From Malacoraja senta (taxonomy: Eukaryota), in the NCBI GenBank assembly GCA_038087875.1, contig CM075990.1, positions 3,908,001 through 3,972,000 of the forward strand: 64,000 nt of DNA. Reading direction: 5' to 3'. The position numbers and the translations under genes are program-made. This document shows positions 1 through 64,000 of the stretch, piece by piece. Positions within the stretch are counted from its first letter, which is position 1, and each line of letters starts with the position of its first letter. A model generated the notes under the pieces. That model was not told where the DNA came from. It searched no databases and saw only the letters and a list, made by a program, of their open reading frames with translations.

Positions 1-319
1 GGCACATGGAAGTACCACCACTTGCAGATCTTCCAAGTCAAACTCGAGCTGATTATTGAAAATCAAAACTGCCAATGCGGGAAATCTAAAATGATAACAG
101 AAAATGCTGGAAATTCTCAGCAGGTCAGGCCACATCTGTGGGAAGAGACATAGTCAACGTTTATGGTTGAAGATCCTTTCAACAGAACTTGGAAAGAGAC
201 AAAAGTGCAGGTACCTAGTTTCCTTTAAAATGGCATCACAGGTAGATAAGGTAGTCGAGAAGGCTTTCAGTACATTGGTCTTCAGTAAAGGGATTGAATA
301 TAGAAGACAGGCACAACAT

Positions 320-562
320 GCCAGAGTAACTCAGCGGGACAGGCAGCATCTCTGGATGGAAGGAATGGGTGACGTTCCGGGTTGAGATCCTTCTTCAGAC
401 TGAAGAAGGGTCTCGACCCGAAATATCACTCGGTCTGAAGAAGCGTGTCGACCCGAAATGTCACCCACTCCTTCCCCAGAGATGGTGCTTATCCTGCTGA
501 GTTACTCCAGCGTTTTGTGTCTTATCTTCAGTCTCAACCAGCATTTGTAGTTCCTTCCTACA
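320..562. mobile_element. Penelope-derived short repeat, head-to-head inverted pair with hammerhead-like cores
   Basis: Palindromic centre CTTCTTCAGACTGAAGAAG (390-408) with mirrored GAGTAACTCAGC / GCTGAGTTACTC arms. The same module terminates the Penelope-like elements at ~28160 and ~61020. Confidence 0.7.
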
Positions 563-1020
563 CATATTGAATATAGAAGTTTGGATGTGTAGGAAAGAAC
601 TGCAGATGCCGGTTTAAATCGAAGGTGGACACAAAATGCTTGGGATGTGATGTTACAGCTGTACAAGATGTTGACGAGGTTGTATTTGGAGTACTGAGTT
701 CAGTTTTGATCACTCTGTTATAGGAAGAATGGTGTTACGCCGGAAAGAATGCAGAGATGATTTATGAGGATGTACCAGACTGAGCTCTAAGGAAATATTC
801 AGCAGGCTAGGACTTTATTCTTTGGAGCACAGGAGAATGTGGGCTCTTAGAGGTTCATACAATCATGAGAGGAATAGATAGGATAGGCACAGTCTTTTAC
901 TCGGAGCAGGGTAATCAAGAACAAGGGAATCTAGGTTTGTGAGAGGGGAAAGATTTGATAGGAACCAGAGGTGGGTGTATGGAAAATGCTGCCGGAGGTG
1001 GTAATTGAGGTAGGTACCAT

Positions 1021-1418
1021 CAAAGATCCTATAGCGGAGCAAGATAGACCACTCCTGCTAAATGCAATGGGCTGACGTGTAGTACGCAACTGAGCGGAAC
1101 GTGGGCATTTTTTTCATCCATTTCGTAACCCGACCCCACTCGCAGTGTAATCAACGTTGCGGGGGAACAGTTTGTGTTAATAAATTAAAATTCTGAAAAT
1201 GAAGAGAAGATTTTTACCAACTAACTTTTATTTTTATGAGGATGTTTCCGTAACCGGCTTCTGTCTCCGCACTAGTATCTTTGCTCCGCTATGGGATCTT
1301 TGGTGCGGAGACGGAAGCCGGTTACGGAAATGGGGCCTAAAATTACCCATGAATCCGCCCATGACCGTACTACGTATTTTTCGTCGAGTGGTCTGTCTTG
1401 CTTGCTGTAGGACCTTTG
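1021..1418. mobile_element. Non-autonomous hAT-type DNA transposon (MITE) inserted in a CR1-type LINE 3' fragment
   Basis: Imperfect ~33-bp TIRs (CAAAGATCCTATAGCGGAGCAAGATAGACCACTC / GAGTGGTCTGTCTTGCTTGCTGTAGGACCTTTG), CA..TG ends, exact 8-bp TSD GGTACCAT at 1013-1020 and 1419-1426. Confidence 0.85.
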
Positions 1419-1902
1419 GGTACCATAACAGCATTTAAAAGATATTTGGACAGATGCGTGGATAGCACCGGTTTTATTGGGATATGGGCCAAACGCATGC
1501 AGGTGGGACTAGTGTAGATGGGCATCTTGGTCGGCATGTGCAATTTGGGCCAAAGGGCCTGTTTCTGTGCTGTGTAACTCTATGATAAGCTTGTCAAGCT
1601 GTAGGGGTGTGGGCAGTAGAGTATGTCTCAGAGCAAAACAAGGATGTCTGGTCAATGAGAGCAGATAGTGAGTGAGAATGTAGACGTTGCAAAATGCAGA
1701 GCAGAAAGACATACATGGCAGGTCACACTAAGCATGTCCTTAACTTCAGAGAGGGGTGAACAAATGAGCTGAACCAGCTTTTAAGATAACCACTAATACA
1801 GACAGAGATCAAATTACCTGAAGTTGTAGAATTCAATTTTAATTCAATTTTCAATTCTGTAACTTCAGTTAACTTAATATCTGTCTGTATCAGTGACTGT
1901 AT

Positions 1903-2958
1903 GAGAGACAAAGAGTGGAAGACAATCGTAAGCTCCTTGAGTCAAGACATGGGGACTTTGGCAGTATACCTACGACAGTGGCGTCTAAAGCTGAGCGAAG
2001 GCAAAACAGTGTCAACAGCATTCCATCTAAACAAGCTAAGCAAGAGCTAGCTGTCTTCGTTAACAATTGGCGCTTGGACTTCTACCAAATACCAACTTAC
2101 CTCGGCGTAAAGCTGGACAGGTCGCTTACATTTCGTCAACACCTGGCTGGTCTCCACGACAAGGTCATGGCACTTGGCGGCCACATCCGACGCCTGGCAG
2201 GAACAAGTTGGGGAGCCAGCCCATCAACTCTTTGCACCTCTGCCTTAGCTCTTGCGTATGCCCCAGCTGAGTACTGCGCACCTGTATGGAGTAGAGGTAG
2301 ACATACTAGCCTGGTAGACACGAGCCTGAACAGCACCTTGCGAACCATCACTGGGTGCCTTCAACCTACTCCAGTCGAGCAGCTCCCTATATTTGTAGGC
2401 ATTCCGCCTGCAGGGATCCGAAGGCAAGCAGCAACTCTGGCACTATCTCGTCATGCCATGGACCCAGATCACCTCCTCCATCAGGCTATCAGCAGAGAGC
2501 AGAGGCCACCCCGACTGAAGTCCCGTCACCCCTTGGAAAACAACTCCTAGCATCCATCCAGCCAACTGAGACAAAAGCACACTGGATAGCCACCAAGTGG
2601 TCACAGGAGTGGAAGGCAACCTCATCTCCATTACATAGCTACATCCCCTCACCAGATAAAAGCTGTCCAGGGTCTGACCTCCCCAGAGGAGCATGGGTGA
2701 AGCTCAACAGACTCCATACTGGAGTTGGACATTTCAATGCCAGCATGTGGAGATGGCTCTGCCAGAGCCCAGCCTGTGAATGCGGAGCAGAACAACAGAC
2801 AACAAACCATGTCATCTCTGGGTGCCCACTTTACCACCCACCAAATGGAGCTCAGGCAGACATTGACGCCAACAGAGACGACAACCTGGCTGCTCAACAC
2901 CCGGCTTGAGATCTAACTATTCCTTGGATTTATTTATGTTTCATTCGTAAGAAGAAGA
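1903..2958 (+). mobile_element. 5'-truncated non-LTR retrotransposon (RT C-terminus plus CCHC knuckle), I-group/Vingi-like
   Basis: YLGVKLDRSLTF, AEYCAPVW, ITGCLQPTP, WVKLNRL and CECGAEQQTTNHVISGCP across two frames; (AAG)n tail; 11-bp TSD AGTGACTGTAT at 1892-1902 and 2959-2969. Clade assignment is from recall. Confidence 0.75.
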
Positions 2959-3540
2959 AGTGACTGTATCTGTGATACTGGCTCAGTTTGTGCTTTTCTA
3001 AAATCTCATGGAGTTGAGGGCATGCCCTGTCTGATAAACTGGGCATGTCTTTGTGCTCTACATTTAGCAACTTACATCCCTGTCTTTGCCTGCTCTCTAG
3101 CTGCTCCCATTTATTCATTGCTCTTGTGAACAGCCCTATGGTCACCCTAGATTTACCCTTTCAGACCTCCGCACCGTCCCTGCGAGTTACAAGCTTTTGT
3201 CTCCTTCCCATTTCTGACAAAGGGGCGTTGACTGTTTCTCTTCCCACACGTGCAGCCTGACAACCTCCAATGTGTCCAAATCCTGGAACACTACCCAACA
3301 GCGCTGTAAGAGCTGACACTGCCACAAGTCAAGAAGAGGCCTTATCCTCACCTTCACAAGGATGGATAGAGATGAGCAATAAGTACTGTGCTTGAGCAAC
3401 ACCCACATACCATAAAACAAGTCCATACACTTCCCTTTCCCCTGACTCTCAGTTTGAATGTTGTGCAGCCCACATTTTAAAGGAATTCTGCAAATGTTCT
3501 TTGGGACTTATCGTTGTTTTTATCTTGTGTTTTTGTTTAG

Positions 3541-3729
3541 GTGTGATGGGAGCTGTGGTTGCTCCAGTAACCCTTCTTGGTGGGCCTCTACTGCTCAGAG
3601 CAGCCTGGTACACGGCAGGTATTGTGGGAGGCCTGTCCACCGTCGCCATGTGTGCCCCGAGTGAAAAGTTCCTCAACATGGGTGGACCGTTGGCAATTGG
3701 GCTGGGACTGGTCTTTGCTTCATCCATAG
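3541..3729 (+). CDS. GHITM: GHITM (TMBIM5/MICS1) internal coding exon
   Basis: tttag acceptor and GTAAGT donor; encodes (G)VMGAVVAPVTLLGGPLLLRAAWYTAGIVGGLSTVAMCAPSEKFLNMGGPLAIGLGLVFASSI, a recognisable GHITM segment. Confidence 0.95.
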
Positions 3730-3820
3730 GTAAGTCACTCGGCTGCGATTGCTGCAACTCTTACTAAGATTCTAACCCATCTATGGCTCAACACTCATCT
3801 GTAACTTCTTGCGCTCTCAG

Positions 3821-3992
3821 GCTCGATGTTCCTGCCACCCACCTCCATATTGGGTGCTGGTATGTACTCCGTGGCCATCTACGGAGGTCTAGTGCTCTTC
3901 GGCATGTTCCTGCTGTATGACACCCAGAAGGTGATAAAGCGGGCTGAAAGCTACCCGGTTTATGGCGTTCAGAGATTTGATCCCATCAATGC
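3821..3992 (+). CDS. GHITM: GHITM penultimate coding exon
   Basis: ctctcag acceptor and GTAAGT donor; phase-compatible with the previous exon; (G)SMFLPPTSILGAGMYSVAIYGGLVLFGMFLLYDTQKVIKRAESYPVYGVQRFDPIN. Not in the ORF track. Confidence 0.95.
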
Positions 3993-5268
3993 GTAAGTAT
4001 GAAGTTCCTTTACATTCAAGGAATAAAATAACCTGTAGTTCATATCTTCAGAGCACTCTAGAGTGTTTCACAGCTCGTGAAGTAGCTGTGAGTGCCTTTT
4101 AGAATATGTGTACGAAGGAACTGCAGATGCTGGTTTAGGCTGAAATTGGACACAAAATGCTGGAGCAACTCTGCAGGTCAGAGCATCTCTGGAGAAAAGG
4201 AATAGGTGATGTTTTAGGTCGGAACCCTTCCTTAGACCTTTTAGAATAATTGTTCTGTTTGCTAACCTCTAATTCCCATGTCCATAAATCTGGGATTGTC
4301 CATAACTCCATCCTAATTTGCATCTCTTCCCACTCCTGTGTTTACTTGCCTTCAGTGAACCTTGAACCGTGTCCTTGAACCTTTTGAAAGATACAGCATG
4401 GAAACAAGCCCACCGAGTCCATGCCAACCATCGATCACCCATTCACACTTGTTCTACGTTATCCCTCTTTCTCATCCACTCCCACACTAGGGGCAATTAA
4501 GAGGCCACTTAACACACAAACCCAATCAATCGGGCAAGAAGGCAGTAACATCTCAGACAATTTATCTCCAAGAGTGTTGCCGAGTGTGTTTTATTGTCAT
4601 ATGCACTGAAACAGGACAATGAAACTTACTTGTAGCAGCACAACAGGGTTACAGTTCTCATATTTCTATACCTTCTTCCCGATGGCAGGAGTAAAATGAG
4701 AGCGTGGCCAGGTGGTGTGGGTCCTTGATGCTGAGGCTGCCTTTTTGAGGCAGAGTTTATCGCTTTGATGATAGGGGAGAGTCAGTACTTGTGATGGACC
4801 AGGCAGTGTCCACCTCTTTTTATAATCTTCCTTCTTGGGCATTCGAGTTGTTGAATCAGGCCATGATGCAACCAGTCAATATGATATCTACCGTACATTT
4901 ATGTTCAAGAGTATTCATCGATTAGCAAAACTCCATAATCTTCTGAGGAAGTAGAGGCGTTGATGGGCTTTCTTTATGATTGCATCAATGTGCTGGGACC
5001 AGGAGAGATGCACGCCTGTCTCCACACGTCCATGTGCCTATCTGTTTTGTAATCAAACCATTACAAAGTATTAGGTGAACCACAAAGCATTTATTAAAAC
5101 CCATGCAGAGGGAACAATACGTACTGTGAACCTCTGCCTAACCTGAAAGGACTGTCTGGGTCCCTGGAAAGAGTCGAGGGAGATGATATAGGGACAGGTG
5201 TTGCATCTTCTGTGGTCTTTGGAACCTATATCTGGTCTGTTGGCGTTAACATTTATTCCTCGTTGCAG

Positions 5269-5356
5269 ATGTATGGGGATTTACTTGGATACATTGAACA
5301 TCTTCATTCGAGTCGCGACTATACTGTCAAATAGTGGTGGCGGCAGAAATAAGTGA
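5269..5356 (+). CDS. GHITM: GHITM last coding exon
   Basis: ttgcag acceptor; (A)CMGIYLDTLNIFIRVATILSNSGGGRNK, stop TGA at 5354-5356; carries the TMBIM-family YLDxxNxF motif. Confidence 0.93.
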
Positions 5357-6340
5357 TGGGGAAGACTGCAACTGGATGGCGTGATGTGAAATGTATTGGT
5401 TGTGTGATCATCACTGGACTTCACTAATCAGACCTCTGCTGAGACAACTAATGCCTGGGCAACATTAGATTGACTTTGAGCAGCTTTGCACCTCTGTTCC
5501 GCAGCAAATAAAATTGAAGCCATAAAGGGAATATATTGTCTGTGTATAAAATAAAATTACCTTTCGCGCTGTAGTACTCCTTAATATTTGTATTTTGCTG
5601 CCATTTGTAAATGTTCAAAGAATCTTGATTTAATATCCTTCTAAGATGTATTTGTTGTATCTCACCAACTTGAGCAGAGGGTTTGATTTATGAATGTCAT
5701 TTCCTGAAGTTGAATATGCTGCTGGTTTGGCCATTCCACCTTTGGGCATGTGTTTGGTTCTAAGTTTCTATTCGATCCTTTGCACCAGTATGGTGTGGGT
5801 TCTAAGTAAGGTCCTTTGGCTTCTGAGAAATATTATTATTCCAGTTTTAAATAATTTGCATGGATAAATTGTGACATGTGACACCTGAATAATTTTGATT
5901 ACTGTGATTTGCATATTAATGCTATTTATTAATTCTTGGGTTCCATTTAGACAATAAATGTCAGCTTTTGGAAATATACAGAAATGGGGTATTGTTCTAA
6001 CCAAATCACTTGAACATCCTCCGTAATAAAACTATTATCATTTTTAGCAGTAATGGCCCTTGGATTAATGGCTCAGGCAGACACAGAGGACCAAGTCTTG
6101 GTTTGCAGGCCTTGTGTGCAAGTGTGAAGATTTGCCCATTCTGCCCGTATCAATGCCCTTTATTATGAGTGCAGGTAGTTCAGCCATAAGGCAATAGTGT
6201 TCCTAAGAAACCTAGTTATAGAAAATTAAGTTACAAGGACAATTGAGTCATTGGAGGGGGGAGGGGATTAGGGGCCATAGATTCTCCGACTTGCCATAAG
6301 GTTATTTTACATGGAGGATTTTCAAAAATAAAAGTTTTTA
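5357..6340 (+). other. GHITM: GHITM 3' UTR with several candidate AATAAA poly(A) signals
   Basis: AT-rich sequence with no recognisable repeat after the stop; AATAAA near 5507, 5550, 6024 and 6327. The true 3' end cannot be fixed from sequence. Confidence 0.6.
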
Positions 6341-6369
6341 AGAACAATAAGTTTATTTTTATTTTTACA

Positions 6370-6780
6370 AGTCAAGAGAGTTTATTGTCATATGTCCCAG
6401 ATAGGACAATGAAATTCTTGCTTTGCATCAGCACAACGGAATATAGTAGGCACGAATACAGAACATATATCAGTGAGTCCATACACAATTATATAAATAT
6501 ATACACACATCAATAAATAAGCAGATACAGTGCAAATAAACAGATAATGGTCTATTAGTGATCAGAGATTTGTTTCAGTTGAGTTTAATAGCCTGATGGC
6601 TGTGGGGAAGTAGCTGTTCCTGAACCTGGTCGTTGCAGTCTTCAGGCTCCTGTACCTTCTACCTGAAGGTAGTGGAGAGATGAGTGTGTGGCCCGGATGG
6701 TGTGGGTCCTTGATGATGCTGCCAGCCTTTTTGAGGCAGCGACTGCGATAGATCCCCTCGATGGTAGGGAGGTCAGAGGC
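6370..6780 (-). mobile_element. Rex1/Babar-type LINE 3' fragment
   Basis: Same 3' sequence type as the 15890-16340 copy (HP..H.F..LPSGRRYRS..T.R...SFFP on the minus strand). Similar fragments at ~4590-5010, 10200-10600, 19050-19520, 22280-22700 (+) and 29570-30070. Confidence 0.6.
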
Positions 6781-7651
6781 AGTTACTGAAAATCAAAAAT
6801 CTATATGTTACATTAATGATCACCACAGGAGGCAATTAACATTGAAAATGCAATCTATTAGCTTTAAGGGGAAGATGGGGAATGTTTAAAGGAGATGCAC
6901 AGGCAAGTTTTTTACACTGCTTAGTGCCTGGAGCATGTTGCATGGATGGCGGTGGAGGCCAATATGACTGGCTTTCAAGAAGCTTTCAGAGAAGAACAGG
7001 GAATGGAGAGATATTATTCATGTCCAGACAGGAGATTAACGTGGCATGTTTGGTGCAGACATTGTGAGCTAAAGGGCCTGTTCCAAGTCTGCTTTATGTT
7101 TCAGACCAAGTGCTGGCATCTCTTGCATGTAGTTGCACATAATTGGCTGAAGATGGTGCTGTGTGACCATGGATGGTAACTTTCAGGAGGGAGCCATTCG
7201 GTACCAGTTGGCTGATATTTTCACGTTAAGACATCAAATAAGCTCAATGATGCTCGTTGTTCTTTTGAGGAGTTACAACCCATCACATATTGGTGGCATG
7301 TGATGCAGCTGGCACAGCTACAGAGCAAATTAGACAATAGGTGCAGGAGTAGGCCATTCGGCCCTTCGAGCCAGCACTGCCATTCACTCTGATCATGGCT
7401 GATCATCCACATTCAGTATCCTGTTCCTGCCTTCTCCCCATATCCCCTGAAATTGCTAGAGGAAGTCAGTAAGTCAGGCAGCATTTGTGGTTATGTAAAA
7501 ATCTAGAGGCCATAGCTCTAAAGTGAGGGAAAACGTTTAATAGAGGTGTGCTGGGGAATTTTTTTAACAGGATAGCAGGTGCCTAGAATATGCTGCCTGG
7601 GGTGGTGGTGGAAAAAGATGCAATAGTGATTTTTAAGAGGCTTTTTTAAAT

Positions 7652-7940
7652 AGGGCGGCACAATGGTAGAGTTGCTGCCTTACAGCGCCAGAGACCCACA
7701 TTCGATCCTGATCATGGGTGCTGTCTGGATGGAATTTGTACATTCTCCCTGTGGCCACGTAGGTTTTCTCCGGATGCTCTGGTGTCCTGCGCTCGAGCGA
7801 TGTGCAGGTTTGTAGGTTAATTGGCTTCTGTAAATTGTCCCTAGTGTGTTGGATGCTGCTTGTGTGTGGGGTGGTTGCTGGTTGGCAAGGACTCTGAGCA
7901 GAAGGGCCTGTTTCCACGCTGTATCCCTAAAATCTAAAGA
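7652..7940 (+). mobile_element. tRNA-derived V-SINE (HE1-like), representative copy
   Basis: tRNA-like head with A/B boxes, V-domain-type core and CR1-like tail. Further copies at ~14705-15008(-), 18328-18625, 20783-21086, 21875-22145(-), 22775-23105, 24785-25095, 28442-28752, 36300-36740, 37448-37757, 37860-38185(-), 51125-51440, 51930-52200(-), 63600-63900. Confidence 0.8.
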
Positions 7941-9004
7941 TAGGCACAAGGATATGCAGGCAATGGAGGAATATGGACCACGTGCAGGTAGAAGGGATTA
8001 GTTTGACTCATGTTCAGCACTGACATTGTGGACCAATGGGCCTGTGCTGTCTTGTTCTGTGACTAATAACAATTTTCCCTATGACAGATACCAAAGACCC
8101 TCTGTAATGAATGCAATGGGATTTGTTTATCTGTTGAAGACAGTCACAGTTATAGAATTTACTAATTCCCTGGAAACCTATCTTCCCAGAGATGGGGGAT
8201 GAAGTATGAAACTTATGACTCAAGTTCCTCTCTCCATGGGTTGAAACCTCTTCCATAGAAACATAGAAAATAGGTGCAGGAGGAGGCCATTCGGCCCTTT
8301 GAGCCAGCACCGCCATTCATTGATCATGGCTGATCGTCCCCAACCAATAACCCGTGCCTGCCTTCTCCCCATATCCCTTGATTCCACCAGCCCCTAGAGC
8401 TCTATCTAACTCTCTCTTAAATCCATCCAGTGATTTGGCCTCCACTGCCCTCAGTGGCAGGGAATTCCACAAATTCAAAACTCTGGGTGAAAACTTTTTT
8501 TCTCACCTCAGTCCTAAATGGCCTCCCCTTTATTCTAAGACTGTGGCCTCTGGTTCTGGAGTCGCCCAGCAGATATGGCATCTGCTCTTAAAGCCTTAGT
8601 CGTCTTCAGTTGTCCTATTCCTTTGGCAGTTTGTCATTCAAGCAGAGATGAGACTGATCTCGGTAGGATGTTCAGCTGAGAAAACCTCTGTCATTTGTTC
8701 CTACTACCAGGTGCGGGCTGTATCCGTGCTGGATAAATCCACCACTATTCTTGACCCTCACTAAGAAAAAATGAATGAATAAGTTTATTAGCTAAGTGTT
8801 CACATACAAGGAATTTGCCTTGGTGCTCTGCCCGAAAGTGACAACGACATACAGTGACATAGGCCAGTTGGGCTGCAGATTTACTTGATTACACTACAGT
8901 TCCCACACAGGTTATGATTGTCAGTGAGTTGCTGGGCCTCAAGTGCACTTACCACCCCGACATCGGTTATGATCATGAATTTTTAATTTAGACCTTTATC
9001 TTAA

Positions 9005-9245
9005 AGTGTAGGACGGGACTGCAGATGCTGGTTTAAGCCGAAGATAGACACAAAATGCTGGAGAAACTCAGCGGGACAGGCAGCATCTCTGGAGAGCAGG
9101 AATGGGTGACGTTTCGGATCAAGACCCTTCAGATTGAAGAAGACTGACTGAAGAAGGGGTCTCGACCCAAAACATCACCCATTCCTTCTCTCCATAGATG
9201 CTGCCTGTCCCGCTGAGTTACTCCAGCATTTTGTGTCTATCTTTT
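9005..9245. mobile_element. Penelope-derived short repeat, inverted pair
   Basis: AGATAGACACAAAATGCTGGAG...GGGTGACGTTTCGG mirrored by ...CACCCATTCCTTCTCTCC...CCAGCATTTTGTGTCTATCT; arms of about 100 bp. Confidence 0.75.
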
Positions 9246-10026
9246 ATCTTAAGTGACTGTCAATAACTTTTCTGTCCCATAAAGCACGGTTCTACAATCT
9301 CGGTTCCCATTCTACAAACTCTTTACATTTGAGGTCTATTACCTCCTGAATATCTCAGTCAATCTCATCAAACGAATGTGTTTTCCAGCAGAGAAGCCAA
9401 GAGTGATTATAGTGGACCAGGGCCATCCAGTTGCTCTGCAGTTTCTGTAAATTAGCCTACAATCCTGCACGTCTTTAGAATGTGGGAGGAAACCGCAGCA
9501 TCTGGGCGAAGCCCACACGGTCACAGGAGGAACGTACTAGCCCCACACAGCCAACACCTGTAGTCAGAATTCAACCCGGGTCTCTGGCGTTGTAAGGTAG
9601 CAACTCTACTGGTGTTGCCACCGTGCCATCCTTGCGGCTCTTCTGCCACTGCAGCTTGAGTGCCAGGCCAACAAAGGTGCAGGGCAGATTATGCAGCAGT
9701 CAGGTTTTCTGCCATATCCATTGGAAGATGGTGGAAACAGGCCCTTCGGCCCCACCTGCCCACGCCGCCAAAATGACACAGCTACTCTAGTCCCACCTGT
9801 CCGTATTTAGCTCATATCCCTGCAAACCTGACCTGTCTTATCCATGTATCTTATCTGCAGATGAAGGCTGGAACTGGGACCAGTATTATTACCATGATGG
9901 TCATAGAACGATGCAGCAGGGGAACAGGTGCTACGGGGCTAGTCCCATTTGGACTGCGTTTGATGAGATTACCGAGTGTTACTGGACAAATGTCTTTTAA
10001 AAGTCATATTTGTATCCACATAAATG

Positions 10027-10100
10027 AGGCACCGCTGAGATTCGAACTCAGGATCTCCTGTTTACTAGACAGGCGCTTTAACCAACTAAGCCACGGCACC
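10027..10100 (-). tRNA. tRNA-Thr (anticodon AGT)
   Basis: Reverse complement GGTGCCGTGGCTTAGTTGGTTAAAGCGCCTGTCTAGTAAACAGGAGATCCTGAGTTCGAATCTCAGCGGTGCCT forms a full 74-nt cloverleaf. Anticodon arm CCTGT-CTAGTAA-ACAGG, intact A/B boxes, TTTT terminator ~25 nt downstream (+ strand AAAA 9999-10002). Confidence 0.95.
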
Positions 10101-10784
10101 TGCTTGCGACCATCTTGCTGCGAGAACAGGCTGTTATGATAAGACTATCTCCAAGCATTTTGTCAGGTGGAAAACACTGATGCATTAGCTTTCCTGACAC
10201 GATACGATAGAACTTTATTTATCCCAGGAGGGAAATTGACCTGCCAACAGTCATAAAACACGAAATAAATGGGACATGAAATTAAAGTGACGAAGGGAAA
10301 GGATTGGGGATGGGCAAAGATTGGGGAGGGGGGAGGGGCAGAGGCAGGGGGGGGGGGGTGGTCACTCAGTCTCAGTCTACCCCATGGTAGAAGGGAGAGA
10401 AGTAGTACAGTTTGATAGCCACAGGGAAGAAGGATCTCCTGTGGCATTCCTCATTGCATCTTGGTGGAACCAGTCTGTTGCTAAAGATATTCCTCAGTGT
10501 GTCACGGAGGGGATGAGCTGTATTGTCCAGGATGCTCCGACGTTTGAAGAGCATCCTCCCCTCTTCGCTGACCACACCAGAAGATCGCCCTCTCCTTGAC
10601 ACCAGCATTGAAGTTGCCCCTGAGGATCTGTGTATCTCTATGGGGGGGGGGGACTCTAAAGAGAGTTTTATGATGTCAAAAGAAACAGTAGGAAGGAGGA
10701 ACGGTCAGATTCCGAAGGAAAGTCAGAGCAACAGTGCAGATACAAGATGAAGTGAAAACAAGAGAGCTTTTTAAAAAATCGTAA

Positions 10785-12455
10785 TAGAAAATAGGTGCAG
10801 GAGTAGGCCATTCAGCCCTTCGAGCCAGCACTGCCATTCAATATGATCATGGCTGATCATCTCAAATCAGTACCCGGTTCCAGCTTTTTCCCCATATCCC
10901 TTGATTCCTTTAACAGAGCTAAATCCAGCTCTCTCTTGAAAGCATCCAGTGAATTGGCCTCCACTGTCTTCTGTGGCAGAGAATTCCACAGATGCACAAC
11001 ATTTTTCCTGCATCTAGCCTGTCCAATCCCTAAAGAATTGTATATGTTTCTATAAGATTCCCTCTCATCCTTCTAAATTCCAGTGAATACAAGCCCAGTC
11101 GACCCATTCTTTCGTCATATGTCAGTCACATCATCCCGGGAATTAACCCGGTGAACCTACGCTGCACTCCCTCAATAGCAATAATGTCCTTCCTCAAGTT
11201 AGGAGACCAAAATTGCACACAATACTCCAGGTGCGGTCTCACCAGGGCCCTGTACAACTGCAGTAGGACTTTCTTGCTTCTAAACTCAAATCCTCTCGCA
11301 ATGAAGGCAACATGCCATTAGCTTTCTTCACTGCCTGCTGTACCTGCATGCTTACTTTCAGTGACTGATGTACAAGCACACCCAGGTCTCGTTGCACCTC
11401 CCCTTTTCCTAATCTGACACCATTCAAATAATAATCTATTTTCCTGTTCTTGCCACCAACGTGGATAACCACATATTTATCCACATTATACTGCATCTGC
11501 CATGCATCTGCCCACTCACCCAACCTATCCAAGTCACCCTGCAGCCTCATAGCATCCTCCTCGCAGCTCACACTGCCACCCAGCTTTGTGTCATCCGTAA
11601 CCTTGGAGATGTCACATTCAATTTCCTTGTCTAAATCGATAATATATATTGTAAATAACTGGGGTTCCCAGCACCGAACCTTGTGGCACCCCACTAGTCA
11701 CTGCCTGCCACTCTGAAAAGGACCCGTTAATCCCTACTCTTTGCTTCCTGTCTGCCAACCAGTTCTCTATCCATGTCACTACCCTACCCCCAATACCATG
11801 TACTCTAATTTTGCACACTAATCTCTTGCGTTGGACCTTGTCAAAGGCTTTTTGAAAGTCCAGATACACCACATCCACTGGCTCTCCTTTATCCATTCTA
11901 CTTGTTACATCCTTAAAAAGTTCCAGAAGATTAGTCAAGCATGATTTCCCCTTCATAAATCTAAGCTGACTTTGACCGATCCTGTCACTGCTTTCCAAAT
12001 GCGCTGCTATAACATCTTTAACAATCGATGTAAGGCTAGCTGGTCTATAATTCCCCCTTTTCTCTCTCCCTCCATTATTAAAAAGTTGAGTTACATTGGC
12101 TACCCTCTAGTCCACAGGAACTGATCCAGAGAGAACATTGGAAAATGATCACTAACGCAGCCACGATTTCTAGGGCCACCTCCTTGAGTACTCCGGGATG
12201 TAGACCATCAGGCCCTGGTGATTTATCTGCCTTCAGTCCCAACAGTTTACCTAATACCATTTCCTGACTAATGTGGATTCCCTTCAGTTCCTCCCTCCCA
12301 CTAGATCCTCGGTCCTCTAATATTTCTGGGAGATTGTTTGTGTCTTCCTTAGTCAAGATGGAATCAAAGTACTCGTTTAACTGTTCTGCCATTTCCTTGT
12401 TTCCCATTATACATTCACCTGTCTCTGATTGTAAGGGACCTACATTTGTCTTCCA
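10785..12455 (-). mobile_element. CR1 LINE ORF2 (RT) fragment plus 3' tail, disrupted
   Basis: KSPGPDGLHP, VYLDFQKAFDKV, VTSGVPQGSVLG and RDLGVLVHQSLK split across frames, followed by the typical 3' tail. Confidence 0.9.
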
Positions 12456-15400
12456 ACTCTCTCTTGACAACATGAAAACACTCTTGAAAAAATGGAATAG
12501 GTTGTTGCTGAGTTCATGTATCCAGCAATGTTAAAGCACAATGTTCTAGTGGATCATGCGATGGCGGATGGGATTCACTTAATTGTGCATCGTGATCGAC
12601 ATTGACATCAAACATAAGACATAAGAGCAGAATTAGGCCATTCGGCCCATCGAGTCTACTCTACCATTCAATCATGGCTGATCTACTTTCCCATCTCAAT
12701 CCCATTCTCCTGCCTTCTCGTAACCTTTGACGCCCTTACTGATCCAGAACCTATCAATTTCCACTTTAAAAATACTCAATGACTTGGCCTCCATCTGTGG
12801 CAATGAATTCCACAGTTTCACCACATTCTGGCAAAATAAATTCCTCCTCATCTCCATTCCAAAGGTACGTAATTTTATTTCGAGGCCTGCCCTCTGGCCC
12901 TAGACTTTCCCAGTGGTGGAAACACTCTCCACATCCACTCTATCCAGGCCTTTCATTATCACTGTGCCATTCGACCTGTTCCTGTGCTGCACTGTGCTAT
13001 GTTCTACATAACGACCACAGTTCTGATGAAGGTTATTAGCCCTCTGTTAAGATTTATTTATCTTGATGTTTTGTGGCACTCTGAAGACCATCAAGACTAT
13101 ATAATACAATGGGCACCTGTATCAACAGTGATGTTGAAGAAACAATTACAGTTGTGCTGTAAAATGTTCCAAGGAAGTTCACAACTGTTTGACCAGGCCA
13201 TTCAGCCCCTTAAGTTCAATCCACCTTGAAAACGAATCGCATCAACATAAATACATCAAATCACACCATGAGCTGCAAGAAAACTCCATCCATTCATGCT
13301 CGTAGACGTTGTCAATGAGAAGCTGCTATGGGACACACCGCCGGATGCACAAGACCTGGTAGGTCACAGCCTGTGAAGGGAAGCCACCAAGCCAGCCCTT
13401 GCTCATCGCCCGAAGACCAGAGACCAGAGTGGATGGAGCCGGCAATGATAGGCGCGAGCGAGAACGTGAGGAGCAAGTCGGTGGACTTGCAGGCAGGCGT
13501 GTGAACTGGCGTCTGACCTAGGTCGGCGGTGGGAGGTACAAAGGTGGACGGGCGAGGAGAGGGCCAGCGGTTTGCTGGTCCACCTGCAAAACTAAGGAAG
13601 GCGACGGCTGGAGGTCCCGCAATAGCCTGGGCTCACCTGGATCGGGCAACGCTCATAAGACCTAGAGCGTGGACTGGACTCTGAAAATGGCATCTAAACG
13701 CGGTGCCTCTTGCATGCAGGATCAGTGGACTATTTCTGTACACTTTGCTAATCAGAGATTGTGCTTAGTTATGGCAATACTCTACTGAGCTGTATGTAAG
13801 AAAATAATTTCACTGTGCTTTTGCACTTGTGGAAACAAAGCGCCATTGAACCATTGTAGCATTCTGAAAATTATTTGACCATCAGGTGCAGGATTCTCCT
13901 TGGACCAGTCTCTGTGGCTGAAACTCGAAGCTCTCCAATTTCATCAGGGTTTAACTGAAGTGAGTTGATATGGTATTGCACCAGGATAGCTCTAGAGGAT
14001 GGCAGATGCGTTACTCAAATTACGGAGCAGACCAACAAGAATGTTAACAAATAAGTCACTGAACAGCTGGAAGAAACAGCATTCTGTTGCGAATTTAGTT
14101 CTCATCCTGGAGAGGAACTCTCTACTATCGATGCCCGTGAATTCAGCTCTCAAATTCCCTCCGTAAATCCCTCCGCATCTCCACCATTAACATTCCTGCT
14201 ATTCTTTCAACCTAAATAAGGCCAATTATATGTTTGAGTTTGAGTTTAGTTTATTGTCCAAGCTACAATCGAGCTTGGACACTGGGCAGATACATTACAA
14301 AGGGAATAACACGAATATCGTTTATAGACAATAGACAATAGACAATAGGTGCAGGAGTAGGCCATTTGGCCCTTCGAGCCAGCACCGCCATTCAATGTGA
14401 TCATGGCTGATCATCGCCAATCAGTACCCCGTTCCTGCCTTCTCCCCATATCCCCTGACTCCACTATCTTTAAGAGCCCTATCCAGCTCTCTCTTGAAAG
14501 CATCCAGAGAACCTGCCTCCACTGCCCTCTGAGGCAAAGAATTCCACAGACTCACCACTCTCTGTGAGATAAAGTGTTTCCTCGTCTCCGTTCTAAATGG
14601 CTTACTCCTTATTCTTACAAATTACTTCGAACAAATTACTGAACAGCTGAAATAGTATTATATTACAATTTTAGTTCTCACCCTGCAAAGAAATGCTTTA
14701 CTATTTAGTTTAGTTTGGAGATACAGCGTGGAAACAGGCCCTTCGGCCCTCCGAGTCCGCACCGTCCAGCGATCGCACACACACATTAGTTCTATCCGAC
14801 AAACACTAGGGATGATTTACAATTTTTACAGAAGGCAATTAACCTACAAACTTGCACGTTTTGGGGCAAATCGGAGCACCTGGAGAAAACCCACGCAGGT
14901 CATGTGGAGAACATACAAACTCCGTGCAGACAGCACCTGTAGTTAGGATCGAACCGGGGTCTCTGGCGCTGTGAGGCAGCAACTCTACCGCTGCGCCACC
15001 GTGCCACCCAAGTTTTAACTTTCCTCCAAGGAACATGGTCATTTCTAAACACATCACATCACAGCCGCGATTTGTTAAAGAAGGAACTGCAGATGCTGGA
15101 AAATCGAAGGTACACAAAAATGCTGGAGAAACTCAGCTGGTGCAGCAGCATCTATGGAGCAAAGGAGATAGGCAACGTTTCGGGCCGAAACCCTTCTTCA
15201 GACTGATAGGGGGTGGGGGGAGGCGGGGAGAAGAACAGCCGCGATTTGTCTGGTTTGCAGGCGGCTTGGATCTTCAGTTTCGTCTAGAGATACGGCGCGG
15301 AAACAGGCCCTTCGGCCCACCGTGTCCGCACCGACCAGCAATCCGTGCACCATCCTACACACACTAGGGACAATTTACAGTTATACCAAGCCAATTAACC

Positions 15401-15539
15401 GACAAACCTACACGTCTTTGGAGCGTGGGAGGAAAGCGAAGATCTCGGAGAAAACCGACGCAATCACGGGGAGAATCTCTGGTCTCTGGCGCGGTAAGGC
15501 AGCAACTCTACCACTACACCAGCATCCTCACCACCCCTT

Positions 15540-15885
15540 ACACTTTAGAAGGATGAGGGGGCACCTTATAGAAACATATAAAATTATAAAAGGACTGGAC
15601 AAGCTAGATGCAGGAAAAATGTTCCCAATGTTGGGCGAGTCCAGAACCAGGAGCCACAGTCTTAGAATAAAGGGGAGGTCATTTAAGACTGAGGTGAGAA
15701 AAACCTTTTTCACCCAGAGAGTTTATGGAATTTATGGAATTCCCTGCTACAGAGGGCAGTGGAGGCCAGGTCACTGGATGGATTTAAGAGAGAGTTAGAT
15801 AGAGTTGTAGGGGCTAGTGGTGTCAAGGGATATGTGGAGAAGGCAGGCACGGGTTATTGATAGGGGACGATCAGCCATGATCACA
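15540..15885 (+). mobile_element. CR1 LINE 3' end fragment
   Basis: RRMRGHLIETYKIIKG...FFTQRV; same subfamily as 39553-40420. Confidence 0.8.
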
Positions 15886-15889
15886 ATTG

Positions 15890-16340
15890 TATTGTATTGT
15901 ATTGTATATCTTTATTGTCATTTCCTGAGTATTCGCATACCCAGAGGAAACAAAAAAACGTTGCTCAACCAGTGTCCATTTCAGTGTGCAGTAAAAAATA
16001 AATAGAAGTAAAAATACATATATCATGAACAAATGAACACTCTACTCTACTAAACATCAACAGGCGTTCCGATCGGCAGCGGCACGACAGTGGCTCTGCT
16101 GCAGTGTGTCCAGGTTGGTGGTTGGTGCACAATACTTTGGCAGGGGACAAAGTCCGTTTATCAGTCTTATAACCTGCGGGAAGAAGCTGAGGAGCATCCT
16201 GCTGGTTTGGCACCTAATGCTCCGGTACCTCTTCCCAGATGGCAGGATGGAGAATATGTGATGGGATGGGTGGTAGGGGTCTTTGATGATGGAGATGGCT
16301 CTGCTGATACATCTCTTCCTGTATATGTCCAGCAGGAAAG
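15890..16340 (-). mobile_element. Rex1/Babar-type LINE 3' end
   Basis: IIKDPYHPSHHIFSILPSGKRYRSIRCQTSRMLLSFFPQVIRL followed by an (ATACA)n tail. Confidence 0.7.
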
Positions 16341-17247
16341 GGAGTGGAATGAATGGCGGTGCTGGCTCGAAGGACCGAATGGCCTCCTCCTGCACCTATT
16401 TTCTATGTTTCTATATTTCTATACAACTGGTAGCTCTGTTAAAGGCCTCCCTTGTTGAATAATCTCAGTCCATGTACATTGTCATCGCACAACACTTGAT
16501 CTAACAGCTGCAACTGTATTGATTTCAGACTGGATATAATCTGAGGTGAACGGGAGATACGTTACACACAGCGATACAGTCCCAACAAAACACTGCTGTA
16601 CGTATTTTCAATTTGCCTCATTGGCCTGCTGCATGAAATTGCCATCGAAGGGGCACTTTGAGCTGGGCACAGTGGAAGGAAAAGACAAACTGTTGAAGGA
16701 AATTAGTGGCTCACACAGTATCTGTTGAGGGAAGTGGACAGATAACGTTTGGGTCAACACCCTTCATCTGTTGAACTTTAGCCTTTACTTTCGACACCGA
16801 GACCAGCGATCACTCATGTAAACTAGCACTACACATTACAATTTATGAGGAGGATTTTTTTTTTTGGCCAAAGGGTGGTGAATCTGTGGAACTTACTGCC
16901 TCAGACGGCTGTGTTTAGTTTAGTTTAGTTGGACTTATACTTTGTCTTGTTAATAAATGTTGAGTGCACGAAAAAAAACAACTTCAAGTCTAATGACTCT
17001 GGCCAAATTTAATCTACTTCCCAACTTGCCCAAGATAAGCAAACAAATTGCAGTTGTGAGGCAGTTGCTCTCCCACTGACGCCCAACGTGCCTGCATTGG
17101 TAACTTGGATCCAAACATTCACCTGCACCAATGTTATCTACTCATGAAGATTGGCACTAAATGCTGGAGTAACTCAGCGGGACAGGCAGCATCTCTGGAT
17201 AGAAGGAATGGGTGACGATTACGGTCGAGACCCTTCTTCAGACTGAC

Positions 17248-17450
17248 CAGTAAACCAGCATCTGCAGTTCCGTCCTACACTAAACCACCATCTGCAGTTA
17301 CTTCCTCCACGTTTTTGTAAACCAGCATCTGCAGTTACTTCCTCCATGTTTTGGAAACCAGCATCTGCAGTTCCATCGTACATTAAAGCACCATCTGCAG
17401 TTACTTCCTCCATGTTTTGTAAACCAGCATCTGCAGTTCCTTCCTCCACG
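17248..17450 (+). repeat. ~30-37-bp minisatellite built from the terminus of the Penelope-derived repeat
   Basis: Six copies of AAACCAGCATCTGCAGTT(A/C)C... in tandem. Confidence 0.8.
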
Positions 17451-19698
17451 TTATCTACTCGTGCCCTGGACCTGCTCCAGAATCGGCAATGCTGACGCAG
17501 TTTCTGATCAGGATGACCCAAGGCCACGATGATCGCCCTGGCAACGCAGCGCTATTTTATTTGACCATCTGTTAAATCAAACAGTGAGGGCTAGTGGCAA
17601 ATATTTTCGGTCGGCACGGACGGGTCAACGTGTTGAGGGGGAGGGCTGGGGGTCGGTTCAACGAACTGGAGGCAGGGAGGTTGTGACTGAGCCCAGCACA
17701 CAGAGCCTGCCAGCAAACCCAAGCCTGGGGCTGCGCTGTCACTTTAAGAGCTGGATGGAACTGTGAGGGCGCGGTGCAGACTCTGCCTGGAGAGTGGGTG
17801 ACATGAGATGTCAGTGAACACATATACTCAGTATCAACAGTCACGGGCTTTCCAGGAACTGCTGATGAAGAACTCTCAATGCACTCGTCTGGCAGCTGGT
17901 TGTATGTGTAGGAAAGAACTGCAGAAGCTGGTTTAAACCGAAGGTAGACACAAAATGCTGGAGTAACTCAGCGGGACAGGCAGCATTTCTAGAGAGAAGG
18001 AATGGGTGATGTTTTGGGTCGAGACCCTTCTTCAAACAGGGTCTGGAGAAGGGTCTCGACCCGAAACGTCACTCCAGCATTTTGTGTCAACCAGCAGGTT
18101 GTTTGTGCCTCTTTGGTCTCTGTTGGACTCAGTACACTTCACAAGTCAAGGGAGCGGAATTAGGCCATTCGGCCCATCGAGTCTAGTACGCCATTCGATC
18201 ATGGCTGATCTATCTCTCCCTCCTAACCACATTCTCCTGCCTTCTCCTCACAACCTTTGACGCCCTAACTAATCAGGAAATCTATCAATCTCCGCTTTAA
18301 AAATACCCAATAACAGCCTCCACAGCCAAGGTGGCACAGCGGTAGAGTTGCTGCCTCACAGCGCCAGAGACGCGCGTTCGATCCTCACCTTGGGCGCTGT
18401 GTGTATGGCGTTTGTACGTTCACCCTGTGACCGTGTGGGTTTTCCCCGGGTGCTCGGGTTTCCTCCCACACGCCAAAGATGTTTGCAGATTAATTGGCTT
18501 CTGTAAATTGTCCCCAATGTGTAGGATTGGACTAGTGTACGGGGATCGTTGGTCGGCGTGGACTCGGTGGGCTGATGGTCCTGTTTCCACGCAGTATCTC
18601 TAAACTAAACTAAACTAAACTAAACAGTCAACTGTTGCAATGAATTCCACAGATTCACCACCCTCCGACTGAAGAAATTCCTCCGCATCTCCATTCTAAA
18701 GGTACGTCCTCTTATTCTGAGACTGCGCCCTCTGGTCCTAGACTCTCCCACTTGTCGAAACATCCTCTCCACATCCACTCTATCCAGGCCTTTCAGTAGT
18801 CGGTAATTTTCAATGAGAACCCCATCATCCTTCTAAACTCCAGCGGTATGGGCCAGTGCCGTCAAACGCTCATGATACCTTAACATAATCGTAACCGGGA
18901 TCATTCTCGTAAACCTCCTCAGGACCCTCTCCAACCCTACAATACCCCAAGTTCCTCCATCAACAACCTACACTAGGTTGTAGCCAGACACAATCCTGTG
19001 TCCCATCAGGCTTCAGGGGAACACTCTGACTGGTAGAAGATACTTTAGTTTAGGTTATTGTCACGTGTACCGAGATACGGTAAAAAGCTTTTTGTTGCGT
19101 GCTAACCAGTCAGTGGAAAGACTATACATAATTACAATCGAGCCGTCCATAGTGTACAGATACAGGATAAAGGGAATAATGTTTAGTTCAAGATAAAGTC
19201 CAGTAAAGTCTGATTAAAGATAGTCTCCAATGAGATAGATGATAGCTCAGTTGTCAATAGGATGGTTCAGTTGCCTAATAACAGCTGGGAAGAAACTGGT
19301 CCTGAATCTGAAGGTGTGTATTCTCTGACTTCTGTGCCTCTTGCCTGATGGGAGAGGGGAGAAGAGGGAGTGACTGGGGTGAGACTGGTCCTTGATTATG
19401 CTGCTGGCCTTGCAGTGTACATGGAGTCGATGGTAGGGAGGTTGGGTTGTGTGATGGTCTGGGCTGCGTCCATAATTCTCTGCAAATTCTTGCGGTCGTG
19501 GATGGAGCTGTTCCCAAAATATGCCGGATCTACTACCAAAGCCACACGTGCTGACCCAGTCTCGTTACAAACCATTCCACTGTGAGCTCTCTGGGGGGTG
19601 AAATGAAGCCATGAGGATGTTTCGGAAGCTGACAACTTGAGAAAAAACGTTTGATGAATTGCATACCTTGTGATTAAAGAACTTACTGATCTGATCCA

Positions 19699-20129
19699 CT
19701 TCTCCGTGGACTGTCACCTTGTCGTGGTGGAGAAGCTTGTGTGGTCCTGAGATCCTGAGAGCGATGCCGTCTGGAGCTATGCTCCTGGTAGGGCCACCCG
19801 TGGCGGTAAGGTCGAGGGGGAGGTCTCTGACAAAGAGCAATCCAACCAAGACCTCAACGGTGGAACAGGTGGAGGACGATGGCTGACCTTAGTGGAGCAT
19901 CACAACGGCTGGGAAGGCGGATGAAGGCTGCAGCAGAAAAGGGTCTCCGGCCGTCTTGGACTCCATGCCTCTGGATCGTGACCCAGATCTGTCAAGGACC
20001 GTGGGATGACTGTCTGTGCACCAGTCTCCCCACGTTAAATAAAGTCACGCACAGGCATCCTCCATATAGGGAATAGCACCATGGAGACACTGGTCAGCCA
20101 CGACCGAAGGGAGCCTAAGAAGAAGAAGA
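19699..20129 (+). mobile_element. Bipartite non-autonomous RTE-type retroelement (RTE 5' UTR joined to RTE-like 3' tail)
   Basis: 5' CACCTTGTCGTGG...CCTGGTAGGGCCACCC...GACAAAGAGC resembles RTE-clade 5' UTRs; 3' CACGACCGAAGGGAGCCT(AAG)n tail; no RT ORF. Confidence 0.7.
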
Positions 20130-23100
20130 TCAGATGAGAAAACAAATGCATTTTGCTTACATCCATCCTAGATTGGTTGCACTACAGACTTCAGGCATTA
20201 TTCTGATGTTACACTATATATATTTTTAATTTATTTAACTATTTTTCAAATTTTGGCATGTTCATAATAGGAGCAGAATAAGGCCATTCGGCCCATCAAG
20301 TCTCTGCCGCCATTCAATCATGACTGATCTATCTCTCCTTCCTAACCCCATTCTCCTGCCTTCTCCCCATAACCTCTGACACCCGTACTAATCAAGAATC
20401 TACAGTATCAATCTCTGCCTTAAAAATACCCAATGACTTGGCCCCCACAGCCGTTTGTAACAATGAATTCCACAGATTCACCACCCTTTGGTTGGTTATG
20501 ATATTATCACGAGAATACTGTGTTTGCTGCCTGACCCGCTGAGTTACTCCAGCACTTTATGTCTTTTTTTTAATAAACCAAAAATCGAAACCAAAAACTG
20601 CATCTGCAGTTTCTTGGATCTTTCTCTTTCTCTCCTTGTTCGGTACATCAGTTGATTACAAAGAGGTCAACAAGGTGTTAATTACACGAGCAATTAACCT
20701 ACCATCCCACACAGTTTTGTAAAGTGGTCACCGGTAGAACGTGCAAACTCCTCAAAGACAGGACCAAGGTTGGCTTCGAAGCAGGGCGGCACGGTGGTGC
20801 AGCGATAGAGTTGCTGCCTTACAGCGCCAGAGACCTGGGTTCAAACTGTATGGTTTTTGTACGTTCTCCCCGTGACCTGCGTGGGTTTTCTCTGGGTGGT
20901 CCGGTTTTCTCCCACTGTCCAAAGACGTGCGGGTTTGTGTGTTAATTGGCTTGGCAAATGTGTAAATTGCCCCTTGTGTGTGTCGGAAGTTGCTAGTGTG
21001 TGGGGATCGCTGGTCGGCGTGGACTTGGTGGGACGAAAGGCCCGTTTCTGTGCTGTATCTCTAAACTAAACTAAACTAAACTAAACTTGGAGATGCCAGG
21101 CAGCAGCACTACCTGCTGCACTGCGCAGTGCTCCGGGCCCGTTGGTGTGTAAACTGTAGGCCATGAGGTTTATGTTTGTTCCGTTCCAAGCTAAATAAAA
21201 ACTAAACAAATAGTAAATGCGTTATCGCTTGACATCTTTAACTTTGACCTTGGAGTTTGTGCCAATGTTCTGTTGTGCAGCCTTCAGCCACAAGTAAATT
21301 TGACGTATATTGTGTGCTTTGCTCGAAAAATAAAGCACTTCATGGGCAAGTTGGAAACAACAATTCCTGCTCGTGAAGTTTTGTGGTTACACTGGGTTAT
21401 AAGTAGACCTTAATGAGTCAGAATTCTGTCCAGGGAATAGCTAGAGCATTTCGTACCTGTGTTGCACTCACTACATACAGAAGGCACAATCCTGATTACT
21501 GGTGCATCATCTCAAGTGAAGGTGGTCTTCCCACTTGCGGAGAGGTTCGGTTACTAACAGCAAAGGAAAGGACAAAGGTTAGGCAAACATGCCGTTTCTA
21601 GTTTATTTATCTATGAACATTGATTTCTCTAACTTCAAGTAACCCCACCTCTCTCCATCACTCCCCAACCCAAGTCGCACCAGCTTCTCGTTCTCACCTA
21701 GCAAACAGCTAACAATGTCCTGTTTCCTTTATCATTGTATTTTTTGAATACCTTTCATTCATTTGTTCTACATCTCTCTACATCACCGTTTATATCTCTC
21801 GTCTGAAGAAGGGTCTCGACCCGAAACGTCACCATTCCTTCTCTCCAGAGATGCTACCTGTTGTTCCATGCTGTTTAGTTTAGAGATACAGCGTTGAAAC
21901 GGGCCCTTTGGCCCACCGAGTCCGTTCCAACCACACTATCAATATCCTACACACACTAGGACCAATTATACATTCGCACCAAGCCAATTAACCTACAAAC
22001 CAGTACGTCTTTGGAGTGTGGGAGAAAACCCACATGGTTTTCCACAGGGAGAACGTACAAACTCCGTACAGACAGCACCCGTAGTCAGGATCAAAACCAG
22101 GCCTCCAGCGCTACAAGGCAGCAATTCAACCGTTGCGCCACCGTGTGCTGCTGTCTGGAAAAAATAGCCACACGATACTAATGTCTGCCTTTAAAGCACC
22201 AGTGAGATGAATGCGTGTGGCCTTTTTCTGAAGTATAAATGAATGTCGAGTTTGGTTTGAAGAGTGAAGATTGAAGAGTAGTTAATCGCCGTATTTACCG
22301 ACAACAGAGCAATGAAATTCTTACTTGCAGCAGCACAACGGTCACTCCCACTTCTCCCCTCTCCCATCAGGCAAGAGGTACAGAAGTGTGAAAACGACAC
22401 ACCTCCAGATTCAGGGACAGTTTCTTCCCAGCTGTTATCAGGCAACTGAACTCATCAACTAGAGAGCCGTCCTGAGCTACTATCTACCTCATTGAAGACC
22501 CTCAGACCACATTTAATCAGACTTTACTGGACTTTATCTTGCACTAAACGTTATTCCCTTTATCTGTATCTGCACACTGTGGATGATTCGATTGTAATCA
22601 TGTATAGACTTTCCACTGACTGGATAGCATGCAACAAAAAGCTTTTCACTGTACCTCGGTACATGTAACTTTAAACTAAACTAAATTAAACTAAACTAAT
22701 AACAGGCCTGAATTTGAACAGATCTATTTACCTTCTTTAAACATAATAATCACTGGTTCTACAATCCCACATCTTAGTGGCACAGCAGGGCAGCTGATAG
22801 AGTCGCTGCCTCACATCGCCAGAGACCCGGGTTCGATCCTGACCTCGGGATGATGTCCGTACGGAGTTTCTAGTTTCTCCCTGTGACCACGTGGGTTTCT
22901 TCCGGCAGCTCCGATTTCCTCCCGCACGTCAATGGTGCGAATTTGTAGGTTATTTGGCCCTCTGTAAATTGCCCCTGGCGTGTAGGGAGTATATGTGGGG
23001 ATGTGGAATAACATAGAACTAGTGAACAAGTGGTCGCTGGTCGGCGTGGACTCGGTGGGACAAAGGGCCTGTTTCCATGCTCTATCTCTAAAGTAGACTA

Positions 23101-23165
23101 AACTAAACGCACGGACACACGTACACACATGCATAGAAATGCACACCCTTACACATAAACTCTTG

Positions 23166-23795
23166 AGGGCCTGTCCCACGGCTGTCATTTGCGCTCCATT
23201 TACGAGGTAGCCTGGTAGCGTGTGGGTAGCGCGGGACGGGCGCATGGAGTGTGGAGTTGTGCGCGGTATCGCGCAGCGCTCCAAGATTTCGTTCTGCACG
23301 TAATCTTCGGGCGCCACCGGCCTGTCGCGTAAATGACAGCCAAGTGGGACAACCTGGCGCGGCGCAACGTCTCACCTCCAACAGCAGCAGAAGCAGACAA
23401 ACGATAGCCAAGCTCGGCCTGGGGCTCACGCCCGTTGTGGATCCAGATCCGCCCCCCTCTCCCACTCCCAGAGCGGGACCAAGACAATTGGAGATAGACA
23501 AAAAATGCAGGAGTAACTCAGCGGGACCGGCAGCATCTCTGAAGAGAAGCAATGGGTGACGTTTCGGGTCGAGACCCTTCTTTCAGACTGAAGAAGAGTC
23601 TTGACACGAAACATCATCCATTCTTTCTCTCCAGAGATGCTGCCAGTCCCGCTGAGTTACTCCAGCTTTGTGTCCATCTTCAAATGACGTCACGCGCTCC
23701 AGACGGCTGTGCGGACGCATGATGACGCGCGCGACTGTCGCGCGTCAGTCACTACCGGCCTGTTGCGTAAATGACGGCCAAGTGGGACAGGCCCT
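23166..23795. mobile_element. MITE with AGGGCCTGTCCCAC TIRs (PIF/Harbinger-like) with a nested Penelope-derived palindrome
   Basis: AGGGCCTGTCCCAC...GTGGGACAGGCCCT termini; CpG-rich interior; a second right-end copy at ~23320-23350. Confidence 0.65.
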
Positions 23796-24585
23796 TAACT
23801 CTCAAACACAGATAGAAACACACACCCTTGCACACATACTTTAATACACAGAAGTCGCACACACTTGCACACACACTCACAAGGACACACACACACACAC
23901 ACGCAGACACACACACACGCACGGGCACACTTCCACAAAGACAAACATATTACACAAACCGCTATACGTGTTCATGAACTCACATACTCGCACCAACACA
24001 TACAAACACACGTATGTTTGGTTTGAATTGTCATCAGTCTACACAAAGCACAACAACAGATGAGTATTTTCACCTACACTAGCTGCGGTGTGTCCTAACT
24101 AGCTTTCTCTGCACCAAACTCTCTTCACAGAGAACAGAGTTCTCAATTTTGTTTACAACTTTGTTACCTGAACCGTCCTCTCACCAACCAGAGAGCGGTC
24201 CTGACCTCCCATCTATCTCATCGGAGACCTTCGAACTCTCTTTAATCGGACTCTATTGGACTTTATCTTGTACTAAACACCCTTTATCCTGTACTTGTAC
24301 GCTGTGGACAGCTCGATTGTAATCACGTGTAGTCTTTTCGCTGACTGGATAGCAGGCAACAAGAAGCTTGTCACTGTACCTCAGTACATGTGACACTAAT
24401 AAACTAAAATCACTACACATGCAGAGTGGTTTGTATACTTATTACAGAGAAGGACACTGTCGGGAAGGACTGTGCAATCAGATTTTGCAAAGACTAACGA
24501 TGAACACAAAGCTATAGGATTGTAGGCTCATCAATTTTCTTCAGCAGAGCAACCATGCAGTGCTACTGTACATGCATCAATGGCA

Positions 24586-24677
24586 CAATGCAGAAGACCT
24601 CCAATGCAGAAGACTACCAATGCAGAAGACTCCAATGCAGAAGACTCCAATGCAGAAGACTCCAATGCAGAAGACTC
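24586..24677 (+). repeat. 15-16-bp minisatellite (CAATGCAGAAGACTC)x6
   Basis: Six adjacent near-identical units read directly from the sequence. Confidence 0.9.
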
Positions 24678-26761
24678 ATAAAATCTCCCTCTGAAGTGGC
24701 TGAACCAGCCACTGAGCTTAAGGGCAATTAGGGATGGGTAATAAATGCTGGCCTTACCAGGGAATCCTAGGTCTGGAAAATATAGGGGTGGCACAATGGC
24801 GCAGCAGTGGACTTGCTGCCTCACAGCGCAGAGACCCCTGGTTCGATCCTGACTACGGACGCTGTCTTATCGGCGTTGTACGTTCTCCCTGTGACCTGCG
24901 TGGTTTTCCTCCGGGTGCTCCCGTTTCCTCCTGCATTCTAAAGACGTGCAGGTTTGTAGGTTAATGGGCTTCTGTAAATTGTCCCCAGTGTGTAGGGATA
25001 GAACGAGTGTAAGGGTGATCGTTGGTCGGCGCAGACTCCGTAAGCTGAAGGCCCTGTCCCACGCTGTGTCTCTGAGCTAAACTAAACTGAACTCGAAATA
25101 GGACCCATGTCTGTAATTTGTTTCCGTTGCAGGTTGGTCTTCACTAATCTAGTACCGCGTTATCACAAGGACTCCAATGGTCCAGAAGAACCACCATTCC
25201 TCCTGGGATAAATATTCTATTGTATCAAGCAGACCGTATCCTGTCCAGAGGAGGTTCTCAACCCAAAACGTCACCTATCCATGTTCTCCGGTGATGCTGC
25301 CTGGCCCGCTGAGTTACTCCAGCTCTTTGTGTCTTTTTGGGTATTAACCAGCATCTTCAGTTCCAAATCCCAAACACCCTATTTTACCTTCATAAAAACA
25401 GAGGAGGCCATTAAGCCCCTCAGGTCCAGACTAGCTCACTGTGGAGAAATCCCATTCCCGCTCCTCATTATTTCCCAACTTCCCTACATGTATTCTCTCC
25501 CTCATGTGAGCATCAACTCCTCTTTAATTCTTGAGCAAAACAAAAGTGCCAGAGGAACACAATGGGTCAGGCAGCATCTGTGGAGGAAATGCAAGGTCAA
25601 CGTTTCAGGTCAAGATTTCTGGTCAGGACCTGATGAAAAAGGATCCCGTCTGAACCGAAACATCACCTGTCCATTCCCTCCCTGGCTGCTGAGTTCCTCC
25701 AGTTAATACTTTTTGCCATTAAGCTAGGTACAGGAAGAGATATTGTCAAGCTGGAAAGGGTGCAGAGAAGATTTACCAGATGTTACCAGGACTCAAGGTA
25801 CTAAGCTATAGGGAGAGGTTGAGCAGGTTATTGCCTGGAGAGGAGGAGGATGAAGGGTGATCTTATAGAAGTGTACAAAATGGTGATTGGAATAGATCAG
25901 ATAAACGCACAGTCTCTTGCCCAGAGTAGGGCATTCAAGAACCAGAGGACATACAATATGTTTAAAGTGAGGTGGGAACCTTAGGGTAACTATTTTGCAC
26001 AAAGGGTGGTGGGTTTCTGGAACAGGCTGTTGAGGCAGGTACTATAGGCAGTGTTCAAGAAACAATTAGACAGGTACATGGATAGGACAGGTTTAGAGGG
26101 ATATGGGCCAAATGCAGGCAGGTGGCATTAGTGTACTGTAGGTGGGCAGGTTTGGTCATTGTGGGCAGGTTGAGTCACTGGGCCTGTTTCCACACTGTAT
26201 CACTCTATGACTCTATGACTTTAAGACTAGGGATAATTCGGTACGTCTTCGGGACGCGGGAGGAAACCGGAGCACCCGAAGGAAACCCACGCAGTCACAG
26301 GGGAAACATGCAAACTCCACTCAGAGAGCACCGGAGGGCAGGATCGAACCCAGATTGAAACATATAAGATTGTTAAGGGCTTGGACACACTAGAGGCAGG
26401 GAAACATGTTCCCGATGTTGGGGGAGTCCAGAACCTGGGGCCACAGTTTAAGATAAGGGGTAAGCCATTTAGAACGGAGACGAGGAAACACTTTTCTCAC
26501 AGAGAGTTGTGAGTCTGTGGAATTCTCTGCCTCAGAGGGCGGTGGAGGCAGGTTCTCTGGATGCTTTCTAGAGAGAGCTAGATAGGGCTCTTAAAAATAG
26601 CGGAGTCAGGGGATATGGGGAGAAGGCAGGAATGGGGCACTGATTGGGATGATCAGCCATGATCACATTGAATGGTGGTGCTGGCTCAAGGGCCAAATGG
26701 CCTGCTCCTATTGTCTATTGTCTATTGTCTATTGTCTATTGTCTATTGGAGCTGCTCCACC

Positions 26762-28290
26762 CATCTCTGTTCCTCGACCGTAGAAGCAACCTATACCCGG
26801 CCACTGACACCCTCCTCCGCCTAGCGGAGCTGGTCCTTACCCTCAATAACTTCTCATTTGACTCCTCCCATTTCTTCCAAATGCAAGGCGTAGCTATGGG
26901 CACATGGATGGCCCCAGCTACGCCTGCCTCTTTGTCGGGTACGTAGAACAATCCTTGTTCAATGCGTACCAGGGCCCCATCCCCCGACCTCTACCTCCAC
27001 TACATCGATGACTGTTTTGGTGCCACATCCTGCACCCACACAACTGACTGACTTCATCCGCTTCACCACCAACTTCCATCCGGCACTCAAATACACCTGG
27101 ACCATTTCCGACACTTCCCTACCATTCCTTGACCTCACTATCTCCATCGCAGGTGATAGACTTCTTACCGACATCCACTACAAACCTACCGACTCCCATG
27201 GCTATCTGGACTACACTCTTCCCACCCTGCTTCCTGTAAGGACTCCATCCCCACTCCCAATTCCTCCGTCTACACCGCATCTGCTCCAGGATGAGGCGTT
27301 CCACACAAGGGCATCCGAAATGTCCTCATTCTTCAGGGAACGGGGTTCCCCTCCTCCACCATAGATGAGGCTCGCACCAGGGTCTCTGCCATACCCCGCA
27401 ACACTGCTCTCTCTCCCATCCCCCCACTCACAACAAGGGCAGAGTCCCCCTAGTCCTCACCTTTCACCCCACCAGCCGTCACATACAACAAGTGATCCTC
27501 CGTCAGTTTCGCCACATCCAACGTGACCCCACCACTCGCCACATCTTCCATCTCCCCCATGTCTGCCTTCCGCAAAGACCGCTCCCTCTGTAACTCCCTT
27601 GTCAATTCTTCCCTTCCCTCCCGTACCACCCCCTCCCCGGGTACTTTCCCATGCAACCGCAAGAGATGCAACACTTGTCCCTTCACCACCCCCCTCGACT
27701 CCATTCAAGGACCTAAGCAGTCGTTCTAGGTGCGACAGAGGTTCACCTGCATCTCCTCCAACCTCATCTATTGCATCCGCTGCTCTAGATGCCAGCTGAT
27801 CTACATCGGTGAGACCAAGCGGAGGCTTGGCGATCGTTTCGCCGAACACCTCCGGTCGGTCCGCAATAACTAGCCTGACCTCCCGGTGGCTCAGCACTTC
27901 AACTCCCCCTGCCATTCCGTATCTGACCTCTCTGTCCTGGGTCTCCTCCATGGCCACAGCGAGCAACACCGGAAATTGGAGGAAATGCACCTCATATTCC
28001 GCTTGGGCAGTCTACATCCTGGGGGCTTGAACATTGAATTCTCCAATTCTGCTAGCCCTTGCTGTCCCCTCCCTTCATCAGCCCTCTGGTTGTCTCCTCC
28101 CCTCCCCCAGCCCTCGGGCTCCTCTCCGCCTTTTTTCTTTCTTCTCCCCACCCCTATCAGTCTGAAGAAGGGTTTAGGCCCGAAACGTTGTCTATTTCCT
28201 TCGCTCCATAGATGCTGCTGCACCCGCTGAGTTTCTCCAGCATTTTTGTCTACCTCGATTTTCCAGCATCTGCAGTTCTTCTTTAATACT
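26762..28290 (+). mobile_element. Penelope-like retroelement (RT plus GIY-YIG endonuclease), 5'-truncated and disrupted
   Basis: QGVAMGT, YIDD, LPFLDLTI, YKPTDSHGYLDY, and the TCISSNLIYCIRCSRCQLIYIGETKRRLGDRFAEH GIY-YIG-type region; ends in the hammerhead-like module. Confidence 0.9.
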
Positions 28291-30444
28291 CTGTTCCACC
28301 CTGCTGCCTCTGAGATCAAAAACTGTGGTTCGAAAGCCCATCTGGAAACTGGTGCCGAACGTCAACAGAGAGCGGCACTTGGGAGAGCTGCCATCAGTTG
28401 AGTAAAACATTAAGCAAAGACCTGAGCAGGTATTTCAGTAAGGGCGGCACGGTGACGCAGCGGTAGAACTACTACCCTACAGCGCCAGAGACCCGGTTCA
28501 ATCCTGACTACAGGCCCTGTCTGTACGGAGTTTGTACGTTCTCCCCGTGACCTGCGTGGGTTACATCCGAGATCTTCAATTTCCTGCCGCACTCCAAAGA
28601 CGCGCAGGTTTGTAGGTTAATTGGTAAATTGTCCCTAGTGTGTGTGCAGGGTAGTATTAATGTGCGGGGGTCGCTGGTTGGTGCGGACTCGATGGGCCGA
28701 AGGGCCTGTTTCTGCCCTTTCTGTATCTCTAAACAAAACTAAACTAAACTAAAGTACCTCCTGACAACACAGTAAACAGGTGCATGGACAAATATTTTCT
28801 CTGCATCTGATAAAACATTCTGTGAACCTTGTTTCCCCTGCGTTAGTAGAGTTGGTGCAAACATCGACATGGAATTTTGGGTGGCGGTGATTGTTTACAG
28901 GGCAGGGATCATGAGGACAAAGTCTCAGCTGAAACATTCTACAAGCCGCTGTTCCTAATCGCTGTTTTCCCAAGAGGTTGTTGCTCTCCGAGCCAAAATC
29001 AATGGCACCCCTGTTTTCCTCAAGATGCTCAGGGACAGGAGAGTTGAGCTAGAGACTCCAGAAACTGAACATTGACTTCTCCAATTTCAGGTAGTCCCTG
29101 CTTTCCCCCTCCCCTTCCCAGCTCTCCCACAGCCCATTGTCTCCGCCTCTTCCTTTCTTCTTCCCACCCCCCCCCCACCCCCACATCAGTCTGAAGAAGA
29201 GTCTCAAACCGAAACGTCGCCTATTTCCTTCGCTCCATAGATGCTGCCTCACCCGCTGAGTTTCTCCAGCATTTTTGTCTACCAGAAACTGCAGATGCTG
29301 GTTTACCAAACAAAGGACACAAAAAGTGCTGGAGTAACTCAGCAGGTCAGGCAGCATTTCTGGAGAACATGGACAAGTAACGTTTCGGGATGGGTTCAGT
29401 AGGGTTGAGCTGCTATTTTCACTGTATTCCAGGTCTGAGTTGATGTCTCGACCCCGAACGTCACCCATCCCTTCTCTCCAGAGATGCTGCCTGTCCCGCT
29501 GAGTTACTCCAGCATTTTGTGTCTATCTTCGCTGTAAACCAGCATCTGCAGTTCCTTCTTACACTGATTTTAGTTTTGTTTATTACTGTCACGTGTACTG
29601 CGTACAGTGAAAGATTTTTTGTTTGCATGCTATCCAGTCGAAGGAAAAGCTATACATGATGACAATCAAGTCGTCCACACTGCACAGATCAAGCATAAAG
29701 GTCCAACATTTAGTGCAAGATACACTCCGATTAATGATAGTTCAAAGGTTTCCAAAGGGGTAGATGGGAGATCAGGGGCCGCACTCTAGCTGATGAGAGG
29801 ATGCTTCACTTGTCTGATAACAGCTGAGATGAAGCTGTCCCTGAATCTGGAGGTGTGCGTTTTCACACTTCTGTACCTGATGCCTGATGGGAGAGGGGAG
29901 AAGAGGGAGTGACTGGGGGTGAGACTGGTCCTTGATTATGCTGCTGGCCTTGCCGAGGCAGCGTGAAGTGCAGATGGAGTCAATGGAAGGGAGGTTGGTT
30001 TGTGTGATGGTCTGGGCTGCGTCCGCAAATCTCTGCAATATCTTGCGCTCTTGAATGGAGCTGTTCCCAAAGCAAGGGAAGCACATATGTGTCTAAGAAG
30101 CTGAGCAGGTTGGTGTCTGGGAAAGAAGCAGCAGAGTTTGCCTCGGGATTCTACTTGTTGGTCACCTCCTGCTCTCAAGACCAGGGATCACCAGGGCGTG
30201 ACTTTCACTAGAAATTCCCAGACTTATTCAGTACAAAATAATTCATTTTCTTCTGGGAGTTTTTGCAGCATTTAGTTCGGTTTAGATTAGAGGTAAAGCA
30301 TGGAAACAGGCCCTTCGGCCCACCGAGTCCGTGCCGACCATTTTCCTCATCCACCTGCACTTGTTCTATGTTCTACCCTACACACACAAGGGGCAATTTA
30401 CAATTTACAGAGGTGAATTGACCTACAAACCCGCACGTCTTTAG

Positions 30445-31045
30445 ACAACAGACAATAGACAATAGACAATAGGTGCAGGAGTAGGCCATTTAGCCCTTCG
30501 AGCCAGTGTGATCATTCAATGTGATCATGGCTGATCATCCCCAATCAGTACCCCGTTCCTGCCTTCCCCCCATATCCCCTGACTCCGCTATTTTTAAGAG
30601 CCCTATCTAGCTCTCTCTTGAAAGCATCCAGAGAACCTGCCTCCACCACCCTCTGAGGCAGAGAATTCCACAGACTCACCACTCTCTGTGAGAAAAAGTT
30701 TCCTCACCTCCGTTCTAAATGGCTTACTCCTTATTCTTAATCTGTGGCCCCTGGTTCTGGACTCCCCCAACATCGGGAACATGTTTCCTGCCTCTAGTGT
30801 GTCCAAGCCCTTAACAATCTTATATGTTTCAATGAGATTCCCTCTCATCCTTCTAAACTCCAGAGTGTACAAGCCCAGCTGCTCCATTCTCTCAGCATAT
30901 GACAATCCCGCCATCCCGGGAATTAACCTTGTAAACCTACGCTGCACTCCCTCAATAGCAAGAATGTCCTTCCTCAAATTAGGGGACCATAACTGCACAC
31001 AATACTCCAGGTGTGGTCTCACTAGGGCTCTGTACAACTGCAGAA
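30445..31045 (-). mobile_element. CR1 LINE 3' fragment inserted in a V-SINE
   Basis: [15 protein letters not shown]...RRMRGNLIETYK; (CAATAGA)n tail; the SINE sequence resumes on both sides. Confidence 0.85.
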
Positions 31046-33134
31046 GGAGTCTTTGGAGTGTGGAAGGAAACCGGAGCACCCGCATGAAACCCACGCGGTC
31101 ACAGGGGGAACGTGCAAACGCTGTACAGACAGCACCCGAGGTCAGGATCGAACCCAGGTCTCTGGCGCTGTGAGGCAGTGGCTCAACCTGCTGTGCCACC
31201 GTGCTGCCCCAGGTCTAAGGTACACAAACAACACAATCATATGACTTAAAACATAGAACAGTACAGCACAAGAACAGGCCCTTCAGCCCACCATATCCAT
31301 GCTGAACATGATACAAAGTTAAATTAATCTCTTCTGCCTGTCAGGGATCCATATCTCTTGATTCCCTGCATTTCCATGTGCCGATCTAAAACCCCTTTAA
31401 ATGCCACACTCATATCTGCCTCCACTTCCCCTGGCAGCGCGTTCCAGGCACCTACCACTCTCCGTAAATTATTTGCCCCGCACATCTTTAAAACTTGCCC
31501 CCCTCAACTTAAAGCTATGTTCACTGGTCTTTGACATTTCCACCCTGGGAAAAGGTTCTGACTCTCTACCCTATCTATGCCTCTCATCATTTTATCTACT
31601 ATGTATCAGGCGTTGGTGAGACCGCATTTAGAATATTGTGTTCAGTTCTGGGCACCATGTTACAGGTAAGATGTTGTCAAGCTTGAAAAGGTTCAGAGAA
31701 GATTTACGAGGGTGCTGCCAGGACTAGAGGGTGTGAGCTATAGGGAGAGGTTGAGTAGGCTGGGTCTCTATTCCTTGGAGCGTAGGAGGCTGAGGGGTGA
31801 TCTTACAGAGGTGTACAAAATCATGAGAGGAATAGACTCTGGGCACAGAGTCTCTTGCCCAGAGTAGGGGAATCGAGGACCAGAGGAGATAGGTTCAAGG
31901 TGAAGGGGAAATGATTTAATAGGAATCTGAGGGGTAACTTTTTCATACAAAGGATGGTGGGTGTATGGAACGAGCTGCCAGAGGAGGTTGTTGAGGCTGG
32001 GACTATCCCAACGTATAAGAAACAGTTAGACAGGTACATGGATAGGACAGGTTTGGAGGGATATGGACCAAGCGCAGGCAAGTGGGACTAGTGTAGCTGG
32101 GATAAGTTGGGCAAGTTGGGCCGAAGGGCCTGTTTCCACACTGCATCACTCTATGACTCTATCAGGTCTTACTTCTCGCATCTGTCTGTGAATCTAAAAA
32201 AGACTCATAGAGAGGCAGGATCTACGCAGTGGATGGCAGGGCTCTGTGGGGTGTTGGGGAGCAGAGGGCTCGAGGGGTGAAAGCACAACGTTCCTTGATA
32301 GAGGTGTCACAGGTCAAAAGGCTTTCAGCACATTAGGCTTCATCAGTTCGTGGATTGAGTCTAGAAGTTATGAGGTCATGTTACAGTTCTATAAGACTTT
32401 GGTGAGGCCATATTTAGTTATAGGAAAGGTCTCGACCCGATGGTCTCATCCAGAGATGCTGCCTGTCCCGCTGAGTTACTCCAGCATTTTGTGTCTATCG
32501 TCTAGTTATAGGAAAGATGTTGTCAAGCTTGAAAGGGTTCAGAGAAGATTTAGCAGGATGTTGCCAGGACTCGAGGGAGAGGTTGAGCAGATTAAGGCTT
32601 TATTCTGTGGAGCTCTGGAGGATGAAGGGTGATCGTATATAGGTGCTTCAGCACTGAAGTGGAGATAGTTGAAAACGTCAAAGTCCTAGGTCAATATCAC
32701 CAACGACTTCTCCTGGACCACCCATACTGAAGCAACGGCCGAGAAACCACACCAATGCCTCGACAACTTCTGCAGATGTGCCGTAGAATGCATTTTATCA
32801 AATTGTTTCCTGTTTCTGTTCCCGTTGAAACCGTTTCCCAGTCACTTCCTGGCGAGGATGCGACTATTCTCCGAGTCACATCTTCGCCCCCGCCCCTCCC
32901 CCCTCGCGACCTACGAACTGGATTGGCGCGGCCTTTCCTGCCGGAAACCGACCGGAGCTTCAGCAGCGGCGGCGCAGCACTGGATACATCGCGGAGCGGG
33001 TGATGCCTTACCTGGATCACCGTTTGAAGCTCCGGAGTGTCGGGCCTGCTGCTTCAACATCGCGGACCTGGGATCCATTTGCCGAGGGCCACCAGCGTGA
33101 ATCTCCGCCCAGCTCGGCCTGTGGACTTCGGGAG

Positions 33135-33858
33135 TATCCAGAGAACCGGCCTCCACCGCCCTCTGAGGCAGAGAATTCCACAGACTCACAACTCTCTGTG
33201 AGAAAAAGTGTTTTCCCGTCTCCGTTCTAAATGGCTTACCCCTTATTCTTAAACTGTGGGCCCTGGTTCTGGACTCCCCCAACATCGGGAACATGTTTCC
33301 TGCCTCTTGCATGTCGAAACCCTTAACAATCTTATATGTTTCAATAAGATCACCTCTCATCCTTCTAAACTCCAGAGTGTACATGCCCAGCCACTCCATT
33401 CTCTCAGCATATGACAGTCCCGCCATCCCGGGAATTAACCTTGTAAACCTACGCTGCCCTCCCTCAATAGCAAGAATGTCCTTCCTCAAATTAGGGGATC
33501 AAAACTGCACGCAATACTCCAGGTGTGGTCTCACTAGGGCCCTGTACAACTGCAGAAGGACCTCTTTGCTCCTATACTTGACTCCTCTTGTTATAAAGGC
33601 CAACATGCCATTTGCTTTCTTCACTGCCTGCTGTACCTGCATGCTTACTTTCATAGACTGATGAACAAGGACCCCCAGATCCCGTTGTACTTCGCCTTTT
33701 CCCAACTTGACGCTATTTAGATAGTAATCTGCCTTCCTTTTTTTTATACCAAAGTGGATAACCTCACATTTATCCACATTAAACTTCATCTGCCATGCAT
33801 CTGCCCACTCACCCAACCTGTCCAAGTCAGCCTGCATTCTCATAGCATCCTCCTCACA
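33135..33858 (-). mobile_element. CR1 LINE RT fragment
   Basis: WADAWQMKFNVDKCEVIH, RDLGVLV and VRPHLEYC. Confidence 0.85.
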
Positions 33859-34828
33859 CATGTTGTCTTTCTGCTGGCTGGATAGCACGCAACAAAAGTT
33901 TTTCACTGCACCTCGGTACACGTGACAATAAACAAAACTAAAACTGGAACAATCATGAGAGGAATAAATGCGCAGAGTCTCTTGCCCAGAGTAGGGGAAT
34001 CGAGAACCAGAGGACATAAGGTGAGGGGGGAAAGCTTTTATAGAAATCTGAGGGGTACGTTTTTCACGGAAAGGGTGGTGGGTGTATAAAATGAGCTGCC
34101 GGCGGAGGTCGTTGAGGCAGGTACTGAGACAGGCATGGTTAAGAAACATTTAGACAGGTACATGGATAGGACAGGTTTAGAGAGATATGGGCCAAACACG
34201 GGCGGGGGACTAGTGTAGATGGGGCATGTTGGCCGGTGTGGGCAAGTTGGGTCGAGGGGCCTGTTTCCACACTGTCTGATTCCACGACTCTATATGTTGA
34301 TGTGATATCAGAAACGAGTTAACCTTTGAGGGGGATAGAACCTCAGAGCATGTGTTAGTGTCCATTCACTTTGGAACTCCCGCAAGCTTTATATAGAGCG
34401 GCACAGTGGGGCAGCGGGTAGAGCTGCTTCCTCACTGTGCCAGGGATTGGCGTGGTTCGATCCTAACCCCAGGAGCTCTCCGTGTGGAGATTGCGACCAT
34501 GAGGGTGTCTCCAGGTGTTTCGGTTTCCATTACCTCCTCCGGCAGCTCGTTCCATGCACCCACCTCCCTCTGTGTGAAAACGTTACCTCTCAGGTTCCTA
34601 TTCAATCTTTCCCCCCTCACCTTAAACCTATGTCCTCTGGTGCTCGATTCCCCTAATCTGGGCAAGAGACTCTGTGCATCTACCCGATCTATTCCTCTCG
34701 TGATTTTGTACCCGTGTATAAGATCATCCCTCATCCTCCAGCGCTCCAAGGAATAGAGTCCTAGCCAGCTCAACCTGCCCCTGCAGATCAGGCCCTCAAG
34801 TCCTGGCAACATCCTCGTAACTCAGTAA

Positions 34829-36014
<1,186 letters not shown>

Positions 36015-36529
36015 TAGTAAGATGATGGCTGATCTATAGTGGGTTCACTGCCCCATTGAGGAAGAGAGCTTTAAAGATGTCCAATGCTCCGAGGAATATC
36101 TTCACTCTTCACTGTAAATGGACAGCCCTTTATTCTTCAACTGTTACTCTTAATTCTAGATTCTAGATTCTCCAATAAAACAAAACATTTAATTCAGATC
36201 CACTCCTTCAGGGCCCCTCAGGATCCTCTACATCTCTATCTCATTTATCCCCGGTTGTGTAAAGTCATGAGAGGAATGCGTTAGTAAAAAATAAATAGTG
36301 GGCGGCAGGGTGGCGCAGCGGTAGAGTTGCTGCCTCACAGCGCCAGAGACCCGGGTTCGATCCCGACAACGAGTGCTGCCTGCACCAAGTTTGTACGTTC
36401 TCCCCGTGACATGCGCAGGTTTTTTCCGAGATCTTCGGTCTCCTCCCACACTCCAAAGACGTGCCGGTTTGCCAGTCAATTGGCTTGGTGTAAATGCAAA
36501 TCATAACTTGCGTGTGTAGGAAGGTGTAA

Positions 36530-36701
36530 AGGGCCTGTCCCACTTGGGCGTCATTTGCGCGACATCATTTATGCGTCACGACGCACGACGCGCGCATGGT
36601 GCGCGTTGACGTAGGCAGTGACGCGCGGTCGCCCCAGGATTTTGGTATCTACAAAATCTTCGCGCGCCATCTGCGTGACGCGCAAATTACGCCCAAGGTG
36701 G
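36530..36701. mobile_element. Short MITE of the AGGGCCTGTCCCACT family nested in a V-SINE
   Basis: CCACTTGGGCGTCATTTGCGC mirrored by GCGCAAATTACGCCCAAGGTGG; the right terminus is truncated. Confidence 0.6.
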
Positions 36702-38489
36702 TCGGTGCGAACTCAGCGTGCCAGAGGGCCTGTTCCCGTGCTGTATCTCTAAACTAAACTAATCTATGCAATGGGTGCACTGACTTCAACATTTGCAATG
36801 TTTAAGAAGCAACTACACAGGTACATGGATAGAAAAGGTTTAGAGGGATGTGGGCCAAATGCAGGCAGGTGGGACGAGTGTAGATGGGATATGTTGGTCA
36901 GTGCGGGCAAGTTGGGCCTGTTTCTGTGCTGTATCTCTGAACTAAACTAAACTGAAACTAATCTGGCTAGTCTGAGACGGAGGCACTGCCACGGTACAAC
37001 TCTCAATACTGAACGCACAGCTTTCTGGATTGAATATGGAGCTAAACAACAGGAAATTGGAACATTAGTAAATCATTACCAACATATTGTGACACAGAAC
37101 GGGGACCATTCAGCCATGTGCTCCCAACAGAGTTGTGAATCTGTGGAATTCTCCGCCACAGACGGCAGTGGAGGCCAATTCACTGGATGTATTCAAGAGA
37201 GAGTCAGAATTAGCTCTTAGGGCTAACGGAATCAAGGGATATGGGGAGAAAGCAGGAATGGGGTACTGATTCTGGATGGTCAGCCATGATCATATTGAAT
37301 GGCGGTGCTGACTCGAAGGGCCGAATGGCCTACTCCTGCACCTATTTTCAATGTTTTCTATGTTTCTAATAGTACAATCCCATTAGAATCACTCCGCTTC
37401 ATCCTATGGGCTCTGCAATATATCTGTTCTCACATATCCGTCAACTTGGCCGCACGGTGGTGCAGCGGTAGGTTTGTTGCCTTGCAGGGCCAGAGACCCG
37501 GGTTCAATCCTGATTACGGGTGCTGTCTAGAGGGAGTTTGTATGTTCTCCTCGTGACCACGTGGGTTCTCTCTGGGTGCCCCGGTTTCCTCCCAATACTC
37601 CAAAGACATACAAGTCTGTAGGTTAATTGGCTTTGGCAAAAATTGTGCATAGGATAGTGTGTATGATATTGCTAGTGTACGGGGATCGTTGGTCGGCGCG
37701 GACTCGGTGGGCCAAAGGCCTGTTTCCGTGCTGTATCTCTCTAAACTTTAAACTGAAAACTCCATTTTGATAACCACTTACGCATACGAAAGGAAAATGT
37801 ATGACAGTCAATTAGCAACCGCTACATCTTTGCGATGCGGGAGCAACCCCATGTAGATTAGTTTAGTTAAAAAATGCAGCAGGGAAACAGGCCATTCGGC
37901 CCACCGAGTCCATGCTGACCATCGATCATCCATTCACGCTAGTTCTATGTTATCCCACTTTCTCATCCACTCCCTACACAATGTGGGCAATTTACAGGGG
38001 GGCCAATTAACCAACAAACCCGCATGTCTTTGGTATGTAGGAGGAAACCGGAGCACCCGGAGGAAACCCACGCGGTCACAGGGAGAAGGTGCAAACTGAC
38101 GCACAGGCAGCACCCGAAGTCAGGATCGAACCCTGGTCCCTGGTGCTGTGAGGCAGCAGCACTACCAGCTGCGCATCTGTGCCGTGCAGTGTGTCGGTGA
38201 ATTGTAGAACTTGTAGAATTGTTGATAAGAATGTGGAAAGAATTTGAGTATTGTGTGCAGTTCTGGAGAGGTTGAGTAGGCTGGGTCTCTATTCCATGGA
38301 GCATAGGAGGATGAGGGGAGATCTTATAGAGGTGTACAAAATCATGAGTGGAATAGATTGGGTAGATGCACAGAGTCTCTTGCCCAGAGTCGGGGAATCG
38401 AGGACCAGAGGACATAGGTTCAAGTTGAAGGGGAAAAGGTTTCATAGGAATCCGAGGGGTAACTTTTTCACGCAGAGGATGGTGAATAC

Positions 38490-39020
38490 ATAGATACATA
38501 GATACATAGGTGCAGGAGTAGGCCATTCGGCCCTTCGAGCCTGCACCACCATTCAATATGATCATGGCTGATCATCCAACTCAGTATCCCGTACCTGCCT
38601 TCTCTCCATACCCCCTGATCCCTTTAGCCACAAGGGCCACATCTAACTCCCTCTTAAATATAGCCAATGAACTGGCCTCAACTACTCTCTGTGGCAGAGA
38701 GTTCCAGAGATTCACCACTCTCTGTGTGAAAAAGTTTTTCCTCATCTCGGTCTTAAAGGATTTCCCCCTTATCCTTAAGCTGTGACCCCTTGTCCTGGAC
38801 TTCCCCAACATCGGGAACAATCTTCCTGCATCTAGCCTGTCCAACCCCATAAGAATTTTGTACGTTTCTATAAGATCCCCTCTCAATCTCCTAAATTCTA
38901 GCGAGTATAAGCCAAGTCTATCCAGTCTTTCTTCATATGAAAGTCCTGACATCCCAGGAATCAGTCTGGTGAACCTTCTCTGCACTCCCTCTATGACTAT
39001 AATGTCCTTCCTCAGATTTG
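38490..39020 (-). mobile_element. CR1 LINE 3' end, same young subfamily as 54230-58390
   Basis: Nearly identical to 54230-54765, including the ATACATAG-type tail. Confidence 0.9.
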
Positions 39021-39552
39021 GAATGTATGGAATGTCAGAATGTATCAGAATGTATGGAACAAGCTGCCAGAGGAGGTAGTTGAGGCTGGGACTATCCCAT
39101 CGTTTAAGAAACAGTTGGAGAGTTACATGGATAGGACAGGCTTGGAGGTTTATGGACCAAGCGCAGGCAAGTGGGACTAGTGTAGCTGGGACATTGTTGG
39201 CCGGTGTGGGCAAGTGTGAGCAGAAAGACAGTATATGATTACAATCGACCCATTCACAGTGTACAGATACATGATAATGGAATAAAGTTTAGTGCAAGGT
39301 GAAGCCAGCAAAGTCCGATCAAGGATAGTTATGGAGGGAGATGGGCCAGATGCAGGCAAGGTGATTAGCACAGTTCGGCAATTCGGTTGGCATGGATAAG
39401 GTGGGCTAAATGACTCCATGACTCTGGTGTAAACGGGTGGTTGATGATCGACATAGCTTCGATGGGCCGACCGGCCTGTTTCCATGCTGTGGCACTCTCC
39501 GCTTGACTCTGTATGCTCCTGAAAGGAAATCACATGAGCCATAGAATCATAT

Positions 39553-40420
39553 TGAGGTTGAGTGAGTGGGCAGATGCGTGGCAGATGCAGTATAATATAG
39601 ATAAATGTGAGGTTATCCACTTTGGCGGCAAAAACAAGGTGGCAGATTATTATCTCAATGGGGTTAGGTTAGGTAAGGGGGAGGTGCAGCGAGACCTGGG
39701 CGTCCTTGTACACCGGTCACTGAAAGTTGGCTTACAGGTACAGCAGGCAGTGAAGAAAGCTAATGAAATGTTGGCCTTCATAACAAGAGGATTTTAGTAT
39801 AGGAGTAAAGAGGTTCTTCTGCAGTTGTATAGGGCTCTGGTGAGACCACATCTGGAGTATTGTGTACAGTTTTAGTCTCCTAATTTGAGGAAGGACATCC
39901 TTGTGATTGAGGCAGTGCAGCGTAGGTTCACGAGATTGATCCTTGGGATGGCGGGACTGTCATATGAGGAAAGATTGAAAAGACTAGGCTTGTATTCACT
40001 GGAGTTCAGAAGGATGAGGGGCGATCTTATAGAAACGTATACAATTATAAAAGGACTGGACAAGCTAGATGCAGGAAAAATGTTCCCAATGTTGGGCGAG
40101 TCCAGAATCAGGGGCCACAGTCTTAGAATAAAGGGGAGGTCATTTCAGACTGAGGTGAGAAAAAACTTCTTCACCCAGAGAGTTGTGAATTTATGGAATT
40201 CCCTGCCACAGAGGGCAGTGGAGGCCAAGTCACTGGATGGATTTAAGAGAGAGTTAGATAGAGCTCTAGGGGCTAGTGGAGTCAAGGGATATGGGGAGAA
40301 GGCAGGCATGGGTTATTGATAGGGGACGATCAGCCATGATCACAATGAATGGCGGTGCTGGCTCGAAGGGCCGAATGGCCTCCTCCTGCACCTATTTTCT
40401 ATGTTTCTATGTTTCTATGT
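39553..40420 (+). mobile_element. CR1 LINE 3' fragment
   Basis: WADAWQMQYNIDKCEVIH ... FFTQRVVNLWNSLP; (TTTCTATG)n tail. Confidence 0.9.
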
Positions 40421-42346
40421 TTCTATATATTTATACAGCATGGAAACAGGCCCTTCGGCCCAACTTGTCCATGTCGCCCAAAATGCCCCATCTATGTTAG
40501 TCCCACCTGCCTGCATTTGGCCCATATCTCTCTCAACCTTTCCTTTCCATGTACGTGTCATCTGGGAAGACAAGCACATTCACATCAGTGCGTAAGAAGA
40601 AGCAAACATTGACTCCATCATCAAATACCAGCCCTGATGGACTGGCCATGTTGTCAGGCTATCTGACATCATTCTCCCAGAATGAGCCCTCCACACTGTA
40701 CAATGGGCAGGGCAGCGGGCTGCCGTGGTTAGACGAGGTGCTACAGGGATAACATTACGATCAACCTCAAAAAGTGTTCACATCTCCCCCGTTAAGTGGG
40801 AGGACTTAGCACAGGCCAGAGCCACATCACTATTCACAAAGGAGCCACATATAATATGAAGAACATACATCATGGTGGTGCAGCGGCAGAGTTGCTGCCT
40901 TACAGCCATCCATGTACCTGTCCAAGTGTCTATTAGTGTAGGAAGGAACCGCACATGCTGGTTTAAACCAAGGATAGACACAAAATGCTGGAGTAACTCA
41001 GCAGGGCAGGCAGCATCTCTGGATAGAAAGAATGGGTGACGTTTCGGGTCAAGACCCTTCTTTGTTGTTACGTTCTGCTTTGTTGTTACCTTCTCCTAGC
41101 TAACAATCATCTATTCCACAGTTTCCTTGATCTCCACCCCCTATGTCTCATTTTCACACCTTACACATCCTTACCTGTAACTCCCTCTTCCCTGACTCAC
41201 TAGACCCGAAACGTCACCCATTCCTTCTATCCAGAGATGCTGCCTGTCCCACTGAGTTACTCCAGCATTTTGTGCCTATCAAGGTTCTATTAAATATTAT
41301 TATAATACCTGCCACAACTACCTCCTCCGGCAGCTCGTTCCATACACCCACCACCCTCTGAGTGAAAAAGTTGCCGCTCAGGAACCTATTAAATCTTTCC
41401 CCTCTCACCTTAAACCTTACACACATGGAGTAACATGCTCAAGAATATATGGTTGACAAAGTGACGTGAAATAGTATTTATAATATTCCACTCTGGGAAG
41501 GATCAGATTCTGTTATAGAGTCATAGAGTCATATTGTGTGGAAACAGGCCCTTCGGCCCAGCTTGCCCACGCTGACCAATATGTCCCATCTACACTAGTC
41601 GCACCTGTCTGCGTTTGACCCATTTCTAAACCTGTCCTGTCCATGTACCTGTCCAAATGTATTTTAAACGTTGTGGTAGTCCCGGCCTCAACTACCTCCT
41701 CAGGCAGCTCGTTCCATACACCCACCACACTTTGTGTAAAAAAGTTGCCCTTCAGGTTCCTATTAAGTCCTCCCCCCTCACTTTAAACCAATGTCCTCTG
41801 GTTCTTGAATGCCCTACTCTGGGTAAAAGACTCTGTGCATTTACCCTATCTATTCCCCTCATGATCCTGTACACCTCTATAAGATCACCCCTCATCCTCC
41901 TGCGCTCCAAGGAATAGAATCCTAGGCTGCCCAACCTCTCCCTCCGGCTCAGGAACCTCGAGTCCTGGCAACATCCTCGTAAATCTTCTCTGCACATTTT
42001 GCAGCTTTTATTCACGCGATTCCTGAAACAAAACGGTGTTTTGCAGTTGTATTTCTGGGCACAATCATTCAACTCTATTTGTAAACATAACCTCCATCGT
42101 TTCTTTTGCAATCGCCATTGAGAAATAGCCCCTCTGGCAATCCACCTGCTTCGACTTTGAAGAGTTGCTCTTTAACGTTGCTGTAACTTTTGGCTTTAAC
42201 GTTTGACATGAAAACTATTTTTCTGAACCGATCTCAAGCCGGATTTGCCGGGTGTAAATCTCGCACAGATTTGCCCGTGAAGTTTAATCCGAAATATAAA
42301 GCCCAAACGAAAGCGCTCCACACAACTAAATCCACACAATTCGCAG

Positions 42347-43006
42347 CAAGAGCGGAACTCGCTATCAAAACATGGAGGGGACGGGGGGGACACACTTTTT
42401 TGGCAGCCGCGCGCGCATGCGCACACTCACACACACGCGCGCGAGGCTTCGGAGGCTCAATCCAGCGCTAAATGCAGCTCAACTCTGCCTGTCTCACCGG
42501 GTTAACTACAGCCCTGCCTGGACTGATGGGACACCAGCGCTGCTTCTCCGCGCTGGCCATATTTCCCGCAAGCCCAGGCAGGTCCACCTGGCGGGACAGG
42601 CAGAGTTGAGCTGGGTTTAGCGCTGCTTCTCTGCGCTGGCTGTGGGCCTGGGGGCACAGCTCGCGTCTGACCCGACCTCTCTGGCCACCCGTGGGGGGGG
42701 GAGGCACTCGGGACAGCGCCGGAGACCTGGCCGGGATCGATCCTGCCTGCGGATGAGGCGCAGGTCTGTGCCACGTCTCCCTCCTCCAATCGCCGTGCTC
42801 TATCCTCAGTCCCACCCCCCACCACCCCCCCCATTCCTCCCTCCTCCTCCAATCATCGCGCCCTCGATCATCAGTCCCACCCCCACTGCCTCGCGGAAAG
42901 CGGAGATTTTAAAATACGGATCACAAAAACTTGGGGGGGATGTCCCCCACCACTCAAAAATGGGGGGGACGTGTCCCCTCTGGCCCCCCCGGGTTTTCCG
43001 CCCCTG
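42347..43006. mobile_element. hAT-type non-autonomous transposon
   Basis: Termini CAAGAGCGGAA / TTCCGCCCCTG; 8-bp TSD ATTCGCAG at 42339-42346 and 43007-43014; G-rich subterminal repeats; empty site at 44795-44802. Confidence 0.88.
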
Positions 43007-43112
43007 ATTCGCAGAATATCAGTCTCCGCAATACTCGTGAGGAAATTTGCTGAAAGTCTAACGGGGCTTCCACCAAATTCACACACTGGCTTTCTCAAGA
43101 AGGGGAGACAAA

Positions 43113-43231
43113 GAGTGCGTGTGTGTCTGTGTGTGTGTGTGTGTATCTGTGTGTGTCTGTATGTGTGTGTGTGTTTATCTGTATGTGTGTGTGTGTGTGT
43201 GTGTGTCTGTATATGTGTGTTTTTGTGTGTG

Positions 43232-43262
<31 letters not shown>

Positions 43263-43664
43263 GTGTGCCTGTGTGTGTGTGTGTGTGTTTATCTGTATGT
43301 GTGTGTGTGTGCGTGTGTCTATATATGTCTGTGTGTGTGTGTGTTTTTTGTGTGTGTGTCTGTGTGCGTGTGTGTGTGTGTGTTTGTGTGTGCGTGTGTG
43401 TATGTGTCTGTGTGTGTGTGTGTGTGTCTGTGTGTGTGTGTGTGTGTGTGTGTTTGTGTGTGCCTGTGTGTGTGTGTGTGTGTGGTTGTGTGTGTGTCTG
43501 TCTGTGTGTGTGTGTGTGTGTTTGTGTGTGTTTGTGTGTGCGTGTGTGTATGTGTCTGTGTGTGTGTGTGTGTGTCTGTGTGTGTGTGTGTGTGTGTGTG
43601 CGCGTGTGTGTGTTTGTGTGTGCCTGTGTGTGTGTGTGTGTGTTTGTGTGTGTGTCTGTCTGTG

Positions 43665-43699
<35 letters not shown>

Positions 43700-43741
43700 A
43701 TGTGTCTGTATGTGTGTGTGTGTGTCTGTGCGTGTGTGTGT

Positions 43742-43788
<47 letters not shown>

Positions 43789-44132
43789 AGTGTGTGTGTG
43801 TGTCAGTGTGTGTGAGTGCGTGTGTGTGTATGTGTGTGCATGTGTGTGACTGTGTCAGTGTGTGTGTGTGTGTGTCTGGGTCAGTGTGTGTGTGTGTGTG
43901 TGTGTGTGGGTCAGTGTGTGTGTGTGTCAGTGTGTGTGCGCGAGTGTGTGTGTGTGTCAGTGTGTGTGTCTGTATGTGTCAGTGTGTGTGTGTGTCAGTG
44001 TGTGTGCACGAGTGTGTGTGTGTGTCAGTGTGTGTGTGCGCGAGTGTGTGTGTGTGTGTGTGTGTCAGTGTGTGTGTCTGTATGTGTCAGTGTGTGTGTG
44101 TGTGTGTATGTCAGTGTGTGTGTGAGTGTGTG
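43113..44132. repeat. Interrupted (GT)n-rich simple repeat, ~1 kb
   Basis: Direct reading. Confidence 0.97.
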
Positions 44133-44908
44133 ATAGGGAAATAATGCAGAGTAGTCAAGAGTTTTTGAAGGGTTTACGAGATTATGAAGTTTATAAACCT
44201 CTGTCCAGATGTCACTTCAAACTTTCTAAACTTTCCCCGGCACTCTCTTTCCCCCACGTGTAATTACGGGTGTTTTCGAGAGAGAGTTGGATATAGTTCT
44301 TAGGGCTAAGCGGAATAAAGGGATATGGGGAGACAGCAGGATTTTGGATGATCAGCCATGATCATATTGAATGGCGGTGCTGGCTCGAAGGGCCCAAAGA
44401 ACATCGAGTCCTGGCAACATCCTCGTAAATCTTCTCTGCACACTTTGTAGCTTTTGTTCACCATTCCTGAAACAAAACGGTGTTTTGCAGTTGTGTTTCT
44501 GGGCACAATCATTCCACTTTGCTTGCTCTATTTGTAAACATAACCTCCATCGTTTCTTTTGCAATCGCCATTGAGAAATAGCCCCTCTGGCAATCCACCT
44601 GCTTCGACTTATAAGAGTTGCTCTTTAAACGTTGCTGCAACTTTTGGCTTTAACGTTTGATATGAATACTTTTTTTTAAACTAATCTCCTCATCGGGTTT
44701 GTCGGGCGTAGATTTCGCACCGATTTGCCCGTGAAGTTTAATCCTAAATATAAAGCCCAAACGAAATCGCTCCACACAACCAAAGCCACACACAATTCGC
44801 AGAATATCAGAGCAGTCTCCGGAATACTCGTGAGGAAATTTGCTGAAAGTCTAGGCTTCCACCAAATTCACACGCAGGCTTTCTCAAGAAGGGGAGTCGA
44901 AAGTTTCC

Positions 44909-45493
44909 GTGCGTGTGTGTCTGTGTCTGTGTGTGTCTGTATGTGTGTGTGTGTGTATATGTCTGTGTGTGTCTGTTTGTGCGTCTGTATGTGTGTGTGT
45001 CTGTGCGTGTCTGTATGTGTATGTGTGTGTGTGTGTCTGTATGTGTATGTGTCTGTGTGTGTGCGTCTGTGTCCGTGTGTGTGTGTGTATGTATCTGTGT
45101 GTGTGTGTGTGTGTGTGTGCGTTTGTGTGTGTATGTATCTGTGTGTGTGTATGTGTGTGTGTGTGTGTGTATGTGTGTGTCTGTGTGTATGTATCTGTGT
45201 GTGTGTGTGTATGTGTGTGTGTGTGTGTGTATGTGTGTGTCTGTGTGTATGTATCTGTGTGTGTGTATGTGTGTGTGTGTGTGTGTGTATCTGTGTGTGT
45301 GTGTGTGTCTGCGTGTCTGTATGTGTGTGTGTGTGTGTGTATCTGTGTGTGTGTGTGTGTCTGCGTGTCTGTATGTGTATGTGTGTGTATGTATCTGTGT
45401 GTGTGTGTGTGTGTGTCTGCGTGTCTGTATGCGTTTGTGTGTGTATGTATCTGTGTGTGTATGTATCTGTGTGTGTGTGTGTGTGTGTATGTA

Positions 45494-45528
<35 letters not shown>

Positions 45529-45752
45529 ATCTGTGTGTGTGTGTGTCTGCGTGTCTGTATGTGTATGTGTGTGTATGTATCTGTGTGTGTCTGTGTGTCT
45601 GTATGTGTGTGTGTGTGTCTGCGTGTCTGTATGTGTATGTGTGTGTATGTATCTGTGTGTGTCTGTGTGTGTGTGTGTGTCTGTGTGTGTGTGTATCTGT
45701 GTGTGTGTGTGTGTCTGCGTGTCTGTATGTGTATGTGTGTGTATGTATCTGT

Positions 45753-45805
<53 letters not shown>
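44909..45805. repeat. Interrupted (GT)n-rich simple repeat, ~0.9 kb
   Basis: Direct reading. Confidence 0.97.
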
Positions 45806-46439
45806 TAACAGGTAGCGGTTCGGGGAAATAATGCAACATCAAGAGTTTTTGAAGGGTTTACGAGTTTATGAAGTTTATAAACCTCTGTCCAGATGTCACT
45901 TCAAGCTTTCTAAACTTTCCCCGGCACTCTCTTTCCCCCACGTGTAAGTACAGGCGTTTTCAAGCTCTTAGGGCAAACGGAATAAAGGGATATGGGGAGA
46001 GAGCAGGATTTTGGATGATCAGCCATGATCATATTGAATGGCGGTGCTGGCTCGATGGGCCCAATGGCCTGCTCCTGCGCCTATTTTCTATGTTTCAGTT
46101 TCTACGAAAGGCTTGTGAAGGGCTCCCATGTGGAAAGGTGCGGGCTCAGACCCAGTGCATCTCATGTACGTACATTGCATCATCTGGCCAAGCCTGCACC
46201 CACCCCTCGGGTCCATCAATCACAACCTGCTCACAAGCTGGACTTTCCAAAAGCAGATGCGGGAGGGGTGGTGGGGATCAGGCTGATATAGCAGGAATAA
46301 TTAGCAAAGACCAAGGGGCGTGTGGAGCCGATAGGGCGTTGCAGTGGTGGTTGCTGAGCGCTGTGTGAGTCTCCTGTAAGTTACAGGCAATGATTGTCGT
46401 GGCGTGAAACTCACACTTCCCCAGTTGTCCCCTCGGGCG

Positions 46440-46597
46440 CTGGTCACGGTGTCGGTCACGTTCACTCTGCCTTATATAGCGGGGGCAGAGGTCCATCCTC
46501 TGGACCCAGGGGGCTATCCTCTCGCCACTGGAGGCGAGCAGACCAAGGCAACACCTCTGAAACTGGAACAGCGTCCTGCACTTCTCCAGCCGAGAGG
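46440..46597 (+). promoter_or_regulatory. MAT1A: Candidate MAT1A core promoter and 5' UTR
   Basis: TATATA at 46473-46478 in a GC-rich non-repeat context ~120 bp before the ATG; tandem GGTCACG just upstream. An acceptor-like cttctccag ending at 46589 leaves an upstream non-coding exon possible. Confidence 0.5.
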
Positions 46598-46694
46598 ATG
46601 AGTTGCCCGGTGAACGGCGTCCGCAGTCACCTCCTCCATGAGGAGGAAGGGAGTTTCATGTTCACCTCGGAGTCAGTGGGCGAGGGTCACCCCG
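46598..46694 (+). CDS. MAT1A: S-adenosylmethionine synthase (MAT1A-like) coding exon 1
   Basis: AGGATGA start; MSCPVNGVRSHLLHEEEGSFMFTSESVGEGHP; donor G|GTGAGT. FMFTSESVGEGHP is the MAT N-terminal signature. Confidence 0.92.
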
Positions 46695-49600
46695 GTGAGT
46701 TACACCTGTCGGAGGTTGCAAGCCTTCACCAGACTGCGGTTAACACGGGAGTCCGGATAACCCCACTCACACTGCAGAGTAGAGACAAGGAAGTCTTGGA
46801 TGTAGCAGTGACTCCGGGGCAGAACTTGTGGAGGAAGGAACTGCAGATGCTGGTTTACACCGAGGACAGACACCAGAAAAAAATGCTGGAGTAACTCAGC
46901 GGGGCAGGCAGCATCTCTGGAGAGAAGGAATGGGTGAGGTTTCGGGTCGAGACCCTTCTTCAGAGTCACCTCTCTGAGTTACTCCAGCATTTTGTGTCTA
47001 TCTGTTGCATTCCCACACGCAAGCCCTGTCGAGAAATGATTTGTGGGTTCAGACCCAGTTGTCCAGAAACTCTCTGATCGCACTAACTTCTCCTCTACAC
47101 CAACCAATCGCAGTTCCCCCGCAGTCTTCCCGTTAAAGAATCTACCATCCGTTCAACCCTCTCGTTGTCAGCCCAGCCATTCTCTCCGTTTCAATGGAGA
47201 GCGCTGGCTGCAAGGACCATAGAAGTGGAGGCAGACATGGTCTGTCTGAAGAAGGGTCTCGACCCGAACCGTCACCCATTCCTTCTCTCCACAGATGCTG
47301 CCTGTCCCGCTGAGTTACTCCAGCTGTTTGTGTCTATCTTCTATTGTCCCATCCTCGACTGACTCGGGCAATGAAGGAATAAAATGGCCAGTGTTCACTA
47401 ATCACACACCGCCAACAACACGACTGAGCAAGTGCATGCAGGCATTAAACCAACATCTGCAGTTCCTTCCTGCACAGATGTAATAGTGGCGTTTAAGAGG
47501 CTTTTGGAAAGGCACAAGGGAATGGATGGATGTGGGTTAATTGGCAGGCAGATAGGAGTTGGTTTTGGCATCAAGTTCGGCACAGACACTGTAATGTCAA
47601 GGACCTGAATCTGTGCTGTGCTATGCGAGGAAGGAAATGCAGATGCTGGTTTACACCGAAGATAGACACAAAATGCTGGGGTAACTCCGCGGGACAGGCA
47701 GCATCTCTGGAGAGAAGGGAATAGGTGATGATTCGGGACGAGATCCTTCTTCAGACAGAGAGTCAGGGGAAAGGGGAACAATTTAGATGTGGTACATAGG
47801 ACAACTGAATGAAAGATTTGCAAAATGCAACGATGACCAGGGAAATATGGAGCCCACAATGGTTCATTGTTGGCTGTGGGGTGGGTGATAACGAATTATA
47901 CTGGTTGCAAGAATTCAAAGATTTAGTTTAGTTTATTGTCACGTGTATCAAGGTGCAGTGAAAAACGTTTTGTTTCCTGCTATCCAGTCAGCGGAGAGAG
48001 TATACATGACCACAACGGAGCTTTTCTGTGTTTTATACTTTCAATTGTTCATAATTTTTATTTGTTTTCATAGTTTTTGAATGTTTTTGAAAGACGTTGG
48101 CTTTCTCCTCCATTCCATCTACAAAACACAGTGTAGAAACAAGGAACTGCAGTCGCCAGTTTACACAAAAGGACACAAAGTGCTGGAGGAACTCAGCGGG
48201 TCAAGCAGCATCTCTGGAGAACATGGACAGGTGACGTTTCGGATCGGGACCCTAGAGACCCAGCAAACTCCACACAGCCAGACGTTTCAAACCTTCTGAA
48301 GAAGGGTCCTGACCCGAAACATCACCTGTCCATGTCCATTACTCCAGCACTTGTGTCACTGAGAATTCAAGTGTCCATTTGTATTGCAAGCAGTAAGCTG
48401 GTCACAATGTGGCACGTCTGTGCAAGATAACCGGTAGAGAAAGGACTTGAGTTTCTTCGAGAGACTTGTAGCTACAGCACACATTGAGATACCTTCAATT
48501 ACACGGGATGTTGTGATCGCCACTGCTTGCACACGATGTGACCAAATAACTAAGCAAGAGAACCTTTCCTTTCAGGAGACCGACCAATTCAAAACCCAAT
48601 ACTTTTGTTTGTTGGCCTTCATTTCTCCTGCCCTCATGTTGCATCATGCATTCAATCAACAAAGACATAACGTGTCAGAGTAATTCAGCGGATCAGGAGA
48701 ACATGGATAGGCAACGTTTCAGGTCGAGACCCTTTCTTCAGACCGATTGTAGTAGTGTGGAGAAAAGTGGAAGAGAGGTTGGGGCGGGACAAAGCCTGGC
48801 AAGTGATCGGTTTGTTAGCCCTCACCTCTCTTCCAGCTTTCTCCCCTCCACACACACAATCGGTCTGAAGAAGGGCCCAGACCCAAACGTCATCTCCCCA
48901 TGTTCTCCAGAGATGCTGCTTCACCCACTGTGTCACTTCAGCACTCTGTGTCCGTTCATGTCCATAAAAGTGATAGGAGAAGAATTAGGCCATTCGGCCC
49001 ATCTTCACCATTCAATCATGGCTGATCTATCTCTCCCCCCTAATCCCATTCTCCTGCCTTCTCCCCATACCCCTGACACTCGTACTAATCAAGAATTTAT
49101 CTCTGCCTTAAGAATATCCATGGACTTGGCCTCCACGACCTTCTGTGGCAATGAAATCCACAGATTCACCACCCTCTGCCTAAAGAAATTCCTCCACATC
49201 TCCATTCTAAAGGAACGTCCTTTAATTCTGAGGCGATGGCCTCTGGTCCTAGACTCTCCCACTAGTGGAAACATCCTCTCCACATCCACTCTATCCATTC
49301 ATAAGGGAGGTAGATTGACCTCTAATGACAACGAGAGTGTTGACATCCCTTAACAAGTTTGGGATAAGATGGCATTCATAAAATAATTCAAGGCCAATTA
49401 TAATGCCAGGAGTAAAAGTTTCTTTGAATGCAGTTTGGTGGGTAGATAAAGGAAAGTTGGTGGATGGGATAAGTCGTTTTGCTAAGGTTCCACGATAAAA
49501 AGTGGATGCATAAAAATGAGCATTAGTAGGAGCGAAAGGCAAGCAACAAACAGCACAGGCTTTTACTGCAAGAGAACTCCTGAGACAGTATTGTGATTTT

Positions 49601-49945
49601 AGCTTTTCACAATTTATATTAGGAACAAATGAGAAGACAAAGGACATTATGTCAACGTTTAGTGTAGTTTAGAGATACAGCGAGGAAACAGGCCATTCGG
49701 CCCACCGAGTCCGTGCCAACTATTGATCACCCGTACACTAGTTCTAGTGTCTTCCCCTTCATCGAAACCCCTTGCACTAAACCACAACTTATTGTCCCTC
49801 TTCCCAATGGCTTCCTAATTCCTAACACCTCCAGTGTTAACCTTGTACCTATTGTACAGGTTTAGCTTAGTTTACTTTAGAAATACAAGCGTGGAAAATA
49901 GTCCCTTCGGCCCACCGAGTCCACGCCGTCCAATGATCACCCTTA

Positions 49946-50390
49946 AGGGCCTGTCCCACTTTGCGATTTTTTCCGTCGACTGCCGGCGTCATTGAGTGAA
50001 GTACCAGGTCGCCGAAAAACCGTCAAGATGTACGACAATTTACATCACAGTTGACGACAAGCTGCGACAATTTACGCCATCTGGCGTCACAGTTTTTCGG
50101 GACCTAGGACGATCACAACAGCGACAACATACCACATCCTGCGACCGCACAGATGTCAAACGACGACAACCGAGGTCAACACACGTCCACCCGTGCCATG
50201 ATACAGCAAGATACGACAGTATGTGACATCTGAAGACAACAGCAGACAAGTAGTGCCATTTTGATCCGTATCTTGAGCAGGCTCTGTTGCCGGTTGACGT
50301 ATGATGACGCAGGTTGTCGCAGAGGGAATTCGCTGAGGTCATGGCCTTGGTAAATCGTACGTCACCTGGCAGGAGACGACAGGCAACATC
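49946..50390. mobile_element. Partial MITE of the AGGGCCTGTCCCACT family
   Basis: TTA|AGGGCCTGTCCCACT left terminus and a CGAC-rich interior; right end not seen. Confidence 0.5.
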
Positions 50391-50439
50391 AAGCCACAGA
50401 AGGCTGTGGAGGCCAATTCAATGGATATTTTTAAGGCAG

Positions 50440-50475
<36 letters not shown>

Positions 50476-50663
50476 TCTTAATTAGTACGGGTGTCAGGGA
50501 TTATGGGGAAATGCCAGAAAAATGGGGTTAGGAGGGAAAGATAGATCAGCCATAATTGAATGGCGGAGTAGACTTGATGGGCTGAATGGCTTAATTCTGC
50601 TCCTTTCACCTTTGACCTTTTAACCTTGACCTTATGACCTGATGACAATGTTCTCTCCTTCAG

Positions 50664-50741
50664 ATAAAATCTGTGACCAGATCAGCGATGCGGTGCTGGA
50701 TGCCCACCTGCAACAAGACCCCGATGCCAAGGTGGCATGTG
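50664..50741 (+). CDS. MAT1A: MAT1A-like coding exon 2
   Basis: ctccttcag acceptor and GTGAGT donor; 78 nt; (D)[25 protein letters not shown]. Not in the ORF track. Confidence 0.95.
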
Positions 50742-52798
50742 GTGAGTGCCATAGAGCTACTCTTCATGGATGTAGCTCCATGATGTCCCGAGATACCTGA
50801 GAGACATCATAAGTTGATGGAGCAGTATTAGGCCATTCATCGAGTCTACTCCGCCATTCAATCATGGCTGCTCTATCTATCCCCCTCAACCCCATTCTCC
50901 TGCCTTCGCCCCATAACCCTGACACCCGTGCTAATCAAAGATCTGAGCTTTGTGATATGGATCTGACTTGGATGTGGGTTGATGGAGAGAGTAGCATTCT
51001 TGAGAATCTAGTCCCTGAAATGCCTTATCAATGTAATTTATAGTCCCTGCCTCAACTACCTCCTCTGGGAGCTCGTTCCACGCACCCACCACCCTTTGTG
51101 TGGAAAAAGTTGCCCCTCTGGAAGGTGGCACAGTGGCGCAGCAGTAGAGTTGCTCCCTCGCAGCGCCAAAGACCCAGGTTCAATCCTGACCACGGGTGCT
51201 GTCTGTATGGAGTTTGTACGTTCTCCCTGTGACCGCGTGGGTTTTCCCCAGGTGCTCCGGTTTCCTCCCACACTACAAAAGACATACAGGTTTGTAGGTT
51301 AATTGGCTTTGGGGAAACACTGTAAATTGTCCCTAGTATGTGTGTAGGATAATGCTAGTGCACGGGGCGTTTGCTGGTCGCTGCGGACTCGGTCGACCTG
51401 TTCCCACGCTGTATCTCGAAAGTCTAAAAAAAACTAAATCTATAGCAAACATGTCCTGCGAAACCTTCGTCATTAACTTCCCTTACAATCTCTTCCTGGT
51501 GATGACAAGTTTCTAGTTCAGAAAGCTTTCTACTCCCTGGGCAACTGTGAATTATTTGAACAATCCCCACTGTTTTCTAGCAGGTGGGACCAGTCCATTT
51601 GAAGCAGTGAGCACTAACAGTGTTGGCTGGGGCGAGATGTTTGCAACCCCCCCCCCCCCCTCCCTTCTAGAATTACGCACCCTTCCAAAAGCCTCGCTAT
51701 TTCATGAAGGAAGGACTGGATGAATTTCAGTCTGTAGAATCCAGGAACTGCAGATGCTGGTTTATCAAGGAAAAGACACAAATGCTGGAGTAACTCATCG
51801 GGTCAGGCAGCATCTTCTGGAGAACTTGGGCTTGTCAGGCAGAAGGGTCCCGGCTCGAAACGTCACCCATCCATGTTCTCCAGATACGCTGCCTGATCCG
51901 CTGAGTTACTCCAGCATTTTGTATCCTTATTTAGATTTTAGAGATACAGTGCATAATAAAATCCTTGGCTCACCGAGTCCACACACTAACACGATCACAC
52001 ACCAGGGACAATTTACAATTTACAGAAGCCAATTAGTCTACAAACCTGCACGTCTTTGGAGTGTGGGAGGAAACCGGAGCACCTGGAGAAAACCCACGCA
52101 GGTCACGGGGAGAATGTACAGAGTCTATACAGGCAGCACCCGTAGTCAGGATCGAACCCGGGTCTCTGGCGCTGTAAGGCAGTAGCTCTACCACTGTGCT
52201 GCTCCTGATGCTGCCTGACCCACTGAGTCTCTGCCTCTACCCTTGCCCCATGTTGTCCACTGAGCTCCATACCAACTCTGGACACTCACAATGGCGAGTG
52301 TTCCTGTCCCGGGAGTTTGCTCTCTGCTTCACAAGGAGCACAAGACACCAAATCACCCTCCAAGCTCGATGGTATTCGTGTAGGAAGGAACTGCAGATGC
52401 TGGTTTAAATCGAAGATGAGACACAAAATGCTGGAGTAACTCAGCGAGACAGGCAGCATCTCTGGAATGGGTGAAGTTTTTAAGTCTGAAGAAAGGTCTT
52501 TGGTGAAGAGGAATGTGATGTTTCGGGTCGAGACTCTTCTTTGGTCTGAAGAAGGGTCTCGACCCGATCCCAACTTCTTAACTCAATACCCTGCAGCGTA
52601 ACAGGCCTGTCAACACAATAGCACACAGATAACACATAGTAATCACAACTACAATGAATTAATAGCCATAAACGTCACCCATTCCTTCTCTCCAGAGATG
52701 CTGCTTGACCCGCTGAGTTACTCCAGCATTTTGTGTCTATCTGCGATTGTATTTGTGTCCTGTTTCTCCAACCTCCCCCCCCCCCCCCCCCCCTCCAG

Positions 52799-52921
52799 AG
52801 ACCGTGTGCAAGACGGGAATGGTGCTGTTGTGCGGTGAGATCACGTCGCGCGCAGTTGTTGATTACCAGCGAGTGGTGAGGGACGCGATCCAATTAATCG
52901 GGTACGACAACTCATCCAAAG
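52799..52921 (+). CDS. MAT1A: MAT1A-like coding exon 3
   Basis: ctccag acceptor and GTCAGT donor; 123 nt; (E)[51 protein letters not shown] is the MAT1A-type form. Confidence 0.95.
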
Positions 52922-54229
52922 GTCAGTGGACACTCGTTCAGCTAAGTCTCAACATGATGGATGAACCATTCAGTTCTTCTGCAATCTCTGTGCTTTATTA
53001 TGAAGTATGTTCATATGTGATAGGAGCAGAATTAGACCATTCGGCCCATCATGTCTGATTTATCTCTCCCCCCTAACCCCATTCTCCTGCCTTCTCCCCA
53101 TAACCCCTGACACCCGTACTAATCAAGAATCAATTTATCTCTGCCTTAAAAATATCCACTGACGGCCTCCACAGCCTTCTGTGGCAGTGAATTCCACAAA
53201 AAGATTCACCACCCTCTGACTGAAGAAATTCCTCCTCATCTACTTCCCAAAGGAACGTCCTTTAATTCTGAGACGATGGCCTCTGGTCCTAGACTCTCCC
53301 ACTTGTAGAAACATCCTCTCCACATCCCAGGCTTTTCACTATTCGGTAAGTTTCAATGAGGTCCCTCCTCATCCTTCTATACTCCAGCGAGTACAGGCCC
53401 AGTGCCGTCCAAACTGGCGTACCATCAAACTATGACCGACTCCCGTCAATTACTAAACCCCATGAGATCTTCCATGGGTCACTTTGGTTTTCTAGATTCT
53501 CTCCAGGTCACACGGTTTTCAGTTGGGACCATTCCTCTGGACTGCTGGGAAATGCTAGGTATTTTCCGCAAAGACTCCCCTCCCCATTCCCACACTGATA
53601 TTTCTGTCCTGGGCCTCCTCCATTGCCAGAGTGAGGCCATACCCAAACTGGACCACCTCATATTCCACTTGGGTAGCTTACAACCCAACAGTATGAATAT
53701 TGAATCCTCCAATTTTAGATGACACCTCAACTCCTTCTTGGCCCCCCCTTCCCTTTGCCTCAACTTAGTGCGCACCCATTCCTCCCCTCCCCTCCCCCTT
53801 ACATTCTTTCTCTAGCTTCACAATTCGCAATTCTTCAATCCTTTTGTCTCGCACATCCCACGCCCTCTCTCCCCTTCCCAATGACCTCTCCCCTTCCCAA
53901 TGACCTCTCCACCCCATCCTAAACATCTATTCCACCTACGTGTTGGAAGGAACTGCAGATGCTGGTTTAACACTGAAGATAGATACAACATGCTGGAACA
54001 ACTCAGCGGGTCAGGCAGCATCCCTGGAGAAAAGGGAATCGGCGACGTTTAGGGTCGAGACCCTTCTTCAGACTGAGAGTCAGGGGAGAGGGAAACTAGG
54101 GATATGAAAAAGTACAAAGAATAAATGAATGAAAGGAACGGAAAGAACAAATCAAAGCCAGCAACGATGACCACGGAAAGGTGGAGCCCACAATGGGCCA
54201 TTGTTGGCTGTGGAGAAGGTGATAACGAG

Positions 54230-57200
54230 TGATACATAGATACATAGAAAATAGGTGCAGGAGTAGGCCATTCGGCCCTTCGAGCCTGCACCGCCATTCA
54301 ATATGATCATGGCTGATCATCCAACTCAGTATCCTGTACCTGCCTTCTCTCCATACCCCCTGATCCCTTTAGCCACAAGGGCCACATCTAACTCCCTCTT
54401 AAATATAGCCAATGAACTGGCCTCAACTACCCTCTGTGGCAGAGAGTTCCAGAGATTCACCACTGTCTGTGTGAAAATGTTTTTCCTCATCTCGGTCTTA
54501 AAGGATTTCCCCCTTATCCTTAAGCTGTGACCCCTTGTCCCGGACTTCCCCAACATCGGGAACAATCTTCCTGCATCTAGCCTGTCCAACCCCATAAGAA
54601 TTTTGTACGTTTCTATAAGATCCCCTCTCAATCTCCTAAATTCTAGCGAGTATAAGCCAAGTCTATCCAGTCTTTCTTCATATGAAAGTCCTGACATCCC
54701 AGGAATCAGTCTGGTGAACCTTCTCTGCACTCCCTCTATGGCTATAATGTCCTTCCTCAGATTTGGAGACCAAAACTGGGACGCAATACTCCAGGTGTGG
54801 TCTCACCAAGACCCTGTGCAGTAGAACCTCCCTGCTCCAATACTCAAATCCTTTTGCTATGAAAGCTAACATACCATTCGCTTTCTTCACTGCCTGCTGC
54901 ACCTGCATGCCTACTTTCAATGACTGGTGTACCATGACACCCAGGTCTCGCTGCCCATTTCCTAATCGGCCACCATTTAGATAATAGTCTGCTTTCCTGT
55001 TTTTGCCACCAAAGTGGATAACCTCACATTTATCCACATTATACTGCAACTGCCAAACATTTGCCCACTCACCCAGCCTATCAAGTCACCTTGCAGTCTC
55101 CTAGCATCCTCCTCACAGCTAACACTGCCCCCCAGCTTAGTGTCATCCGCAAACTTGGAGATGTTGCCTTCAATTCCCTCATCCAGACCATTAATATAAA
55201 TTGTAAATAGCTGGGTCCCAGCACTGAGCCTTGCGGTACCCCACTAGTCACTGCCTGCCATTGTGAAAAGACCTGTTTACTCCTACTCTTTGCTTCCTGT
55301 TTGCCAGCCAGTTCTCTATCCACATCAATACTGAACCCCCAATACCGTGTGCTTTAAGTTTGTATACTAATCTCTTATGTGGTACCTTGTCGAAAGCCTT
55401 CTGAAAGTCCAGATACAACACATCCACTGGTTCTCCCTTATCCACTCTACTAGTTACATCCTCGAAAAATTCTATAAGATTCGTCAGACATGATTTACCT
55501 TTCGTAAATCCATGCTGACTTTGTCCAATGATTTCACCACTTTCCAAATGTGCTGCTATCCCATCTTTAATAACTGACTCTAGCAGTTTCCCCACTACCG
55601 ATGTTAGACTAACTGGTCTGTAATTCCCCGTTTTCTCTCTCCCTCCTTAAAAAGTGGGGGTTACGTTTGCTACCCTCCAATCCTCAGGAACTACTCCAGA
55701 ATCTAAAGAGTTTTGAAAAATATCACTAATGCATCCACTATTTCTGGAGCTACTTCCTTAAGTACTCTGGGATGCAGCCTATCTGGCCCTGGTGATTTAT
55801 CGGCCTTTAATCCATTCAATTTACCCAACACCACTTCCCGACTAACCTGGATTTCACTCAGTTCCTCCATCTCCTTTGACCCGCGGCCCCCTGCTATTTC
55901 CGGCAGATTATTTATGTCTTCCTTAGTGAAGACGGAACCAAAGTAGTTATTCAATTGGTCCGCCATATCCTTGTTCCCCATGATCAATTCACCCGTTTCT
56001 GACTGCAAGGGACCTACATTTCTTTTAACTAATCTCTTTCTCTTCACATATCTATAAAAACTTTTGCAGTCAGTTTTTATGTTCCCTGCCAGTTTTCTTT
56101 CATAATCTATTTTCCCTTTCCTAATTAAGCCCTTTGTCCTCCTCTGCTGTCTCTGAATTTCTCCCAGTCCTCTGGTATGCTGCTTTTTCTGGCTAGTTTG
56201 TACGCATCATCTTTTGCTTTGATACTATCCCTGATTTCCCTTGTTATCCACGGATGCACTACCTTCCCTGATTTATTCTTTTGCCAAACTGGGATGAACA
56301 ATTTTTGTAGTTCATCCATGCAGTCTTTAAATGCCTTCCATTGCATATCCACCGTCAACCCTTTTAGAACTAATTGCCAGTCAATCTTGGCCAATTCGCG
56401 TCGCATACCCTCAAAGTTAACTTTCTTTAAGTTCAGAACCGTGTTTCTGAATTAACAATGTCACTCTCCATCCTAATGAAGAACTCAACCATATTATGGT
56501 CACTCTTGCCCAAGGGGCACGCACAACAAGACTGCTAACTAACCCTTCCTCATTACTCAATACCCAGTCTAGAATAGCCTGCTCTCTCGTTGGTTCCTCT
56601 ACATGTTGGTTTAGATAATTATCCCGCATACATTCCAAGAAATCCTCTTCCCTCAGCACCCCAGCCAATTTGATTCACCAATCTATATGTAGATTGAAGT
56701 CACCCATTATAACTGTTTTGCCTTTGTTGCACGCATTTCTAATTTCCTGTTTGATGCCATCCCCAACTTCACTACTACTGCTAGGTGGCCTGTACACAAC
56801 ACCCACCAACGTTTTCTGCCCCTTAGTGTTTCGCAGCTTTACCCATACCGATTCCACATCCTCCAAGCTAATGTCCTTCCTTTCCACTGCGTTAATCTCC
56901 TCTCTAACCAGCAACGCTACCCCACCTCCTTTTCCTTTCTTTCTATCCCTCCTGAATATTGAATATCCCCTGGATGTTCAGCTCCCAGCCTTGGTCACCC
57001 TGGAGCCATGTCTCCGTGATCCCAACTATATCATAATCATTAATAGCTATCTGCACGTTCAACTCATCCACCTTATTATGAATGCTCCTTGTATTGAGAC
57101 ACAAAGCCTTCAGGCTTGTTTTTACAACGCTCTTACCCCTTATACAATTATGTTGAAAAGTGGCCCTTTTTGATTTTTGCCCTGGATTTTTCTGCCTGCC

Positions 57201-58390
57201 ACTTTTACTTTTCACCTTGCTACCTATTGCTCCGCCCGCATTTTACACCCCTCTGTTTCTCTGCTCACCCATTTAAGAACCCCACCACCTCTTATTCTCT
57301 GTTTATTATTGTTTTCTTCTTTCCCCCCTACATGTTGGGTCTGAGTGCTTTCCCTCTCTGCCTCCTGCCTCACACACTGTCTAATAGCATTCTCTATTTG
57401 AGTCCCTCCCCCCAACCATTCTAGTTTAAAGTCTCCCCAGTAGCCTTTGCTGATCTCCCCGCCAGGATATCGGTCCCCCTCAGGTTCAAGTGCAACCCAT
57501 CCTTTTTGTACAGGTCGCACCTTCCACAAAAGAGGTCCCAATGATCCAGAAATTTGAATCCCTGCCTTCTGCACCAGTCCTTCAGCCACGCATTTATCCT
57601 CCACCTCGCTCCATTCCTACTCTCACTGTCGCGTGGCACAGGCAGTAATCCCGAGATTGTTACCTTCGCTGTCCTTCTCTTTAACTCCCCTCCTAACTCC
57701 CTAAATTCTCCTTTCAGGACCTCTTCTCTTTTTCTACCTATGTCGTTGGTACCTATATGTACCACGACCTCGGGCTCCTCTCCCTGCCCTTTCAGGATAT
57801 CTTGGACACGTTGAGACACATCACAGACCCTGGCACCAGGGAGGCAAACTACCATCCGGGTCTCCTGACTGCGTCCACAGAATCGCCTGTCTGACCCCCT
57901 AACTATAGAGTCCCCTATTAGTATTGGCCCTCCTCTTCTTTTCCTTACCCTTCTGAGCAACAGGCCGGTCTCTATACCGGAGGCCCGGCCACTGTCGCTA
58001 ACCCCAGGCAGGCTGTCCCCCCCAACAGTGCTCAAACAGGAGTACTTATTGTCAAGGTGTACAGCCACTGGGGTAACTCTCTAGTCCCTGCCTGTGCCCC
58101 TTGCCTCTCCCAACCGTGATCCACTTTCCTGCCTCCTGTGGTGTTGGAGTGACCACCTCCCTGTAACTCCTCTCAATGACTTCCTCGCTCTCCCTGACCA
58201 GACGGAGGTCATCGAGCTGCTGCTCCAGGTTCCTAATACGGTCCATTAGGAGCCCCATCTCGATACACCTGGCGCAGATGTGGACATCTGGAGGGCTATC
58301 AGACTCCATGACTTCCCACATCTGACATCCAGAACAGTAAACTGCCCTGGCCCTCATACTCCCCTTACCTAGGATACAATACAAAACAAA
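54230..58390 (-). mobile_element. Near-full-length CR1 LINE, antisense in MAT1A intron 3; ORF1 zinc finger plus SGNH esterase, ORF2 APE plus RT; frameshifted
   Basis: ORF1 from ATG at 58357: CSGCQMW..CARC, GDSIVRG, HIGTND, DGLHLN. ORF2: VGITETW, GVVYRPP, MGDFN, LDWVL, LYLDFQKAFDKV, GVPQGSVLGP. Ends in a tandem-repeat tail. Confidence 0.93.
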
Positions 58391-58842
58391 CTGCTACAAA
58401 CAGTGAAACTAAGCAGGATGACAGCGAAACTAGTAGGACGACTGGGGTGGGGGAGGGACGGAGAGAGAGGGGATGCAAGAGTTACTTGAGGTTGGAGAAG
58501 TCAATGTTCATACCATTGGGTTGTAAGCTGCCCAGGCGAAATACGAGGTGCTGTCCCTCCAATTAGCACCTCCTCTTTCACCTATATCCCTCTGGCTACA
58601 TATTTCTCTTCTCTCAACCTTACACTCTTTCATTTCCCGTTCATCTCTCACATTTGTCCACCCATTTGCTAATCAAAGCCTCCCTCACCTGTATCCACCT
58701 ATCACAGGTTTTGCCCACCCCTACCTCTCTTTCCGCTTCCCCTCCCCCACCGCTACAATCAGTCTGAAGAAGGGCCCAACCCCCAAAACATTCACCTACG
58801 TCCATTCCGCTACATGACCCGCTGAGTTCCTCCAACACGATT

Positions 58843-59211
58843 CACTTACTGCCTATTATGCCTCCTGGTATGTAGGGCAGCAACACTCCTGTCTGTTCTG
58901 GGCTAGCTTCTGGACACTACCCCCAGGTCAGGTCATCTATCACTAGCCCTGGAAGTCCATCACGCTCAGTAGTGTTGATTCCTTCAGTTGCTGTTTCTGT
59001 AACATATTTGTTTTACGAGACAGGATTGTTAGCCCTGTGCTCAACCTCCAACCTGGAGGACCAGTGGATCGCTCTTGGTCTCGCCTCGACCTTTCGACCT
59101 GTCCAGCATGGGAGACCCTAACAGGAGACGAATCTCCCGCTGGCATAGCTCTAGGGGTCACTGAGACACACAAGCTCCCGACCACGACAAGGTTGCAATC
59201 CAACGGGGAGC
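58843..59211 (-). mobile_element. Bipartite non-autonomous RTE-type retroelement, second family
   Basis: Minus-strand 5' GCTCCCCGTTGGATTGCAACCTTGTCGTGG... is homologous to the 19699 copy; different 3' part ending GGCAGTAAGTG; TSD AACACGATT (58834-58842) / AACGCGATT (59212-59220). Confidence 0.75.
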
Positions 59212-59274
59212 AACGCGATTCCGTTTTTTTTAGCTTTATAGATACTTCATGGAAACAGGCCCTTCGGCCCATCT

Positions 59275-61146
59275 AGCACCATCCCCGACTTCATCAACTC
59301 CGACTCCCTGCCCCCCCAAGCCTCCAACCTCATCGTTCCCCAGCCCCGCACGGCCCGATTTTACCTTCTCCCCAAAATCCACAAACCTGACTGTCCCGGT
59401 AGACCCATTGTCTCTGCCTGTTCGTGCCCCACCGAACTCATCTCCGCCTACCTCGACTCCATCCTATCCCCCTTGGTTAAATCCCTCCCTACCTATGTTC
59501 AAGACACCTCAGACACTCTCCGTCGTCTCCGCGCATTCCATTCTCTAGGCCCTCATCCCCTCATCTTCACCATGGACGTCCAGTCACTCTACACCTCCAT
59601 CCCCACCAGGATGGTCTCAAAGCCCTCCAGTTCTTCCTCGACCGGAGGAGCAACCTTTACCCGTCCACTGATACTCTCCTCCGCCTAGCGGAGTTGGTCC
59701 TTACCCTCAATAACTTCTCGTTTGACTCCTCCCATTTCCTCCAAATACAAGGCGTAGCTATGGGCACACGCATGGGCCCCAGCTACGCCTGCCTCTTTGT
59801 CGGGTACGTTGGACAATCCTTGTTCGATGCGTACCAGGGCCCCATCCCCAACCTCTACCTCCGGCTACATCGACGATTGCTTTGGTGCTACCTCCTGCCC
59901 CCCCACACAACTCACTGACTTCATCCACTTCACCACTAACTTCCATCCGGCACTCAAATACACCTGGACCATTTCTGACACCTCCCTACCATTCCTTGAC
60001 CTCACCATCGCAGGTGATAGACTTCTGACCGACATCCACTATAAACCCACGGACTCCAACGGCTATCTCGACTACTCTTCCTCCCACCCTGCTTCCTGTA
60101 AGGACTCCATCCCCATCTCCCAATTCCTCCGTCTACGCCGCATCTGCTCCGAGGATGAGGTGTTCCACACCAGGGCATCGCAAATGTCCTCATTCTTCAG
60201 GGAATGGGGGTTCCCCTCTCCTACTATAGATGAGGCTCGCACCAGGGTCTCTGCCATACCCCGTAACACTGCTCTCTCTCCCATCCCCCCACTCGCAACA
60301 AGGGCAGAGTCCCCCTAGTCCTCACCTTTCACCCCACTAGCCGGCACATACAACAAACAGTCCTCCGTCAGTTTCGCCACCTCCAACGTGACCCCAACAC
60401 TCGCCACATCTTCCCATCTCCCCCCCTGTCTGCCTTCCGCAAAGACCGCTCCCTCCGTAACTCCCTTGTCAATTCTTCCCTTCCCTTCCCTCCCACTCCA
60501 CCCCCTCCCCGGGCACTTTCCCTTGCAACCGCAAGAGATGCGACACTTGTCCCTTTACCTCCCCCCTTGACTCCATTCAAGGACCTAAGCAGTCGTTCCA
60601 GGTGCGACAGAGGTTCACCTGCATCTCCTCCAACCTCATCTATTGCATCCGCTGCTCTAGATGTCAGCTGATCTATATTGGTGAGACCAAGCGGAGGCTT
60701 GGCGATCGTTTCGCCGAACACCTCCGCTCGGTCCGCATTAACCAACCTGACCTCCCGGTGGCTCAGCACTTCAACTCCCCCTCCCATTCCGTATCCGACC
60801 TCTCTGTCCTGGGGCCTCCTCCACGGCCAGTGAGCAACACCGGAAATTGGAGGAACAGCACCTCATATTCCGCTTGGGCAGTCTGCATCCAGGTGGCATG
60901 AACATTGAATTCTCACAATTCTGTTAGCCCTTGCTGTCTCCTCCCCTTCCTACCTCTCCCTCAGCCCTCGGGCTCCACCTCCTCCTTTTTCCTTTCTTCT
61001 CCCCCCCACCCCCCATCAATCTGAAGAAGGGTTTCGGCCCGAAATGTTGCCTATCTCCTTCGCTCCATAGATGCTGCTGCACCCGCTGAGTTTCTCCAGC
61101 ATTTTTGTGTGCCTTCGATTTTCCAGCATCTGCAGTTCCTTCTTAA
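59275..61146 (+). mobile_element. Penelope-like retroelement (RT plus GIY-YIG), disrupted, in MAT1A intron 3
   Basis: FTMDVQSLYTSIP, QGVAMGTRMGPSYACLFVG, YIDDCFG and IYCIRCSRCQLIYIGETKRRL; closely similar to 26762-28290; ends in the same terminal module. Confidence 0.92.
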
Positions 61147-62506
61147 ACCCTTCGGCCCACCGACTCCATGCCGACTATCGCTCACCCATTCACATTGATT
61201 CTGTGTGACCCCAGGTTCTCATCCGTGGGAGGACGTGATCGTGCAGTCTGCAGCGTTTACGCCCCCAAAACCAAGTCGTGCAGATGCACAAAAGCTAAAT
61301 ACATTCAAGTTTCTCTCAGTGAGGGGAAGTATCATTTAAAACTCAATAGAATGAAGTTGATAAGAACTCCGTCAAGTTGTATTTTCTTTTTGCATTTAGT
61401 TTAGTTTAGTGCAGGTTATTATTGTCATGTGTACCGGGGTCACAGTGAAAAGCTTTAGTGCGCTTGCTGTTCAGTCAAAGAGAAGACTGTACGTCAATGC
61501 CGTCAAGTCGTCTGCCATTTTGTAAATGGTACAGGAAAATTAATTCTCAAGTAGCAATTTTAGTATTAGTATTTGGATTTAATAGTTGTGGTGCCTTAGG
61601 GCAGTGGTGGATGTCACTTGATACTGGATTGTACTAGATAGCAAAAAAAAGAACAAAATACTGGCTATGCTGAAAAAAGGCACAAAATGCTGGAGTAACT
61701 CAGCAGGTCAGGCAGCGACTCTGGAGAACATGGACTGGTGACGTTTTTCCCCTACTCCGGACCGTTCTTCAGACTGAGGTGGGACCTAAGGGAGAAAGCT
61801 GGAAGAGAGGTGCGGGCAGGACAAAGCTTGGCAAGTGATAGGTGGATACAGGTGAGGGGGTGGGGGGAGGGAGCAAAGGCCAGAGAGGAAGTGGCAAAAA
61901 GAGTGGGATGAGGATAGATGAGGTGAAAATGTGAAGCCAGAGAAAGGAATCTTGGGCGAAGTGGACAAGGGGAGGGGGATGTGGACAAATAGGTGTGGCA
62001 CAGGGAGGAAGGGCGGGAAGAACAAAAAGGGGGGATTATTAGTAAATTAGTTACCTGAAATTGGAGAGTTAGACAATAAAACCATAAGACAGTGGAGAGG
62101 AATTAGGCCATTCGGCCCATCAAGTCTATTCTGCCATTTGATCTATTTTTTTCCTCTCAACCCCATTCACCTGCCATCTCCAGATAACTTTTGATGGCGT
62201 TACTAATCAAGAACCTATCTATCTCCACTTTAAAAATACCCAATGTCTTGGCCTCCACAGCCGTCTGTGGCAATGAATTCCACAGATTCACCACCCTCTG
62301 GCTAAAAAGAAATTCCTCCTCCTCTCCTTTCCAAAAATAGGTCCTTTTATTCTGAGGCTGTTCCCTCTGGTCCTCGATTCCCCCACTAGTGGAAACATCC
62401 TCTCCACATCCACTCTATCCAGGCTTTTCATTGTCTGGTAGTTTGCAATGAGACCGCCCCCCCCTCCCCATTGCTAATGGTCTGGCGGGTGTTTTCCCGG
62501 CTGCAG

Positions 62507-62619
62507 GTTTTGACTACAAGACCTGCAACGTGCTGGTTGCATTGGAGCAGCAGTCGCCAGACATCGCGCAGGGAGTGCATCTGGACCGGGACGAAGAGGA
62601 CATTGGTGCTGGAGACCAG
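62507..62619 (+). CDS. MAT1A: MAT1A-like coding exon 4
   Basis: ctgcag acceptor, GTCAGT donor, branch-like GCTAAT at 62473; 113 nt; (G)[37 protein letters not shown] with the GAGDQ SAM-synthase motif. Confidence 0.95.
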
Positions 62620-62779
62620 GTCAGTCAAGCATCAAGCAGCCCCAATGCTCAGCACTTGTCACAGGTGGACAACCCAAGGGGAAATATCTGGCTCCCATAT
62701 TGACCGACATCAATGACACCATGCTCACTATGTCACTCCACATTGGGCACTTCACTGCCACCAGTCAGTGGGCACCGGG

Positions 62780-63065
62780 CATTTCACTGCCCCATGGTCA
62801 GTCTGTACTGGGTGCTTCACTGCCCCAATCCAGAACTGAAGATGTCCCGGTTGGGTTGCTCCTGGGCCTGGCCAAGCTGGCCATCTGTGAGACACACAGC
62901 GCCAGGTGGAGGAGGGCTCCGCCCGAGCCGGCTGCCTGCCCCTTTCCCGGAGATACGTCCACTCCCGGGTGGTACTAGGGAGGGACTCCACGCTGTCCGT
63001 GGACACACTGGGGGATTTCCGGGGCCGCTGGGCACCGCAGGGGGTGGAATGCGTTCTTAATAAGG
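62780..63065 (+). mobile_element. Tx1-like LINE ORF2 C-terminal fragment
   Basis: LLLGLAKLAI and RVVLGRDSTLSVDTLGDFRGRWAPQGVEC resemble Tx1-clade ORF2 ends (from recall). Confidence 0.55.
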
Positions 63066-64000
63066 TGCTATCGCCCAACTTGTACATGCCAGCTAAGATG
63101 CCCCACCTACACTAATCCCACCTGCCCACATTTGGCCCACATCCCTCTAAACTTATCCTATCCATGTACCTGTCCAAATGCCTTTTAAATGTTGTCATAG
63201 TACCTGCCTCAACTACCTCCTCTGGCAGTTCGTTCCATAAACTCACCACCCTCTGTGTGGAAAATGTTGCCCCTTAGGTTCATAGTAAATCTTTCCCCTC
63301 TCACTTTAAGCCCATGTCCTCTGGTTCTTGAATCCCCTCCTCTAAAAGACTCTGTGCATTTACCCTATGTATCCCCATTCCCCCCCCCCCCCAATGATAT
63401 TATACACCTTTATAAGATCATCCCTCATCCTGCACGCCAAGGAATAAAGTCCTAGCCTGCTCAACCTCTTCATAACTTAGGCACTGAAGTCCTGGCAACA
63501 ATGTTATAAATCTTCTCTACACCCTTTGCAGCTTAACAATATCCTTGCTAAGCAAGGTGACCAAAACTGAACACAATGCTCTCAATGTGGCCTGATCAGG
63601 GCAGCACAGTGCCGCAGCGTTAGAGTTGCTGCCTCACAGCGCTGTCGATCCTCACCACGGGTGCTGTCTGTATGGAGTTTCTACATTCTCCTTGTGACCG
63701 CGTGGGTTTTCTCTGGGTGCCCCGGTTTCACCCCACACGCCAAAGACATGCGAGCTTGTAGCTTAATTGGCTTCGGCAAAACTGTAAATTGTCCCTGGGG
63801 TGTTGGATAGTGCTCATGTACGGGGTGATCGCTGGTCGTTGCCGACTCGGTGGGCGGAAGGGTCTGTTGCCGCGCTGTTATCTCCAAAGCAAAGTAAAAG
63901 TACCAATGTTTAGTACAACTGTAACATGACCTCCCAACTTCTATACTCACTACTCTCCCGATAGCTGAGGCCCTGTTTTGTTTGGTGACGGTATCTGCCC

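What the first reader, a model, noticed from the sequence alone, without database searches (positions are those of the whole stretch)
21801..21835. Minimal hammerhead ribozyme core in one of the window's most abundant short repeats
Seen: CTGAAGA (21803-21809), an extra A, stem GGGTC-TC-GACCC, GAAA (21823-21826) and CGTC, i.e. CUGANGA / stem II / GAAAC-GUH. Other copies vary stem II but keep pairing (GGGT-TTCG-GCCC at ~15180 minus; GGGT-TTAG-GCCC at ~28170). The same module ends both Penelope-like elements. Established: Penelope-like elements carry minimal type I hammerheads with a palindromic, loopless stem III thought to act as dimers. Inference: a ribozyme-bearing non-autonomous Penelope family that has amplified massively here, with roughly 25 or more copies in 64 kb by eye, many decayed at CpGs.
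Basis: partly seen in the sequence, partly recalled or inferred. Interest (0 to 1): 0.7.

Follow-up and report, generated by a model that had tools for sequence, protein, structure and literature searches.

The report
Penelope retroelement minimal hammerhead ribozyme relics
The motif is a real copy of the small hammerhead ribozyme that Penelope-like jumping genes are already known to carry in their end repeat, scattered here in dozens of mostly decayed short copies, so the catch is correct but the kind is known.

Summary
Confirmed. 21801-21832 is a minimal type I hammerhead: CUGAAGA, extra A, 4-bp stem II with tetraloop, loopless ACGU stem III, GUC site, stem I of only 2 bp. It heads a ~135-nt module (hammerhead plus ~105-nt tail) found as 53 fragments in 26 loci, 7% of the window; 3 of 33 core-bearing copies are intact. 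The module follows the GIY-YIG stop codon and 3' UTR of Neptune-type Penelope-like elements (PLEs); the best protein relatives are from skates. The reported copy is itself such a PLE 3' end. Copies show PLE hallmarks: two 3' ends ~35 nt apart, target duplications, back-to-back inversions. 22 of 33 copies start just upstream of CUGA, none of 53 fragments within 2 nt of the cleavage site, and RNA reads show no pile-up of ends there. So the copies came from uncleaved RNA, probably as short RT run-offs; a separate non-autonomous lineage is not shown. Cleavage is untested; covariation is not significant. The class was described in 2014 (PMC4209133), and this scan has noted it before in other genomes, shark and ray-like ones among them. 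New member of a known kind.

The parts
21613..21642 (+). last codons and stop of a PLE ORF (MNIDFSNFK*), 5'-truncated
   Evidence: translation; matches the ORF ends at 27974-28046 and 60845-60914 through the piece at 58440-58570
21643..21800 (+). pyrimidine-rich 3' UTR of the PLE (A subfamily), with a short deletion just before the ribozyme
   Evidence: aligns with the UTRs of the 47754 and 54071 copies; the deletion is my reading
21801..21802 (+). stem I, 5' strand (G2.2, U2.1); pairs with 21831-21832 only
   Evidence: sequence; pairs kept in 82% of cells; no conserved extension found
21803..21810 (+). catalytic core C3-A9 (CUGAAGA) plus the extra A between 9 and 10.1
   Evidence: extra nucleotide is a listed min-HHR trait (PMC4209133)
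21811..21822 (+). stem II, GGGU/ACCC with CUCG tetraloop (G10.1-C11.1 closing pair)
   Evidence: RNAalifold; pair counts
21823..21830 (+). GAAA core, loopless palindromic stem III (ACGU) and cleavage triplet GUC; predicted cut between 21830 and 21831
   Evidence: sequence; H17 is C (22) or U (8) in all 30 aligned copies
21831..21860 (+). stem I 3' strand and first 30 nt of the conserved tail; the rest of the tail is missing in this copy
   Evidence: nhmmer match ends at model position 64
26774..28288 (+). PLE remnant 1 (B subfamily): broken RT-linker-GIY-YIG ORF (stop 28053-28055), UTR, intact hammerhead 28160-28191, full tail; possible target duplication at 26765/28289
59274..61147 (+). PLE remnant 2 (B subfamily), 90% identical to remnant 1, with GIY-YIG domain, CX4CxxC linker and hammerhead 61019-61050 (two core-adjacent changes); 12-14-bp target duplication at 59260/61148
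15076..15234 (-). short B copy: ~30 nt of UTR, intact hammerhead (GUU), long tail, 15-bp target duplication
4107..4236 (-). module-only insertion that begins at U2.1/G2.2, 12-bp target duplication
298..565 (.). back-to-back inverted pair (short-ended minus arm, long-ended plus arm with a restarted core), 14-bp target duplication
9005..9242 (.). back-to-back inverted pair, long plus short arm, 10-12-bp target duplication
17144..17449 (.). short-ended minus arm joined to six head-to-tail copies of the tail end, 11-14-bp target duplication
23488..23682 (.). back-to-back inverted pair joined at the near-palindrome just upstream of CUGA, both arms short

Best explanation
The motif is the minimal hammerhead in the pseudo-LTR of Neptune-type Penelope-like retroelements of a skate-like genome. 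In the live element it would cleave after GUH only weakly, as a dimer through the ACGU palindrome and probably with help from the element's protein (inferred from other PLEs; not shown here). The high copy number comes from the element's own RT-endonuclease: it nicks the target, primes inside the RNA at one of two sites about 97 and 132 nt downstream of C3, and copies leftwards (two 3' ends and target duplications shown; the priming step inferred). Some cDNAs run on into the 3' UTR and ORF and are 5'-truncated at scattered points, like the reported copy. Most stop a few bases upstream of CUGA, most likely because the template RNA, uncleaved, begins there (fixed edge shown; its cause inferred). 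Two cDNAs primed on opposite strands join at their ends and give the back-to-back pairs. Nearly all copies are dead relics, transcribed passively.
For: All listed min-HHR core traits present. Subfamily differences avoid the 13 invariant positions (0 of 13) and the 5 that fall in the ribozyme fit the fold: two wobbles, two loop positions, H17 C/U. Module follows the stop of GIY-YIG ORFs (Pfam PF01541; CX4CxxC linker and CCHH motif; best relatives Leucoraja 82%, Rhinoraja 78%). 3' ends bimodal: 16 short, 25 long, 12 other of 53, and loose ends at 28254/28255 and 28278 in public reads, like the two RT starts and optional tail of the anole PLE (PMC11167929). 9 of 12 inverted pairs have one long and one short arm, 3 short-short, none long-long. 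22 of 33 core-bearing copies lack UTR and begin at the module edge; none of 53 fragments begins within 2 nt of the cleavage site; 369 RNA reads run into unrelated sequence before 28160. No pile-up of RNA ends anywhere on the laid stretch, and the module is read about equally on both strands.
Against: No cleavage assay. No significant covariation (5 pairs with a two-sided change against 4.0 +/- 1.6 in shuffles). Core no better kept than the tail across copies; the subfamily contrast reaches only P = 0.06 on groups I chose. The hammerhead dimer fold scores -6.3, -7.1 and +2.1 kcal/mol against -20 to -34 for other dimer folds. Stem I (2 bp) is shorter than the 4-5 bp of the Schistosoma min-HHRs in PMC4209133. 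No full-length element or 5' pseudo-LTR lies in the window, so the RNA start is not seen. 15 of the 22 edge starts sit next to an inverted partner, where the near-palindrome upstream of CUGA could fix the junction by itself.
Confidence: 0.7

Rival explanations
1. A true non-autonomous, SINE-like family: one or a few ~135-nt master copies with their own promoter are transcribed and mobilised in trans by PLE protein.
For: Fixed 5' edge and two fixed 3' ends; a TSD-flanked module-only insertion at 4107-4236; 11 of 16 edge copies in the tree fall in one weakly supported group; PLE-derived non-autonomous elements are described (bioRxiv 10.64898/2026.07.22.740005; PMC8557442).
Against: That group also holds 3 UTR-bearing copies, and edge copies occur in the C group and among the old copies too; the label needs 8 changes. 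The reported copy carries ORF end and UTR.
Confidence: 0.25
2. The motif descends from a hammerhead but no longer works as a nuclease in this lineage; it is kept as part of a structured RNA end (protein binding, RNA dimerisation through ACGU, or an internal promoter) together with the equally conserved tail.
For: 2-bp stem I and an unfavourable active fold; core can pair with the downstream pyrimidine run; no copy starts at the cut site; no RNA ends there; in the anole PLE, ribozyme mutants still insert in vitro (PMC11167929).
Against: All catalytic positions and the NUH rule are kept in three subfamilies although three CpGs lie in the 29-nt core; the anole ribozyme does cleave once protein is added. 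The RNA test has little power: poly(A) library, about 6% of one run, mostly dead copies, species not known to be the window's.
Confidence: 0.25
3. The fixed 5' edge marks a splice acceptor (pyrimidine run plus CAG just before U2.1), as at the Drosophila virilis Penelope intron, or only a microhomology joint, not an RNA start.
For: All 11 UTR-bearing copies have 73-97% pyrimidines upstream and 6 of them end in CAGT; the D. virilis intron ends at a 2-bp helix I (PMC4209133); 15 of 22 edge starts abut an inverted partner.
Against: No GT..AG joint with RNA support among the 15 joints listed (98 more not shown); no shared upstream exon among the unpaired edge copies; the 4107-4236 insertion starts at the edge with target sequence directly upstream.
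Confidence: 0.15
4. Non-LTR retrozyme that makes circular RNA from tandem hammerheads.
For: Type I hammerhead in a short dispersed repeat; retrozymes are reported from one chondrichthyan.
Against: No head-to-tail array of whole units among 53 fragments; the only direct neighbours are two cores 35 nt apart inside one composite insertion. The ribozyme is minimal, not canonical.
Confidence: 0.04

Closest known systems
Minimal hammerheads (min-HHR) in the pseudo-LTRs of metazoan Penelope-like elements (Cervera and De la Pena 2014, PMC4209133; Lunse et al., PMC5785218, not held, seen only as cited in PMC6765202)
   Same: Type I layout, full core, extra nucleotide between 9 and 10.1, G10.1-C11.1, palindromic loopless stem III; most copies dispersed singly; pairs on opposite strands close together; reported in fish Xena, Poseidon and Neptune elements.
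   Different: Stem I only 2 bp (4-5 bp in the Schistosoma examples; 2 bp in D. virilis); stem II 4 bp with tetraloop (7-8 bp in Schistosoma). No cartilaginous fish is named in the parts I read or in the two supplement files searched (file 1 not searched).
Poseidon element PAc of Anolis carolinensis (Frangieh et al. 2024, PMC11167929)
   Same: Hammerhead followed by two internal RT start sites that give the optional tail; both DNA strands cut and extended; no RNA-seq ends at the cut site.
   Different: Neptune-type protein here; the long tail read from its ATG meets a stop within about 30 codons in the A and B copies (my reading), whereas the PAc ORF starts in stem II; activity untested here.
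Neptune-clade PLEs (as described in Craig et al. 2021, PMC8557442)
   Same: RT, CX2-5CxxC linker, C-terminal GIY-YIG with CCHH; 5' truncation, adjacent inverted copies, 30-40-bp tail at one end.
   Different: Only truncated, broken ORFs here; no RT tree was built, so Nematis is excluded only by host range (recalled).
Non-LTR retrozymes (PMC7229834; bioRxiv 10.64898/2026.07.22.740005)
   Same: Short non-coding hammerhead-bearing repeats related to PLE pseudo-LTRs.
   Different: Retrozymes are tandem arrays; here copies are solo or back-to-back and many keep PLE UTR.

Membership tests
PLE min-HHR | Conserved core CUGANGA / GAAA / UH | tested here: met
   intact in 3 of 33 copies and in all three subfamily consensuses
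PLE min-HHR | Extra nucleotide between 9 and 10.1, and G10.1-C11.1 pair | tested here: met
   A21810; G-C in 23 of 30 copies
PLE min-HHR | Palindromic 15.2-16.2 with little or no loop 3 | tested here: met
   ACGU; A-U 27 of 30, C-G 21 of 30
PLE min-HHR | Short helix I (4-5 bp in Schistosoma; 2 bp in the D. virilis variant) | tested here: inconclusive
   2 bp only, no conserved extension in 8 UTR-bearing copies: fits the D. virilis variant, not the longer form
PLE min-HHR | Lies in the flanking repeat of a PLE | tested here: met
   3' side, after the ORF stop in four copies: 21803, 28162, 29191, 61021; the 5' repeat could not be seen (no full-length element, no genome held)
PLE min-HHR | Self-cleavage as a dimer or with protein | not testable with these tools
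   RNA reads show no pile-up of ends (weak test)
Neptune-clade PLE | C-terminal GIY-YIG endonuclease with CCHH motif | tested here: met
   PF01541 at E 1e-4, just over its cut-off; CxxC between the two halves and downstream histidines
Neptune-clade PLE | CX2-5CxxC linker between RT and EN | tested here: met
   CNRKRCNTC and CNRKRCDTC in the two remnants; motif defined in PMC8557442
Neptune-clade PLE | RT phylogeny | not tested
   RT is broken; no Pfam hit on the five PLE pieces other than the EN
Neptune-clade PLE | 5' truncation, inverted 5' copies, optional 30-40-bp tail | tested here: met
Non-autonomous (SINE-like) PLE family | Fixed ends | tested here: met
   22 of 33 start at the module edge; two 3' ends
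Non-autonomous (SINE-like) PLE family | Own lineage, distinct from autonomous copies | tested here: inconclusive
   labels mixed on a poorly resolved tree of 33 copies
Non-LTR retrozyme | Head-to-tail tandem units each with a hammerhead | tested here: not met
   (window only)
Non-LTR retrozyme | Circular RNA intermediate | not tested
   poly(A) reads cannot show it

The most novel reading that the evidence does not exclude
In skates the PLE transcript starts at the first base of the hammerhead, and the ribozyme's ACGU palindrome serves chiefly to pair two uncleaved RNAs in one RT-dimer complex; each RNA templates one arm, from the long and from the short start site, which is why most insertions are module-only run-offs and why back-to-back pairs are long-plus-short and never long-plus-long (9, 3 and 0 of 12). 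The genome would then be a fossil record, in very large numbers, of a two-template PLE insertion mechanism.
Probability: 0.15. Interest if true: 0.55.

Novelty: new member of a known kind. Interest (0 to 1): 0.25.

Why it matters
As a ribozyme it adds a skate example to a class known since 2014. The useful part is the insertion record: fixed 5' edge upstream of the core, no starts at the cut site, two 3' ends and long-plus-short inverted pairs agree with the one in vitro study of a PLE (uncleaved RNA is the template, RT primes at two internal sites) and extend it to the Neptune clade. That bears on an open question, what PLE hammerheads are for, and a skate genome offers a very large sample to test it. 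The module is also carried passively in host transcripts, but nearly all copies are dead.

Tried and rejected
No genome is held for this window, so all copy statistics are from 64 kb. Rfam finds no hammerhead at E up to 10; not evidence against, as I recall no model for this minimal form. The exact-motif scan of metagenome contigs found nothing. Pfam did not recognise the broken RT pieces. Covariation tests were not above shuffles; one search used wrongly placed columns and is disregarded. A longer stem I was sought and not found. The splice-acceptor idea got no support from the listed joints. Automated 5' boundaries of -7 to -21 are chance extensions into the pyrimidine-rich inverted partner; one search reclassified them. 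Target duplications were found at 8 of 25 loci tested, one or two of them weak, none for the reported copy's type at 47625 or 53938; the reported copy itself was not in that list and showed none. Look-ups of earlier scan notes by sequence gave nothing. Lunse et al. could not be read. Literature searches listed no paper on skate or shark PLE hammerheads as such; the library lacks most subscription journals and Repbase/Dfam could not be searched.

Full report
Observation. Read as a type I hammerhead, stem II is 4 bp with a tetraloop, stem III is the loopless palindrome ACGU, the cut would fall between 21830 and 21831, and stem I is G21801-U21802 with A21831-C21832. The strict pattern occurs 5 times against 0.01 expected; 32 places lie within 10 mismatches of the core against 0.5 in 20 shuffles. 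No Rfam hammerhead family matches at E up to 10.

The repeat is larger than the motif. The core heads a module of about 135 nt whose 105-nt tail is as well kept. A profile built from 10 copies finds 53 fragments (0 in the reversed window) in 26 loci, 7.3% of the window; a covariance model from 30 copies finds 43 (its training copies match by construction). Thirty-three copies keep the 5' part of the core. Eleven match the core pattern, and 3 of them (21803, 15201, 28162) also keep stem II, the C-G of stem III and both stem I pairs. CpG columns are 77% identical against 86% elsewhere, and 42 of 61 changes there are C>T or G>A; two CpGs sit on G12 and on the stem III palindrome, so decay kills most copies.

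Host element. Two remnants, about 26774-28288 and 59274-61147, 90% identical over 1,542 columns, encode broken RT motifs, a CX4CxxC linker and a C-terminal endonuclease with a CxxC between its two halves; the endonuclease piece hits Pfam GIY-YIG just over the cut-off. The linker and CCHH motif mark the Neptune and Nematis clades (PMC8557442, passages); Neptune is my call by host range, with no RT tree. The nearest of 41 relatives are from Leucoraja (82%) and Rhinoraja (78%), then other sharks and rays, so the genome is probably a skate's. Fourteen of 22 listed runs, from 8 coded organisms, hold half or more of the sampled words of remnant 2. The module follows the stop codon and a pyrimidine-rich UTR in both remnants, in the copy at 29191 and in the reported copy, which carries MNIDFSNFK* at 21613-21642. 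Three subfamilies (A, B, C) with different UTRs share the module, plus some old copies.

Is it a ribozyme? The anatomy meets the traits listed for PLE min-HHRs: extra nucleotide after position 9, G10.1-C11.1, palindromic 15.2-16.2 (PMC4209133, parts 1-2 of 4 read). Position 17 is C or U in all 30 aligned copies. Between majority sequences of the three subfamilies (26 of the 30 copies assigned by me; 54071 and three old copies left out), 0 of 13 invariant positions differ, against 14 of 60 in the first part of the tail (P = 0.06); the 5 differences inside the ribozyme are two wobbles, two loop positions and position 17. Against this: identity across copies is 89% in the non-CpG core and 86% in the tail (P = 0.99), though 49% upstream; two-sided changes are not above shuffles (5 against 4.0 +/- 1.6; 0 of 18 pairs in 14 full-length copies); the active dimer fold is far from the best fold for all three intact copies, and the reported copy's monomer folds no better than shuffles (z = +1.67). 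Low or protein-dependent activity is what others found: weak dimer cleavage, none without protein for the anole element (PMC11167929, parts 1-2 of 4 read), 1 of 9 Xenopus dimers active (bioRxiv 10.64898/2026.07.22.740005, parts 1-3 of 5 read).

How the copies arose. The 3' ends are bimodal: 16 of 53 end 90-107 nt after C3, 25 at 125-134, 12 elsewhere. Public reads laid on remnant 1 give the same two ends (loose ends at 28254/28255 and 28278). This is the optional PLE tail, which in the anole element lies between two internal RT start sites. Target duplications of 10-15 bp flank several insertions. Twelve back-to-back pairs were scored: 9 long-plus-short, 3 short-short, none long-long. At the 5' side, 11 of 33 core-bearing copies keep UTR, 15 abut an inverted partner and 7 abut unrelated sequence (one of the 7, at 25625, is in fact half of an old pair); one more UTR-bearing copy, 41201, has lost the 5' core. 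Fourteen of 53 fragments start in the 8-nt window from -6 to +1 (P about 1e-11 under a uniform model), none within 2 nt of the cut site at +28. The insertion at 4107-4236 starts at U2.1/G2.2 directly after its target duplication, and 369 RNA reads run into unrelated sequence before 28160, the same base. The templates were therefore uncleaved. The simplest cause of the edge is that the RNA began there: D. virilis Penelope is transcribed from an internal promoter in its pseudo-LTR (PMC2377424, passages), and the bases before the core resemble an initiator (recalled consensus; not tested). RT priming in the 5' copy of the module would then run off after 100-135 nt. A microhomology joint at the near-palindrome before CUGA can explain part of the clustering in the pairs, and a splice acceptor is a further rival.

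Non-autonomous family? On a tree of 33 copies, module-only and UTR-bearing copies are mixed (8 changes each; shuffles as low in 29 and 62 of 500; only 2 well-supported branches). A separate lineage is neither shown nor excluded.

Expression. In one poly(A) run of raw reads (organism J, about 6% read, not known to be the window's species), 9,272 reads were laid on 27640-28320; depth is about 6,100 on the module and 500 on the ORF, the module about equal on both strands; no place shows a pile-up of ends, and no GT..AG joint with RNA support is among the 15 listed (98 not shown). This looks like passive transcription of many copies and is a weak test of cleavage.

Comparison and verdict. Cervera and De la Pena describe these motifs in fish Neptune elements, as dispersed single copies probably from truncated PLEs, and as close pairs on opposite strands. 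Inverted truncated copies and the one-ended tail are standard PLE features. Reviews (PMC6765202 and PMC7229834, passages) treat the class as established; Lunse et al. I saw only as cited there. My six searches listed no paper on skate PLE hammerheads as such; supplement file 1 of PMC4209133, the preprint's tables and Repbase were not seen and may hold them. Earlier notes of this scan report the same kind in other genomes, including a shark, a ray-like fish and a 130-base mini form (unchecked leads). Verdict: a real, correctly identified PLE minimal hammerhead; a new member of a known kind; interest 0.25. The part worth keeping is the end statistics, which point to uncleaved templates and possibly to two-template insertion.

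Noticed in passing
window 17250-17449: Six head-to-tail copies of the last 30-37 nt of the tail inside one insertion with a target duplication: repeated re-priming by the RT, later tandem duplication, or both.
   Followed up: partly
module tail, e.g. window 28209-28272: Conserved 8-bp stem (AGAUGCUG with CAGCAUCU) closing an inner hairpin; its 3' arm lies between the short and long ends, so only long copies can form it. No compensatory changes.
   Followed up: partly
module tail, e.g. window 21836-21853: A second pyrimidine run ending in AG just before an ATG; looks like a splice acceptor, and the same run can pair with the catalytic core in monomer folds.
   Followed up: partly
window 400-427: Copy in which the stem III CpG has become TA, so the palindrome and pairing survive.
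   Followed up: no
window 10026-10100 (-): tRNA-Thr(AGT), 66.7 bits.
   Followed up: no
window ~21873-22150 (-), ~28440-28750 (+) and many other places: Abundant SINE-like repeat with a TAAAC-type tail; resembles the elasmobranch HE1 SINE (name recalled, not tested). One copy follows the cut tail of the reported element.
   Followed up: no
window 11239-12530 (-), 55703-58080 (-), 38581-39288 (-) and others: Many CR1-like LINE fragments: RT (PF00078) at 11621-12106 and an esterase-like ORF1 (Lipase_GDSL_2) at 57424-58080.
   Followed up: no
window 1897-2909 (+): Broken ORF of another LINE-like element, no Pfam hit on the piece scanned.
   Followed up: no
window 59260-61161: PLE remnant 2 sits inside the end of another repeat, with the target duplication taken from it.
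   Followed up: no
window 5125-5217 (-), 58440-58570 (-), 53654-53712 (+): Further PLE endonuclease or ORF-end scraps; the one at 58440-58570 is inverted against the UTR and module at 58590-58838.
   Followed up: partly
window 34830-35350, 43090-44140, 44930-45800: Long (CA)n/(GT)n microsatellite tracts.
   Followed up: no
window 27640-28076: RNA reads on the PLE ORF have the first mate on the plus strand about 2:1, which in most stranded libraries means antisense to the element.
   Followed up: no
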